A stretch of 44,015 nucleotides of DNA. It comes from a bacterium (GTDB lineage: Bacteria; Myxococcota_A; Bradymonadia; UBA7976; UBA1532). Under the pieces are notes generated by a model, which was not told the origin of the DNA, made no database searches, and worked only from the letters and a program-made list of their open reading frames with translations. Shown here piece by piece: positions 1 to 44,015 of this stretch. The stretch is taken from the NCBI GenBank assembly GCA_030427205.1, contig JAUHXC010000011.1, positions 1-44,015 on the forward strand, in the 5' to 3' direction. Position numbers and translations under genes: made by a program. Within the stretch, counting starts at the first letter, position 1. Every line of letters starts with the position of its first letter.

Positions 1-945
1 GGCGGTGTTGATCAACCGAGCGGGCTCGTTGGTCCCGTCGGCGGCGATCTCGGCGAGTGCTGTCCCAGGCGGGGGTCCCGTCGACGGCGTTCGCCATGAA
101 GTCACTTCGCTCGATGGTCCCGTCGGCGGCGATCCGGGTGAGCGCTGTCCCAGACGGGGGTCCCGTCGACGGCGTTCGCCATGAAGTCACTTCGCTCGAT
201 GGTCCCGTCGGCGGCGATCTCGGCGAGCGCTGTCCCAGACGGGGGTCCCGTCGACGGCGTTCGCGATGAAGTGAGTTCGCTCGATGGTCCCGTCGGCGGC
301 GATCTCGGCGAGCGCTGTCCCAGGCGGGGGTCCCGTCGACGGCGGTTGTGATGCACTGCGTTCCCTCGGAGGCCCCGTCGGCGGCGATCCGGGCGAGCGC
401 TGTCCCAGGCGGGGGTCCCGTCGACGGCGTTCGCCATGAAGTGAGTTCGCTCGATGGTCCCGTCGGCGGCGATCCGGGCGAGTGCCGTCCCAGACGGGGG
501 TCCCGTCGACGGCGTTCGCCATGAAGTGAGTTCGCTCGATGGCCCCGTCGGCGGCGATCCGGGCGAGCGCTGTCCCAGACGGGGGTCCCGTCGACGGCGT
601 TCGCCATGAAGTCACTTCGCTCGATGGTCCCGTCGGCGGCGATCCGGGCGAGTGCCGTCCCAGACGGGGGTCCCGTCGACGGCGTTCGCGATGAAGTCAG
701 GTCGCTCGATGGTCCCGTCGGCGGCGATCCGGGCGAGCGCTGTCCCAGACGGGGGTCCCGTCGACGGCGTTCGCCATGAAGTCAGTTCGCTCGATGGTCC
801 CGTCGGCAGCGATCCGGCCGAGCGCCGTCCCAGGCGGGGGTCCCGTCGACGGCGGTTCTGATGAGCTGCGTTCCCTCGGAGGTCCCGTCGACGGCGATCT
901 GACGAAGCATCGTTCCGGAAGGGGGCCCCGCCGACGACGGCTCTC
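1..945. repeat. Tandem array of an 85-bp unit, about 11 copies (unit starts at 11, 96, 181, 266, 351, 436, 521, 606, 691, 776, 861; degenerate tail to ~972). Each unit carries the 10-bp perfect palindrome CCGTCGACGG overlapping the palindrome GACGGGggtCCCGTC, plus an internal ~42/43-bp half-repeat (ggtcccgtcgRcggcgWtc).
   Basis: Exact 85-bp periodicity of the atgaagtcacttcgctcgatgg motif read directly in the sequence. Units are ~90% identical with point variants. 85 is not a multiple of 3 and stops occur in all frames across units, so the array is non-coding. Confidence 0.9.
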
Positions 946-972
946 GTGAACTGCGTGCGCTCGCTGGTTCCA

Positions 973-2625
973 TCAGAGGTTGCGCCGCAGCACCGTCGGG
1001 CTCCAGATGTCTTTGCGGGTGGGCGTGAGCCAGGTCGCCGCGGGGAACGGTACGCCGGTGTGGTCGGCGACGTCCTTGGCGAACCTGGTGCAGTTGTACT
1101 CGAGCAGGCTGTAGTCCTTGGGGCTGCGGTACTGGTCGTAGGCGAACTTCAGGCCGGTCTTCCAGCGGTCGAAAGGCACCGGGACGCGCCGGCTGCGGGC
1201 CATGTCTTCGGTCGCGCTGTGGGTCTCGGGGTGCGAGACGCGGCCGGGCACCGCGTCGAAGGGGCTGTCTCCCGTGGCGCCGGGGTACAGGCCGAAGCTG
1301 CGCGCGTCGGCGGTCTGCCCGGTGCTCGTCTCGGTGTGGAAGCTGACCCAGGTGTGGCCCACGCCGGCCGCCATCAGCCCCGCGACGTAGTCCTCTTTGC
1401 GTTCCTTGCGGGCCCGCGGCGTATCGTCCGTGCCCGGCGGGGCCGGCTGCCAGTCCTCGGTGAACTCGTCGGCCACCTCTCGGGCCGCCTCGTCCTTGAT
1501 CTCGCCGCCCGTCTTACGGGTGAACCACTGCATCGCCTTCATGCGGGACCGCTTGATCGCGAAGGTGTCGTAGCGCTCATGCCCGGTGACGGCGTGGATG
1601 TTGAAGACATAGGTCATGTCGTCGGCGGCGTCTTCGGGCAGGGCGCGCACCGCGTCGCGCCAGGCATCGAACCGCGCGACCCGATCGGGCTTGCGCTGCA
1701 GCCGCCCGCGGTCCCAGTCGACGCTCTCGATCAGCGCGCGCGCCGCGGCGACCTTGCGCTGCTTGTCGCGGCCGCCGGCGCCCTCGTTGGCCGCAATGTA
1801 TTTGCGCGCCTGGGCCTCGATGGCGTTGTGCAGCACCTGCCGCCGGGTCGCCGCGTCGGCTGCGTCCCCGGCGATCGCGTGCCACTGTTCGACGAGGCCG
1901 AGCAGCGCTTTGTACTTGCCCCGCGACGACGGGGCGCCGCCGTAGGCCCGCATGTCGTCGACGGTGATCAGGCATTGCACCACCGGCGCGCTCGGCCGGC
2001 CCAACGTCGGCGGCCGGCCGGGCCGGCGCACCCCGGACTGCTGCACCGCGTGGGCGATCTCGTGGCGCAGCACCGCCTGCCCGCTGCGGGTCTCGACGGC
2101 GCAGCGGGCGGGGTCGAGCCAGATGGTCCGGCCGACGGTGGCCGCGGTGGCGCCGAGCCCGCGGGTGACCTCGGCGGCGCGGCGGTCGCTGTGCAGCCGG
2201 ATGCCGCTCAGGTCGACGCCGAAGCGGGGTTCGAGGCTGCGGCGCAGGTGCGCCGAGAGCGGGCGGCCACGCTCGAAGCCGCGGCGGATGGCGGCGCCGG
2301 TCTCGGCGTCGACGGGCGCGCCGCCACGGGGCCGCGGTCCGCGGGCCGGCGGCGGCGCGCGGCCGCCCGCGGGCTGAGGGCGGTCGGGCGCGGTGCGCTC
2401 GGCGGCGCGATGGGCCGCGTCTTCGAACCGATCGTCGGCCGGGCGTACGGTGAGGCCGGGGTCGGTGGCGGGGGTCGCGGCGGCCCGCATCCGCCGCAGC
2501 AGGGCGCCGACGCTGCGGTTGCCCATGCCGCGCCCGGCGTCATGCCCGGCGCCATGTTCGGCGTTGGCGCGCCGGGCGCCGGTCTCGCCCGGCCGCTTGG
2601 CGATGGCTCTGGTCGCGCGGGTCAT
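973..2625 (-). CDS. DUF4157 domain protein (zincin-like HExxH motif LRHEIAHAVQQ preceded by FGVDLSGIRLH...LGATAATVG) with a C-terminal region resembling a PPPDE/permuted-papain cysteine peptidase (H..SFG...P then YSLLEYNCTRF). No signal peptide or TM; effector or toxin-like.
   Basis: Full ORF with codon bias consistent with neighbours. DUF4157 signature block recognised (GxDLSxVRxH ... LGAxAxTxG ... HE[IL]AHVVQQ). Ordered His-before-Cys motifs at the C-terminus match the PPPDE/DeSI pattern. GGGGAG RBS 4 nt upstream of the ATG at 2625. Confidence 0.75.
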   Translation of the reverse strand: MTRATRAIAKRPGETGARRANAEHGAGHDAGRGMGNRSVGALLRRMRAAATPATDPGLTVRPADDRFEDAAHRAAERTAPDRPQPAGGRAPPPARGPRPRGGAPVDAETGAAIRRGFERGRPLSAHLRRSLEPRFGVDLSGIRLHSDRRAAEVTRGLGATAATVGRTIWLDPARCAVETRSGQAVLRHEIAHAVQQSGVRRPGRPPTLGRPSAPVVQCLITVDDMRAYGGAPSSRGKYKALLGLVEQWHAIAGDAADAATRRQVLHNAIEAQARKYIAANEGAGGRDKQRKVAAARALIESVDWDRGRLQRKPDRVARFDAWRDAVRALPEDAADDMTYVFNIHAVTGHERYDTFAIKRSRMKAMQWFTRKTGGEIKDEAAREVADEFTEDWQPAPPGTDDTPRARKERKEDYVAGLMAAGVGHTWVSFHTETSTGQTADARSFGLYPGATGDSPFDAVPGRVSHPETHSATEDMARSRRVPVPFDRWKTGLKFAYDQYRSPKDYSLLEYNCTRFAKDVADHTGVPFPAATWLTPTRKDIWSPTVLRRNL

Positions 2626-2705
2626 GGCTCTCCCCGAGGCGTCGGAACAGCGTAGACCAGCGCTACGCCGCTGAACAGGTGGCCCGCCAGGGCCGCCGGG
2701 GGCGT

Positions 2706-3980
2706 TCAGGGGGCGTCTTCGTCGTACGGCGCGGCCTCGGGCTGCGCCGGTATCGGATCGAGCGCGGGCGGGGCATCGGGGGTCGCGGGCGGGGCATCTT
2801 CGGGCGCGGTCGAGGGGTCGCCGGGCGCTGCGGGTGGCTCCGCGGGCGCCGCGGGCGGCGGTTCGGCCCGGTCGACGGCATTACGCAGCTGCTGCAGCGG
2901 GTCGACGGTGCGGGCGCGGAAGGCGGCGCGCAGCACCTCGGCGGACAAGCCGTCGGCCTGCTCGGCGTCGACGTGCGCCCCGTTGCCGGCGGCGGCGATG
3001 GCCCGATGCTGGGGGCGCACGAGGCGGTCGTGCTCGCGGGTGATGCCCCGGCGGCGGCCGTAGCCCGGCGGCGGGGTCGAGAGCATGTAGATCCGGCCGC
3101 CGGCGGCGGCGAAGCGGCGGGCGGTGTCGAGGCAGGGGCCCGCGCCGGGGTCGTCGGCGGCGGCGTCGCTGGTGGTGAGAATCAGCTTGATGGCGCCGGG
3201 TCGCCAGCGGGCCTTCTCCGCGGCGCCGAGGCCGCCGCAGAGCCACTCGGGGCGGTCGTCGTCGACGCCGGTGCTGGTGGCCTCGATGCCGGCGAGGAAG
3301 TCGGCGAGCTCGGCGGCGTCGGCGGTCAGCGGGTGCTGTTCGAGGCGCATGCCGGGGGCCTCGCGGCGGTCGCGGAAGACGATGGCGCCGACCCGGGCGG
3401 TGGGGCTGACGACGCGCAGGGTGTCGACGGTGGCCCGCAGGTTGCGCCGGGTGGCGTCGAGGCCGGCGGCCATGGACGCGGTGCCGTCGATGACGAGCAT
3501 GACGTCGACGGGGCGGGCGGTCAGCGGGTCGAGCTCGCCGAGCACGGCGCGCACGCTCTGGTCGAGTGCGGCGGCGCGTCCGCTGGCCTGCTGCGCCCGC
3601 TGCTCGCTGGTGGCCAGGGCGGCGGTGAGGGCCTCTTTGTCGGCGATGAGGCCGTCGCGCTCGGCGAGCAGGCGGTCGCGATCGGCCTGCAGGGCGGCGA
3701 GGGCCACGCTGGCTTCGCTGGCGGCGCCGCTGGCCCGGCGGGCGGCGGCCTCGGCGATCCGCTTGCGGTCGAGGGCGGCGATACGCGCCGATTCGGCTCG
3801 GGCCCGGGCCTCGGCCTCGGCCACCAGCGAGTCGCGGGCGTCGGTGAGCGAGGTGCGGATGTGCATCACCGCGACGAGGAAGAGCAGCAGCACGCAGCCG
3901 AGCGCGGTGGTCAGGATGTCGGCCAGCGAGGTGCCGAAGACCTCGGCGCCTCGGCGGCCGTCGCGGCGGCGGCGGCTCAT
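2706..3980 (-). CDS. MotB/ExbD/TolR-like single-TM protein (N-terminal Arg-rich cytoplasmic stretch, TM helix SLADILTTALGCVLLLFLV with the conserved Asp) followed by a periplasmic coiled coil, a von Willebrand factor A (vWA) domain (VMLVIDGTASM...) and a Pro/Ala-rich tail.
   Basis: The ORF track gives 2706..4670, but its first 230 aa are an Arg-rich out-of-frame read-through of the upstream gene. The true start is the ATG at 3980 (MSRRRRDG...), forming an ATGA overlap with the upstream stop at 3977-3979. The TM motif AD[IF][LM]T[TA]A resembles E. coli MotB YADFMTAMMAFF (recalled from memory) around the proton-conducting Asp32. The vWA block DGTASM plus downstream hydrophobic strands is typical. 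Confidence 0.7.
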   Translation of the reverse strand: MSRRRRDGRRGAEVFGTSLADILTTALGCVLLLFLVAVMHIRTSLTDARDSLVAEAEARARAESARIAALDRKRIAEAAARRASGAASEASVALAALQADRDRLLAERDGLIADKEALTAALATSEQRAQQASGRAAALDQSVRAVLGELDPLTARPVDVMLVIDGTASMAAGLDATRRNLRATVDTLRVVSPTARVGAIVFRDRREAPGMRLEQHPLTADAAELADFLAGIEATSTGVDDDRPEWLCGGLGAAEKARWRPGAIKLILTTSDAAADDPGAGPCLDTARRFAAAGGRIYMLSTPPPGYGRRRGITREHDRLVRPQHRAIAAAGNGAHVDAEQADGLSAEVLRAAFRARTVDPLQQLRNAVDRAEPPPAAPAEPPAAPGDPSTAPEDAPPATPDAPPALDPIPAQPEAAPYDEDAP

Positions 3981-5173
3981 CGCTCGGGCCCGAAGGGGCC
4001 GTCGTCGCTTTCGAGGTCGCCGTCGCCCATGGTGTAGGGGGTCGAGGTCTCGCCTTCGGGCAGGTCGAGCCGGGTCGAGGGGCCGACGGCGTAGCCCCGG
4101 GTCGGCTGGCGGGGGCGGGCCGGCGCGCCTTCGCGGCGCACGATGAGCGGCTGCTCGCCCTGGCGGCGCAGGGCGCCGAGCTCGTGCTGCAGCCGGGGCA
4201 GCGCGGCGCGGGTCTCGCGGGCGGCCTGCACCAGCTCGGTGACGGCGCCGTCGATGGGCGGCAGGGCTTCGAGGCGGCGGGCGACGGCGGCGAGCGCGGT
4301 GTCGATGGCCTGCATGCTGCGCTCGATGCGGGCGACGGTCTCGGCCTGGCGGTCGAGGGCGGCCTCGGCGGGGGTCTGCTGGGCGAGGCCGGCCAGGTCG
4401 AGGCGCTGCACGTAGCCGGCGCCCAGGTCGCGCTCGATGCGCTCGAGCAGGCGCTTGTCGCGGCCTTCGAGGCCCACTTCGAGCAGCTTGAGCGGCACGA
4501 CGAGCGCCAGGGCGAGCAGGGTGGTGTCGAAGGCGACCGCGAGCCCGGTCACCGCGGGGATGAGCGCGGCGAGGTCGTCGCCGACGCCGGTGATGACCCC
4601 GTCGAAGCTGGCGATGGCCCCGGCCATGCCGACGACGGTGCCCAGGAAGCCCGACAGCGGCAGCAGCCACATGGCGGCGGTGAGCGGGCGGTAGTCGTCC
4701 TCGACCCGGGCGTGGGCCCGGTCGACGGCCTGGGTGGCGGCTTCGAGCAGCTCGTCGCGGGTGGGGCGCTGGCTGCGGAAGTAGCTGAGGACGGCGTAGA
4801 GCACATCACCGGCGAGGGTGTCGCGCAGGCGGGTGAGCACCTCGAGGCGGCCGGGCAGCTCGCTGCGATCGACGGCGCCGTGCCGCAGCTCGCGGCAGGC
4901 GTCGAGGGCCCGGCGCTCGCCGGCGTGCACCACGAGGCGGCGCAGGATGTGGCCCACGCCCCAGAAGAAGAGGCCGACGGTCAGCGGCTGGCTGAAGCCG
5001 CGATCCCAAAGCAGCGTATGCAGCCGGGTCTCGGGGGCGAGCGCGTCGACGGCGAAGAAGAGCCCGGCGGTGCCGGCGACGGCGGCGAGCAGGGGGATGA
5101 AGCGGGTCCAGCCGCCGACGAGGGCGGCGGCGCCGCGGGAGGCGGTGAGTTGGCGGGGGTGGGCGATGTCCAT
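3977..5173 (-). CDS. MotA/TolQ/ExbB proton-channel family protein with 4 TM helices and a ~150-aa C-terminal cytoplasmic coiled-coil tail.
   Basis: Signature LLPLSGFLGTVVGMAGAIASF...AALIPAVTGLAVAFDTTLLALALVVPLKLL matches the MotA/ExbB TM3-TM4 channel motif. The ORF track start is 5233. The ATG at 5173 (MDIAHP) has a GGGAG RBS 6 nt upstream and is preferred. The stop overlaps the downstream start (ATGA). Confidence 0.75.
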   Translation of the reverse strand: MDIAHPRQLTASRGAAALVGGWTRFIPLLAAVAGTAGLFFAVDALAPETRLHTLLWDRGFSQPLTVGLFFWGVGHILRRLVVHAGERRALDACRELRHGAVDRSELPGRLEVLTRLRDTLAGDVLYAVLSYFRSQRPTRDELLEAATQAVDRAHARVEDDYRPLTAAMWLLPLSGFLGTVVGMAGAIASFDGVITGVGDDLAALIPAVTGLAVAFDTTLLALALVVPLKLLEVGLEGRDKRLLERIERDLGAGYVQRLDLAGLAQQTPAEAALDRQAETVARIERSMQAIDTALAAVARRLEALPPIDGAVTELVQAARETRAALPRLQHELGALRRQGEQPLIVRREGAPARPRQPTRGYAVGPSTRLDLPEGETSTPYTMGDGDLESDDGPFGPER

Positions 5174-5247
5174 GGGCGGCTCCCGCGGTGTGGGGTCGCC
5201 CATAGAATCAGCGGCGGGGGCCGATTTGTTCAACCGGCCCGCCGATT

Positions 5248-5420
5248 AGGGCTTGGAAGGAAATTACTCGGACCCGCGAGGGCGTGAGCTCGGCCCCCAG
5301 TCGCCAGCGCCCCCGCAGCCGGCGACGCAGTCGTACCAGAGGTACGGCGAGGAGTCGGCGAGGAGGCAAGCGGCGAATGGGGGTCGAGATCGCGGCCGCA
5401 GCCCGAGTAATTTGCTGACA
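5248..5420. repeat. Imperfect ~23-bp inverted repeat (gggcttgGAAGGAAATTACTCGG ... CCGAGTAATTTGCTGACaagccc; an 11-bp perfect core AAATTACTCGG/CCGAGTAATTT plus a 7-bp outer match) flanking a ~125-bp segment. The arms are locally AT-rich in a 70% GC background. An internal small hairpin CGTACCagaGGTACG is present.
   Basis: Read directly from the sequence. Lies between the stop of the giant LTD gene (5426) and the start of the motA-like gene (5173), both on the minus strand. Confidence 0.6.
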
Positions 5421-5425
5421 AGCCC

Positions 5426-8400
5426 TTACATCGGCTCGCCGCAGAACGCGCCGAACTCGTCATCGACGCAGACGAAGTCGAAGTCGGCGCAGTTGTCGGT
5501 GAAGTTGACCCGGTACTCGCAGGTGGGCTGGCCGTCGTCGCCGACGACGCACTGCCCGTCGCCGCCGTAGAAGGCGACGGTGGTGGGGTCCTGGCAGAAG
5601 GCCGGCGGCGGGTCGAAGCAGAAGACGTCGGCGCAGGGGTCGCGCACGATGTCGAGGTCGATGGCCGCCTCGGCGGAGTAGCCGTTCTCGAGCCCGTCGC
5701 TGTCGCAATAGGCCCAGGTGCGCCCGCCGTCGACGCTGAAGCGGAAGGCCATGTCGTAGGCCCCGCTCACCGGCTGGCCGGGGTCGAACGAGGCGGTGTA
5801 CTCGTCGTAGGCGGGCGTGCCGCGGTCGTCGCCGTTGTAGCCGGGGGTGTCGATGGCCGGGGTCCAGCTCCAGTCGAGGTTGCCGGCGGGGTCCGATCCG
5901 CGCGGCCCGTAGCCGCCCTCGGCGACGAGCAGGCCGTCGAGGTCGACGAGCGGGGAGCGGTCGGTGATGCCGGCCTCGAAGACCAGGCCGGTGACTTCGA
6001 GCGGCGGGTTGAAGCCGCCGGCCTGCCACTCGGTGGGCACGACGGGGAAGTTGAAGCGGCAGTCGTCGACGGTGACGTCGACCTCGGGGCACTGCGGGTT
6101 GGGCAGGCCGGGGGTGCCGAGGTGGTCGAGCGCGGCGTCGCCGCCGGGGTCGGCGAAGTAGACCACCTCGCCGAGGCACCAGTTGATGCCCTCGTCGTTG
6201 GCGTCGAAGTCGTAGGCGTCGGGGTCGAGGCTGATCGAGGCCGCCGAGGCGTCGGGGAAGGTGAAGCCGTCGTCGTAGCCGAAGGTGTCGACGAGCGCCG
6301 CGCCGCAGTACAGGTTGAGCCGGCCGGCGGCGTTGGGCAGGGCGAAGTCGAAGGTCTGCGCGACCTGCAGCCCGCCGTTGACTTCGGGGTCGGCGGAGCG
6401 GGCGAGCAGCGCGACGCCGCCGGCGGCGAGGTTGATCGTCAGCCGGGTCGAGGCGCCGCCTTCGAGGCCCATGGTGCAGCCGTCGAGCACGAGGTCGCGG
6501 TCGGTGGTATTGGTCAGCTCGATCCACTCGGCCTGGTTCTCGGCGAGCACGCCCTGGGGGTCGTAGAGCATCTCGCTGAAGACCACGTCGCCCTCGCCGG
6601 CGATGGCGTCGGGCGATACGCAGCGCCCCGCGGCGCAGGCCTGTCCGATCGCGCCGCAGTCGACGAGGTCGAAGTCGTAATCACAGGTCGCGGCGTCGTC
6701 GACGATGTTGCACGTGCCGAGCGCGTGGTAGGCGGCGACGGTGGTGGCGTCGAGGCACTCGTCTTCGGGCACGTCGACGCACGGGTTGGGGTCGCAGGCC
6801 CCGAGGTTGTCGCCGCACGAGGGGTTGGGCTGCCCGGGGGTGCCGAAGTGCGGCGGGTCGCCGTCGAAGTAGGCCCCGGTGGCGTTGCACCACGCCTCGC
6901 CGAGGTCGTTGAGCTCGGCGTCGACGAAGTCGGGGTCGAGCTGGTAGGCCACCGCGGGGATGTTGCCCGGGAAGCCGGCGAGCGCGTAGTCGACCGCGTC
7001 GATGGTGGTCTGCCCGCAGCGCAGCTCGACGATGTCGCCGCCGTTGTTGAGGCTGAAGTTGAAGATGCCGTCGGGCGCGATGCCGCCGTTGGCCGCCGGG
7101 TTGAGCGAGCGGGCGAAGAGCAGGATCGCGTCGGCGGGCACGAGCAGGTCGCCCACCGCGAGCCCGTTGGCGCGGTCGCGCACCTCGCACCCGGCGAGGT
7201 CGAGCAGCTCGCCGCTGACGTTGATCAGCTCGAACCACTCGCCGGCCTGCTCGTCGATCTCACCTTCGGTATTGCGCTGGATCTCGTTGACGACGATGTC
7301 GCCCGGCTCGGGGGCCCGGGCGCCGGCGGCGTCGCAGAGGCCGTCGACGCAGCCGGCGGCCCCGCAGTCTTCGCGGATCTCTTCGGGCGGGATGCACACC
7401 GGCTCGCCGTCGACCGCTTCGCACGCGGTGACCCCGTAGCTGACGGCGACGTCGCCCTCGCAGAAGGCGGCGGGCGCGTCGGCGCAGGGGTTGGGGTCGC
7501 AGGGGTCGCCCGCCGGGCACTCGCGGTTGGGCAGCCGCGGGGTGCCGAGGTGCTCGGGGTCGAAGATGTAGGGGTCTTCGGCGAGGCACCAGTTGCGGCC
7601 GAGGTCGTTCTGCTGGGCGTCGAGCCGGTTGCTCGAGAGGTTGATCGAGGCCGCCCGCGCGTCGGGGAAGGCGCCGCCGTCGTCGTAGTTGACGGTGTCG
7701 ATCAGCGCGCCGTCGCAGCGCAGGTTGACCTCGTCGCCGCCGTTGGTCAGCGAGAAGTCGAAGGTGCCGTCGACCTCTTGCAGGCCGCCGTTGAGGATCG
7801 GGTCGTCGACCCGGGCGAAGAGCGCGTAGCCCCGCGCGGCGATCTCGACGCCGGCGATGGGGGTGCCGCTCGCCGAGTCGGCGATCTCGCAGCCGTCGAG
7901 GCTGAGCGGGGTGTCGGTGGTGTTGTACAGCTCGATCCACTCGGCGAAGTTCTCGTCGAGCCCGTTGTGCGGGTCGTAGAGGATCTCGCTGACGATGACC
8001 TCGCCCGGCGCGGGGAGCCGCGCCCCGCCGCAGGCGCCGTTGACGCACTGCGCGTCGACGCAGTCTTCGCGCTGCTCGGGGTAGTCGCAGGTGGCGAGGC
8101 CGATGGCGTCGACGCCGCAGACGCCCACGTCGGGGTAGGTCACGGCGGTGTTGCCGTCGCAGACGCTGACCGGCGGGTTCACGCAGGGGTTGGGCGCGCA
8201 GGGGTTGGCCGGCGGGTCGACCACCAGCCGCCCGGCGTCTTCGACCCGGTAGCCGTCCGACGAGCCGGCGTCGCCGCTGTCGCAGACCTGCCAGGTGCGG
8301 CCGCCGTCGACGCTGAAGCGGAAGGCGAGGTCGTACTCGCCGGGGATCGGCATGACCACGTCGGCGCGGTACTCGTCGTTATTGGGCTCGCCGAGCCCGC

Positions 8401-11400
8401 CGGCGCCGTCGTAGTCGGCGTTGGGGAAGCCGGGGGTCCAGACCCACTCGGGGTTGTCCATGGGCAGCGAGCCGTCGGGGCCGTAGCCCACCGCGGCCAG
8501 GATGAGCCCGGTGCCGTCGTTGAGCGGGCTGAGGTCGGTGATGCCCTCTTCGTAGATCCGGCCGTAGACGATCTGCACGGTCTCGAACTCGGCCTGCAGC
8601 TCGCTGGGGAACTGCAGCCGGCAGAAGTCGACCTCGCTGTCGCACGGCGGGTTGGGCGCGCCGGGCGAGCCCCACTGCGCCGGGTCGACCGAGTAGCGGG
8701 TGCGCGAGGGGCACCAGCTGGCCGGGTCGTCGTTGAGCGCGGGGTCGACGGCGCCGTCGCGCAGCTGGATCGAGAACCCGCGCACCGGCGGGAAGCCGCC
8801 GCGCTCGTCGTAGGTCACCGTGTCGACGATGATGCCGCCGCACGAGACGGTGAGGCTGTCGTCGGTATTGTTGAGGCCGAAGTCGAAGACGCCGCGCACG
8901 TTCTCCAGGCCGCCGTTGACCGCCGGGTCGGCGCTGCGGGCGAAGACGGCGTACTCGCCGACCTCGATCTCGACGTCGTCGGCCGGGCTCTCGTTGTTGG
9001 CGTCGGCGAAGACGCAGGTGCGCATCGACAGCGGCGCGTCGCTGGCGTTGTACAGCTCGAAGTACTCGGCGGTGTTGTCTTCGAGGCCGTCGTGCGGGTC
9101 GTAGAGGATCTCGGTGATGACCAGATCGCCGGGCAGCGGGTCGCGCACCTCGCCGCGCACGCAGGCCCCGTCGGCGCAGCCGAGCGGGCAGGCCGTGATC
9201 TCTTCGGCGTACTCGCAGACCGGCAGCCCGCCTTCGTCGGCGCAGGCGCCGACGGCGGCGTAGGCCACCTCGGTGTCGGCGTCGCGGCACTCGGACGGCG
9301 GCGGCTCGTCGCACGGGTTGGGCAGGCAGGGGTCGGCCGGGTCGCCGACGACGACGTGGCCGGCGTCGGCGGGCTGGTAGCCGTTGATCGAGCCCGGCTC
9401 GCGGTCGCAGAAGGCGTAGCTGCGGCCGTCGTCGGCGCTGAAGCGCCAGGCGACGTCGTAGCGGCCGGGCGGCAGGTCGGCGAGGGTCGCGCGGTAGGTG
9501 TCGGCGTTGGCGGCGTCGTTCTCCGGGTCGCCCTGGCCGACCATCCAGACCCAGGTGCGGTCCTGGGTGGGGTCGCTGCCCGCCGGGCCGTAGCCCACGC
9601 CGCCGCGCAGCCGCACGTCGGCGTCGACGCCGCGGCTGCGGTCGGTGATGCCGGCGGCGACGAGCAGCGCGGTGCTCTCGACGTCTTCGCCGAGCGCGAC
9701 GTTGGCCTCGTCGGGGCTGAGCAGGGTGCAGATCGTCAGCGTGGGGCAGCTCGGGTTGGGCCCGCCGGGCGTGCCGTGGTGGTCGCCGCCGGGCGCGTCG
9801 AAGTAGACCGGCAGGGTGCGGCACCAGTTGGCGCCGATGTCGTTGGTGAACGCGCCGGTCTGGTCGGGGTCGAGGGAGACGCTGTAGGCGGTCGCCGCGG
9901 GGAAGTTGCCGCCGACGTCGTAGGCCACCGCGTCGATCTCGACGCCATCGCAGGTCAGCGCGATGCGGTCGCCCTCGTTGCCCAGGCCGAAGTCGAAGGT
10001 GCCCTGGGCCTGCAGCCCGCCGTTGGCCGCCGGGTCGCCGTTGCGGGCGAGCAGCACGTAGCCGCCGGGCGCGACGTTGATCGCGCCGAGGGCCGAGGTA
10101 TTGCCGGCGTCGTCGCCGATGGTGCACCCGTCGAGGCCCACCTCGCGGTCGCTGGCGTTGTACAGCTCGATCCACTCGCCGTCGGCGTCGGCGAGGTCGC
10201 CGGTGGCGTCGTAGAGGAACTCGGTGATCACCGCCTCGCCCACCGCGGGCGGCGCGGCGGGCACGAAGCACTCGCCGTCGATGCAGCGGGCGCCGGGCGG
10301 GCATTCGAGCCGGTCTTCGGGCCAATTGCACTGCGCCTGACCGTCGACCGCCTCGCAGACGCCGGGGTCGCGGGGGCTGATGATGGTGACGCCGTCGTCG
10401 GCGCAGCGCGGCGCGGGCGGCGGCGGGCAGACGAAGCCGTCGCACAGGTCGCCGCCGACGGGGATGGCCTCGAGCTGGCCGGCGTTGCGCGGCTGGTAGC
10501 CGTCCTCCGATCCGGCGCCGAGGTCGCAGTAGGTCCAGGTCTCGCCGCGGTCGAGGCTGACCCGCCACGCGTAGTCGTAATCACCCGGCGCGGGCACGGT
10601 CAGCTCGGCGACGTACTCGTCGTTGTCGGGCTCGCCGCGGGCGGCGCCGTCCCACTCGGGGTTGCCGGCGCCGGCGACCCACTGCCAGTCGGCGTTGCCC
10701 GCCGGGTCGGAGCCGTCGGGGCCATGGCCCGCCTCGGCGATCAGCCCGGGGATGAAGTCGACCTCGGGCGTGTCATCGGTCCAGGTGGCTTCGTAGAGCA
10801 CGCCGAAGACCTCGAAGGTGGTGCCTTCTTCGGCGCGCACCGCCTCGGGGAACTGCAGCCGGCAGTAGTCGATGCTCGGCGGCGGGCAGGCGGGGTTGGC
10901 CGCGCCGGGCGTGCCGCGGTGGGCGCCGGCTTCGCCCGGCTCGCCGAAGTAGACGTCGCCGTCGGCGGCCGGGCACCAGCCGGGCCCGTCGTCGTTGGCG
11001 CCGGCGTCGCGCACCGACGGGTCGAGGCTCAGCGAGGCGCCCGAGACCGGCACGAAGCCGTTCTGGGTGTAGTCGACCTCGTCGACGTCGAGGCCGTTGC
11101 AGCGGATGCCGAACAGGTCGCCGTCGTTGCCGAGGCGGAATTCGAAGGTGGCGGCGACGTCGACGCCGCCGTTGACCTCGCGGTCGGCGCTGTGGCCGAG
11201 CACGATGCGCCCGCCGGCGGGGATGAGCCCGCCCGCGAGCACCTCGACGTTGCCGTCGTCGTAGACCTCGCAGCCGCCCAGATAGCGCGGGCCGTCGGCG
11301 AGGTTGAGCAGCTCGACCCACTCGGCGTCGCCGTCGGAGAGCGGGTCGACGGCGTCGTAGAGGATCTCGGTGATGATCACTTCGCCTTCGCCCGGGTTGG

Positions 11401-12559
11401 GGGCGAGGTCGACGCAGGCGCCCTGCTCGCAGCGGCCGCCGGCGGCGGCGCAGTCCTGGCGGCTCTCTTCGTCGTGGGTGCACTGCGCTTCGCCGTCGAC
11501 GGCTTCGCAGGCGCCGGCGGGGGCGTAGGTCACCGCGTCGTCGCCCTCACAGGCGGCCGGCGGCGCCTCGGCGCAGGGGTCGTCGTCGCAGGCGCCGGCC
11601 AGCGCGGTCAGGGTGCCGGTCTGCTCGTCCTGGAAGCCGTTCTCCGAGCCGTCGAGGTCGCAGCGCAGCCAGCTCGCCCCGCCGTCGAGGCTGAAGCGGT
11701 AGCTCAGCGCGTAGACCCCGGGGGCCGGCGCGTCGACGGTGGCGAGGTACTGGTCGAAGCCGGGGGCGCCGGCCTCTTCGGCGCTCCAGGCGGGGTCGGC
11801 CTCGGCGCGGGCCCACATGGGGGCGTCGGCGCCTTCGGCCATCCAGCCGGCTTCGGCGACGAGGTCGAGGTCGGCGTCGACGCCGTCGGTCAGGTCGGTC
11901 AGGCCGGCCTCGAAGACGCGGCCGGCGAGGGTCACCGGGCTGCCGGCGAAGACCTCGATCTCCGCCGGGCCGGCGAAGATGCAGGCGTCGGCGACGACGT
12001 CGGCCACGCAGCCGCCATCCTGGCAGGTCTGGCGGGCCGGGCAGGCCTGCGCGCTGCCCTCGTAGCGGCACTCGGCGCTGCCGTCGACCACCTCGCAGGT
12101 GCCGTCGTCGCCGAATGTGACCACCTCGCCGTTCTCATTGCACGCGGGGCCCGGCGGGCTGTCGCAGACCACGTCGGCGCAGAGGTCGACGTCGGCGACA
12201 CAGGTATTGTTGTCGAGGTCGCAGGTCTCGCCGTCGTCGCACTCGGCGTCGTCGGTGCAGCAGCCTTCGATCGGCTCGACGACGCACTCGCCCTCGACGC
12301 AGCGGCCCTCGCCGCAGACGGCGTCGACGGCGCATTGCACGTCTTCGGTGCAGGGCGGCGGCCCGACGTCGGGTTCGGGGCCGGGGTCCATGTCCGGCTC
12401 GGGTCCGGGGGTGACGTCGGGCTCGGGCTCCGGCGTACCGTCGGTCTCCATGTCGACGACCGGGCCGGTATCGGCCGCGGTCCCATCGCCGTCGTCGCAG
12501 CCGGCGGCGACCATCATCAATCCGATGGTCGCCAGGGCCACCCACGCTCTGCGCTGCAT
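5426..12559 (-). CDS. Giant (2377 aa) surface lipoprotein with ~6 tandem modules. Each module is a Cys-rich segment (CxxNPC...C...C), a lamin-tail domain (LTD; ITEILYDP.G.D..EWIELYN) and a conserved ~120-aa beta-rich domain (AGYGPDGSDP...DEY.A.L..P.PG.YD.AFRFS.DGG.TW..CD).
   Basis: Lipoprotein signal MQRRAWVALATIGLMMVAAGC (lipobox) starts at the ATG at 12559, with an AGGGGG RBS 5 nt upstream. The ORF track's upstream extension to 12646 is less likely. The LTD motif repeats about 6 times. The long plus-strand ORF 6122..12628 is an antisense artefact. Confidence 0.85.
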   Translation of the reverse strand: MQRRAWVALATIGLMMVAAGCDDGDGTAADTGPVVDMETDGTPEPEPDVTPGPEPDMDPGPEPDVGPPPCTEDVQCAVDAVCGEGRCVEGECVVEPIEGCCTDDAECDDGETCDLDNNTCVADVDLCADVVCDSPPGPACNENGEVVTFGDDGTCEVVDGSAECRYEGSAQACPARQTCQDGGCVADVVADACIFAGPAEIEVFAGSPVTLAGRVFEAGLTDLTDGVDADLDLVAEAGWMAEGADAPMWARAEADPAWSAEEAGAPGFDQYLATVDAPAPGVYALSYRFSLDGGASWLRCDLDGSENGFQDEQTGTLTALAGACDDDPCAEAPPAACEGDDAVTYAPAGACEAVDGEAQCTHDEESRQDCAAAGGRCEQGACVDLAPNPGEGEVIITEILYDAVDPLSDGDAEWVELLNLADGPRYLGGCEVYDDGNVEVLAGGLIPAGGRIVLGHSADREVNGGVDVAATFEFRLGNDGDLFGIRCNGLDVDEVDYTQNGFVPVSGASLSLDPSVRDAGANDDGPGWCPAADGDVYFGEPGEAGAHRGTPGAANPACPPPSIDYCRLQFPEAVRAEEGTTFEVFGVLYEATWTDDTPEVDFIPGLIAEAGHGPDGSDPAGNADWQWVAGAGNPEWDGAARGEPDNDEYVAELTVPAPGDYDYAWRVSLDRGETWTYCDLGAGSEDGYQPRNAGQLEAIPVGGDLCDGFVCPPPPAPRCADDGVTIISPRDPGVCEAVDGQAQCNWPEDRLECPPGARCIDGECFVPAAPPAVGEAVITEFLYDATGDLADADGEWIELYNASDREVGLDGCTIGDDAGNTSALGAINVAPGGYVLLARNGDPAANGGLQAQGTFDFGLGNEGDRIALTCDGVEIDAVAYDVGGNFPAATAYSVSLDPDQTGAFTNDIGANWCRTLPVYFDAPGGDHHGTPGGPNPSCPTLTICTLLSPDEANVALGEDVESTALLVAAGITDRSRGVDADVRLRGGVGYGPAGSDPTQDRTWVWMVGQGDPENDAANADTYRATLADLPPGRYDVAWRFSADDGRSYAFCDREPGSINGYQPADAGHVVVGDPADPCLPNPCDEPPPSECRDADTEVAYAAVGACADEGGLPVCEYAEEITACPLGCADGACVRGEVRDPLPGDLVITEILYDPHDGLEDNTAEYFELYNASDAPLSMRTCVFADANNESPADDVEIEVGEYAVFARSADPAVNGGLENVRGVFDFGLNNTDDSLTVSCGGIIVDTVTYDERGGFPPVRGFSIQLRDGAVDPALNDDPASWCPSRTRYSVDPAQWGSPGAPNPPCDSEVDFCRLQFPSELQAEFETVQIVYGRIYEEGITDLSPLNDGTGLILAAVGYGPDGSLPMDNPEWVWTPGFPNADYDGAGGLGEPNNDEYRADVVMPIPGEYDLAFRFSVDGGRTWQVCDSGDAGSSDGYRVEDAGRLVVDPPANPCAPNPCVNPPVSVCDGNTAVTYPDVGVCGVDAIGLATCDYPEQREDCVDAQCVNGACGGARLPAPGEVIVSEILYDPHNGLDENFAEWIELYNTTDTPLSLDGCEIADSASGTPIAGVEIAARGYALFARVDDPILNGGLQEVDGTFDFSLTNGGDEVNLRCDGALIDTVNYDDGGAFPDARAASINLSSNRLDAQQNDLGRNWCLAEDPYIFDPEHLGTPRLPNRECPAGDPCDPNPCADAPAAFCEGDVAVSYGVTACEAVDGEPVCIPPEEIREDCGAAGCVDGLCDAAGARAPEPGDIVVNEIQRNTEGEIDEQAGEWFELINVSGELLDLAGCEVRDRANGLAVGDLLVPADAILLFARSLNPAANGGIAPDGIFNFSLNNGGDIVELRCGQTTIDAVDYALAGFPGNIPAVAYQLDPDFVDAELNDLGEAWCNATGAYFDGDPPHFGTPGQPNPSCGDNLGACDPNPCVDVPEDECLDATTVAAYHALGTCNIVDDAATCDYDFDLVDCGAIGQACAAGRCVSPDAIAGEGDVVFSEMLYDPQGVLAENQAEWIELTNTTDRDLVLDGCTMGLEGGASTRLTINLAAGGVALLARSADPEVNGGLQVAQTFDFALPNAAGRLNLYCGAALVDTFGYDDGFTFPDASAASISLDPDAYDFDANDEGINWCLGEVVYFADPGGDAALDHLGTPGLPNPQCPEVDVTVDDCRFNFPVVPTEWQAGGFNPPLEVTGLVFEAGITDRSPLVDLDGLLVAEGGYGPRGSDPAGNLDWSWTPAIDTPGYNGDDRGTPAYDEYTASFDPGQPVSGAYDMAFRFSVDGGRTWAYCDSDGLENGYSAEAAIDLDIVRDPCADVFCFDPPPAFCQDPTTVAFYGGDGQCVVGDDGQPTCEYRVNFTDNCADFDFVCVDDEFGAFCGEPM

Positions 12560-12697
12560 CCGTCCCCCTCGTTCGCGTCTCGGTGGTTCGCGTCGTATTG
12601 GTCGATTCACGCGCGGATGATGTGGTGACGGCGCGATGCGAGTCAAACGACGGGTCGGTGACGGACGCGAGGGCGCGCGGCGCCGCGCCGAACGGGG

Positions 12698-13999
12698 TCA
12701 GAGCTTCTCGTAGTCGGCCGGCTCGTCGGCCGGCGCCGGGCGCTCGACGGGGCGCGCGTCCCGGGGTCTTACCGGGCGCCTCGGGCGGGGTCGCACCGGG
12801 CGCTCGGCGGGCGGGCGGGCAGCGGGCGTCGTCGTCTTGCGCGGGCGCAGGGGGCGGGCGGCGTCGGGCTTCGCATCGGGCGCCGCTGCGTCGACGGGCG
12901 CGGGCGCCGCGTCGGGCGCGGCGGCGTCGGGTACGGCCGCGTCGGGCGCGGCGGCGGCGGGCTGGGCGGCGGGCTGCACCGCGGCGGTCAACGGGTCCGC
13001 GGGCGGCGGCGCGGTCGTCGCCGGCGCGCCGTCGCGCAGCAGCAGGAAGACGACGACGATCGCCAACGCCGCCACCGCGGCGATCCAGGGCCACGGCGTC
13101 GGGCGGGCGGGCGGCGGCTCGAGCGGCGCGTCGATCGCCGGCCGCGCGCTGGGCGGCGGCGGGCCGTCCATGCGCGGCAGCGGGCCGGTGCTGACCATGG
13201 TGTCCGACATCGGCCGCCCGCTGGGGGTGAGCCCGATCGAGACCGCGCGCTCGATCGGACCGAGCACCGCGACCGCCGAGGGCGGGCGCTGGCCGGGCGA
13301 GCGACGGCAGAGCCCGTCGAGCACCTCGAGCAGCGGCAGCGGCACGCCGGGCAGGGGCCGATGGGCGGCCTCGGTGGGCGACAGGCCGCCGAGCAGCGCC
13401 CGGCCGATCACGCCCAGCGCGTACAGATCGGTGCGCGCCTCGACCGGCGCGGCGTCACGCTGCTCGGGCGCGGCCCAGGGGCTCGTGCCGTAGGCGAAGG
13501 GGGTCTCGGCCAGCCCGACGCCCGCGAGCCGCACGTAGTCGGCGCGGCCGGTCGTCTGCTGCAGCAGGATGCATTCGGGTCGCAGGCCGCCGTGAAAGAG
13601 GCCGCGTCCGTGGGCTTCGGCGAGCACCCGCGTGAGCTGGCGCAGGATGTCGGCGACCCGGTCGGGCGGCTGGGCCTGGCCCATCAGCGCGCTGAGCGGC
13701 TCGCCTTCGACGCGGCTCTCGACGAGATAGAGCCCCGTCTCGCCCGCGCCGGCGTCGAGCACCGGCACCACCGCGGGGTGGTCGAAGCCGACGACCCGCT
13801 GCAGGGTGCGCTTGAGGCGCATGGCCTCGGCGGTGCCGCCCGGCGCCTGATGCACGATCACCCGGCGCCCGGTGGGCAGATACACCGCCTCGTGCGATCC
13901 ATCGGCCCTGCGGTCGCCGAGTCGATAGCGACCGTCGAGCGTCACCCCGCCGAAGTCGGCGGTCTCGCGTCCTCTGTCCACGGGGGCAGCACACCGCAA
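12698..13999 (-). CDS. Membrane-anchored pseudokinase. It has a Ser/Thr protein-kinase-like fold with degenerate catalytic motifs (VIVHQ instead of VAIK; HGGLRPECILL instead of HRDLKPENIL; LAGVGLAE instead of DFG; APE and D.YALG retained). A TM helix (WPWIAAVAALAIVVVFLLL) and a Pro/Ala/Arg-rich tail follow.
   Basis: Kinase subdomain order recognisable, but the catalytic Asp, the DFG Asp and the VAIK Lys are all substituted. Confidence 0.65.
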   Translation of the reverse strand: MRCAAPVDRGRETADFGGVTLDGRYRLGDRRADGSHEAVYLPTGRRVIVHQAPGGTAEAMRLKRTLQRVVGFDHPAVVPVLDAGAGETGLYLVESRVEGEPLSALMGQAQPPDRVADILRQLTRVLAEAHGRGLFHGGLRPECILLQQTTGRADYVRLAGVGLAETPFAYGTSPWAAPEQRDAAPVEARTDLYALGVIGRALLGGLSPTEAAHRPLPGVPLPLLEVLDGLCRRSPGQRPPSAVAVLGPIERAVSIGLTPSGRPMSDTMVSTGPLPRMDGPPPPSARPAIDAPLEPPPARPTPWPWIAAVAALAIVVVFLLLRDGAPATTAPPPADPLTAAVQPAAQPAAAAPDAAVPDAAAPDAAPAPVDAAAPDAKPDAARPLRPRKTTTPAARPPAERPVRPRPRRPVRPRDARPVERPAPADEPADYEKL

Positions 14000-14059
14000 T
14001 TCGGGTGCCGGTGCAAGAAAGTCGAACGCCGCGCGGGGCGCCGTCGATCGGCGCGGTCG

Positions 14060-15322
14060 TCAGTCGCGGGGCGTGATGCGCAGCACCTGATGGTTCCAGG
14101 CGTCGGCGATCCACAGGTTGCCCTCGGGGCCGACCTCGATGCCCATCAGCGCGCCCTCTTCGAGGCCGGTGTCGAGGTAGTCGAGGACCTCGCCGGTGCT
14201 GATGGAGATGCCCCAGATGCGGCCGGTGGCGTTGTCGCCGACGAAGAGCACGTCGCCGTCTTGCGCCAGGCCGCTGGGCGCGAGCAGCTCGGGGTGTTCG
14301 AAGAGGGTCATCATCGGCGCGTGGTCGGTGACGAGGTTGAGCACGGTGCCCGGCTCGATGGAGGGCAGCCGCCGCTCTTCGGAGCCGAGGGTGGTGTCGA
14401 AGATCGCGACCCGGGCGTTGCCGGTGTCGGCGATGTAGAGCATCTTCTCGTCGTGGTCGAAGACCATGTGCGAGGGCACGTCGGGGGTGCGCTGCACCTC
14501 GCCGACGGCGTAGCGGGTGATGATGCCGTCGGAGTGGTCGTCGAAGCCGGGCCCGTGGTCGATGCGGAAGTCGTTGCGGGCGATGGAGCCGGTCAGCCCC
14601 TCGAAGACCCAGTAGATGTTGTCCCGCTCCCAGGCGATGCCCATGCACAGCGGCGACTCGTGCAGCATGTCGAGGTGCGAGCCGAGGTCGTCGCCAACGA
14701 ACGCCACCGCGTCGGGGTTGGTGCGGGCGTAGACGTCGAGGTCCGAGGGCCACAGCGACGGGCCCATGAAGTCGTTGGGCTCACCCTGGCCGTTGTAGGT
14801 GTTGCGCGACTCCTGGCAGGTGCCGAACGTGCCCGGCGCGCCGAAGTCGATCGACGAGACCTCCTCCATGAAGTGCAGCGCGAAGGGGTCGATGAGGTGC
14901 ACCGAGTCCTGCTCGGGCGTGCCCGGATCCCAGACGATGGTCGTCGAGTCGTCGAAGCGGTTGACGATCCACAGCTCGGGGGTCTCGCTGTGCGGGTTGA
15001 ACGCCAGGTCGCGGGGCACGGCGAGGCCGTCGGGGCGCCGCTGGACCATCGTGCGCATGCGCACGTTCGAGACGCTGTGGCCGCCGTTGCCGAGGATCGC
15101 CAGCCCGGCGGGCTCGGGCTCGGGCTCCGGTTCGGGATCGGCCTCCGGCTCGGGCATCGCCTCCGGCTCGGGCATCGCCTCCGGTTCGGGCATCGCCTCG
15201 GGCTCCTGGTCGCCGGGCGTGATGACGATCGGATCGTCGTCGCCGCCGCCGTCATCGGCGGGCGCGCAGCCCCATGCGGCCAGCGCCGCGAGCGTCAATC
15301 CCCAGAGCGCAGTTCGCTTCAT
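14060..15322 (-). CDS. Secreted beta-propeller (NHL-repeat-like) lipoprotein with an N-terminal acidic Pro-Glu linker (EPEAMPEPEAMPEPEAMPEPEADPEPEPEPEP).
   Basis: Lipoprotein signal MKRTALWGLTLAALAAWGC from the ATG at 15322 (AGAGGA RBS). The ORF track's long upstream extension to 17161 overlaps the opposite-strand peptidase gene and is rejected. NHL-type motif NLWIADAWNHQVLRI near the C-terminus. Confidence 0.65.
   Translation of the reverse strand: MKRTALWGLTLAALAAWGCAPADDGGGDDDPIVITPGDQEPEAMPEPEAMPEPEAMPEPEADPEPEPEPEPAGLAILGNGGHSVSNVRMRTMVQRRPDGLAVPRDLAFNPHSETPELWIVNRFDDSTTIVWDPGTPEQDSVHLIDPFALHFMEEVSSIDFGAPGTFGTCQESRNTYNGQGEPNDFMGPSLWPSDLDVYARTNPDAVAFVGDDLGSHLDMLHESPLCMGIAWERDNIYWVFEGLTGSIARNDFRIDHGPGFDDHSDGIITRYAVGEVQRTPDVPSHMVFDHDEKMLYIADTGNARVAIFDTTLGSEERRLPSIEPGTVLNLVTDHAPMMTLFEHPELLAPSGLAQDGDVLFVGDNATGRIWGISISTGEVLDYLDTGLEEGALMGIEVGPEGNLWIADAWNHQVLRITPRD
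15105..15215. repeat. Short 18-bp tandem DNA repeat (cggctcgggcatcgcctc, about 4 copies) encoding the EPEAMP linker inside the lipoprotein CDS; a potential length-variable tract.
   Basis: Direct repetition visible at 15120-15200. Confidence 0.6.
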
Positions 15323-15523
15323 CGTGTCCTCTTCGATTGTCTGCCGGACGACCGGCCGAGGCCGGACCGTTTGGATAGCGATCACCCGCAGACGGTTGCA
15401 AGGATCAATCCGATCGTCCGCTGACGGCGCGCTGCCGCCCGGCCGCGCGCCGCGATTGGCCCCGCCTCGGACGGTGTGCGATGCTGCGCCGCCCATGCCC
15501 CCTGCCCCCCGCGGAGCCAGCCG

Positions 15524-16972
15524 ATGAGCGATTCGCCGACGATGCCCGAGCCCGAGCCGGCCGCCACCACCCGCCACCGTACGACCATCGGCGGTCGCAC
15601 GATCGCCTACACTGCCACCGCCGGCACCGTGCGCCTGAGCCGAAAGGACGGTACGCCGCGGGCCGATATGTTCTACGTGGCCTTCACCGCCGACGGGGTC
15701 GACGACCTCAGCGAGCGGCCGATCACCTTCGCCTTCAACGGCGGCCCCGGATCGTCGTCGGTGTGGCTGCAGCTCGGCGCCCTCGGCCCGCGGCGGGTCG
15801 ACCTGCCCGATACCGTGGCTCCGCCGCCGCCGCCCTATCGGCTGGTGGACAACGCCTTCGGGGTGCTCGACAAGACCGATCTGGTGTTCATCGACCCGGT
15901 GGCGACGGGCTTCAGCCGGGCGGCCGAGGGGCGGGAGCAGGACTTCTTCAACATCGAGGGCGACGTCGACGCGGTGGTCGAGTTCGTCTGGCGCTACATC
16001 ACGCAGAATCAGCGCTGGAACAGCCCGCGGTTCCTGGCGGGCGAGAGCTATGGCACGACCCGCGCGGCGGGCCTCGCCCGGCGCCTGCAGGAGCGGGGCA
16101 TCGTGCTCAACGGGCTGGTGCTGTTGAGCCTGGCCCTCGACTTCCAGACGTTCCTCTTCGAGGCGGGCAACGAGCTGCCCTACGTGCTGTATCTGCCGAG
16201 CTACGCCGCGGTCGCCGCCTATCACGGGCAGCTCGCCGAGCAGCCGGCCGATCTGACGGCGTTCCTCGACGAGGTGCGAGCCTTCGCCTACGACGAGTAC
16301 GCCCCCGCGCTGATGCACGGCGCCCGGCTCGACCCCGAGCGGCGCGCGGCGGTCGTCGACAAGCTCGCCCGCTATACCGGCCTCGACGCCGAGACCGTCG
16401 ATCGGCTCGATCTGCGGGTGGACTATCTGCGCTTCGCCAAGGGGCTGCTCGACCGGGTGGGGCATACGGTGGGCCGGCTCGACGCGCGTTATACGGGGCC
16501 CGACCTCGACCCGCACCACCCGCAGCTGCAGCGCGACCCGAGCTACGACGCGCCGCTGGGGGCCTACACCGCGCTGATCAACGACTATCTGCGGCGGGTG
16601 CTGCGCTACGAGGCCCCCGAGGCGGGCTATACGGTGCTGTCGATGGAGGTCAACCGGGCGTGGAGCTGGGCCGAGAAGAGCCGCATGGGGCACCCGAGCC
16701 TGGCCGACGATCTGCGGCGCACGCTGGTGGCCAACCCGCACCTCAAGGTGATCATCCTCAACGGGCTGTATGACCTGGCGACGCCGTTCTTCGCCGCGGA
16801 GTACACCGTCGATCACCTGCGGCTCGAGCCCGAGCAGCGGGCGAACATCGAGCTGGCCTACTACGAGGCGGGGCACATGATGTACTTCCACCCGCCCTCG
16901 CTGAAGCAGATGCGGGCCGATCTGGCCCGCTTCTACGACACCGCGGCGCCGCCGGCCGCGCAGAAGGGCTGA
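15524..16972 (+). CDS. Serine carboxypeptidase, peptidase family S10 (motifs FNGGPGSSS and GESYG).
   Basis: ATG at 15524 (MSDSPTM) with GGAG 8 nt upstream. The active-site Ser motif GESYG and the oxyanion-region NGGPGSSS are classical S10 features. Confidence 0.8.
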   Translation: MSDSPTMPEPEPAATTRHRTTIGGRTIAYTATAGTVRLSRKDGTPRADMFYVAFTADGVDDLSERPITFAFNGGPGSSSVWLQLGALGPRRVDLPDTVAPPPPPYRLVDNAFGVLDKTDLVFIDPVATGFSRAAEGREQDFFNIEGDVDAVVEFVWRYITQNQRWNSPRFLAGESYGTTRAAGLARRLQERGIVLNGLVLLSLALDFQTFLFEAGNELPYVLYLPSYAAVAAYHGQLAEQPADLTAFLDEVRAFAYDEYAPALMHGARLDPERRAAVVDKLARYTGLDAETVDRLDLRVDYLRFAKGLLDRVGHTVGRLDARYTGPDLDPHHPQLQRDPSYDAPLGAYTALINDYLRRVLRYEAPEAGYTVLSMEVNRAWSWAEKSRMGHPSLADDLRRTLVANPHLKVIILNGLYDLATPFFAAEYTVDHLRLEPEQRANIELAYYEAGHMMYFHPPSLKQMRADLARFYDTAAPPAAQKG

Positions 16973-16976
16973 CCGG

Positions 16977-18683
16977 CTACTCCTTCTCGTAGGGCGCCCA
17001 GTAGGGGGCGTGGTTGCCGCCCTGGGTGTTCTGGCCCGGCATCCAGAACGCGGGGGCCGACGGGTCGCCATCCTCGGCGAGCGGGTCGATGCCGGTGACC
17101 CAGATCTGGGGCCGCGGCTCGGTGTCCTGGTCGAGCGGGTCGTTGGGCACCACCCGGCCATAGGCCCGCAGGCTGGTGAACGCCAGCCAGACCCGGCCCG
17201 CGCCCTGGATCGGCGCCCACTTGGGCCAGCTGTTGCCCATCAGCTCGGCCATGTTGGCCCGGTCGAGCCGGATCGGCGGCATGGCCCCCTCGGCGTCGAT
17301 GAGCCACAGGTCGAGGTTGGGGTTGATGCGCTCGCCGTCCATGCCGCCGTTGCCCGGGTCGTCGCCGACGCCGTTGTAGGCGATCCAGCGGCCGTCGGGC
17401 GAGAAGGCCGGCCGATCCCAGCTGCGGTCGTCGGTGCGCTCGACGAGCAGCTCGGGCGGCGTGGGCCACGCGCCGCGGTCCATCGTCCACTTGCCGATGC
17501 TGCCCAGCGGGATCTGCTCGGCGACGGGCACCGCGAAGCCGCCGATGACGCCGACGATGTGCTCGCCCTGCCACGACCAGTCGGGCGCACCGGCCGCGGG
17601 CAGGTCGGGGTGCGAGGGCAGCGGGTCGACCGGGTCTTCGCCGTCGGGCGGCCCGTTGCCCGGCAGCGCGTCGAGCAGCGCCCCGGTCTCGGCGGAGCTG
17701 AGCTGCAGCCGGCCGCCCGAGGTGGCCACGAGCTGGATGCCGTCGGGCGCGAAGCTGGGGAAGACGCCGATCCGCTCGCCGCCCGGATAGAACGGCACGC
17801 TCGGCGCGTCGATGGCCACCGCCTCGAGGTTGCCGGCGGGGAATCCGAAGGAGCGGGTATACGCCATGCGGGTGCCGTCGCGGCTGACGGCGTGGCAGCC
17901 GTAGCAGAAGGCGCCCGGCACCCGGTCGGGGGTCAGGAAGCGCTCGGCCTCGCGGTCGTTGACCGGCAGCCGGGCGATGCCGCCCATGCCCGTATCGAAG
18001 TAGTACACCGCGCCCTTGAGCTGGCCTTCGTCGATCTCGAGGGGCAGCACCGTCGCCTCGCAGACCGGCTGGTCGGGGCCGCGGTACTCGCGCACGGTGA
18101 CCTCGAGCAGGCCGTCGTCGGTGCGCGCGGCGGCCTCCTTGAGCAGCGTCCAGGGGGCCTCGGCGGGCACGAGGTGGTCGGCGGCGGTATACCAGCGCAC
18201 GCTGGCGTCGGCGGTCTGCATCACCACCTCGAAGAGCAGGTCCCCCTGGCGGCGGCCCGGATCCCACTGGAAGTCGACGCCTTCGATGTTGCGCGGCAGC
18301 GCGGTGTTCGCCTCGGGGTAGATCACCACCGGCGGGTCGGCGCACTCGCCCTCGGGGGCCGCGGCGAAGCGCTCGGGCGCGTCTTCGGGGCCGTCGACGA
18401 TCACCACGTCGCCCATGGGCACCGGCGTCGGCACCGCGTCGGGGTCGTCGACCTCGGCGTCGAGCTGGGGCAGGCCCTCGTCGCCCGCAAGCGGCGCGCC
18501 GTCGAGCAGGGTCAGCATCATGTCGGCCTCGGCGTCGACGATGATCGCGGCGTCGAGCGAGGCGCCGGCGTCGTCGGCGGCGGCCTCGTCGTCACAGCCG
18601 ACGAGCACGAGGGGCAGAGCGCACAGCGCGGTGAACAGGGTGGTGGACAGCGCGGTGGACAGGGCAGCGCGGGCGGGGGCCAT
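16977..18683 (-). CDS. Lipoprotein with TolB-like PD40/WD40-like beta-propeller repeats (PAFSPDGRWIAYN, FAPDGIQLV). Contains a single CYGCH (CxxCH) motif.
   Basis: Signal plus lipobox MAPARAALSTALSTTLFTALCALPLVLVGC. PD40 repeat signatures present. The heme-binding significance of CxxCH is uncertain. Confidence 0.6.
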   Translation of the reverse strand: MAPARAALSTALSTTLFTALCALPLVLVGCDDEAAADDAGASLDAAIIVDAEADMMLTLLDGAPLAGDEGLPQLDAEVDDPDAVPTPVPMGDVVIVDGPEDAPERFAAAPEGECADPPVVIYPEANTALPRNIEGVDFQWDPGRRQGDLLFEVVMQTADASVRWYTAADHLVPAEAPWTLLKEAAARTDDGLLEVTVREYRGPDQPVCEATVLPLEIDEGQLKGAVYYFDTGMGGIARLPVNDREAERFLTPDRVPGAFCYGCHAVSRDGTRMAYTRSFGFPAGNLEAVAIDAPSVPFYPGGERIGVFPSFAPDGIQLVATSGGRLQLSSAETGALLDALPGNGPPDGEDPVDPLPSHPDLPAAGAPDWSWQGEHIVGVIGGFAVPVAEQIPLGSIGKWTMDRGAWPTPPELLVERTDDRSWDRPAFSPDGRWIAYNGVGDDPGNGGMDGERINPNLDLWLIDAEGAMPPIRLDRANMAELMGNSWPKWAPIQGAGRVWLAFTSLRAYGRVVPNDPLDQDTEPRPQIWVTGIDPLAEDGDPSAPAFWMPGQNTQGGNHAPYWAPYEKE

Positions 18684-18817
18684 CGACGTCTCCGGGTCGG
18701 TTGCGGCGGCGGCACCTTATCAATCGGCCTCGGTCCGTGTCAGCAGGCCGACTGCATCTGGCCGCGAGGCCCCGCCGTTGGTATGCACTGGACCGGACCG
18801 TCGACAGGAGGTGCCCC

Positions 18818-20629
18818 GTGCAGCCGACCATCCCCGCGCGCCTGATGGCCAACGCCCGCCGCTTCGGCGACCGCCCCGCGGTGCATCATCAGGGCCCCGA
18901 CGGCGAGTGGCGCGCGCTGAACTGGGCCGACTACGCCGCCCGCGCCCGCGCGTTCGGCGGGGCGTTGATCGCCCGCGGCGTCGAGCCGGGGCAGGCGGTG
19001 GGCATCCTGGCCAACAACCGGGTCGAGTGGCTGATCGCGGCGCTGGGCGCGCTGGCGGCGGGCGCGGTGCCCGTCGGCATCTATCCGACGCTGCTCTCGG
19101 AGCAGGTGGCCTACGTGCTGGGCCATTGCCGCGCCCGGCTGGTGGTGGTCGAAGACGCCGAGCAGTGGGCCAAGATCACCGCGGCGGTCGACGGCGCGAA
19201 GCTCGACGCGGGCCTGCGCGGGGCGGTCATCGACGCCGACGGGCTGCCGTCGGCGGACCTCGAATCAGGGCGGGTCGTGCCCTTCTCGACGCTGCTCGAC
19301 GAGGGGGCCGGGCGGGACGACGAGGTGGCCGCCCGCACCGCCGCGTTGAAGCCCGACGACCGGGCGACGCTGATCTACACCAGCGGCACCACCGGCACCC
19401 CCAAGGGCGTCGTGCTGACCCACCACAACCTGGCGTGGACCGCCGGCCGGGCCCCGCACATGATCGACCCGGCGCCCGGACCCGACGACGTGATGGTCTC
19501 GTATCTGCCGCTGAGCCACATCGCCGAGCAGATGCTCTCGGTGCACGTCGCCGTCACCTGGGGCTTCCCGATCTGGATCTGCGCCCGCCTCGAGCACCTG
19601 CGCGAGGTGCTGCCGGTGGCCCGGCCGACGATCTTCATGGGCGTGCCCCGGGTCTGGGAGAAGTTCAAGGCGGCCCTCGAGGGGCGGCTGGGTGAGCTGA
19701 CCGGCGCCAAGGGCCTCATCGCGCAGTGGGCGCTGGCGGTGGGCGCGCAGGCGGGCCCGGTCATCCTCGACGAGGGCCCGCCGAGCGGCTGGCTCGGGCT
19801 GCGCCACCGCGTCGCCGCGCGGATCTTCTTCGGCCCGCTGCGGGCGCGGCTCGGCCTCGATCGACTGCGCATGGCCATCACCGGCGCCGCGCCGCTCGGC
19901 GACGACGTCGCCCGCTTCTTCCTGGGGCTGGGCATCGTGCTGCACGAGGTCTACGGGCAATCCGAGGCCAGCGGGCCGACCAGCTTCGCCCGCAACGTGC
20001 CCGGCGAGCGGCGCTTCGGCACCGTGGGCAAACCCATCGCCGGCGTCGAGGTGCGCATCGCCGACGACGGCGAGATCTGCGTGCGCGGGGGCAATGTCTT
20101 CGCCGGCTACCTCGACGACCCCGAGGCCACCGCCGCGACGCTGATCGACGGCTGGCTGCACAGCGGCGACCTCGGCGCGCTCGACGCCGACGGCTTCCTG
20201 CGGATCACCGGCCGCAAGAAGGACCTCATCATCACCGCCGGCGGCAAGAACGTCGGGCCCGGGGCCATCGAGTCGGCGCTCAAGGCCATCGACGGCATCG
20301 CCCACGCGGTGGTGATCGGCGATCGACGCAAGTACCTCGCGGCGGTGATGACCCTCGAGCCGGAGGGCGCCGCCCGGCTCGCTGGCGGCCGCGGCTGGCC
20401 GACCGACATCGCCGCGCTGTCGCGCCACGAGGGTTTCCACGCCCACGTACAGGCCGCCGTCGACGCGATCAACCACGACGAGCCGCGCTACGCGCAGGTC
20501 AAGCGCTTCGCGCTGCTGCCCGGCGAGTTCACCGTCGATGGGGGCGAATTGACCCCGACGCAGAAGGTCAAGCGGCGGGTGGTCGACGAGAAGTACCGCG
20601 CTGTCATCGACGGCCTCTATCCCGGCTGA
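18818..20629 (+). CDS. AMP-dependent synthetase/ligase, long-chain fatty-acid--CoA ligase-like (FadD family).
   Basis: AMP-binding motif IYTSGTTGTPKGVVLTHHNL and downstream adenylate-forming motifs. GTG start at 18818 preceded by AGGAGG 7 nt upstream; the ORF track's upstream extension is unlikely. Confidence 0.8.
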   Translation: MQPTIPARLMANARRFGDRPAVHHQGPDGEWRALNWADYAARARAFGGALIARGVEPGQAVGILANNRVEWLIAALGALAAGAVPVGIYPTLLSEQVAYVLGHCRARLVVVEDAEQWAKITAAVDGAKLDAGLRGAVIDADGLPSADLESGRVVPFSTLLDEGAGRDDEVAARTAALKPDDRATLIYTSGTTGTPKGVVLTHHNLAWTAGRAPHMIDPAPGPDDVMVSYLPLSHIAEQMLSVHVAVTWGFPIWICARLEHLREVLPVARPTIFMGVPRVWEKFKAALEGRLGELTGAKGLIAQWALAVGAQAGPVILDEGPPSGWLGLRHRVAARIFFGPLRARLGLDRLRMAITGAAPLGDDVARFFLGLGIVLHEVYGQSEASGPTSFARNVPGERRFGTVGKPIAGVEVRIADDGEICVRGGNVFAGYLDDPEATAATLIDGWLHSGDLGALDADGFLRITGRKKDLIITAGGKNVGPGAIESALKAIDGIAHAVVIGDRRKYLAAVMTLEPEGAARLAGGRGWPTDIAALSRHEGFHAHVQAAVDAINHDEPRYAQVKRFALLPGEFTVDGGELTPTQKVKRRVVDEKYRAVIDGLYPG

Positions 20630-20639
20630 CCGGGCTGAC

Positions 20640-20869
20640 CGCTTCCTCCGACCGGAAACCACGCGAAGCCACGTAGCGACAACCCCGTAGTACCTACGTT
20701 TCGTGGCAGAAGGGGTCACCGACGGTCAGGTTCAGAACGTATCCGACCGTCCGCGTCTCTACCTAAGATCAAGCCCCCGTGGTTTGGCTCTATAACCATC
20801 TGTTACTTGCAAATCTCCGCTATCCGCCGGCCGCTGCCCCGACCGGCGCACCTCAACCAGGAGGACCCC
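20640..20869 (+). promoter_or_regulatory. Locally low-GC intergenic region upstream of the XRE regulator gene. Contains the perfect palindrome CGTAGTACCTACG (20685-20697) with an extra ACGTAG half-site at 20671-20676, and a TATAAC element at ~20793.
   Basis: Base composition drops relative to flanks. Palindrome read directly. AGGAGG RBS 7 nt before the ATG at 20870. Confidence 0.35.
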
Positions 20870-21388
20870 ATGCCCGCCGAAAAGCCGCTCCCGCCTCGCA
20901 GCCCGCGCACCCGCCGGCGCCAGATGTCGCATCCCGTCGCCCCCGGCCGCGCGATCGTGCAGTACGAGACCTTCGGACAGATCCTGTTCCGTCGGCGCAA
21001 GGAGCTGCGCATGACCCAGAGCCAGCTCGCCCGCAAGATCGGGGTCCAGCCCAACTACATCGTCTATCTCGAGAAGGGCGAGCGGCGCCCGAGTGACCGC
21101 ACCGTTCGAAAGGTGGCCGACGCCCTCGGCCTCGACCGCGGTGAGATGTACCTCGCAGCGAACCCTCAGATCCGCGAGTTCCTCGACGTCAACGACCAGA
21201 ACGAGGTGCACAACGACGACCTGCCCGACGGGCTGCAGGCGTTGATCGACGACGCGGAGCTCTGCGAGCAGATGGGCATCACCGACGACGAGATCGCGCT
21301 CGTCTCGCAGGTGCGCTTCGCCGGCCGCTCGACCCGCAAGCAGCAGTACCTGTCGCTCATCCTCAACATCCGGTACATCTTCGCCTGA
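20870..21388 (+). CDS. XRE-family helix-turn-helix transcriptional regulator (HTH: MTQSQLARKIGVQPNYIVYLEKGERRPSDRTVRKVADALGL) with an acidic C-terminal domain.
   Basis: Canonical Cro/C1-type HTH signature; strong RBS. Confidence 0.7.
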   Translation: MPAEKPLPPRSPRTRRRQMSHPVAPGRAIVQYETFGQILFRRRKELRMTQSQLARKIGVQPNYIVYLEKGERRPSDRTVRKVADALGLDRGEMYLAANPQIREFLDVNDQNEVHNDDLPDGLQALIDDAELCEQMGITDDEIALVSQVRFAGRSTRKQQYLSLILNIRYIFA

Positions 21389-21392
21389 GCGA

Positions 21393-21413
21393 CGCCCGCA
21401 CGGCGCGCGGGCG
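21393..21413 (+). terminator. GC-rich hairpin CGCCCGC-acggcgc-GCGGGCG immediately after the regulator stop codon; no U-tract.
   Basis: 7-bp perfect stem read directly. The absent T-tract makes an intrinsic terminator uncertain. Confidence 0.2.
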
Positions 21414-21467
21414 GGCGCGTCAACGGCAGGTCGCGGCGGAGGTCCCCCCTCGGCCGCAGGAGGTCGC

Positions 21468-22205
21468 ATGGGCATTCTCACCGGTCCGACCGCCGCGGTA
21501 CGCGGCGCAAAGCTGCTGCTCGAACACAAGAGCCTCGTGCCGCTCGCGCTGCTGCCGGCCGGGGTGGCGTGCGTCCTCTCCTTCGTCGGCATCTGGGCCG
21601 CCTTCCGCTTCGGCGACGTCACCGCGGCCATCTGGCCCGACGCGCCGGAGAACTGGCTGCTCTACGCGCTGTGGTGGATCGGCGGCACGCTGACCCAGAT
21701 CGCCGCCGCCATCGGCGCGCTGATCATCACCCCGTGGCTGGTGATGCTGGTCGGGCTGCCGCTGTGCGGTCCGCTCGCGGAGAAAGCCGACGAGCTGCTC
21801 GGCGGCATGCCCTCCGACGGCGGCTTCTGGGGCGACATCGTCGCCAGCCTGCGCTCGACGGCGGGCATGACCGCGCTGGGGCTGGTGGGGGCCATCCTCT
21901 TCTTCCTCATGGGCCTCATCCCGGTGGTCGGGCTGGTCACCACCCCCTTCGTGACCTTCGTCTGGACCCCGATCTTCCTGTGCTTCGACCTCTACGATCC
22001 GGTGCTCGCCCGGCGGAAGTTCCGCTTCCGCCGCAAGCTGCGGGCGGTGACCGGGCGCCCGCTCACCGGCATCAGCGTCGGCCTGACCGGCATGGCGTTG
22101 ATGTCGATCCCGCTGGTGAACCTCTTCGGTCTGCCGGTCGCGGTGCTCGGCGGGGTGGTCGCGGTGCGCGAGCTGGAAGACGCCGAGAAGCTGCCCGCCG
22201 AGTAG
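21468..22205 (+). CDS. EI24/CysZ-like (DUF540) polytopic inner-membrane protein.
   Basis: 4-6 TM helices with the conserved FFL.GLIP..G...PF arrangement typical of the CysZ/EI24 family. AGGAGG RBS 5 nt upstream. Confidence 0.55.
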   Translation: MGILTGPTAAVRGAKLLLEHKSLVPLALLPAGVACVLSFVGIWAAFRFGDVTAAIWPDAPENWLLYALWWIGGTLTQIAAAIGALIITPWLVMLVGLPLCGPLAEKADELLGGMPSDGGFWGDIVASLRSTAGMTALGLVGAILFFLMGLIPVVGLVTTPFVTFVWTPIFLCFDLYDPVLARRKFRFRRKLRAVTGRPLTGISVGLTGMALMSIPLVNLFGLPVAVLGGVVAVRELEDAEKLPAE

Positions 22206-22317
22206 ACGGGCCGGCGCCGCGCGGGCACCGCGGCAGAAAACTTCCCCGGCCGTTGGTTGTCCTCAGCCTCGAATCGGCGGTATGACGCCCCACCCACCCC
22301 AGGAGAGGGGACCCCCC

Positions 22318-23037
22318 ATGGCTCGACAAGCCCCCCAGCCCGGTGACGAGATCGACCTCGACGCGTGGCTCACCGAAGACGGCGAAGACGCCGCGCCGCC
22401 GCCCCGCCGGGGGGTGACGATGCGCCACCCGCTGATGTTGCTCGCGGTCTTGGGGGTGGCGGTCTTCCTCTTCGTCGAGAGCTGGCCCCGCACCGCCTAC
22501 ATGATCGCCGAGCCGATCGAGTGCGGCGACATCTCCCAGCGGCCGCACCTGCGGCAGAGCACGCCCGAGACCCTGCCCGAGCTGCCCACCGACGGCCTGT
22601 GCCGGCTCAAGGGGGTCTCGCAGTCCCGGGGCAACCTGGCCACCGGCGAGCCGCGGGAAGATACCGAAGACCCCTACGAGAAGAACGCCGGGCGCAAGAT
22701 CTACGTGAAGCTCTTCGGCGATCGGGTCTTCGCCGTCCTGCCCGCCGACCGCGAGGTCATCGGCTATCGCCTGCGCAACGAAGGGCTGGTGGGCTACGAG
22801 ATCGACGCCGTCGGCCGCTTGTTCGACCCCGACGCGGTCGAAGGCTACGCCGATACTGCCCGCACCCTGCGCCTGAAGTTCTCGCTGGGCAGCGACCAGC
22901 CGCTGCGCATCTTCGACGCCACCGACGATCCCGCCGACCGCTGGCCCTACGCGATCATCTCGGTGGTGCTGCTGCTGACCGCGCTGCTGGCGGCCTTCGG
23001 GCTGCTGCGCATGGTGCTCGGGGCGCGGCGACGCTGA
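22318..23037 (+). CDS. Hypothetical bitopic membrane protein (TM near residue 45 and a C-terminal TM) with a central soluble domain of unknown function.
   Basis: ATG at 22318 with an AGGAGAGGGG RBS. Two hydrophobic helices; no recognisable domain. Confidence 0.5.
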   Translation: MARQAPQPGDEIDLDAWLTEDGEDAAPPPRRGVTMRHPLMLLAVLGVAVFLFVESWPRTAYMIAEPIECGDISQRPHLRQSTPETLPELPTDGLCRLKGVSQSRGNLATGEPREDTEDPYEKNAGRKIYVKLFGDRVFAVLPADREVIGYRLRNEGLVGYEIDAVGRLFDPDAVEGYADTARTLRLKFSLGSDQPLRIFDATDDPADRWPYAIISVVLLLTALLAAFGLLRMVLGARRR

Positions 23038-23055
23038 GCGCCGCGGCGGGTCGGG

Positions 23056-25707
23056 CTACTCGCCCGGCTGGTAGGTCGACAGCGCGCGGGTCAGATCGGG
23101 CGGCAGCCGGCCGTCGGCGGCGACCAGCGGCTGCACCCGCGGGCCGAGCAGCAGGCCAGCGGTCGGGCCATCGACCGGCACCCGGGCCACCGGCACGTAG
23201 GGCAGCGCCTCGAGCAGCGCCTCTTCGATCTTGCCGTAGAGCGCGCCCCGCGCCGTGGCGTCGGTCGTGGCGGACGCCTCGCCGATCCATGCGGTGATCT
23301 CGGTGCCGTCGACGCCCGGGCCACGCTCGACGAGCCGGGCCAGCGTGCGCAGGAAGGGCAGCGGATCGCCGCCGATGCGGCCATCGGCCACCTGCACGAA
23401 GACCGCGTCGAGCTGCCGATCGGCCAGCGTCGAGCGCAGCTGGTCGCGGCTGATGATGCTGAGCACGACCTTGAGCCCGATCGCCCGCAGCTGCGAGGCG
23501 AGCACCCCGGCCACCGCCTGGTCGCCTTCGATGGTGCCGAGCAGCAGCGGCGCGGTGGAGTCCACCTCGGCCATCAGCGCCCGGGCCCGATCGAGGTCGT
23601 AGGCCAGGGCGTCGGCATCGGCAGCGAAGCCGAGCTGGCCCGCTTCGAGGATGCGGTGCTGGGGCTCGACCGCCCGGGCCAGCGCGCCGGCCAGCTTCGC
23701 CCGATCGAGGGCCAGCGCGATGGCGCGGCGGACGCGGGCGTCGCTCTGGGGTCCATCGCCGAGGAAGAGCAAGCCGTAGTGAGCCATGGCGCCGGCGTCG
23801 ACCAGCGGCGCCGCCCGCACCCGATCGGACGCCGCCTTCAGCGCCGGCTGCATCGCGCGCGGATCGGCGAACACCTCGGCCGCCAGCGGCACCCGGGCCA
23901 GATCGAGGCGTTCGGCGCTCACCGCCGCCAGCGCCGCCGCGGCGCTCTCGACGCGGTCGATGTTGAGCACGGCCGGGCCGGCGGTGTTCTTCCAGCGACC
24001 CTCGGCGGCGCGGACGAGGCGGTATTCGCCGTCGTGCGGCGCCGATTCGAAGCGGAAGGCGCCGCTGCCCACCGGGCGATTGAAGCGCCGCGGGTCGTCG
24101 CACTCGTCGATGCCGGCGGGCAGCAGCCGCACCGCGCCGAGCGGGTGCACCGCGTAGGCCCTCGGCCGGGTATAGACCACCTCGACGCCGCCGGTGGGCA
24201 GCGCGGTGACCGACCGCACCCCATCGTCGGCGAGGCCGGTGGTGAAGCGGCGGGCGTACTCGATCGACCACGCCAGATCGGCGTCGGCGGCCGGGCGGCC
24301 GCCTTCGACGCAGGGGTGATCGTGAAAGTGCACGCCCTCGGCCAGCGAGACCTGCACCCGGGTGCCGTCGGGGGCCGCCGTCCAGCGGCCCACCGCGCCG
24401 GGGGCCGGGTTGCCGTCGGGCTTGATGCGAACCAGCCGCTCGACGACGAGGTCGATGACCATCGAGGAGGCGCTGTCGGTCGCGGGGTAGGTCTCGAGGA
24501 TGCCGCGGTCGGTCGTCCAGCCCATGGTCAGCTCGAGCGGGCCGGCGGGCGCGGGCGCTGCGGGCGGCGCGGTGGGCTGGGGCCCGGGCGCGGCGGTCTC
24601 GGGCGCGACGCTCGGGGCCGGCACCGGCTCGGGGGCGCGCACGAACATCGCATACAGCGCGCCGAGGCAGCCGGCGAGCAGCACGCCCACCACCCCGAAG
24701 AGCAGCCAGTTGGTGCGCTGCTCCTGGCTCATCGGCGGCGGCGCTTCTTCTTCGGTGCCGTGGCTGATGATCGCGGTGGCGAAGACCGGCGTATCGTCGC
24801 CGCCGGGCCGCCGCACGATCGGCGCGCTGACCGCGCCGCTGAACGGCGCGATCGCCGCCCGCATGGCGCCCGCGTGCACGTAGCGATCGGAGGGTTTCTT
24901 GGCCAGCGACTTGTGGATCACCGCCTGCAGCCCCTCGGGCGCCACGTCGGCGTCGGGCGGGGTCGCGTCGCGGTGCTGCTGCATGATCGCGATGGCGCTC
25001 TTGCCGGTGAACGGCAGCCGACCCTGGATCAAACGGAAGAGCAGCACGCCCACCGCGTAGATGTCGGTCGCCGGGCCGATCTCCTTCTGGTCGATCTGCT
25101 CGGGCGCCATGTACGTCGGCGTGCCCAGGGTCAGGCCCATGCGGGTGATGCGCTTGCCCTGGGCGTCCTCCTCGAGGATGCGGGCGATGCCGAAGTCGAG
25201 CACCCGCACCGTCTCGCGGCCGTCGGGGCCGAGCACGAGCATGATGTTCGACGGGTTGATGTCGCGGTGCACGATGCCGCGGCCGTGGGCGTCCTGCAGC
25301 GCCTGCAATATCTGGGTGCACAGCTCGATGGCCCGAGCCACCGTCACCGCGCCCTCGCCGTCGAGCAGCTGCTGCAGCGAGCGCCCGTGGATGAGCTCCT
25401 GCACGATGAAGACGATGCCGTCGGGCTCTTCGCCGCAGTCGAGCAGCCGCACCGCGTAGGGGGTGTCCATCTGGGCCATGACCCGGGCTTCGCGCATGAA
25501 GCGCGCCCGGCTGGCCTCGGCGCTCTCGGCGTCGGTCAGCTGCGGGTGCAGCACCTTCACCGCCACCTCGCGGTCGGCGATGCGGGCGCGATAGACCGCG
25601 CCGAACGTGCCCTTGGCCAGGGGGGCCTGGATGATATAGCGCCCGCCCAGGGCCCGCCCGATGAGCGGATCGCTTTCGACGTTGGGGTCGTCCGGCGGCG
25701 TCACCAC
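23056..25707 (-). CDS. Ser/Thr protein kinase (catalytically competent: [23 protein letters not shown]) - TM helix - extracytoplasmic solute-binding protein family 5 (peptide/nickel SBP-like) domain.
   Basis: All Hanks kinase motifs intact in the N-terminal 290 aa. A single TM helix ([23 protein letters not shown]) follows. The C-terminal ~480 aa show the SBP_bac_5 pattern (MGWTTD...ETYPATD..., [15 protein letters not shown]). GTG start at 25707. Confidence 0.75.
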
Positions 25708-25866
25708 GGTCCTCCGAGCATTCGCGCCGCGGGGCCTTCGGGCGGCGGACGGTCAACCGCCGGCGCTCGCCCGGAATCGGGCCCCACTCCGGGGGGGATC
25801 CTAACCGGGATCGTGCCGGATCGCATCAATCGCGAATCCGGCCCGCTCCACGGCCGGATGGACTCT

Positions 25867-26691
25867 TCAGATCCGGCGGTGGTCGCGCAGCGGGATCGAG
25901 CGGCGCACCGCGGCGGTGCGCTCGGGGTCGATCTCCGCCAGACACAGCCCCTCGCCATGCCCGCGATCGGCGAGCACCACGCCCCACGGGTCGATGATGA
26001 CGCTGTGCCCGTAGCTGCGCCGCTTGCCCTCCGCGTCGTGGGTCCCCCACTGCGCCGGCGCCAGCACGTGGCACTCGGTCTCGATGGCCCGGGCCCGCAG
26101 CAGCGCGTGCCAGTGGTCCTTGCCGGTGGTCAGGGTGAACGCCGACGGGATGCAGATGATGTCGGCGCCTTTGTCGACCAGGGCCCGGTACAGCTCGGGG
26201 AAGCGCAGGTCGTAGCAGATCGACAGGCCGATGTTGCCCAGCGCCGTCTCGGCGACGACGACCTCGTCGCCGGGCGCGATGGTGTCCGACTCGCGGATGG
26301 TCAACCCGCCGGGCACGTCGACGTCGAAGAGGTGCATCTTGCGGTAGGCCGCGAGGCGCTGCCCATCGGGGCCGAAGAGGATGCTCGTATTGTGGCAGCG
26401 CGTCTTGTCGATCTCACCGCCGGGCAGGATGCGCCGCTCGGCGAGGCTGCCCACCAGCAGGTGGATCGACAGCTCATCGGCCAGGGCCGCGAACCGCCGG
26501 GCGATGGGCCCGTCGATGCCCTCGGCGAGGTCGACCTTGTGAAACTGCGGGCCGAGGAACGCGGTGTTCTCCGGGGTGGCGACGAACGCCGCGCCGAGCC
26601 GGGCCGCGCGCCGGATCTGATGCTCGGCGGTCTCCAGGTTGCGCTGGATGTCGGTGGTGCAACGGAGCTGGACGCAGGCGGCGAGGAACAT
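25867..26691 (-). CDS. Carbon-nitrogen hydrolase (nitrilase/amidase superfamily) protein.
   Basis: CN-hydrolase catalytic triad context: E (ATPENT), K (YRKMHLFD), C (GLSICYDLRFPE). Start at the ATG at 26691 (MFLAACVQLRCTT). Confidence 0.8.
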   Translation of the reverse strand: MFLAACVQLRCTTDIQRNLETAEHQIRRAARLGAAFVATPENTAFLGPQFHKVDLAEGIDGPIARRFAALADELSIHLLVGSLAERRILPGGEIDKTRCHNTSILFGPDGQRLAAYRKMHLFDVDVPGGLTIRESDTIAPGDEVVVAETALGNIGLSICYDLRFPELYRALVDKGADIICIPSAFTLTTGKDHWHALLRARAIETECHVLAPAQWGTHDAEGKRRSYGHSVIIDPWGVVLADRGHGEGLCLAEIDPERTAAVRRSIPLRDHRRI

Positions 26692-26824
26692 CGGGACCCC
26701 CGTGAGGTGAAGCGAATGCCGGCATTGTGGTGGCCCCGCCCCGGCGGTGGCAAGGGGCCCGACCGCAGCGCGCCCCATGGTAGATTGTCACCCGCCGATA
26801 CGACGCCGCGCCCGCTGGAGCCCG

Positions 26825-27742
26825 ATGAACCGCATCTCCGACATCGAGATCTTCGTCGCCATCGTGGCCGACGGCAGCTTCACCGCCGCCGCGCGGCGCC
26901 TGGGCGTCAGCAAGTCCCACGTCAGCCGCCAGATACAGGCCCTCGAAGACCGCCTCGGCGCCCGGCTGCTCGACCGCACGACCCGCACCGTGCGGCCCAC
27001 GGACGCCGGGCTCGAGTTCAATACCCGGGCGCTGAAGGTGCTCGCAGAGCTCGACGAGGCCGAGCGGGCGGTGCGCGACCTGCAGAGCGAGCCGCGGGGG
27101 GTCCTGCGCGTCGGGGCGCCGGTCTCGTTCGGGCTGCGCTACGTGGCCCCCGCGGTGGCGTCCTTCATGAGCCGCTGGCCCGAGCTGCGGGTCGAGGCGT
27201 CCTACAGCGACGAGCGGGTGGACGTCATCGGCGACGGCTTCGACGTCGTGGTGCGCATCGGCCAGCTCGCCGACTCGAGCCTCATCGTGCGCCGGCTGGC
27301 CCGCACCCGGGCCCACATCGTCGGCAGCCCGGCCTACTTCGACCGCCATGGCGCACCCGAGACCCCCGATGCGCTCGCCGACCACGCCTGCCTGCGCTAC
27401 GCGCATCAGCTCAGCGGACACGGCTGGACCCTTTGGGGCCCCGACGGCGAGCGCACCGTGCGTATCGACGGGCCGCTGCTCGCCGACAACGGCGACGCGC
27501 TGCTCGTCGCCGCCTGCGCGGGCCTCGGGCTGGCCTACATGCCCGACTTCTTCGTCGGCGAAGACGTCGCCTCGGGCGCGCTGCGCACCGCCCTCGACGA
27601 CTGGACCACCCGCGAGGTGCCGGTGGCCGCGCTCTACCCCCACAACCGCCACCTCTCGGCCAAGGTCCGGCTGTTCGTCGACCACCTCGCCGAGACGCTG
27701 CGCGCCCGGCCCTGGCGCCGCGACGCCGAGGGGCAGGCGTGA
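26825..27742 (+). CDS. LysR-family transcriptional regulator, divergently oriented to the nitrilase gene.
   Basis: N-terminal wHTH FVAIVADGSFTAAARRLGVSKSHVSRQIQALEDRLGARLLDRTTR is a canonical LysR signature, and a LysR substrate-binding domain follows. Classic divergent arrangement with its probable target. Confidence 0.85.
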   Translation: MNRISDIEIFVAIVADGSFTAAARRLGVSKSHVSRQIQALEDRLGARLLDRTTRTVRPTDAGLEFNTRALKVLAELDEAERAVRDLQSEPRGVLRVGAPVSFGLRYVAPAVASFMSRWPELRVEASYSDERVDVIGDGFDVVVRIGQLADSSLIVRRLARTRAHIVGSPAYFDRHGAPETPDALADHACLRYAHQLSGHGWTLWGPDGERTVRIDGPLLADNGDALLVAACAGLGLAYMPDFFVGEDVASGALRTALDDWTTREVPVAALYPHNRHLSAKVRLFVDHLAETLRARPWRRDAEGQA

Positions 27743-27961
27743 TTTTCTGGAGCGTATTTCCGCTTTGCTTTCGCGCAGTTGATTCTTCGACGAGATTTTT
27801 TCTCCGACCGGGGAACTAAATCGGGCGGCGCCTCGTTTCACCCACCGAGACGACGGAGCACCTCCTTCCCCCAGCAACTCCCCCGCTCCGCAGTCTCACG
27901 GGTGATTCACACCCGGCCCGACCCCGTTGCTCCCCCGACGCGGTCAGGCCGAATCACCCCG

Positions 27962-28025
27962 CCCGGGTCCGGTCTCACTGCTCTCTCCCCCTCCCGAGCC
28001 AGACCGGACCCGGGTCCCCTTTTCT
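27962..28025 (+). terminator. Perfect 14-bp inverted repeat CCCGGGTCCGGTCT / AGACCGGACCCGGG with a 25-nt C/U-rich loop, followed by TCCCCTTTTCTCC. An intrinsic-terminator-like element, or the 3' end of a small RNA.
   Basis: Read directly. Sits 220 bp downstream of the lysR-like stop, in a 540-bp non-coding gap. Confidence 0.35.
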
Positions 28026-28034
28026 CCTCCCCTC

Positions 28035-28074
28035 TTCGACAGACGCCCGCAGTCTTTCGACAGACGTCCGCACT
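28035..28074 (+). promoter_or_regulatory. Two 19-bp direct repeats TTCGACAGACG[C/T]CCGCA[G/C]T phased 21 bp apart; candidate binding site for a dimeric regulator ~200 bp upstream of the giant TPR gene. A possible extended -10 (TGGTATATG) lies at ~28168.
   Basis: Direct repeats read directly. Two-helical-turn phasing is typical of response-regulator or tandem-dimer sites. Confidence 0.3.
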
Positions 28075-28281
28075 CGCCGGCGCGCGTGGTGCGCCCGCGA
28101 TGCCCATCGACACCGGGTCGACCGGCGCAGCGCGAGGCACATGGAGCACCTTCCCTTTTTGCCGCTGGCCGCCCATGGTATATGCTGCCGTCGAGCCCGT
28201 CCGGGGCCTCGATCCCGACGACTCTGAAACCGCTCACCCGACGGTCGATGCGCCGCTCCGAAATGGCGCGGAGCGTCGGCC

Positions 28282-31200
28282 ATGACCCGCTCGGATCGCA
28301 TGCCCACACCCCGCGATACGATGACCCTGCGACTCGGTGAGCCGTCGCGGATCGATCCGCCCGACGCGCGCTTCTGGGTGCAGCACTGCGCGCAGCTGCA
28401 GCGGCGGGCGGCGGGCATGCGGGCGTCGGTCGAGCAGGCGCGGCTCCACGGGCAGCGGGCGTATGTGCTCGACGAGATGCTCGATGACCGCGCGGCGGCC
28501 GAAGAGGCGTGGAAGGCGGCGCTCGTGGCCCAGCCGGGTTATCTGCCCGCGCTGCTCGCCCTGCGCGATCGGGCCCTGGAGAGCGACGCCCGCAGCCTCG
28601 CCGAGACCCTGGCCGACGTGCACCTGCCGGCGCTGGCCGACAGCGAAGACGTCGACCGGCGGGACATCGCCGAGCTCGCGGCCTTCTTCGGGCTGATCTG
28701 GCTCTTCCGCTGGCCCGACGCCGACCGCGCCGCCCACGCGCTGCTGCGGCTCGAGGCGGTGGGCGATCCGCTGGGGCTGGCCGAGCGGCTGCTGCACCTG
28801 TGCCTCGACGGCGCCGGGCAGGTGACCCGGTGGCGGGCGCGCGCCGAGCGACTCGAAGGGCCCGAGCGCGCCGCGCTGCTCGCCGAGCTCGGCCGGCACC
28901 TCGTCGACGACCCCGACGTGGCCGCCGAGGGCTGGCAGCTGCTCGCCGAGGCCGCCGGGGCCGACCCTGTCGCCGGCTGGTATCGCGTCGAGCAGGCGCT
29001 GGTCATGGGCGAACCCAGCGCGTTGGCCCGGGCGCTCGAGACCCTCGCGGGCCTCTGCGAAGGGGTCGGGGCGGCCATCCTGCGATTCCTCGCCGCCGAG
29101 ATCTGGGAGCTGGTGCTGGGCCAGGTCGACAAGGCCGAAGCGCTCTACGCGCAGGTCACCGGCGGCGGCCTGCGGGCGGCCATCGCGCTCAAGCAGATCG
29201 TCAGCGACGCCCGCCAGTTCTCCGACGACCCGCTCGGCATGTCGGCCAGCCTGGCCGAGCAGGCCGACAGCATCGGCGACGCGCGCCTCGAGGCGGTGCT
29301 CTACCTGCGCGCGGCCCAGCTCGCCGCGGTGGCCAACGACAGCGCGAGGGCGCGCGACGCGGCCGGCGCGGCGCTCGAGCGCTGGCCGGAGGACGACCGC
29401 GCGCGCCATCTGGTCGAACGCATCGTCTGGCAGGCCGCCGAGTGGCACGACCTGCGGGCCCTCATCAACCGCGCCGCCGGCGGCGACATCGCCCGGCTGC
29501 TGCGGGCGGCCATCCTCGAGCACGCCGTGCAGGAGCCGGCCAGCGCCCTCGGCGCGCTCGGATCGGCGACCAGCGAGGCCCCCGAGCTGCTGCACCTGCG
29601 CACGCGGCAGCGGCTCTCGCAGCACCTCGTGGCCGGCGACGACCTGCGCGAAGCCGAGGCCCGGGTGCGGGCGTGGCAATACGAGGCCAACCTGCTCGAC
29701 GCCAGCGACCGACGGGCCGAGCTGTACCTGCGCATCGCCCGCTTCTATCTGGCCCATACGGCGCAGCACGAGAAGGCGCTGACCTACCTCTTCTGGGCCC
29801 TCGATCGCGACCCGAAGAACCTCACCGTGCTGCGCATCATCGAGCACTGCTGCCGCCAGACCGGCCGCCAAGGTCCGCTGGTGAAGGCGCTCGACCAGAC
29901 CGTCGAGCTGCTCGACCGCCCCGCCGACCGCTTCCCGCTGCGCCGTGAGCTGGCCGAGATCCAGGCCGCCGCGGGCGCGCCGACCGATACCCTCGTCGAC
30001 CTCTACCGGGCCGCGCTCGCCGAAGAGCCGACCGACGCCAGCACCCAGGCCGACCTCGAGCGGCTCTATCGCCACGCCCGGCGCCACGACGACCTCAAGG
30101 GCCTCTACGAGCAGATGCTGCGCAGCGCCGACGGCCCCGAGGCGCGGGCCTCGGTCGCGGTGCGCTTCGGCCCGCTGCTCGTCGAGCAGTTCGACGACGC
30201 GGTGGCCGCGCTGCGGCTCTACGACCGGGTCATGCCCGATACCCCCGACGGCCCGCTGCGCTCGCGGCTGGAGATGCTGCAGACCGAAGCCGCCGCCGCC
30301 GGTGGGCTCTCCGGCAGCCTGCCGGCGCTCAACACCGTCGAGATCGAAGCCCTCGAGCGCTCCTCGATGGACTTCGACTTCGGCGAGGCCGACATCGACG
30401 AGCTGCTGACGGTGGTCTCCGACCCCCGGGCCGAGTCCGATCCGGGCGAGATCGCGCCGCCGCCGCTGCCGCCGCTGCTGCCGATGGCGCCCACCGAGGT
30501 CGACAGCAAGATCCGCAGCCCGCTGCCCACCGACGAGGTCCGCGCCGCCGACGCCGTGCGGCCGGCCGATCGACCCTCGGGGCGCACCGGCCTGCTCGAC
30601 TCGGGCCGGGCCGCGGTGCCGCCGCCGCTCGACGTCGACGACGAGATCGAGTTCTTCGAATTCGAGGTGGACGAAGACGACGCCGAGCTGAACGGCTCGG
30701 TCGAGCTCTCGCCCGAAGACCTCGCCGAGGCCGGCCCGCCGCCGCCGGCGCCCATCACCGACCGCACGACCGGCTTCCTCGGCGCCGAGCGCGCCGGCGA
30801 GGGCAAGCGCGACCGCAGCCGGGCGGTCATCGCCCGCAAGCTGCGCCGCAGCCGCAACAAGCAGCCCACCGACGAGTTCGCCGACTTCGGCGAGCCGTCG
30901 CTGGTCGAAGCGGTCGAGATGTACGGCGCCGCCGAAGACTTCGATACCCGGCTGCGGGCCGTCGCCGAGCTGGCCCGGCGCTACGAGGCCGCCGGCCGAC
31001 CGCTCGAAGCCATCCGCGCGTGGCGCACCGTGCTCGGCTTCCGGGCCGGTGACGGCGAGGCCATCCGCCACCTCGAGCAGCTCTACCGCAGCACCGAAGA
31101 CTGGCGCGGGCTGGTGGAGATATTGGCCGGCGAGGCCACCCGCACCGGCGACCGGGCCCGGCGGCAGGCGCTGCTCTTGGAGGTCGCCCGGCTCGAATGG

Positions 31201-34200
31201 CGGGCGCTGGAAGACGCCGGGGCCGCGGTCAACCACTTCCTCGAAGCCCTCGACCTGGGCGTCGTCGACCGCGAGACCATCGCCGAGCTCGCCGGCGCGG
31301 TGCGCGCGGTCAAGCGCTGGCCGGCCTACGTCGACGCGCTGGCCCGGGCCGGCCTCGACGACCCGGCGCACATGAGCCCCGAGGGCGCCATCGACCTCGG
31401 CCGGGTCCACCTCTACGAGCTCAGCGACCCGGCGCGGGCGGTGCCCTACCTCGTCACCGCGGCGCGGGCGCTGCCCGAGCGGGTCGACATCGCCGCCGAC
31501 CTGGCCGAAGCCCGGGCGGGCCTGGGCGAGGTCGACCGGGCGGTGGCGCTCTTGACCCGGGCGATCCAGGCGGCCGTCGACCTCGGCCCCGACGCGCGCA
31601 ACGTGCTGCGCCTGCGCCTCGCCCGACTGTACGAAGAGCACGCCGCCGACAGCCGGGGCGCCTTGCACGTCTACCGCGACGCGCTGGCCGAGGGGCTGTC
31701 CGACCCGGCGGTACTCGACCGCGTCGACCACCTGGCCACCGCCGCCGAGGACTGGCACACCCTCGCCGCCGTGCTCGAGCGCAACCTCGAAGAGGCCCGC
31801 GGCGGCGACCCCGAAGAGGTGCGCCCGATCGCCATCCGCCAGGGCCAGCTGCTGCTCAAGCGCCTCGAGCGCCCGCGAGAGGCCGCCACCGCCTTCGTCG
31901 AAGCCTACGTGCTCGACCCGGCCGACGAAGGCGTCTTCCGGCTCGTCGAGGGCATCCTGCGCAAGCACCCCGACCCGGCGCTGCAGGCGCGGCTCTACGC
32001 CGCCTGGCTCGACGGCGGCGAGCGCAGCCTCAAAGAGCGGCTGACGATGTCGCTGCGGCTGGTGGCGGCCCACGAGGCCGAAGGCCGGCTCGACGCGGCC
32101 GCCGAAGTGCTCGAAGAGCTGCGGGCGCGCATGCCGAACGACGGCGAAGTGCTCGCCGCGCTCGAGCGGGTCTACCAGAAGGCCGGCCGCTGGGACGAGC
32201 TGGTGCAGATGTACCACCAGGCCCTCGACACCACCGGCGACCCCCAGATCCGGGGGCGCCAGCTGCGGCGGCTGGCGCGAGCGTACGAGGTCGGCCTGCG
32301 CGACCTGCCCCGGGCCACCGAGGTCTACCAGACGCTCTTCGCCGAGCAGCCCGACGATACGACCACCCTCAAGGCGCTCGCCCGACTGCTCGAAGGCCAG
32401 AAGCGCTGGGACGAGCTGCTCGAGATCAGCACCCGCGAGCTGGCGCTGACCGACAAGCCGCGGCAGAAGGCGTTCATCCACTTCCGCATGGGCAGCCTGC
32501 ACGAGTCGCAGCTCGGCGATCACGCGGCGGCCGGCGCGGCGTACCACCGCGCGCTGGAGCTCGACCCGCGCTGCTTCCCGGCGCTGCACGGCCTGCGCGA
32601 GCTGGCGGCCAACGCCGGCGACTGGCCGACGGTGGTCGCCCACCTCGGCCGCGAGCTCGAGCTGTGGGACGAACCCAAGGAGCGCGCGGCGGTGCTCTCG
32701 CGCATCGGCGAGATCTACGAGCGCCAGCTCGACGACACCGCCGAGGCCGACGCCCACTACGCCCGGGCGCTCGATACCCACGCCGGCTGCATCCCCGCCG
32801 CCCGGGCCCTCGCCCGCCGCGCGTGGCAGGCCGGCGACTGGGAGGCCGCCGCGCCGCACCTGCAGGTGCTCACCAACCAGAACCTCGACAAGCTGCCCCG
32901 CTCGACGTCGAGCAAGCTCTTCTATCGGCGCGGCGTCGTCGCCCGCAACCTGGGCCGGCAGCTCGAGGCCATCGAGAGCCTCAAGCTCGCGCTGGAGTTC
33001 GACGGCAGCAACGCCGAGGCGCTGCACGCGCTGGTCGAGACCTACGCCGGCCAGGGGACCGACGACGACGGGCTCTCGGCGCTGCTCAAGCAGCTCGCCG
33101 AGAACCGCGCGACCCACGTCGAAGCCGGGCGCATGGACGAGGTGGCCCGCATCGACGTGCTCTCGGGGCTCGCCGCCGAGCATCAGCTGCGCCTCGACGA
33201 CGCGGAGGACGCCTACCGCCGCGCCTGCGAGGCCCGCCCCGACGACCCCGACGTGCTGCGGCCGCTGATCGAGCTGCTGCTCAAGCGCCGCCTGTGGAGC
33301 GACGCCACCGCCGCGCTGCGCACCTTCGCCGACCGCTTCTTCGACGCCGCCCTCGACCGGGCCGACGCGCGGGCCGCCTGGGTCGACGCCACCTTCTGGG
33401 AGGGCGAGATCTGGTCCGACATGGCCGTCGACCCGGCCCGGGCCATCGCCTGCTACGCCGCGGTGCTCGCCGTCGACCCCGACAACCGCGAGGCCCGCTA
33501 CCGCACCGCGCAGTGCCACTACCTGATGGGCGTCTTCGACGAAGCCGCCGAGATCGTCGACGAGCTGCTGACCCACGGCGGGCTGCCCGCCGGCGAGCGG
33601 GCGCGCTACACCTTCTATCGGGGGCGTATCGAGCAGGTCGGGCTGCACGACGAGGGCGCCGCCCGCGCGCTCTACGCCGAGGCGCTGCAGGTCGACCGCC
33701 ACTGCGCCCGGGCGCTCATCGCCCTCGGCCGCAGCCTGCTCGACGCCGACGAGACCGACGGCGTCGTCGACCTGCTGCGCGAGCATCAGGCCCTCATCGA
33801 GGCCCCCGACGACGGCGACCCCGACCTGGCGGCGCTCAAGACCTTCGCCGCCGGCGTCTGGCACCGCCACGGGCAGAGCGACGTGGCCTTGCGCCTGCTC
33901 ACGCCGCTGGCCCAGGGCATCACCGCCGGCGCCCGCGACGCCCGCTTCTGCCTCGCCCGGGTGCACGAGAGCCGCGGCGGGTTCGACGCCGCCGCCGCCC
34001 AGCTCGAGCGGACCCTGGCCGACGACGTCTGCGACATCGCCGCGCTGCGGGCCCTCGCCGGGCTGCGCATGCGCCAGGGCGACGACGAGCGCGCGCTGTG
34101 GGTGCTGTCGGTGCTCGAGCTCTACGGCGCGCTGAACCCCGACGAGCGGGTGACGTGGGGCACCCTGCGCGACCGCAACCGCAAGCAGCGCGACCGCGGG

Positions 34201-35004
34201 GGCCACACCCTCGCCGACGGCGTCTTGGAGCGGGTGATGCTGCACCCGTCGTTCAAGAGCCCGCTGGTCACGCTGATGGCGTTGTGCGCCGACGACCGCC
34301 CCATCCGGCCGCCGCCCACGCTGCGCCGCGCCGAGCGGGTCAACGGCCAGCGGCACACCTTCACCCTCGAGCTCGAGGCGGTGCAGAGCCTGCTCGGCTA
34401 TCGCGACTTCGACCTCTACTTCATCGGCGACCACCCCGAGCTGGTGGCGCTGTGGCCCGCCGAGCCGCCGTTGATGGTGCTCGGCGCGCCGGCGCTCGGC
34501 GACCGCTGCACCACCGCCGAGCGCCGGTTTCTGGTGGGCCGGGCGGCGTTCTACGGCAAAGCCGGGCTGACTCGACTGCACGACGCCGGCCCCGAGCAGG
34601 CCCTCGACCGCATCGCCCGGGTCGGCGGCCTCGTCAGCCGCCGGGCCGACCTCGATCGCCGCACCGACCCGCTGCTCGCCGGCCTGCCCGACCGCGCCAT
34701 CGACACCATCGCCGAGCTGGTGCAGCGGGTGGGTGAGCACACCCTGCCGCCGCTCTACACCGGCGAGCAGGCGTTGACCGGCGTCGCGTGCACCGCCGAC
34801 CGCGCGGGCCTGCTGGCGAGCGGGTCCTTGCGGGCCGCCGTCGAGATGCTCACCCGCCACGCGGGGGTCGGCGAGACCATCGAGCGCGGCGACGACCTCG
34901 GCTGGGCGGTGCGCAGCGGGTCGCGGCTGCGCGACCTGGTCAAGTATGCTCTCTCCGACGCGTTCACCGAGCTCCGCGCCGAAGCGGGCCTCGGGATCTC
35001 GTAG
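28282..35004 (+). CDS. Giant (2240 aa) tetratricopeptide-repeat (TPR) protein with a central acidic/Pro-rich low-complexity region (aa ~690-860).
   Basis: Dozens of TPR-like 34-aa units (e.g. AYHRALELDPRCFPALHGLRELAANAGDW; ADAHYARALDTHAGCIPAARALARRAW). The minus-strand ORF 28234..35019 is an antisense artefact. Confidence 0.8.
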   Translation: MTRSDRMPTPRDTMTLRLGEPSRIDPPDARFWVQHCAQLQRRAAGMRASVEQARLHGQRAYVLDEMLDDRAAAEEAWKAALVAQPGYLPALLALRDRALESDARSLAETLADVHLPALADSEDVDRRDIAELAAFFGLIWLFRWPDADRAAHALLRLEAVGDPLGLAERLLHLCLDGAGQVTRWRARAERLEGPERAALLAELGRHLVDDPDVAAEGWQLLAEAAGADPVAGWYRVEQALVMGEPSALARALETLAGLCEGVGAAILRFLAAEIWELVLGQVDKAEALYAQVTGGGLRAAIALKQIVSDARQFSDDPLGMSASLAEQADSIGDARLEAVLYLRAAQLAAVANDSARARDAAGAALERWPEDDRARHLVERIVWQAAEWHDLRALINRAAGGDIARLLRAAILEHAVQEPASALGALGSATSEAPELLHLRTRQRLSQHLVAGDDLREAEARVRAWQYEANLLDASDRRAELYLRIARFYLAHTAQHEKALTYLFWALDRDPKNLTVLRIIEHCCRQTGRQGPLVKALDQTVELLDRPADRFPLRRELAEIQAAAGAPTDTLVDLYRAALAEEPTDASTQADLERLYRHARRHDDLKGLYEQMLRSADGPEARASVAVRFGPLLVEQFDDAVAALRLYDRVMPDTPDGPLRSRLEMLQTEAAAAGGLSGSLPALNTVEIEALERSSMDFDFGEADIDELLTVVSDPRAESDPGEIAPPPLPPLLPMAPTEVDSKIRSPLPTDEVRAADAVRPADRPSGRTGLLDSGRAAVPPPLDVDDEIEFFEFEVDEDDAELNGSVELSPEDLAEAGPPPPAPITDRTTGFLGAERAGEGKRDRSRAVIARKLRRSRNKQPTDEFADFGEPSLVEAVEMYGAAEDFDTRLRAVAELARRYEAAGRPLEAIRAWRTVLGFRAGDGEAIRHLEQLYRSTEDWRGLVEILAGEATRTGDRARRQALLLEVARLEWRALEDAGAAVNHFLEALDLGVVDRETIAELAGAVRAVKRWPAYVDALARAGLDDPAHMSPEGAIDLGRVHLYELSDPARAVPYLVTAARALPERVDIAADLAEARAGLGEVDRAVALLTRAIQAAVDLGPDARNVLRLRLARLYEEHAADSRGALHVYRDALAEGLSDPAVLDRVDHLATAAEDWHTLAAVLERNLEEARGGDPEEVRPIAIRQGQLLLKRLERPREAATAFVEAYVLDPADEGVFRLVEGILRKHPDPALQARLYAAWLDGGERSLKERLTMSLRLVAAHEAEGRLDAAAEVLEELRARMPNDGEVLAALERVYQKAGRWDELVQMYHQALDTTGDPQIRGRQLRRLARAYEVGLRDLPRATEVYQTLFAEQPDDTTTLKALARLLEGQKRWDELLEISTRELALTDKPRQKAFIHFRMGSLHESQLGDHAAAGAAYHRALELDPRCFPALHGLRELAANAGDWPTVVAHLGRELELWDEPKERAAVLSRIGEIYERQLDDTAEADAHYARALDTHAGCIPAARALARRAWQAGDWEAAAPHLQVLTNQNLDKLPRSTSSKLFYRRGVVARNLGRQLEAIESLKLALEFDGSNAEALHALVETYAGQGTDDDGLSALLKQLAENRATHVEAGRMDEVARIDVLSGLAAEHQLRLDDAEDAYRRACEARPDDPDVLRPLIELLLKRRLWSDATAALRTFADRFFDAALDRADARAAWVDATFWEGEIWSDMAVDPARAIACYAAVLAVDPDNREARYRTAQCHYLMGVFDEAAEIVDELLTHGGLPAGERARYTFYRGRIEQVGLHDEGAARALYAEALQVDRHCARALIALGRSLLDADETDGVVDLLREHQALIEAPDDGDPDLAALKTFAAGVWHRHGQSDVALRLLTPLAQGITAGARDARFCLARVHESRGGFDAAAAQLERTLADDVCDIAALRALAGLRMRQGDDERALWVLSVLELYGALNPDERVTWGTLRDRNRKQRDRGGHTLADGVLERVMLHPSFKSPLVTLMALCADDRPIRPPPTLRRAERVNGQRHTFTLELEAVQSLLGYRDFDLYFIGDHPELVALWPAEPPLMVLGAPALGDRCTTAERRFLVGRAAFYGKAGLTRLHDAGPEQALDRIARVGGLVSRRADLDRRTDPLLAGLPDRAIDTIAELVQRVGEHTLPPLYTGEQALTGVACTADRAGLLASGSLRAAVEMLTRHAGVGETIERGDDLGWAVRSGSRLRDLVKYALSDAFTELRAEAGLGIS

Positions 35005-35042
35005 GCGCAATCGGTACACGGACCCACAGACCGGCGAGCGGT

Positions 35043-35855
35043 ATGTCCAAGAAGTTCTCCCTGGGTGCCAATACGGTCGAAGACGTCACCTTCCTCAAGG
35101 TCAGCGGCGTCGTCGACGAGGACAACACCCTCGCCAAGAGCCTCAAGAAGATCGACGGCCGCACCGTGGTCATCGACCTCAGCGGGGTCGAGCGCATCAA
35201 CAGCTGCGGGGTGCGCGACTGGGTCAACTGGCTCAACGACCTCGACGCCAAGGGCAAGCGGGTCGTGCTGGTGCGCTGCAGCCCGTGCATCGTCAATCAG
35301 GTCAACCTGGTCAACAACTTCGTCGGGCGCGGCCGGGTGAAGAGCTTCTTCGCCCCCTACTTCTGCCCGCGCTGCGACACCGAGCAGCTCAAGCTCCTGC
35401 AGGTCGAAGACTTCGCCGGTATGGACCGCCCGCGGGCCCCCGACGTGCGCGGCGACGGCTGTCAGCAGGCCCGCTGCGAGATGGAGTTCGACGACCTCGA
35501 GGCGGCCTACTTCGCCTTCCTGCCGCGCAATACCGGCCAGGTGGTCGACACCGGCCTCAAGAGCCTGCTCGACGACCTCAGCCCTTCGATCCGCGACCGC
35601 ATCAAGCGGCTCGACAGCGTGCAGCAGAACGCCGACCCGGAGAAGACGCCCATCAGCGGCATGTACAGCCCGCTGACCGTCACCCGGACCCAGCTGAGCA
35701 TCAACAAAGGCGGCGCGCCGGCCGACGAGGCGCCCGAAGCGCAGACCGAGCAGGTGCGCACCCGCAGCAGCCTGGGCGTGATCCTGACCGCCGCGGCGCT
35801 GCTGCTCGTCGGCGGGCTCATCGCCTACGTCGTATTCTTCATCGGGGGGGGCTGA
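35043..35855 (+). CDS. STAS-domain (anti-sigma-factor antagonist-like) protein fused to a 4-Cys zinc-ribbon (CPRC...CQQARC) and a C-terminal TM anchor.
   Basis: STAS signature VVIDLSGVERINSCGVRDWVNWLNDL. Cys pairs in the CxxC...CxxC arrangement. C-terminal hydrophobic helix LGVILTAAALLLVGGLIAYVVFFIGG. The ORF track's upstream extension is rejected; ATG at 35043. Confidence 0.65.
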   Translation: MSKKFSLGANTVEDVTFLKVSGVVDEDNTLAKSLKKIDGRTVVIDLSGVERINSCGVRDWVNWLNDLDAKGKRVVLVRCSPCIVNQVNLVNNFVGRGRVKSFFAPYFCPRCDTEQLKLLQVEDFAGMDRPRAPDVRGDGCQQARCEMEFDDLEAAYFAFLPRNTGQVVDTGLKSLLDDLSPSIRDRIKRLDSVQQNADPEKTPISGMYSPLTVTRTQLSINKGGAPADEAPEAQTEQVRTRSSLGVILTAAALLLVGGLIAYVVFFIGGG

Positions 35856-35856
35856 G

Positions 35857-36372
35857 GTGGCCGACGATACGCTCGACCGCATCCGCGACGTGGGCGCGGT
35901 GTTCATCGACCCCTGGGTCGCCGTCGACCGCAGCGGCGAGGTGGTCGACTTCAACCCGCACTTCCGGGCCCTGCACAACCGACAGAACGCCCGCAAGCTG
36001 CAGGGCAGCCCGCTGTCGACCTACGTGCACCTCGACCTGCCCGTCGACCCCGTCGCGCAGTGCCTCGAAGAGGGCAAGCCGGTGCGCTACGACGAGATCC
36101 AGGTCACCATCGAAGGCGAAGAGGCCGCCCGGCCGTTCATCATCAGCGCCGCGCCCGTCGGCAGCGGCCACGTGCTGCTGCTGCTGCGCGACGTCTCCGA
36201 CGCCGCCGCCGTGCAGCGCAAATACAAGACGATGCTCGACCGCGAGACCAAGGAGAAAGAGCGCCTGCAGGACGAGATCGGCCGCAAGACCAAAGAGCTC
36301 GTCGACACCAACATGGAGCTCAACCGCACCCAGAAAGAGCTGATGCGGTTCAAGAAGGGGCTCTTCGGCTGA
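35857..36372 (+). CDS. Small PAS-like sensor domain protein with a C-terminal coiled coil.
   Basis: PAS-like fold pattern (GAVFIDPWVAVDRSGEVVDFNPHFRAL...); charged heptad-rich tail. GTG start 1 nt after the upstream stop, and its stop overlaps the next start (TGATG). Confidence 0.5.
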   Translation: MADDTLDRIRDVGAVFIDPWVAVDRSGEVVDFNPHFRALHNRQNARKLQGSPLSTYVHLDLPVDPVAQCLEEGKPVRYDEIQVTIEGEEAARPFIISAAPVGSGHVLLLLRDVSDAAAVQRKYKTMLDRETKEKERLQDEIGRKTKELVDTNMELNRTQKELMRFKKGLFG

Positions 36373-37940
36373 TGCTCAAGTCGCTCAACAGCCTGCCCAT
36401 CAGCTTCAAGCTGATGATCACCACGACGCTGCTCCTGCTCTTCACCGTGGGCCTCTATGGCGCGATGAACGTGCAGAACCTGGGCGCGGCCTACGACGAC
36501 TCCCGCCGCGACCAGGAGGAGCTGACCCTGCAGGCGGCGACCCAGAGCGCGCGCAACGTCACCACCCTGCTCGCGTTCTCCGCCCGCTCGTTCATCGCCG
36601 CGACCGCCTACGGCGACATCCAGAACCTGCTCGACACCCTCACCGAAGACGACCCGCGGCTGGTCTACGCCCGGGTGTACGACGGCGACACCCCGGTGGC
36701 CACCCAGGGCGACCCCGACAAGGCGCTGGCCAATACCCAGCGCTTCGCCGACGCCCGGGTCGAGACCACCAAAGGCGTCGAGGTGCTCACCCGCGACGGC
36801 GAGCTGCACATGGTGCGGGTCGAGGTGCCCTTCGAAGGCGCCGAGGGCAAGGTGGAGATCGGCCGCTCGATCGCCGAGATCAACGAGCACAACGCGCGCA
36901 TCCGCGAGGCCACCGCCAAGAGCCGCAAGGCGGCGACCATCAACGCGCTGTTCGTCGGCGGCATGATCATCCTGCTCGGGGTGGTGCTCAACATCCTGCA
37001 GGCCCTGCGCATCAGCCGGCCCATCCGCGAGCTGACCGACAGCGTCGAGCGCATCGCCCACGGCGACCTCGGCGAGCGGGCGGTGGTCGACAGCACCGAC
37101 GAGATCGGCGTGCTCGGGCGCAACTTCAACTACATGGCCGAGCGGCTCGGCATCCTCATCAAAGAGACCGAAGAGCGGGCGACCTACGAGAAGGAGATGG
37201 AGGTCGCCCGCATCATCCAGGAGTCGCTGCTGCCGCCCAACCGGCTGATCACCCGCGGCGACTTCCAGTTCGCCGGCTTCTTCAAGAGCGCGAGCATCTG
37301 CGGCGGCGACTGGTGGAACTTCGCCGAGATCAGCGACGGCCGGCTCTTGCTGCTCATCGGCGACGTGACCGGCCACGGCGTCTCGTCGGCGATGATCACC
37401 GCCGCCGCCAAGTCGTGCTGCGATACCCTGCGCCACGTCACCGAAGGCGAGCTGACGGTCACCTTCCTGCTCGAAGAGCTCAACAAGACCATCTACGAGG
37501 CCGCCAACCGCCGCTTCGTGATGACCTTCTTCGCCACCATCATCGACCCCGCCGAGCGCACGCTGACCTTCAGCAACGCCGGCCACAACTTCCCGCTGCT
37601 CTTCCGGGCCAACCCCGCCGACGGCGAGCCGGCCATCGTGCCGCTCATCACCCGCGGCAACCGGCTGGGCGACGTGATGGACAGCCGCTTCCTCGAGCGC
37701 ACCGTGCCCTACGGCAAGGACGACGTCATCGTCTGGTACACCGACGGCATCACCGAGGGCCTGGGCAAGACCGGCGACGAGTACGGCGAGAAGCGCTTCC
37801 GGCGCAGCATCCGCTCGGCCCTCGACCGCCCCGCCGACCAGATCCTCGACAAGATCCTGGGCGACGCCGAGGCCTACTTCGCCGACTTCGCGCACCCCGA
37901 GGACGACATCACCCTCGTCGTGGGCCGCTTCACCGGCTGA
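36372..37940 (+). CDS. Membrane sensor Ser/Thr phosphatase of the PP2C/SpoIIE (RsbU-like) family: TM - periplasmic domain - TM - HAMP - PP2C.
   Basis: HAMP (ISRPIRELTDSVERIAHGDLGERAVVDSTDEIGVLGRNFNYMAERL) and SpoIIE/PP2C motifs (GGDWW, GDVTGHGVSSAM, YTDGITE, DDITLVVGRF). The ORF track's upstream extension is rejected; ATG at 36372. Confidence 0.8.
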   Translation: MLKSLNSLPISFKLMITTTLLLLFTVGLYGAMNVQNLGAAYDDSRRDQEELTLQAATQSARNVTTLLAFSARSFIAATAYGDIQNLLDTLTEDDPRLVYARVYDGDTPVATQGDPDKALANTQRFADARVETTKGVEVLTRDGELHMVRVEVPFEGAEGKVEIGRSIAEINEHNARIREATAKSRKAATINALFVGGMIILLGVVLNILQALRISRPIRELTDSVERIAHGDLGERAVVDSTDEIGVLGRNFNYMAERLGILIKETEERATYEKEMEVARIIQESLLPPNRLITRGDFQFAGFFKSASICGGDWWNFAEISDGRLLLLIGDVTGHGVSSAMITAAAKSCCDTLRHVTEGELTVTFLLEELNKTIYEAANRRFVMTFFATIIDPAERTLTFSNAGHNFPLLFRANPADGEPAIVPLITRGNRLGDVMDSRFLERTVPYGKDDVIVWYTDGITEGLGKTGDEYGEKRFRRSIRSALDRPADQILDKILGDAEAYFADFAHPEDDITLVVGRFTG

Positions 37941-37956
37941 AGACGCGCAACCGGCC

Positions 37957-39120
37957 TCAACGCCCTGGCATGACCGGCACGCAGACGCCCGCTTCACAGC
38001 GTCCGCTCGCCCCACAGTCGTCGTCGACGACGCACTCGGACGGCGGCGGCATCGCGGGGCACGGCCCGTCGACGAACTCGAGCACCCAATCCCCCGCGTC
38101 GCCCCGGAAGCCGTCGACGAAGACGAAGTAGGTCACCCCCGCCGCGGCCATCACCCGCACCTGGGCCTGGAACGGGTCGCGGCCGAAGCCGTCGTCCCGG
38201 CAGACCACCTCCGACGCCGGATCGGCGCATGCGGTGCGCACGTGCAGCACGCTGTCATAGGCCGAGCCCATGGTGCTCAGGCAGACGTCGGCGTCGCGGT
38301 CCAGCTCGAAGCGCAGGGCCACCTCGGGCGCGTCGGCCCCGTCCGCGCAGCGCGCGCCGACCTCGTCCGCCGCGCCGCGGGTCGTGCCGCGATATACACC
38401 GAACGCCGGCATCGGCCGCGGATCGATACACGCCTGCGGGCCCGGATCGGGTACGCAGCGCCCATCCTCGCAGAGCTCGCCCGGCGGGCAGTCGACGTCC
38501 GCGGCGCACGCCGCCGGCTCGCAGGCGCCCGCGGCGCACACCTCGCCCACCGGGCAGCCGGCGTCGTCGAGGCAATCCGGCGCACCGCACGCCCCATCGC
38601 GGCAGATCGTACCGTCGGGGCACTCGACGTCGTCGACGCAGCCCGGCTCGACGCACGCCCCATCGCGACAGAGCGCCGCGCCGGGACACGGCGTATCGGG
38701 GCCGCACTCGGGCGGATCGACACAGCGCTGCGCCCGGCAGACGAGCGCGTCGGGGCAGTCGGCGTCCACCCGACAGCCCGAGCGCAGGCAGCGCCCGTCG
38801 CGGCAGATCGCGCCGTCGTCGCAGTCGGTGTCCATCACGCACCCGTCGGGCGGCGCACAGCGCCCGTCGCGACAGACCTCGGGGTCGACGCACGGCGGCC
38901 CGTCGCCGCACATCGGCGCGGCGCCGTCCACAACCGCGTCGACCACAGCACCGTCCACAACGGCGCCGTCCGGCTCGATGTCCGGCGCGTCCGCATCGGC
39001 CGGCGCGGCGCCCGACGCCATGTCGACCTGCGGCGGAGCGTCGTCGCCCGCTCCAGCGTCGCATCCGCTCGCCGCCAGCAGCAGCGCGATCCACAGGGTT
39101 TTCGCCCGGCCCATGCTCAC
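37957..39120 (-). CDS. Lipoprotein with ~9 myxobacterial-type Cys-rich repeats (DCPDGxxCRDGxC) and a C-terminal beta-sandwich (PPC-like) domain.
   Basis: Lipobox LLLAASGC. Regular C-x4-C-x-DG-x-C periodicity. Confidence 0.7.
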   Translation of the reverse strand: MSMGRAKTLWIALLLAASGCDAGAGDDAPPQVDMASGAAPADADAPDIEPDGAVVDGAVVDAVVDGAAPMCGDGPPCVDPEVCRDGRCAPPDGCVMDTDCDDGAICRDGRCLRSGCRVDADCPDALVCRAQRCVDPPECGPDTPCPGAALCRDGACVEPGCVDDVECPDGTICRDGACGAPDCLDDAGCPVGEVCAAGACEPAACAADVDCPPGELCEDGRCVPDPGPQACIDPRPMPAFGVYRGTTRGAADEVGARCADGADAPEVALRFELDRDADVCLSTMGSAYDSVLHVRTACADPASEVVCRDDGFGRDPFQAQVRVMAAAGVTYFVFVDGFRGDAGDWVLEFVDGPCPAMPPPSECVVDDDCGASGRCEAGVCVPVMPGR

Positions 39121-39226
39121 CTCCTCGTCTCGCTACCCGATGTCGCCACCCGCGCCAGCTGTTCACCCGGTCGGCGCGGGCGCCCACGGGCTGGCAGTGC
39201 CCGGCCGCAGGGGGTAGAGTCGCCCT

Positions 39227-41764
39227 ATGCCGACGCGCCTCCGCCCCCATCTGCGACGTGTACCGACCGCGATCGCCTCTCTGGGCCTCGGGGCGGCCCT
39301 CTGCGGGCCGATCGTGTTCGACCCGGCACCGGTATACGCCCAAGGGCGATACCAGGCCCAGGGCGCCGCCCAGCGGCACTTCCAGGACGGCGAGCAGGCC
39401 CTGGCCGAAGCCGAAGAGGCCCGCGAGGACGGCGACGACGCCGAGGCCCGCGGCCACTTCGGCGACGCGATCGACGCCTTCGAGAAGGCCATCGACGTCG
39501 ACCCGGATTACGTCGACGCCTACGCCCGCCTGGGCCGGGTGCTCTACGACCTCGACCGCCCGGCCGCCGCCATCCCGGTGCTCGAAGCGGGCCTCGCCCG
39601 CGCCGCCGACAGCGAGGAGATCAAGTTCTGGCTGGGCCAGCACCTGCTGCGGGCGGCGCAGGCCGCGAACGCCGACGAGGCCGCCCGCGGTCGGGTCTCC
39701 GAGGCGATCACGCTGCTCGAGGGCGTCGCGAGCGGCAGCGACCGGTTCCCCGAGGTGCACCTCGTCCTCGGCAATCACTACTACGACAAGGGGCGCTTCG
39801 ACCGATCGAGCGCCGCCTACGGGCGCTACCTCGAAGAGCGCCCCGACGCCATCCAGGCCCGCGCGCGGCTGGGCAACGCCCTCGTGCGCCAGGAGCGCTT
39901 CGAAGAGGCGTTGACCGCCTTCGAGCGGGTGCGCGAGGCCGACCCGGACAACGTGGCGGTGCTGGTCAACATCGGCACCGCGCACCTGCGGCTGGCCCGC
40001 TACGACGCCGCGGCGAAGACCCTCGAAGCGGCGCTGGAGCGGGACGGCGATCGGGAGAGCGCGCGCTTCGGGCTGGCCTATGCCCACTTCGCCGCCGCGC
40101 GCCACGCCGAGGCAAAGCCGCACTTCGCCCGCTTCGTCTCCAAGAGCCCCGACAGCTTCAACGGCCGCTACTTCGGCGGCTCGGCGCTGATGGCCCTCGG
40201 CGACGACGACGCCGCGCTGCCCGAGCTGACCCGGGCCGCCGAGCTGCGCCCCGACGTGGCCCAGCCGCACTACAAGATCGGCATCATCCACCTGCGCAAC
40301 GGCCGCACCGACGCCGCCCGCACGGCGCTGAAGGCCGCCGAGGCGATCAAGCCGCAGAACCCGTGGGTGCTCTCGGCGCTGGGCACCGCCGAGCGGCAGC
40401 AGGGGCGCCTGCCCGAGGCGCTGGCCCTGCACCAGCAGGCGGTCGAGCAGGCCTCGACCTTCGAGAAGGGCGCGCGCATGGCCCGGCTGCACGCGACGCT
40501 CGCCCGCACCGCCGAGGCCGCCGGCCAGCTCGATCTCGCGCGCAAGACGATCGCCGCCGCCCTCGACGGCGGCGCCGACGACCCGTGGGTCGCGCAGTCG
40601 GCGCGCGCGGTCCTGACCCGGCTCGCGCGGCGCAGCGCCGAAGCGGGCGACCTCGAGCGCGCCCGCGAGGACTGGCGCCGGGCGCTGGCCCTCGCCCCCG
40701 ACGATCCGACGCTGCGCGCCGGCCTCGCCGCGCTCGACGCGGCCGCCGGCAAGCCGCAGGACGCCCTGAAGCGGGTGCAGTCGATCGCCCAGCGTGATCT
40801 GGCCGCGGTGAAGGCCGCCACCGCGCGGGCCCGCTTCGGCGCGGGTCAATACGCCGAGGCCGCCCGGGCCTACGCCGAGGTGGACGACCCGGCCATCGCC
40901 GCCGCCGGCGCGGGCGCTGCGCTGCTCGGCGCCGCGATCGACGATCCGACGCAGATCGACGCGGCGGTCGAGCAGCTCGATCGGGCCCGCGCCCTCGCCG
41001 ACGAGGCCAAGCAGCCGGCCCCCGAGGTCCGTCGCAATCAGGCGCTGGCCCACCTGCGCAAACTCGGCGCGCGGGTCGACGGCACCGAGAGCGTGCGGCG
41101 GGCGGTGGGCAACGCCGAACATCTGCCGCCGGCGGACGCTGCGCGGGCGCACTACGCGGCGTTGGTCGTGGCCTTGCGCCGGGGCAGCGCCCGCGACGCC
41201 GAGGCCCAGCTGACCCTGATGACCCGCGCGCTGCGCGAGGCGCCCGACGGCGCCGAGGTCTTCGACCGCAAGCTGGGCCGGCGCCACGTCGACCTGCTGA
41301 CCGCCTACGTCAACGTGCTGCAGAAGAACGACGATCGGGCGCGCAAGGTGCTCGACAGCCTGCGCGAGTCGCGCCGTGGCCGCACCGAGGCCGGCCAGCT
41401 GATGCGCATCGTGCAGCACCGCCTGGGCCGGCAGGCGGTGATCAAGGGCGACATCAAGGCGGCGCGCAAGCACTTCGACGCGGCCCGGGCCCTGGGCGAG
41501 ACCGACGCGCTGCGCAACGATCTGGCCGTGCTCGACTGGCTGAGCGGGCGCCGCGGCGCGCAGCTCGACGTCTGGCGCGGGCTGGCCCGCAAGGTGCGCG
41601 CGGCGCGCTTCAACCACGCGGTGGCCCTCGAGGCCGCCGGGCGTCACGAAGAGGCCTGGCGAGCGTTCGTGCAGGCGGCGGAGGCCGGCGGTCCGCAGGC
41701 GCAGAAGGCCGCCGAGATCGCCGACGCCAAGCGCCGGGTCTTCGGCTTCGGAGGCGGCGAGTGA
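39227..41764 (+). CDS. Secreted TPR-repeat protein (845 aa) with an N-terminal signal peptide.
   Basis: Signal peptide then TPR units (AIDAFEKAIDVDPDYVDAYARLGRVLYDLDRPAAAIPVLEAGL...). The antisense ORF 38255..41647 is rejected. Confidence 0.75.
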   Translation: MPTRLRPHLRRVPTAIASLGLGAALCGPIVFDPAPVYAQGRYQAQGAAQRHFQDGEQALAEAEEAREDGDDAEARGHFGDAIDAFEKAIDVDPDYVDAYARLGRVLYDLDRPAAAIPVLEAGLARAADSEEIKFWLGQHLLRAAQAANADEAARGRVSEAITLLEGVASGSDRFPEVHLVLGNHYYDKGRFDRSSAAYGRYLEERPDAIQARARLGNALVRQERFEEALTAFERVREADPDNVAVLVNIGTAHLRLARYDAAAKTLEAALERDGDRESARFGLAYAHFAAARHAEAKPHFARFVSKSPDSFNGRYFGGSALMALGDDDAALPELTRAAELRPDVAQPHYKIGIIHLRNGRTDAARTALKAAEAIKPQNPWVLSALGTAERQQGRLPEALALHQQAVEQASTFEKGARMARLHATLARTAEAAGQLDLARKTIAAALDGGADDPWVAQSARAVLTRLARRSAEAGDLERAREDWRRALALAPDDPTLRAGLAALDAAAGKPQDALKRVQSIAQRDLAAVKAATARARFGAGQYAEAARAYAEVDDPAIAAAGAGAALLGAAIDDPTQIDAAVEQLDRARALADEAKQPAPEVRRNQALAHLRKLGARVDGTESVRRAVGNAEHLPPADAARAHYAALVVALRRGSARDAEAQLTLMTRALREAPDGAEVFDRKLGRRHVDLLTAYVNVLQKNDDRARKVLDSLRESRRGRTEAGQLMRIVQHRLGRQAVIKGDIKAARKHFDAARALGETDALRNDLAVLDWLSGRRGAQLDVWRGLARKVRAARFNHAVALEAAGRHEEAWRAFVQAAEAGGPQAQKAAEIADAKRRVFGFGGGE

Positions 41765-42717
41765 GCAGGCTGCGCCCGATGATCGCCCGGTGGCTCTGCG
41801 TCGCGTGGCTCTGCGCCGCGTGCGCGCTGGGTACGCTGTGGGCCCCGCCGGCGGCGGCGCAGACCGCCGACGACGGCCAGACCCTGGTGGTCGGGGTCTA
41901 CGCCCCGCACATGTACTTCGCCAACTCCATCGCCCGCAGCGAGTACGCCGAGCAGCTCGCCGCCGGCCTGGGCCGGGTCACCGGTCTGAGCTTCCGCGGT
42001 CGCGGCTTCAGCACCCAGGGCGAGTTCGCCAATCAGGTCGCCGCAGGCCAGCTGCACTTCGCGCTCGTCGACGCGCAGCATCAGATCGAGCGGGGCTACG
42101 AGGCCCTGGCGCAAGGCACGTTCAACGGGCGGCCGACCCTGCCGATGGTGCTGGTGGCCGGCTCGGGTTCGAGCGTGGCCGATCTGGCCGGCAAGGGCCT
42201 CGCCCGGGTCAAGCTCGGCCGCGGCGACGAGGGCTTCATCGTCAACTTCCTGCTGCAGAATCAGGTCGAGCCCGACTTCTTCGGTCAGGCCCGCACCGTG
42301 CGCGACGTGCAGGGCGCGCTCTCGCTGGTCAAGCTGGGCAAGGCCGACGGCGCGTTCGTCTACAAGGGCATCGCGCCGGGCATCTTCACCAGCCGCCCGG
42401 TGCCGCTGCCGGTCTTCGTGCGCACCGCCACCGTGCCGGCCGGCGTCGAGCAGAAGGTGCGTCAAGCGGTGCTCGGCCTGACGGTGCCCAGCCGTGTCGT
42501 GCGCGGCTTCAGCGCCTATCGGGCCGACATCCACAAGGGGCTGCGCGGCGCGCTGCGGGCCAAGCCCCGCGGCCCGGGCAACCGCCCGGTGCTCAGCCGC
42601 GGGGGTCTCGACCTGCCGCGCATCGCCGCGGCGCTCGTCGTGGGCGATACGCCGCCGCAGCTGCCGCCGGTCGCCGGCGAGCTGCCCACCACCGACCCGC
42701 CGCCCGATCTGTATTGA
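41761..42717 (+). CDS. Secreted periplasmic substrate-binding-like protein (PhnD/SsuA-type fold suspected), translationally coupled to the upstream TPR gene.
   Basis: Signal peptide WLCVAWLCAACALGTLWAPPAAAQ. GTG start overlapping the upstream TGA (GTGA). Family assignment is tentative. Confidence 0.45.
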   Translation: MSRLRPMIARWLCVAWLCAACALGTLWAPPAAAQTADDGQTLVVGVYAPHMYFANSIARSEYAEQLAAGLGRVTGLSFRGRGFSTQGEFANQVAAGQLHFALVDAQHQIERGYEALAQGTFNGRPTLPMVLVAGSGSSVADLAGKGLARVKLGRGDEGFIVNFLLQNQVEPDFFGQARTVRDVQGALSLVKLGKADGAFVYKGIAPGIFTSRPVPLPVFVRTATVPAGVEQKVRQAVLGLTVPSRVVRGFSAYRADIHKGLRGALRAKPRGPGNRPVLSRGGLDLPRIAAALVVGDTPPQLPPVAGELPTTDPPPDLY

Positions 42718-42727
42718 GGGGCTCTGC

Positions 42728-43696
42728 TTGAGCGCACATACCCCCCGCATCCTGCTCTTCGGCGAAGAGCTGCGCCTGCGCGCCACCCGCCGGGTCGCGG
42801 TCTGCTTCGGCGGGCAGGTGACGCTCGAAGAAGACCCCGGCCGCGTCGTGGCGCGGGCGGCGGGCTTCGACCCGCACATCGTCGTCTTCGACCTCGACCA
42901 CGCCGGCCCCGCGGCGCTGAGCCTGGCGCAGCAGGTCGCCGACGCGTCGCCCGGCGGCCAGATGGTCATCGTCTGCCACCCGTCGCCGCCCGATCAGATC
43001 GAGGCGCTGCTCGGCAAGCCGTGGTTCGGGCATCTGCTCGGGCTCGAGAGCCCGTGGTTCATGGAGGAGATGGGGGCCACCCTCGCCCGGCTCAGCGGCG
43101 AGGCCCTCTTCGGGCTACATCGCCACCTGCCGTGGGGATCGCGGGTGCTGTCGACCACGGTGACCTCGAGCGCGCAGAAGGCGGCGCTCTTCGATCGGAT
43201 CGAGTCGTACATGGCCGACATCGGCGTGCGCGGGCGGCTGGTGCGGCGGCTGCACGACGTGGCCGACGAGATGCTGATGAACGCGGTCTACGACGCGCCG
43301 ACCGATCGGGCGACCGGCGAGCACATCTACGCCGCCCTGCCGCGCACGACCCGGGTCGACCTGCCGCCGGGCAGCCGCCCGGTCTTCAGCTACGGCAGCG
43401 ACGGCAAGGTCTTCGCGCTGAGCATCAGCGATCCGTTCGGCGGGCTGACCCCCGACATCCTCAAGCGCTACATCGCCAAGGGCTTGCGTCGAGGCAACGA
43501 CCAGATCGACGACAAGGCGGGCGGGGCCGGGCTGGGGCTGTACTTCCTCTTCCAGAGCCTCAACAGCCTGACGCTGTACCTCGAGCCGGGCGCGCGCACC
43601 GAGATGGTGGGGCTCGTCGACATCCGGGGCAGCTTCCGCGACGTCTTGCAGAGCCCGAAGGCGCTCAACATCTACGTGCGCCCGGCCGGCGCGTGA
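42728..43696 (+). CDS. Receiver-like (REC-like) N-terminal domain fused to a GHKL/HATPase_c ATPase of the RsbW/SpoIIAB anti-sigma Ser kinase type; no HisKA domain.
   Basis: TTG start with a GAGGGG RBS 7 nt upstream. N-box EMLMNAVYDA, G1 SDPFGG and G2 GGAGLGLYFLF are present. The N-terminus has a CheY-like strand/helix pattern (RILLFGEE...VVFDLD) but the phospho-acceptor is unverified. Confidence 0.5.
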   Translation: MSAHTPRILLFGEELRLRATRRVAVCFGGQVTLEEDPGRVVARAAGFDPHIVVFDLDHAGPAALSLAQQVADASPGGQMVIVCHPSPPDQIEALLGKPWFGHLLGLESPWFMEEMGATLARLSGEALFGLHRHLPWGSRVLSTTVTSSAQKAALFDRIESYMADIGVRGRLVRRLHDVADEMLMNAVYDAPTDRATGEHIYAALPRTTRVDLPPGSRPVFSYGSDGKVFALSISDPFGGLTPDILKRYIAKGLRRGNDQIDDKAGGAGLGLYFLFQSLNSLTLYLEPGARTEMVGLVDIRGSFRDVLQSPKALNIYVRPAGA

Positions 43697-43706
43697 GGGA
43701 GATCCG

Positions 43707-44015
43707 ATGAGCCAGGTGGTGGTGGTCGATCGCATCGAAGGCGAGACCGCGGTGCTCTCGCCGGTGGCCGGCGGGCCGCCGTTCGACTGTCCGCTGGCGT
43801 GGCTGCCCGAGACGCTGGCCGAGGGCGCGACCCTGCGCCTCGCGCGGGTCCCCGAGGCGGGCATCGCCCGGCTCAAGAAGGTCGACGAAGCCGGGGTGGT
43901 CATCGCCCTGCCCGACGGCAGCACCCTCGGCCTGCGCCCCGAGCTGCTGCCGCCCGGCTTGTCGGAGGGCGAGGCGCTGGCCTTCGTCGAGGCCCCCGAC
44001 GTCGAGAACCAGCGC
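43707..44015 (+). CDS. DUF3006-like small protein, partial (3' end truncated by the window).
   Basis: GAGGGAG RBS 6 nt upstream of the ATG. N-terminal VVVDRIEGETAVL pattern typical of DUF3006. Confidence 0.4.
   Translation, partial: MSQVVVVDRIEGETAVLSPVAGGPPFDCPLAWLPETLAEGATLRLARVPEAGIARLKKVDEAGVVIALPDGSTLGLRPELLPPGLSEGEALAFVEAPDVENQR

Follow-up and report, generated by a model that had tools for sequence, protein, structure and literature searches.

Small RNAs (sRNAs) with anti-Shine-Dalgarno sequences in C-rich loops are a known design in Actinobacteria (6C), Firmicutes (RsaE/RNAIII) and Alphaproteobacteria (cuckoo/CcsR and MmgR). The C-rich loops of RsaE/RNAIII, like those of 6C and cuckoo/CcsR, are described as blocking translation initiation of their targets. 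The enterobacterial sRNAs MicA, RybB and MicL act by means of 5' seed regions and Hfq instead of C-rich loops. The alphaproteobacterial cuckoo RNAs (CcsR, ar14; RF02344) consist of two to four adjacent hairpins with variable stems and C-rich, anti-Shine-Dalgarno-like loops; they are controlled by RpoHI/HII in Rhodobacter and have been proposed to occlude ribosome-binding sites (RBS), C-rich loops being regarded as a signature of RBS-occluding sRNAs (PMC4615179). For 6C, direct binding of the C-rich loops to multiple mRNA targets has been described (PMC6486639), and in ECF regulons, the ECF-dependent sRNAs MicA, RybB and MicL are established as a repressing arm (PMC8103513). Among myxobacterial regulatory RNAs, only Pxr was encountered in the literature searched; it is 108 nt long, has a sigma-54 promoter and adjoins the NtrC-like gene pxrR (PMC5568312).

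The locus studied here is a 540-bp gap within the window, that is, the whole stretch of 44,015 nt (44 kb) that was analyzed. It lies between the end of a LysR-family ORF at 27742 and the start of the ORF for a 2240-aa TPR protein at 28282, and it is indeed non-coding, as a first-pass annotation had claimed: in a codon-position GC plot, third-position GC bias was strong up to ~27740 and again from ~28310, and absent between them. The CU-rich tracts with CCUCC and CCCCC motifs described in the same annotation were also recognized by reading the sequence, and the GC skew ranged from -0.31 to -0.43 in 100-nt windows over 27800-28049. Sequence comparison suggests that the gap is made up of four parts, namely a conserved small RNA gene, a variable spacer, a promoter-like block and the 5' leader of the TPR gene, the latter being poorly conserved. 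We consider it probable that the first part is an independently transcribed sRNA gene of ~180 nt that has a promoter and a terminator of its own and whose predicted product acts in trans through C-rich loops. The gene, which appears to be previously undescribed, is conserved within a myxobacteria-like group of uncultured bacteria, and it would correct the annotation of this 540-bp gap as "empty". The features of the locus are the following:

26747-27742, + strand: gene for a LysR-family regulator, with the start 26 codons further downstream in a database homologue
27796-27801, + strand: T-tract, possibly UP-like, 11-16 nt upstream of the -35 element
27812-27816, + strand: -35 element GGAAC of a candidate ECF-sigma-type promoter; GGAA(C/G) invariant in 10 homologues
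27834-27839, + strand: -10 element CGTTTC of the same candidate promoter; invariant in 10/10
27843-28023, + strand: predicted small RNA gene, ~180 nt; putative 5' end, 3' end at the U-tract
27847-27897, + strand: stem-loop 1 (SL1), with a C-rich 25-nt loop (27860-27884) that contains CACCUCCUU and the invariant CCUUCCCCCAGCAA
27900-27959, + strand: stem-loop 2 (SL2), a long interrupted stem with the apical loop CUCCCC (27930-27935)
27961-28015, + strand: stem-loop 3 (SL3), the predicted terminator stem and the hairpin of the first-pass annotation, with a 25-nt loop containing CUCUCCCCCUCCC
28016-28027, + strand: U-tract CCCCUUUUCUCC after the terminator stem, read from the sequence
28035-28075, + strand: window-specific 21-bp tandem duplication, two 20-nt copies identical at 18/20 positions, outside the conserved RNA gene
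28150-28185, + strand: conserved promoter-like block of the TPR operon, CTTCCCTTTTTGCC-N13-CATGGTATATGC, delimited by conservation
28282-35004, + strand: gene for the 2240-aa TPR protein, first of a TPR / STAS-like / PAS / HAMP-SpoIIE cluster; a neighbour, outside the RNA unit

Ten distinct homologues of the RNA gene were compared: the window, L001, L005, L010, L013, L014, L015, L017, L018 and L019. Identity of the RNA region to its relatives was 83-89%, compared with 75-85% for neighbouring coding sequences and 36-61% for the flanking spacers. A covariance model gave 75-194 bits in the 10 loci, with one match each, and a second copy of the gene was found neither in the 44-kb window nor in the TPR loci. 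When folded singly, all 10 sequences shared three adjacent hairpins. For 27843-28023, the minimum free energy (MFE) on the + strand was -89.1 kcal/mol (z = -9.0), with 42% of the ensemble accounted for by the MFE structure; the - strand of the gene gave z = -4.7.

The fold was further supported by covariation. In the model-fitted alignment, 94% of the cells were paired, compared with 31-49% in slid controls, and 19 of 50 pairs were changed on both sides vs. 10.6 +/- 1.8 in shuffles, none of 500 of which reached this count. A MAFFT-only alignment of the seven closer sequences gave 12 double-change pairs vs. 6.1 +/- 1.6, again with 0/500 shuffles as high. When all 10 sequences were aligned by MAFFT alone, RNAalifold recovered only SL3 and the tip of SL2, because the two clades were misaligned in SL1 and SL2; this was settled by the single-sequence folds and the covariance-model alignment. 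The count of 30 G-U cells vs. five A-C cells points to the + strand as the one that would be transcribed. Further, single-nucleotide, frame-breaking indels occurred inside conserved loops which, together with the missing third-position GC signal, suggests that the RNA region is non-coding.

Regarding the individual hairpins, helix 1 was 92.6% paired, with three pairs changed on both sides, and a 14-nt motif of the SL1 loop was invariant in 10/10. In SL2, compensatory changes affected seven of eight pairs in the outer helix and five of eight in the middle helix of the model-fitted alignment (5/9 and 4/13 in the MAFFT-only alignment), and UUGCUCCCCCGA was nearly invariant. The invariant C-rich loop motifs were CCUUCCCCCAGCAA, CUCCCC and CUCCCCCUCCC, and the anti-Shine-Dalgarno core CCUCC, present in the SL3 loop of every homologue, was among the invariant loop sequences. 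The anti-Shine-Dalgarno-like motifs noticed in the first-pass annotation are thus predicted to sit in single-stranded loops of a conserved fold.

The perfect 14-nt hairpin reported previously is real: its arms (27962-27975 and 28001-28014) are 100% complementary, are separated by 25 nt and are followed by TCCCCTTTTCTCC. In 300 dinucleotide-preserving shuffles of the gap (loop <=40 nt), the longest perfect inverted repeat had a mean of 7.3 and was never above 11. A simple terminator scan missed this hairpin because it allows only 3-8-nt loops. The 12-bp core of the stem, CCGGGUCCGGUC / GACCGGACCCGG, was invariant in 10/10 homologues, and a run of three to six T occupied the position of the U-tract in all of them. 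The GC-rich SL3 stem of 14-15 bp and the U-tract are predicted to form the intrinsic terminator of the sRNA. As terminators go, it is atypical in its large 25-nt loop and few U (four to six). The invariance of the stem is unexplained by a pure base-pairing model, and recognition by a protein may be involved.

The sequence upstream of SL1 matches the hallmark of ECF promoters, AAC at -35 and CGT(T) at -10 (PMC8103513), which makes GGAAC-N17-CGTTTC a candidate ECF-sigma-type promoter. Between the two elements, the spacer of 17-18 nt was divergent in sequence among the 10 homologues (GGAAC-N17-CGTT or GGAAG-N18-CGTT), and TTTT was kept at the position of the T-tract in 10/10, with variable surrounding bases. 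The full motif occurred once in the window vs. 0.08 times expected and, in every locus, only at the RNA gene. Transcription would start a few nucleotides downstream of the -10 element, at ~27843-27846. No ECF sigma gene was present among the window ORFs scanned against Pfam; neither did a simple promoter scan of 27000-29000 detect a sigma-70 promoter, nor did reading of the gap by eye reveal a sigma-54 promoter (GG-N10-GC). Sigma-70 readings of GGAACTAAAT and TGGTATATG were rejected, as key positions were missing or the spacing was wrong. The predicted promoter, the stem and U-tract terminator and the covarying non-coding structure are together what would be expected of a stand-alone sRNA. The independent small RNA suggested by the first-pass annotation is therefore upheld, with the hairpin, the loops and the upstream promoter kept in 10 distinct homologues with covariation.

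Other classes of element were also considered. The whole 44-kb window contained no tRNA or other Rfam RNA family at gathering thresholds, Tandem Repeats Finder detected no repeat array in it and none of its ORFs scanned against Pfam was a reverse-transcriptase gene, so that a retron, CRISPR or tRNA reading is unsupported. With regard to distribution, the family is known from only ~8 genomes or metagenome bins. A search with three loop motifs matched one of 185,579 species-representative genomes (L010), and a search of a metagenome collection with two loop motifs gave two matches, both by chance inside unrelated sequence. The JGI copy L014 was missed by the latter scan because its SL2 reads GUCG, not GUUG. 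Viral contigs contained no loop-motif match.

The genomic neighbourhood of the RNA gene varied between homologues. It is located between the LysR and TPR genes in the window, L001, L013, L014 and L015; in L005, where LysR is absent, it is flanked by a CN-hydrolase gene and the TPR gene. In L010, it follows LysR and precedes a lipase-maturation-factor gene; in this metagenome-assembled genome (GCA_030426085.1), the RNA gene and the TPR gene (L003) are on different contigs. In L017-L019, the RNA gene is inverted relative to LysR and convergent with it, with no gene downstream and no TPR-operon homologue adjoining. Conversely, the TPR loci L003, L007, L008 and L009 have no copy of the RNA gene. 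LysR is its most constant neighbour, adjacent in 9/10 distinct homologues, and co-orientation is not universal. Despite these changes of neighbours and the inversion, the promoter-to-terminator polarity of the RNA unit is kept. Since the RNA gene is intact without LysR, with the TPR gene elsewhere and when inverted, it is an independent unit and not a TPR leader. Accordingly, the proposal that a riboregulator is dedicated to the giant TPR gene was not supported, as the two are unlinked or one is absent in L010/L003, L017-L019 and L007-L009.

The TPR operon has a promoter-like block of its own. This block was 83-95% identical in relatives, both its flanks being poorly conserved, and GGTATATG was found upstream of the TPR gene in 9/10 TPR loci, including loci without the RNA gene. 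The TGGTATATG box was confirmed at 28176-28184. Its description as an extended -10-like box is upheld in essence by its position within a block conserved in 9/10 TPR loci; the box probably belongs to the TPR operon's own promoter-like block, separate from the RNA gene. The direct repeats located between the RNA gene and this block are also real, at 28035-28054 and 28056-28075 with starts 21 nt apart, but they are 20 nt long and not 19 bp as described; the consensus written in the first-pass annotation has 17 nt, against its stated 19 bp. They were unscored by Tandem Repeats Finder.

Several other explanations of the locus have to be weighed against these observations. The element could be a cis-acting leader, attenuator or riboswitch of the downstream TPR operon, since it precedes the TPR gene in the same orientation in the window, L001, L005, L013, L014 and L015 and ends in a terminator-like hairpin. 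However, in L010 it precedes another gene, in L017-L019 it has no gene downstream, four TPR loci lack it, a separate conserved promoter-like block intervenes before the TPR gene and no Rfam cis-regulatory family was matched. Because linkage to the TPR gene is lost in this way, the leader reading is largely refuted, and we regard it as very unlikely. Adjacency to LysR in nearly all homologues could instead mean that the hairpin is the terminator or 3' UTR of the LysR gene and the RNA a 3'-UTR-derived fragment. This is highly improbable: the hairpin is 220 nt past the LysR stop codon, which a small terminator-like hairpin found by the simple terminator scan already overlaps, the spacer between the stop codon and the promoter is only 36-46% identical between relatives, and the element has its own conserved promoter, persists without LysR in L005 and is on the opposite strand in L017-L019. 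A MITE- or REP-like element, mobile or repetitive, or the remnant of a degraded gene could also be read into the conserved block from its strong palindrome, its skewed composition and its change of orientation between genomes, but there is hardly any chance that this is so. The block is present once per locus, with no second copy in the 44-kb window, it has neither terminal inverted repeats nor target duplications, and its neighbourhood is constant in that it adjoins a LysR or CN-hydrolase gene; moreover, its helices are maintained by compensatory changes, viral contigs have no match and coding signal is absent.

A further explanation concerns the direct repeats, which had been put forward as an enhancer-like site and might be bound by a response regulator or enhancer-binding protein controlling the TPR operon in the window genome. 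In line with this, the 18/20 match is real, the copies start 21 bp (two helical turns) apart, the TPR promoter-like block follows ~100 bp further downstream, and the repeat motif, with <=3 mismatches, occurs three times in the window vs. 0.56 expected. Nevertheless, footprinting in orthologous upstream regions showed no conservation of the repeats, which are absent from every orthologous spacer; they reside where the gap is least conserved (50-61% identity between relatives, effectively unalignable), no sigma-54 promoter (GG-N10-GC) is evident downstream when the sequence is read by eye, and their simplest origin is a head-to-tail 21-bp duplication. A regulatory site is thus quite unlikely, and the repeats appear to be a recent, lineage-specific duplication in a fast-evolving spacer, without conserved function.

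Regarding function, the sRNA is most likely a stress-sigma-controlled, trans-acting repressor of the anti-Shine-Dalgarno type, as judged from its promoter motif and loops. The motif suggests that an ECF sigma factor would switch the RNA gene on under some stress. The RNA would then act in trans: its exposed C-rich loops would pair with target mRNAs at G-rich or Shine-Dalgarno regions and so block translation initiation by covering ribosome-binding sites. Within the 44-kb window, RNAduplex with the three loops returned, apart from GC-driven noise (at 73% GC, the energies are uninformative), only the antisense of the RNA itself, and exact complements of the loop motifs were found at no other site.

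Alternatively, the RNA could bind a protein, or serve as a sponge for one (poly(C)-binding, KH-type or ProQ/FinO-type), without mRNA pairing, the three or four C-rich loops and the sequence-invariant terminator hairpin being the recognition sites. Every loop repeats similar C-rich motifs and the 12-bp core of the terminator stem is invariant while the other stems covary freely, a pattern for which Pxr offers a precedent in that an invariant 8-bp segment of its SL3 stem is needed for accumulation (PMC5684412). We nonetheless consider this explanation rather unlikely: in none of the loci is the RNA gene linked to a candidate binding protein, the anti-Shine-Dalgarno core in the loop motifs fits RNA-RNA pairing, and the base-pairing model leaves room for a chaperone or stability factor that binds the terminator. 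It is likewise doubtful, though conceivable, that the RNA mimics the anti-Shine-Dalgarno tail of the ribosome under ECF control, and/or titrates an RNA-binding protein that reads the terminator helix. The basis for such mimicry is the presence of CACCUCCUU in the SL1 loop of the window copy and of CCUCC in the SL3 loops. If true, mimicry would entail a global damping of Shine-Dalgarno-dependent translation initiation during stress, and with either activity, the RNA would be a master regulator specific to its lineage, an uncultured Myxococcota-like clade.

The trans-acting repressor proposed here was finally compared with described families. With the gap region as query, Rfam returned only spurious miRNA and CC2171 matches at E<=10. 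Six copies (the window, L013, L014 and L017-L019) were scanned at a permissive Rfam threshold, and the homologues gave only sub-threshold matches to C-rich sRNAs (mmgR, 6C and cuckoo/ar14). The best of these was to the alphaproteobacterial MmgR / suhB (RF00519), with 24.4 bits for L019 vs. a gathering threshold of 41. In this match, a single-stranded UCCUCCC is aligned together with the GC-rich terminator hairpin and U-tract downstream of it. Among the six copies, only L019 gave the match, which is confined to the 3' half of the RNA; the likeness is at the level of class and is no evidence of homology.

The likeness to the cuckoo RNAs is one of architecture, since the window RNA also has adjacent hairpins (three, in 10/10 homologues) with variable stems, C-rich loops and no multiloop. 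Stress-sigma control would be a further common trait, indicated for the window RNA by its promoter motif only. However, the cuckoo loop motif CCUCCUCCC (PMC4615179) is absent, the loops of the window RNA carrying CCUCCUUCCCCC, CUCCCC and CCCCCUCCC instead. To RF02344, the window had no match at E<=10, and L019 reached 18 bits vs. a gathering threshold of 58.8. The window RNA also differs in belonging to another phylum, in its ECF-like promoter, in being single-copy and in having one C-rich loop inside the terminator hairpin. As for the actinobacterial 6C RNA (RF01066), both occur in high-GC genomes and have loops with runs of at least 5-6 C, but 6C is shorter, has two hairpins, comes from an unrelated lineage and has no sequence homology to the window RNA; L019 matched its model with 24.4 bits vs. 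a gathering threshold of 47 and the window copy did not match.

Pxr, from Myxococcus xanthus and other Cystobacterineae, resembles the window RNA in its myxobacterial (here, myxobacteria-like) host, its three predicted stem-loops, its position directly downstream of a transcription-regulator gene and its invariant third-stem segment in variable surroundings (PMC5684412, PMC5568312). In contrast with the description of Pxr, the window RNA has ~180 nt, an ECF-like promoter and a LysR neighbour. With MicA, RybB and MicL, it shares the organization of a stand-alone sRNA gene that runs from an ECF-type promoter to an intrinsic terminator (PMC8103513), although there is no sequence or structural similarity between them and the sigma dependence of the window RNA is deduced from the motif.

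Taken together, the sRNA is probably a new family of a known kind, the C-rich-loop sRNAs, its transcript being predicted from sequence. After Pxr in the literature searched, it would be the second sRNA family from myxobacteria-like bacteria, with well-supported covariation and from a lineage known only from metagenomes. With the covariance model and the GGAAC-N17-CGTT motif, the cognate ECF regulon and the targets of the RNA can be searched for. The family would also add another phylum to those in which variable stems carry C-rich anti-Shine-Dalgarno loops, and the recurrence of this design across phyla argues for convergent evolution in GC-rich genomes.

The 540-bp gap at 27743-28281 lies in a window with a G+C content of 73%, whose best protein matches were metagenome-assembled genomes named only "bacterium" or "Myxococcales bacterium". 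No coding signal was detected from 27743 to about 28300 in the codon-position GC plot, and this strand is strongly C-rich, with a GC skew as low as -0.43, in line with the CU-rich tracts reported by the first-pass annotation.

Features of the gap and its flanks (window coordinates)
26747-27742, + strand: LysR-family regulator gene, 5' neighbour of the gap
about 27796-28026: first conserved island
about 27843-28023, + strand: putative small RNA (sRNA) gene
27962-27975 / 28001-28014: perfect 14-bp inverted repeat, 25-nt spacer
28150-28185: second conserved island, CTTCCCTTTTTGCC-N13-CATGGTATATGC, 83-95% identity to relatives
28176-28184: TGGTATATG box
28282-35004, + strand: gene for a 2240-aa TPR protein, 3' neighbour of the gap

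The inverted repeat, its tail (TCCCCTTTT, directly 3' of the hairpin) and the TGGTATATG box were all present as first described. Inverted repeats longer than 11 bp were obtained in none of 300 dinucleotide-preserving shuffles of the gap. A small GC-rich hairpin followed by GATTTTCTGG spans the LysR stop codon (27723-27749) and is probably LysR's own terminator; because LysR probably ends there, the large hairpin 220 nt further 3' is not taken to be the LysR terminator. Elsewhere in the window, a 2406-aa ORF (5426-12646, - strand) carries six lamin-tail domains (PF00932, E = 6.6e-68), an unusually large protein with repeats of this domain.

Orthologous loci were obtained via homologues of the TPR protein and of the LysR protein, and one extra locus from a screen for sequence patterns across 185,579 species-representative genomes, only one of which matched; so far, the sRNA family has turned up in only a few uncultured Myxococcota-like genomes. 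When aligned with its closest relatives, the gap resolved into two conserved islands, the rest being unalignable. Identity to relatives was 83-89% in the first island, above that of the coding sequences beside the gap (75-85%), and fell to 36-46% in the LysR-proximal spacer and 50-61% in the spacer with the direct repeats. These repeats, two 20-nt copies identical at 18 of 20 positions with starts 21 nt apart, are a genuine 21-bp head-to-tail duplication. Conservation in relatives, proposed earlier as a check on both features, held for the hairpin but not for the repeats: the latter were found in no other genome compared (orthologous spacers) and belong to the fastest-evolving part of the gap, which leaves a conserved role as an enhancer-like site unsupported. 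A third, inverted copy of the motif (CTCGACCGACGCCCGCA, two mismatches) within the 5' TPR coding region (28418-28434, - strand) is probably a chance match.

Ten distinct versions of the element were recovered, in differing contexts. The order LysR, element, TPR gene was observed in the window and in loci L001, L013, L014 and L015. In L005, which has no LysR gene, the element is flanked by a divergent CN-hydrolase gene on one side and by the TPR gene on the other. In the MAG GCA_030426085.1, the element follows LysR ahead of a lipase-maturation-factor gene on contig 3 (L010), and the TPR operon resides on contig 22 (L003) without a copy of it. The entire element is flipped with respect to LysR in L017, L018 and L019: its terminator points toward the 3' end of LysR, and it has no homologue of the TPR operon next to it. 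The proposal that the element regulates the TPR gene is not supported by these arrangements, and the first island is best described, from its sequence and placement, as an independent transcription unit.

The neighborhoods themselves showed further regularities. Genes for a STAS-like protein, a PAS protein and a HAMP-SpoIIE (PP2C) phosphatase always follow the giant TPR gene, in this order, in the window (28282-37940) and in L001, L003, L005, L007, L008 and L009, and this partner-switching-type signalling cluster is kept even where TPR protein identity is 46% (amino acids). A Ser/Thr protein kinase with a fused family-5 extracellular solute-binding domain (23056-25707, - strand) adjoins the CN-hydrolase/LysR pair, an arrangement conserved in L001, L005, L015, L018 and L019. 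The MAG GCA_041390045.1 carries two diverged paralogous LysR-sRNA pairs (L017, 3948-4129; L018, 4001-4187), with DHquinase-II and EF-P genes after both; a Roadblock/LC7-like 118-aa gene comes immediately after the sRNA in L018, and an additional 406-aa gene, then a 118-aa gene, in L017.

The RNAfold check suggested for this region gave -89.1 kcal/mol for 27843-28026 (z = -9.0; z = -4.7 for the opposite strand), with the minimum-free-energy structure making up 42% of the ensemble. The three adjacent hairpins were the same in all ten homologues, each folded singly.

Stem-loops of the predicted RNA
SL1: loop of 24-26 nt across homologues, loop motif CCUUCCCCCAGCAA
SL2: long interrupted stem with a CUCCCC cap, tip motif UUGCUCCCCCGA
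SL3: hairpin of the 14-bp inverted repeat, then U's, loop motif CUCU-CUCCCCCUCCC

RNAalifold recovered only part of this structure from a plain MAFFT alignment, since MAFFT misaligns two clades in SL1 and SL2; for this reason, a covariance model was built from the seven closer sequences and the window's fold. It matched exactly once per locus in ten loci (75-194 bits); the TPR loci L003, L007, L008 and L009 gave no match, and the window contained just the one copy. In the model alignment 94% of cells were paired, compared to 31-49% when the 3' partner was slid by 1-3 columns, and 19 of 50 pairs showed double-sided change (10.6 +/- 1.8 in shuffles; 0/500 as high), including compensatory changes in seven of the eight pairs of the outer SL2 helix. 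As this alignment is fitted to the model, the count was repeated on the same seven closer sequences as aligned by MAFFT alone, yielding 12 double-change pairs versus 6.1 +/- 1.6 (0/500), with 93.6% of cells paired. G-U cells outnumbered A-C cells by 30 to 5, indicating that structural selection acts on the C-rich strand. A coding reading of the element was excluded by single-nucleotide indels in conserved loops and by the lack of third-position GC bias.

Invariant or nearly invariant sequences sit in the single-stranded loops of the ten homologues; CCUCC, the anti-Shine-Dalgarno core, occurs in every SL3 loop. The SL1 loop of the window reads CACCUCCUU, which we take to match the 3' end typical of bacterial 16S rRNAs. 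A surprise was that the terminator stem also has a 12-bp core (CCGGGUCCGGUC / GACCGGACCCGG, 27963-27974 / 28002-28013) that was invariant in 10/10, while the other helices covary freely. This core is not a dispersed repeat, as neither the window nor the loci contain another copy, and its invariance suggests that the helix sequence is recognised beyond its pairing.

The internal order of the element was constant in all ten: T-tract, GGAA(C/G), a 17-/18-nt spacer, CGTTTC, structured region, U-tract. CGTTTC is invariant and the spacer sequence unrelated between homologues; we read the two hexamers as a promoter because conserved hexamers flanking a diverging spacer are a classic promoter footprint. 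The pattern agrees with the hallmark of ECF-sigma promoters, AAC at -35 and CGT or CGTT at -10 (PMC8103513). The window contains a single instance (0.08 expected), and no locus has one outside the element. Most homologues also conserve a TTG some 33 nt 5' of the GGAAC -35 element (27776-27781 and equivalent positions), perhaps a binding site for a regulator or an additional promoter element. The conserved unit from promoter to U-tract, together with the covarying folds, supports the earlier suggestion of an independent sRNA with the hairpin as its terminator. Taken together, the sequence comparisons show the element to be a structured gene that stands alone, does not code for protein, carries signals resembling a promoter and a terminator, and is under purifying selection.

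Nine of ten TPR loci, some of them lacking the RNA gene, conserve the block with the TGGTATATG box ahead of the TPR gene; it probably serves this operon as its own promoter or operator. The more distant L007 and L008 have CTTGAAC instead of CTTCCCT in this block (28150-28185). The block is a poor fit to both the sigma-70 and the sigma-54 consensus, including their spacing.

By analogy with three precedents, an ECF sigma factor would transcribe the element, and the RNA would work in trans, its C-rich loops pairing with G-rich or Shine-Dalgarno regions of mRNAs and so blocking translation. The 6C RNA uses its C-rich loops to bind targets (PMC6486639), occlusion of ribosome-binding sites is regarded as the role of cuckoo/CcsR RNAs and of C-rich sRNAs from staphylococci (PMC4615179), and sRNAs that depend on Sigma-E make up the repressing arm of an ECF regulon (PMC8103513). 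Within the 44-kb window, complements of the loop motifs had no other site and duplex energies, uninformative at 73% GC, identified no target.

Neither the window nor five homologous loci gave a match to an Rfam family at its gathering score, and neither did the region at E<=10. The L019 copy gave sub-threshold matches to exactly the C-rich-loop sRNA class: mmgR/suhB (24.4 bits; gathering 41), 6C (24.4; 47), Atu_C10 (20.5; 60) and ar14/cuckoo (18; 58.8). From these matches, we infer that the RNA acts like the C-rich-loop families and is a member of none. It resembles Pxr in its three-hairpin layout and its place beside a regulator gene, and differs from it in length, in the sigma-54 promoter of Pxr and in the neighbouring gene (PMC5568312). 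The invariant 12-bp core also has a parallel in the third stem of Pxr, where an invariant 8-bp segment of SL3 is required for accumulation (PMC5684412). By these comparisons, the element would represent a new sRNA family of a mechanistic kind already known.

Follow-up and report, generated by a model that had tools for sequence, protein, structure and literature searches.

Partner-switching is a textbook regulatory logic that has been studied mostly with soluble antagonists and sigma-factor outputs. The Bacillus modules SpoIIAA/SpoIIAB/SpoIIE and RsbV/RsbW/RsbU share with the locus described here a STAS antagonist whose helix alpha2 has a serine at its N-terminus, a small serine kinase of the GHKL type that possesses the N, G1 and G2 boxes, and a PP2C phosphatase of the SpoIIE family. 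In Chlamydia, RsbU is transmembrane with a periplasmic sensor domain, and the antagonists are paralogous, plain soluble STAS proteins. SypE of Vibrio fischeri and HsbR of Pseudomonas aeruginosa are multidomain proteins that combine a receiver, an RsbW-like kinase and a PP2C domain; SypA and HsbA are single-domain STAS proteins. What these two pairs have in common with our locus is a receiver-type domain joined to an RsbW-like kinase, and an output that is not a sigma factor; both are systems for the control of a STAS protein (PMC10120452, PMC4517449). SiaABCD of P. aeruginosa is a sigma-independent kinase/phosphatase/partner switch in which SiaA is a two-TM HAMP PP2C protein (PMC7647112, PMC8457831).

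Here, we analyzed a gene cluster present in a stretch of 44,015 nucleotides, called the window throughout. Our main conclusion, which we hold to be rather probable from sequence comparisons and structure models, is that the cluster encodes a membrane-localised, sigma-independent phospho-serine switch of the partner-switching type, which is conserved in Myxococcota and belongs to an uncharacterised family. A full-text literature search found no paper on this family, designated STAS-Zn, or on the cluster. The features considered are as follows.

28282-35004, + strand: giant cytoplasmic TPR gene (2240 aa)
35043-35855, + strand: STAS-Zn-TM gene (270 aa product)
35202-35204, + strand: Ser54 codon (AGC), predicted phospho-acceptor and first residue of model helix 54-69
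35343-35522, + strand: zinc-ribbon extension (Cys4 pattern, model secondary structure)
35857-36372, + strand: PAS gene (171 aa, small cytoplasmic protein; GTG start 1 nt past the STAS stop)
36372-37940, + strand: HAMP-PP2C sensor phosphatase gene (522 aa; ATG overlaps the PAS stop)
39227-41764, + strand: TPR protein gene (845 aa, many TPR families; hydrophobic N-terminal signal/anchor segment 12-31)
41761-42717, + strand: periplasmic binding-protein-like gene (318 aa; start overlaps the TPR stop by 4 nt)
42728-43696, + strand: pseudo-receiver plus SpoIIAB/RsbW-like GHKL gene (322 aa)
43707-44015, + strand: DUF3006 gene, cut by the window end (10 nt after the GHKL gene; Pfam DUF3006 41.1 bits)

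Structurally, proteins of the window match SpoIIAA, RsbV, SpoIIAB and RsbW best or nearly best. Compared to the Bacillus modules, however, the antagonist is extended by a Cys4 zinc ribbon and anchored through its tail, a pseudo-receiver forms the N-terminus of the putative kinase, the phosphatase is a sensor of the two-TM HAMP type, and sigma factor genes are absent from the cluster and its vicinity; the giant TPR, PAS, periplasmic TPR and binding proteins are without counterpart in Bacillus. Unlike in SypE and HsbR, the receiver-like domain is devoid of a conserved acidic residue and the candidate kinase and the phosphatase are separate proteins; moreover, the phosphatase is a sensor in the membrane, to which the STAS protein is anchored as well. 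The paralogous antagonists of Chlamydia are comparable to a second, short STAS-Zn paralogue found in Polyangia-type clusters, but the Chlamydia system has no zinc ribbon, tether or giant TPR partner. Neither does the cluster have the make-up of a stressosome (RsbR-type sensor plus STAS, RsbS and RsbT): the STAS domain starts at residue 1, so that there is no N-terminal sensor domain, and similarity of the STAS protein to RsbR and RsbS is limited to the STAS core of about 100 residues.

An earlier note on this DNA had described a compact operon of three genes, STAS, PAS and PP2C, linked by abutting or overlapping stop and start codons. Read directly from the sequence, the first junction consists of TGA at 35853-35855 followed by GTG at 35857-35859, and the second of TGATG at 36370-36374 (stop 36370-36372, start 36372-36374), exactly as described; the three genes are, however, only the core of a larger conserved cluster. 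The contig from which the window comes (275,942 bp) has a public NCBI record, in which the same products (270, 171, 522 and 322 aa) appear. Among the domains named in that note, STAS (22.9 bits for a cut-off of 22.6; STAS_2, 26.3 bits), PAS (PAS_4, 24.1 bits for a cut-off of 23.1), HAMP and SpoIIE scored above the Pfam cut-offs, the STAS and PAS scores being at cut-off level, but HATPase_c (18.6 bits for 42728-43696) fell below.

The first gene of the operon is probably the giant TPR gene. Its product has matches to Pfam TPR families only, at residues ~1290-1780, and no hydrophobic segment, and its C-terminal 500 residues have only TPR-like matches in the PDB. A terminator-like hairpin (27723-27740) precedes this gene, such sites being at the level of shuffled sequences in our scan. 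The 845-aa TPR gene presumably heads a second transcription unit in the window genome, and its product is probably periplasmic. The binding-protein-like product has a signal-like segment (7-29) and matches Pfam Phosphonate-bd with 37.5 bits (cut-off 27).

The STAS-Zn-TM protein consists of a STAS core (1-100), a Cys4 zinc ribbon (101-160), a conserved helix (170-192), a disordered linker (196-236) and, according to hydropathy, a single C-terminal hydrophobic segment (241-270) that contains a tail-anchor TM (243-267) followed by only 3 residues. In the structure model, its fold is of the SpoIIAA/RsbV type: the best structural matches are SpoIIAA, RsbV and TM1442. No solved STAS structure aligns past about 105 residues of the protein. 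A phosphorylatable residue had been sought in this domain, and Ser54 is found at the position of SpoIIAA Ser58, where helix alpha2 begins, as part of the invariant motif R-I-N-S-C-G-V-R-D-W-V-N-W. It aligns with the serine of 'MDSAG' in TM1442, the phospho-serine position, is invariant in 68/68 orthologues, and is kept in the 160-aa paralogues (28-45% identity, no TM segment) as well as in all fusion proteins read. From the alignments and the model, Ser54 is thus the predicted phospho-acceptor; the position is also a helix N-cap, and structural reasons could account for its conservation.

Alignments and the model also point to a zinc-binding site in the ribbon. A beta-hairpin (101-120) bears C108xxC111 at its turn (codons 35364-35366 and 35373-35375), and a second knuckle, C140x4C145 (codons 35460-35462 and 35475-35477), is located just before strand 146-149 and an invariant F-D-D. 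Both cysteine pairs are present in 68/68 sequences, the spacing of the second being variable. The ribbon and the C-terminal membrane anchor claimed earlier are both retained, on model and hydropathy, but the pattern of two CxxC pairs does not apply to this protein: it is found in the paralogues, which show the ancestral form CxxC...CxxC, one of them with weak matches to Zn_ribbon_SprT and Desulfoferrodoxin_N. The C79xxC82 motif of the STAS core is not kept as a pair (C82 is a cysteine in only 32/68). Together with the ribbon, Cys79 and the clade-specific Cys55, which adjoins the predicted phospho-serine, could confer an added redox or metal sensitivity. A ZAS-type anti-sigma factor, that is, an anti-sigma domain with HxxxCxxC before a TM segment, was considered and rejected: the protein has a STAS fold, its cysteine ligands are in a beta-hairpin ribbon, and it matches no anti-sigma or zf-HC2 family.

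Relatives were found in 371 species genomes of Polyangia, Nannocystaceae, Kofleriaceae, Haliangium and Bradymonadia. Synteny was surveyed at 82 loci by tblastn with the window proteins (E <= 1e-5). The usual order is giant TPR, STAS-Zn-TM, PAS, HAMP-PP2C, periplasmic TPR, periplasmic binding-protein-like protein, and pseudo-receiver plus GHKL; in close relatives, the whole set from the giant TPR gene through the GHKL gene is on one strand. The STAS gene is linked most tightly to the giant TPR gene, more so than to the kinase gene: a giant TPR relative ends at most 1.7 kb upstream in 57/68 eligible loci, with a median gap of 211 nt between tblastn match ends (38 nt from stop to start in the window). 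Downstream, 46 of 67 loci have a PAS relative, in either orientation, at a distance of no more than 2 kb, and a PP2C relative is nearby in 36 of 57; in relatives, a TPR gene directly follows the PP2C gene, and the binding-protein-like gene comes after it as in the window. The GHKL gene stays near the cluster even though its place differs: one clade has it downstream in the same orientation, the other upstream in the reverse orientation. Among 36 loci with at least 9 kb on both sides, 26 have GHKL and 34 have GHKL or PP2C; both occur within 10 kb in only 18, a lower bound, since relatives were counted by tblastn with window proteins at the above threshold. For the short STAS-Zn paralogues P0304 and P0258, contigs were too short to show neighbours.

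That three unrelated signalling genes were fortuitously packed together might be imagined in Myxococcota, as their genomes are very rich in signalling genes (PMC2887360). This is already contradicted by the synteny, and we give it practically no credit: order is kept across the 82 loci, at protein identities as low as 36-40% and in spite of a rearrangement, start codons overlap with stop codons, and fusion proteins link the families. Judged by sequence comparison, the three-gene arrangement is far beyond chance. Dozens of distant genomes have PAS and PP2C relatives immediately after the STAS gene.

The constancy of the giant TPR neighbour bears on another explanation, modelled on MlaB-MlaF and on the STAS domain of SLC26 transporters. 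The STAS-Zn-TM protein would be mainly a non-phosphorylated adaptor or regulatory subunit, by which the giant TPR protein is tethered to the inner membrane or regulated there, and the substrates of PP2C and GHKL would be other proteins. Consistent with this, neither PP2C nor GHKL is seen within 10 kb of giant TPR-STAS-PAS at some loci, and MlaB and SLC26 STAS folds are among the structural matches of the model. However, the top matches are phosphorylatable antagonists, Ser54 does not vary even in the TM-less paralogues, nor does the SpoIIAA-type motif around it, nearly all well-flanked loci have PP2C or GHKL, and two metagenomic proteins, P0334 and P0354, independently combine the GHKL family with STAS-Zn and a Hanks kinase in one chain. 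We therefore consider the adaptor unlikely.

A phospho-serine switch requires a kinase, for which the GHKL protein is the predicted candidate. As suggested in the earlier note, 42728-43696 encodes an RsbW-like GHKL protein with an N-terminal receiver-like domain, an assignment borne out by the AF2 model (pLDDT 94), structural matches, synteny and fusions. The C-terminal domain matches SpoIIAB 1til_E (TM 0.79) and RsbW 6m37, and the N-terminal domain matches receivers structurally, with no acidic residue among its conserved columns. In 46 stand-alone sequences of the family, the ATP-binding motifs are invariant (E181/N185 of the N box, D235xxG238 of the G1 box, and the GGAGLG G2 box, G265-G270), which argues for a working ATP site. 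From these sequence and model data, we predict that this protein binds the STAS protein and is its cognate serine kinase.

Hanks-type kinases are linked to the cluster by both neighbourhood and fusion, which renders the identity of the Ser54 kinase ambiguous. In Polyangia-type loci a Pkinase gene separates the GHKL gene from the giant TPR gene, some loci of the clade to which the window belongs have one upstream of the giant TPR gene, and STAS-Zn is fused directly to Pkinase in P0346, P0319, P0334 and P0354, the GHKL domain of P0334 having a degenerate G2 box; STAS-ELK fusions were also noted in Sorangium in a study of the myxobacterial phosphatome (PMC2887360). It is thus conceivable, if quite improbable in our view, that a Hanks-type Ser/Thr kinase phosphorylates Ser54 and that the GHKL protein is only a binding partner, an effector or a pseudokinase. 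The invariant ATP boxes speak against it, as does the window itself, where no orthologous Pkinase adjoins the cluster (upstream there is a LysR gene) and the Pkinase closest to it (23056-25707) shares only 30% identity with that linked to the cluster elsewhere.

The opposing activity would be provided by the sensor phosphatase. The two-TM HAMP architecture attributed to it earlier is confirmed: hydropathy gives two hydrophobic segments, ~10-32 (TM1) and ~186-216 (TM2 at ~190-214), with an outside domain of ~155 residues (~33-189) between them, followed by HAMP (residues 211-259, 37002-37148; Pfam 59.5 bits) and a SpoIIE-type PP2C domain (residues 321-520, 37332-37931; Pfam SpoIIE 127.6 bits). 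The metal-binding Asp motifs of the SpoIIE/RsbU family are present, GGD, DxxGHG, TDG and DDIT aligning to the SiaA PP2C and Rv1364c. Orthologues have sCache/dCache matches in the outside domain. A HAMP-SpoIIE orthologue group (sce8427/MXAN_4562/adeh0917), to which this phosphatase may or may not belong, is recorded in the phosphatome study (PMC2887360). SiaA is the closest solved relative (PP2C, 6K4E) and the best NCBIfam match, but the phosphatase is not its orthologue by the NCBIfam equivalog NF038263, which gives 71.7 bits for a cut-off of 700, over the HAMP and PP2C parts only; the operon encodes neither a DUF1987 (SiaC) partner nor a GGDEF cyclase (SiaD). As for the PAS protein, its C-terminus is a coiled-coil or signalling helix, and it is 35% identical over 111 aa to the PAS and linker of a histidine kinase in Polyangia-type clusters.

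The GHKL protein had been proposed as an anti-sigma kinase. Six loci with Pfam annotation, drawn from both clades, list no Sigma70 family over about 10 kb, nor was any sigma factor seen among the window ORFs scanned (those supported by GC3 and a few others); with no sigma factor gene nearby, the 'anti-sigma' label is not supported, and no alternative partner was recognised either. A classical switch, in which the GHKL protein is the anti-sigma factor of a sigma factor encoded elsewhere in the genome, would agree with the structural matches to SpoIIAB and RsbW, both anti-sigma factors. A precedent exists in Chlamydia, where Rsb genes are dispersed around the genome. Besides the lack of sigma genes at these loci, however, the extra pseudo-receiver domain and the nature of the conserved neighbours, TPR and periplasmic proteins, argue against it, and we regard it as very unlikely.

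The sigma-independent, membrane-localised switch that we favour would operate as follows. The GHKL protein would bind unphosphorylated STAS protein, phosphorylate Ser54 and thereby let the STAS protein go, and the sensor phosphatase would remove the phosphate. Phosphatase activity would be set by the outside domain, possibly with the periplasmic binding and TPR proteins, and from the cytoplasmic side by the PAS protein. The phosphorylation state of Ser54 would then decide whether GHKL is held at the membrane by the tethered STAS protein or free for another partner, which would not be the product of a neighbouring sigma factor gene. The leading candidate for a scaffold or output is the giant TPR protein, whose gene immediately precedes that of the STAS protein, and zinc ribbon and tether may offer an extra interaction surface and keep the antagonist beside the membrane phosphatase.

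A more ambitious proposal, which we put forward tentatively and with some doubt, is that of a new envelope-to-cytoplasm signalling machine of Myxococcota, in which the tail-anchored STAS-Zn phospho-switch recruits or releases GHKL at the inner membrane, controlling a cytoplasmic TPR scaffold of more than 2000 residues instead of a sigma factor. Periplasmic input would come from the binding and TPR proteins via the sensor domain, HAMP and PP2C, and cytoplasmic input via the PAS protein and, in many lineages, a Hanks kinase.

In contrast to the soluble, sigma-directed systems, the favoured module comprises a membrane-fixed zinc-ribbon antagonist, a predicted kinase with a pseudo-receiver and a giant TPR protein as constant partner, and it is present in hundreds of species of Myxococcota and Bradymonadia, groups noted for sociality, predation and very large signalling repertoires. 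If the model is true, it would define a new STAS subfamily (STAS plus Cys4 ribbon, about 200 clusters at 50% identity), provide a concrete testable site, Ser54, with a partner set, and join RsbW-type and Hanks-type kinases in one pathway.

At the end of the window, membership of the DUF3006 gene in the module is uncertain. Gene context past this point was read in relatives: the gene is conserved only in the closest ones (L084 and L087, same order), where a Metal_resist/LTXXQ gene comes next. Searches of the window revealed no Rfam family at gathering score and no tRNA. The promoter scan gave no promoter-like sites, and terminator-like sites were at shuffled-sequence level, both scans being uninformative for such a high-GC genome. 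An anti-phage defence system was discarded, as PADLOC returned nothing but one generic TPR match. Horizontal transfer was likewise considered, given a G+C content of 0.67 at 35-38 kb compared to ~0.74 around, but was rejected: all genes of the cluster have a GC3 of 0.94-0.98, and the difference is confined to GC1 and GC2, so that the dip reflects amino-acid composition.

The conserved cluster comprises seven genes in this window:

28282-35004, plus strand, giant TPR protein (2240 residues)
35043-35855, plus strand, STAS protein with zinc ribbon and membrane anchor (270 residues)
35857-36372, plus strand, PAS protein (171 residues)
36372-37940, plus strand, HAMP-PP2C phosphatase (522 residues)
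39227-41764, plus strand, TPR protein (845 residues)
41761-42717, plus strand, binding-protein-like protein
42728-43696, plus strand, GHKL protein (322 residues)

The earlier note had described the STAS, PAS and phosphatase genes as a compact operon, and their junctions are indeed as it read them: the STAS gene ends with TGA (35853-35855), one base separates it from the GTG of the PAS gene (35857-35859), and within TGATG (36370-36374) the stop of the PAS gene and the start ATG of the phosphatase gene have a base in common. As a whole unit, however, the three genes do not stand, since synteny over 82 loci reveals a larger conserved cluster. The N-termini of the window gene products agree with those of homologues, and the 270-, 171-, 522- and 322-residue products are identical in the public NCBI record (a 275,942-bp contig). 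Pfam searches recovered the domains expected by the note in the STAS protein (STAS, 22.9 bits for a cut-off of 22.6; STAS_2, 26.3 bits), the PAS protein (PAS_4, 24.1 bits for a cut-off of 23.1) and the phosphatase (HAMP, 59.5 bits; SpoIIE, 127.6 bits); HATPase_c was also found in the 42728-43696 product, but at 18.6 bits, below the cut-off. Hydropathy agrees with the predicted topologies, with a single hydrophobic segment (241-270) followed only by GGG in the STAS protein, and two segments (about 10-32 and 186-216) around an outside domain of about 155 residues in the phosphatase.

The STAS protein was modeled with AlphaFold2 from 68 homologues (mean pLDDT 80, above 85 over residues 1-140). 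A predicted phospho-acceptor, as the partner-switching proposal implies, is present: Ser54 opens the helix 54-69, corresponds to Ser58 of B. subtilis SpoIIAA in our own alignment and to the Ser of 'MDSAG' in TM1442 in the family profile, and lies inside a block, R51-I-N-S-C-G-V-R-D-W-V-N-W63, that is invariant in 68/68 sequences. G22 and D25 of the canonical STAS 'G-x-x-D' motif are likewise invariant. Beyond the STAS core, the model has a beta-hairpin (101-120) whose turn carries C108xxC111, and a second Cys pair directly ahead of strand 146-149 and an invariant F-D-D. The first pair of the proposed zinc ribbon is as the note read it, but the second pair is C140x4C145 and not CxxC. Both pairs occur in all 68 sequences, the second reading Cx4-8C among members of the window's clade and CxxC among those of Polyangia type. 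No solved STAS structure could be aligned past about 105 residues of the protein, which makes the ribbon an extension of the STAS fold. In the remainder, residues 170-192 form a conserved helix, 196-236 a disordered linker and 243-267 the tail-anchor helix. With basic residues R-T-R ahead of the transmembrane segment and only three residues behind it, the positive-inside rule would place the STAS-Zn domain in the cytoplasm. Two further cysteines are specific to the tail-anchored clade and not conserved among the paralogues that are soluble: Cys55 (35205-35207), which adjoins Ser54 and does not vary within the clade, and Cys79 (35277-35279), found in 64/68 sequences. They could make up, close to the phosphorylation surface, a redox or metal site peculiar to this clade.

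This STAS-Zn family is large. Among about 5.8 billion proteins searched, 1422 relatives were found. In a scan covering a single genome for each GTDB species, 371 genomes had relatives; the best 80 all belong to Myxococcota (Polyangia, Nannocystaceae, Kofleriaceae, Haliangium), to Bradymonadia, or to metagenome-assembled genomes labelled more broadly, for example as 'Deltaproteobacteria', 'Proteobacteria' or 'bacterium'. The ribbon alone (residues 96-165) gave 204 clusters among 1.84 billion representatives, and in almost all of them it sits at about 97-160, straight behind an N-terminal domain of STAS size; this constant position indicates that STAS and ribbon form one composite domain. Members are soluble (about 160 residues), tail-anchored (260-340 residues) or, in a few cases, fusions. 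The soluble paralogues are only 28-45% identical, yet I52, S54, G56, W60, C108, C111, C140, F149 and D150 are found in every sequence; Cys143 is found in at least 90% of them. Databases label family members only as 'STAS domain-containing protein' or 'anti-anti-sigma regulatory factor', and no description of the family was found in the full-text literature searched.

Gene fusions are classical evidence for a functional link. Two independent metagenomic proteins, P0334 (789 residues) and P0354 (696 residues), join a Hanks kinase, the GHKL family and STAS-Zn; the GHKL match has an hhalign probability of 98.8% in the former (E 4e-17 over 278 columns) and 99.4% in the latter (E 1e-21). Direct fusions of STAS-Zn, in one or two copies, to Hanks kinases (P0346, P0319) also exist, as does one to REC-PilZ (P0265). 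The Ser equivalent to Ser54 is retained in all five proteins. The GHKL G2 box is degenerate in P0334 and, by eye, a tandem STAS-Zn pair with a hydrophobic segment and a large C-terminal domain also occurs in the fusion set, which includes P0256 and P0275.

The candidate kinase is organized as the note had supposed: its model (pLDDT 94, pTM 0.92) matches receivers in the N-terminal part, and its C-terminal domain superposes on SpoIIAB (1til_E, TM 0.79; 1l0o, 1th8) and RsbW (6m37, 6m36). Invariant among 46 homologues, down to 24% identity, are E181 and N185 of the N box (ExxxN), D235 and G238 of the G1 box, and the G2-box sequence G265-G-A-G-L-G270. The conserved columns of its receiver-like domain include no acidic residue, which suggests that this domain is probably a pseudo-receiver.

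Among solved structures, the phosphatase is closest to 6K4E (PMC7647112), the SiaA PP2C domain from P. aeruginosa, with which its GGD, DxxGHG, TDG and DDIT motifs align. Its orthologues have sCache or dCache matches in the outside domain. Signal-like N-termini were found in the 845-residue TPR protein and the Phosphonate-bd-like protein, and by hydropathy none was seen in the giant TPR protein or the GHKL protein.

Gene neighborhoods were surveyed by tblastn of the window's proteins against the 82 loci (E at most 1e-5).

Neighbors of the STAS gene in homologous loci (counts are lower bounds)
Giant TPR gene, ending at most 1.7 kb upstream: 57/68 eligible loci
PAS gene, at most 2 kb downstream: 46/67 eligible loci, on the same strand in 21
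HAMP-PP2C gene, at most 6 kb downstream: 36/57 eligible loci
PP2C anywhere, loci with at least 9 kb on both sides: 26/36
GHKL anywhere, same loci: 26/36
PP2C or GHKL, same loci: 34/36
PP2C and GHKL, same loci: 18/36

The order in the window's clade is giant TPR, STAS, PAS, PP2C, TPR (about 830-850 residues), binding-protein-like and GHKL. In the close relatives L084 and L087, and also at locus L003, the whole cluster lies on one strand with overlapping junctions and is followed by DUF3006 and Metal_resist/LTXXQ genes. The window's DUF3006 gene (43707-44015) starts 10 nt behind the GHKL gene; in L084 and L087 the gene after DUF3006 is Metal_resist/LTXXQ (CpxP/Spy-like), a hint of an envelope-stress context. 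Loci of the Polyangia/Kofleriaceae clade have the GHKL gene on the other strand, 7-8 kb upstream and ahead of the giant TPR gene, and in a subset of them TPR-PEGA and Hanks-kinase genes lie between the two. That the GHKL gene stays nearby through such rearrangement is the strongest contextual argument for its membership in the module. Clusters of this type also carry a second, soluble STAS-Zn paralogue of about 165-180 residues after the binding-protein gene (L001, 20157-20666; L023, L024, L025, L028 and others), a pair reminiscent of RsbV1/RsbV2. At L024/L088, the one locus examined further, a PAS-HisKA-HATPase histidine kinase (17606-18943 in L024) follows, its start overlapping the paralogue's stop, and the window's PAS protein aligns with the PAS and linker helix of that kinase (35% over 111 residues, E 5e-16). 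Because the alignment stops near the HisKA start, the PAS protein looks like a kinase-less sensor module.

In predicted sequence and structural features, the antagonist, kinase and phosphatase resemble those of a partner-switching system, without a sigma factor. We consider a partner switch with a membrane-tethered antagonist rather probable; its parts and their conservation are observed here, and its mechanism is drawn from the established SpoIIAA/AB/E and RsbV/W/U systems. The GHKL protein would bind the unphosphorylated STAS protein and phosphorylate Ser54, and the HAMP-PP2C sensor would remove the phosphate on periplasmic input, possibly also on cytoplasmic input through the PAS protein. 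The phosphorylation state would then decide whether the tethered antagonist holds the GHKL protein at the membrane or leaves it free for another partner. A classical switch acting on a sigma factor encoded elsewhere seems very improbable; no sigma factor gene was found among the window genes scanned, or listed within about 10 kb at six Pfam-annotated loci from both clades, and the output is therefore probably protein-protein. Near-constant adjacency to the STAS gene makes the giant TPR protein the leading output candidate. The same adjacency would suit a STAS protein that is not phosphorylated and serves the giant TPR protein as an adaptor, a reading that, next to the invariance of Ser54, we find unlikely.

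The fusions and the Polyangia/Kofleriaceae loci also raise the prospect that Ser54 is phosphorylated by a Hanks kinase and not by the GHKL protein; this is distinctly unlikely. The window has a Hanks-type kinase fused to an SBP_bac_5 solute-binding domain (23056-25707, minus strand, 883 residues); its gene and the giant TPR gene, 2.5 kb downstream, have CN-hydrolase and LysR regulator genes between them. With no more than 30% identity to the kinase that is linked to the cluster in other genomes, it probably does not belong with the module.

Unlike every described partner-switching system, the partner switch that we favor has a zinc-ribbon, tail-anchored antagonist, a kinase carrying a pseudo-receiver, conserved TPR, PAS and periplasmic partners, and a link to Hanks kinases. 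SiaA is the best NCBIfam match of the phosphatase, but at 71.7 bits, far below the equivalog cut-off of 700, and the module is not an orthologue of SiaABCD. Nor is it one of a stressosome, its STAS domain beginning at residue 1 with no sensor domain ahead of it, or of a ZAS anti-sigma factor, since Pfam gave no anti-sigma or zf-HC2 match and the cytoplasmic domain is predicted to have a STAS fold. The module is widespread and well defined and lends itself to direct tests, but it follows a familiar logic, and what it does is predicted throughout.

Between the phosphatase and TPR genes lies a convergent gene for a Cys-rich predicted lipoprotein (37957-39120, minus strand, 387 residues), with a lipobox-like 'AASGC', six DUF7107 repeats and EB-module matches. 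Relatives lack it at this position, having no gene there or an unrelated plus-strand gene of 269 residues. Its layout implies that the cluster is probably transcribed in this genome as two units, one spanning 28282-37940 and the other running from 39227 to beyond 44015. A promoter and terminator scan of this high-GC sequence gave no promoter-like sites, and terminator-like sites only at the level of shuffled sequence. The lower G+C of 35000-38000 (0.67, against about 0.74 in the flanks) reflects amino-acid composition and not foreign origin, as GC3 is 0.94-0.98 throughout and the difference is confined to the first two codon positions. Further upstream, the minus-strand genes at 973-14059 bear no relation to the cluster:

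973-2880, minus strand, eCIS_core-domain protein
3977-5245, minus strand, MotA/ExbB-like protein
5426-12697, minus strand, 2423-residue protein with six lamin-tail domains
12698-14059, minus strand, protein with a partial Pkinase domain, abutting the lamin-tail gene
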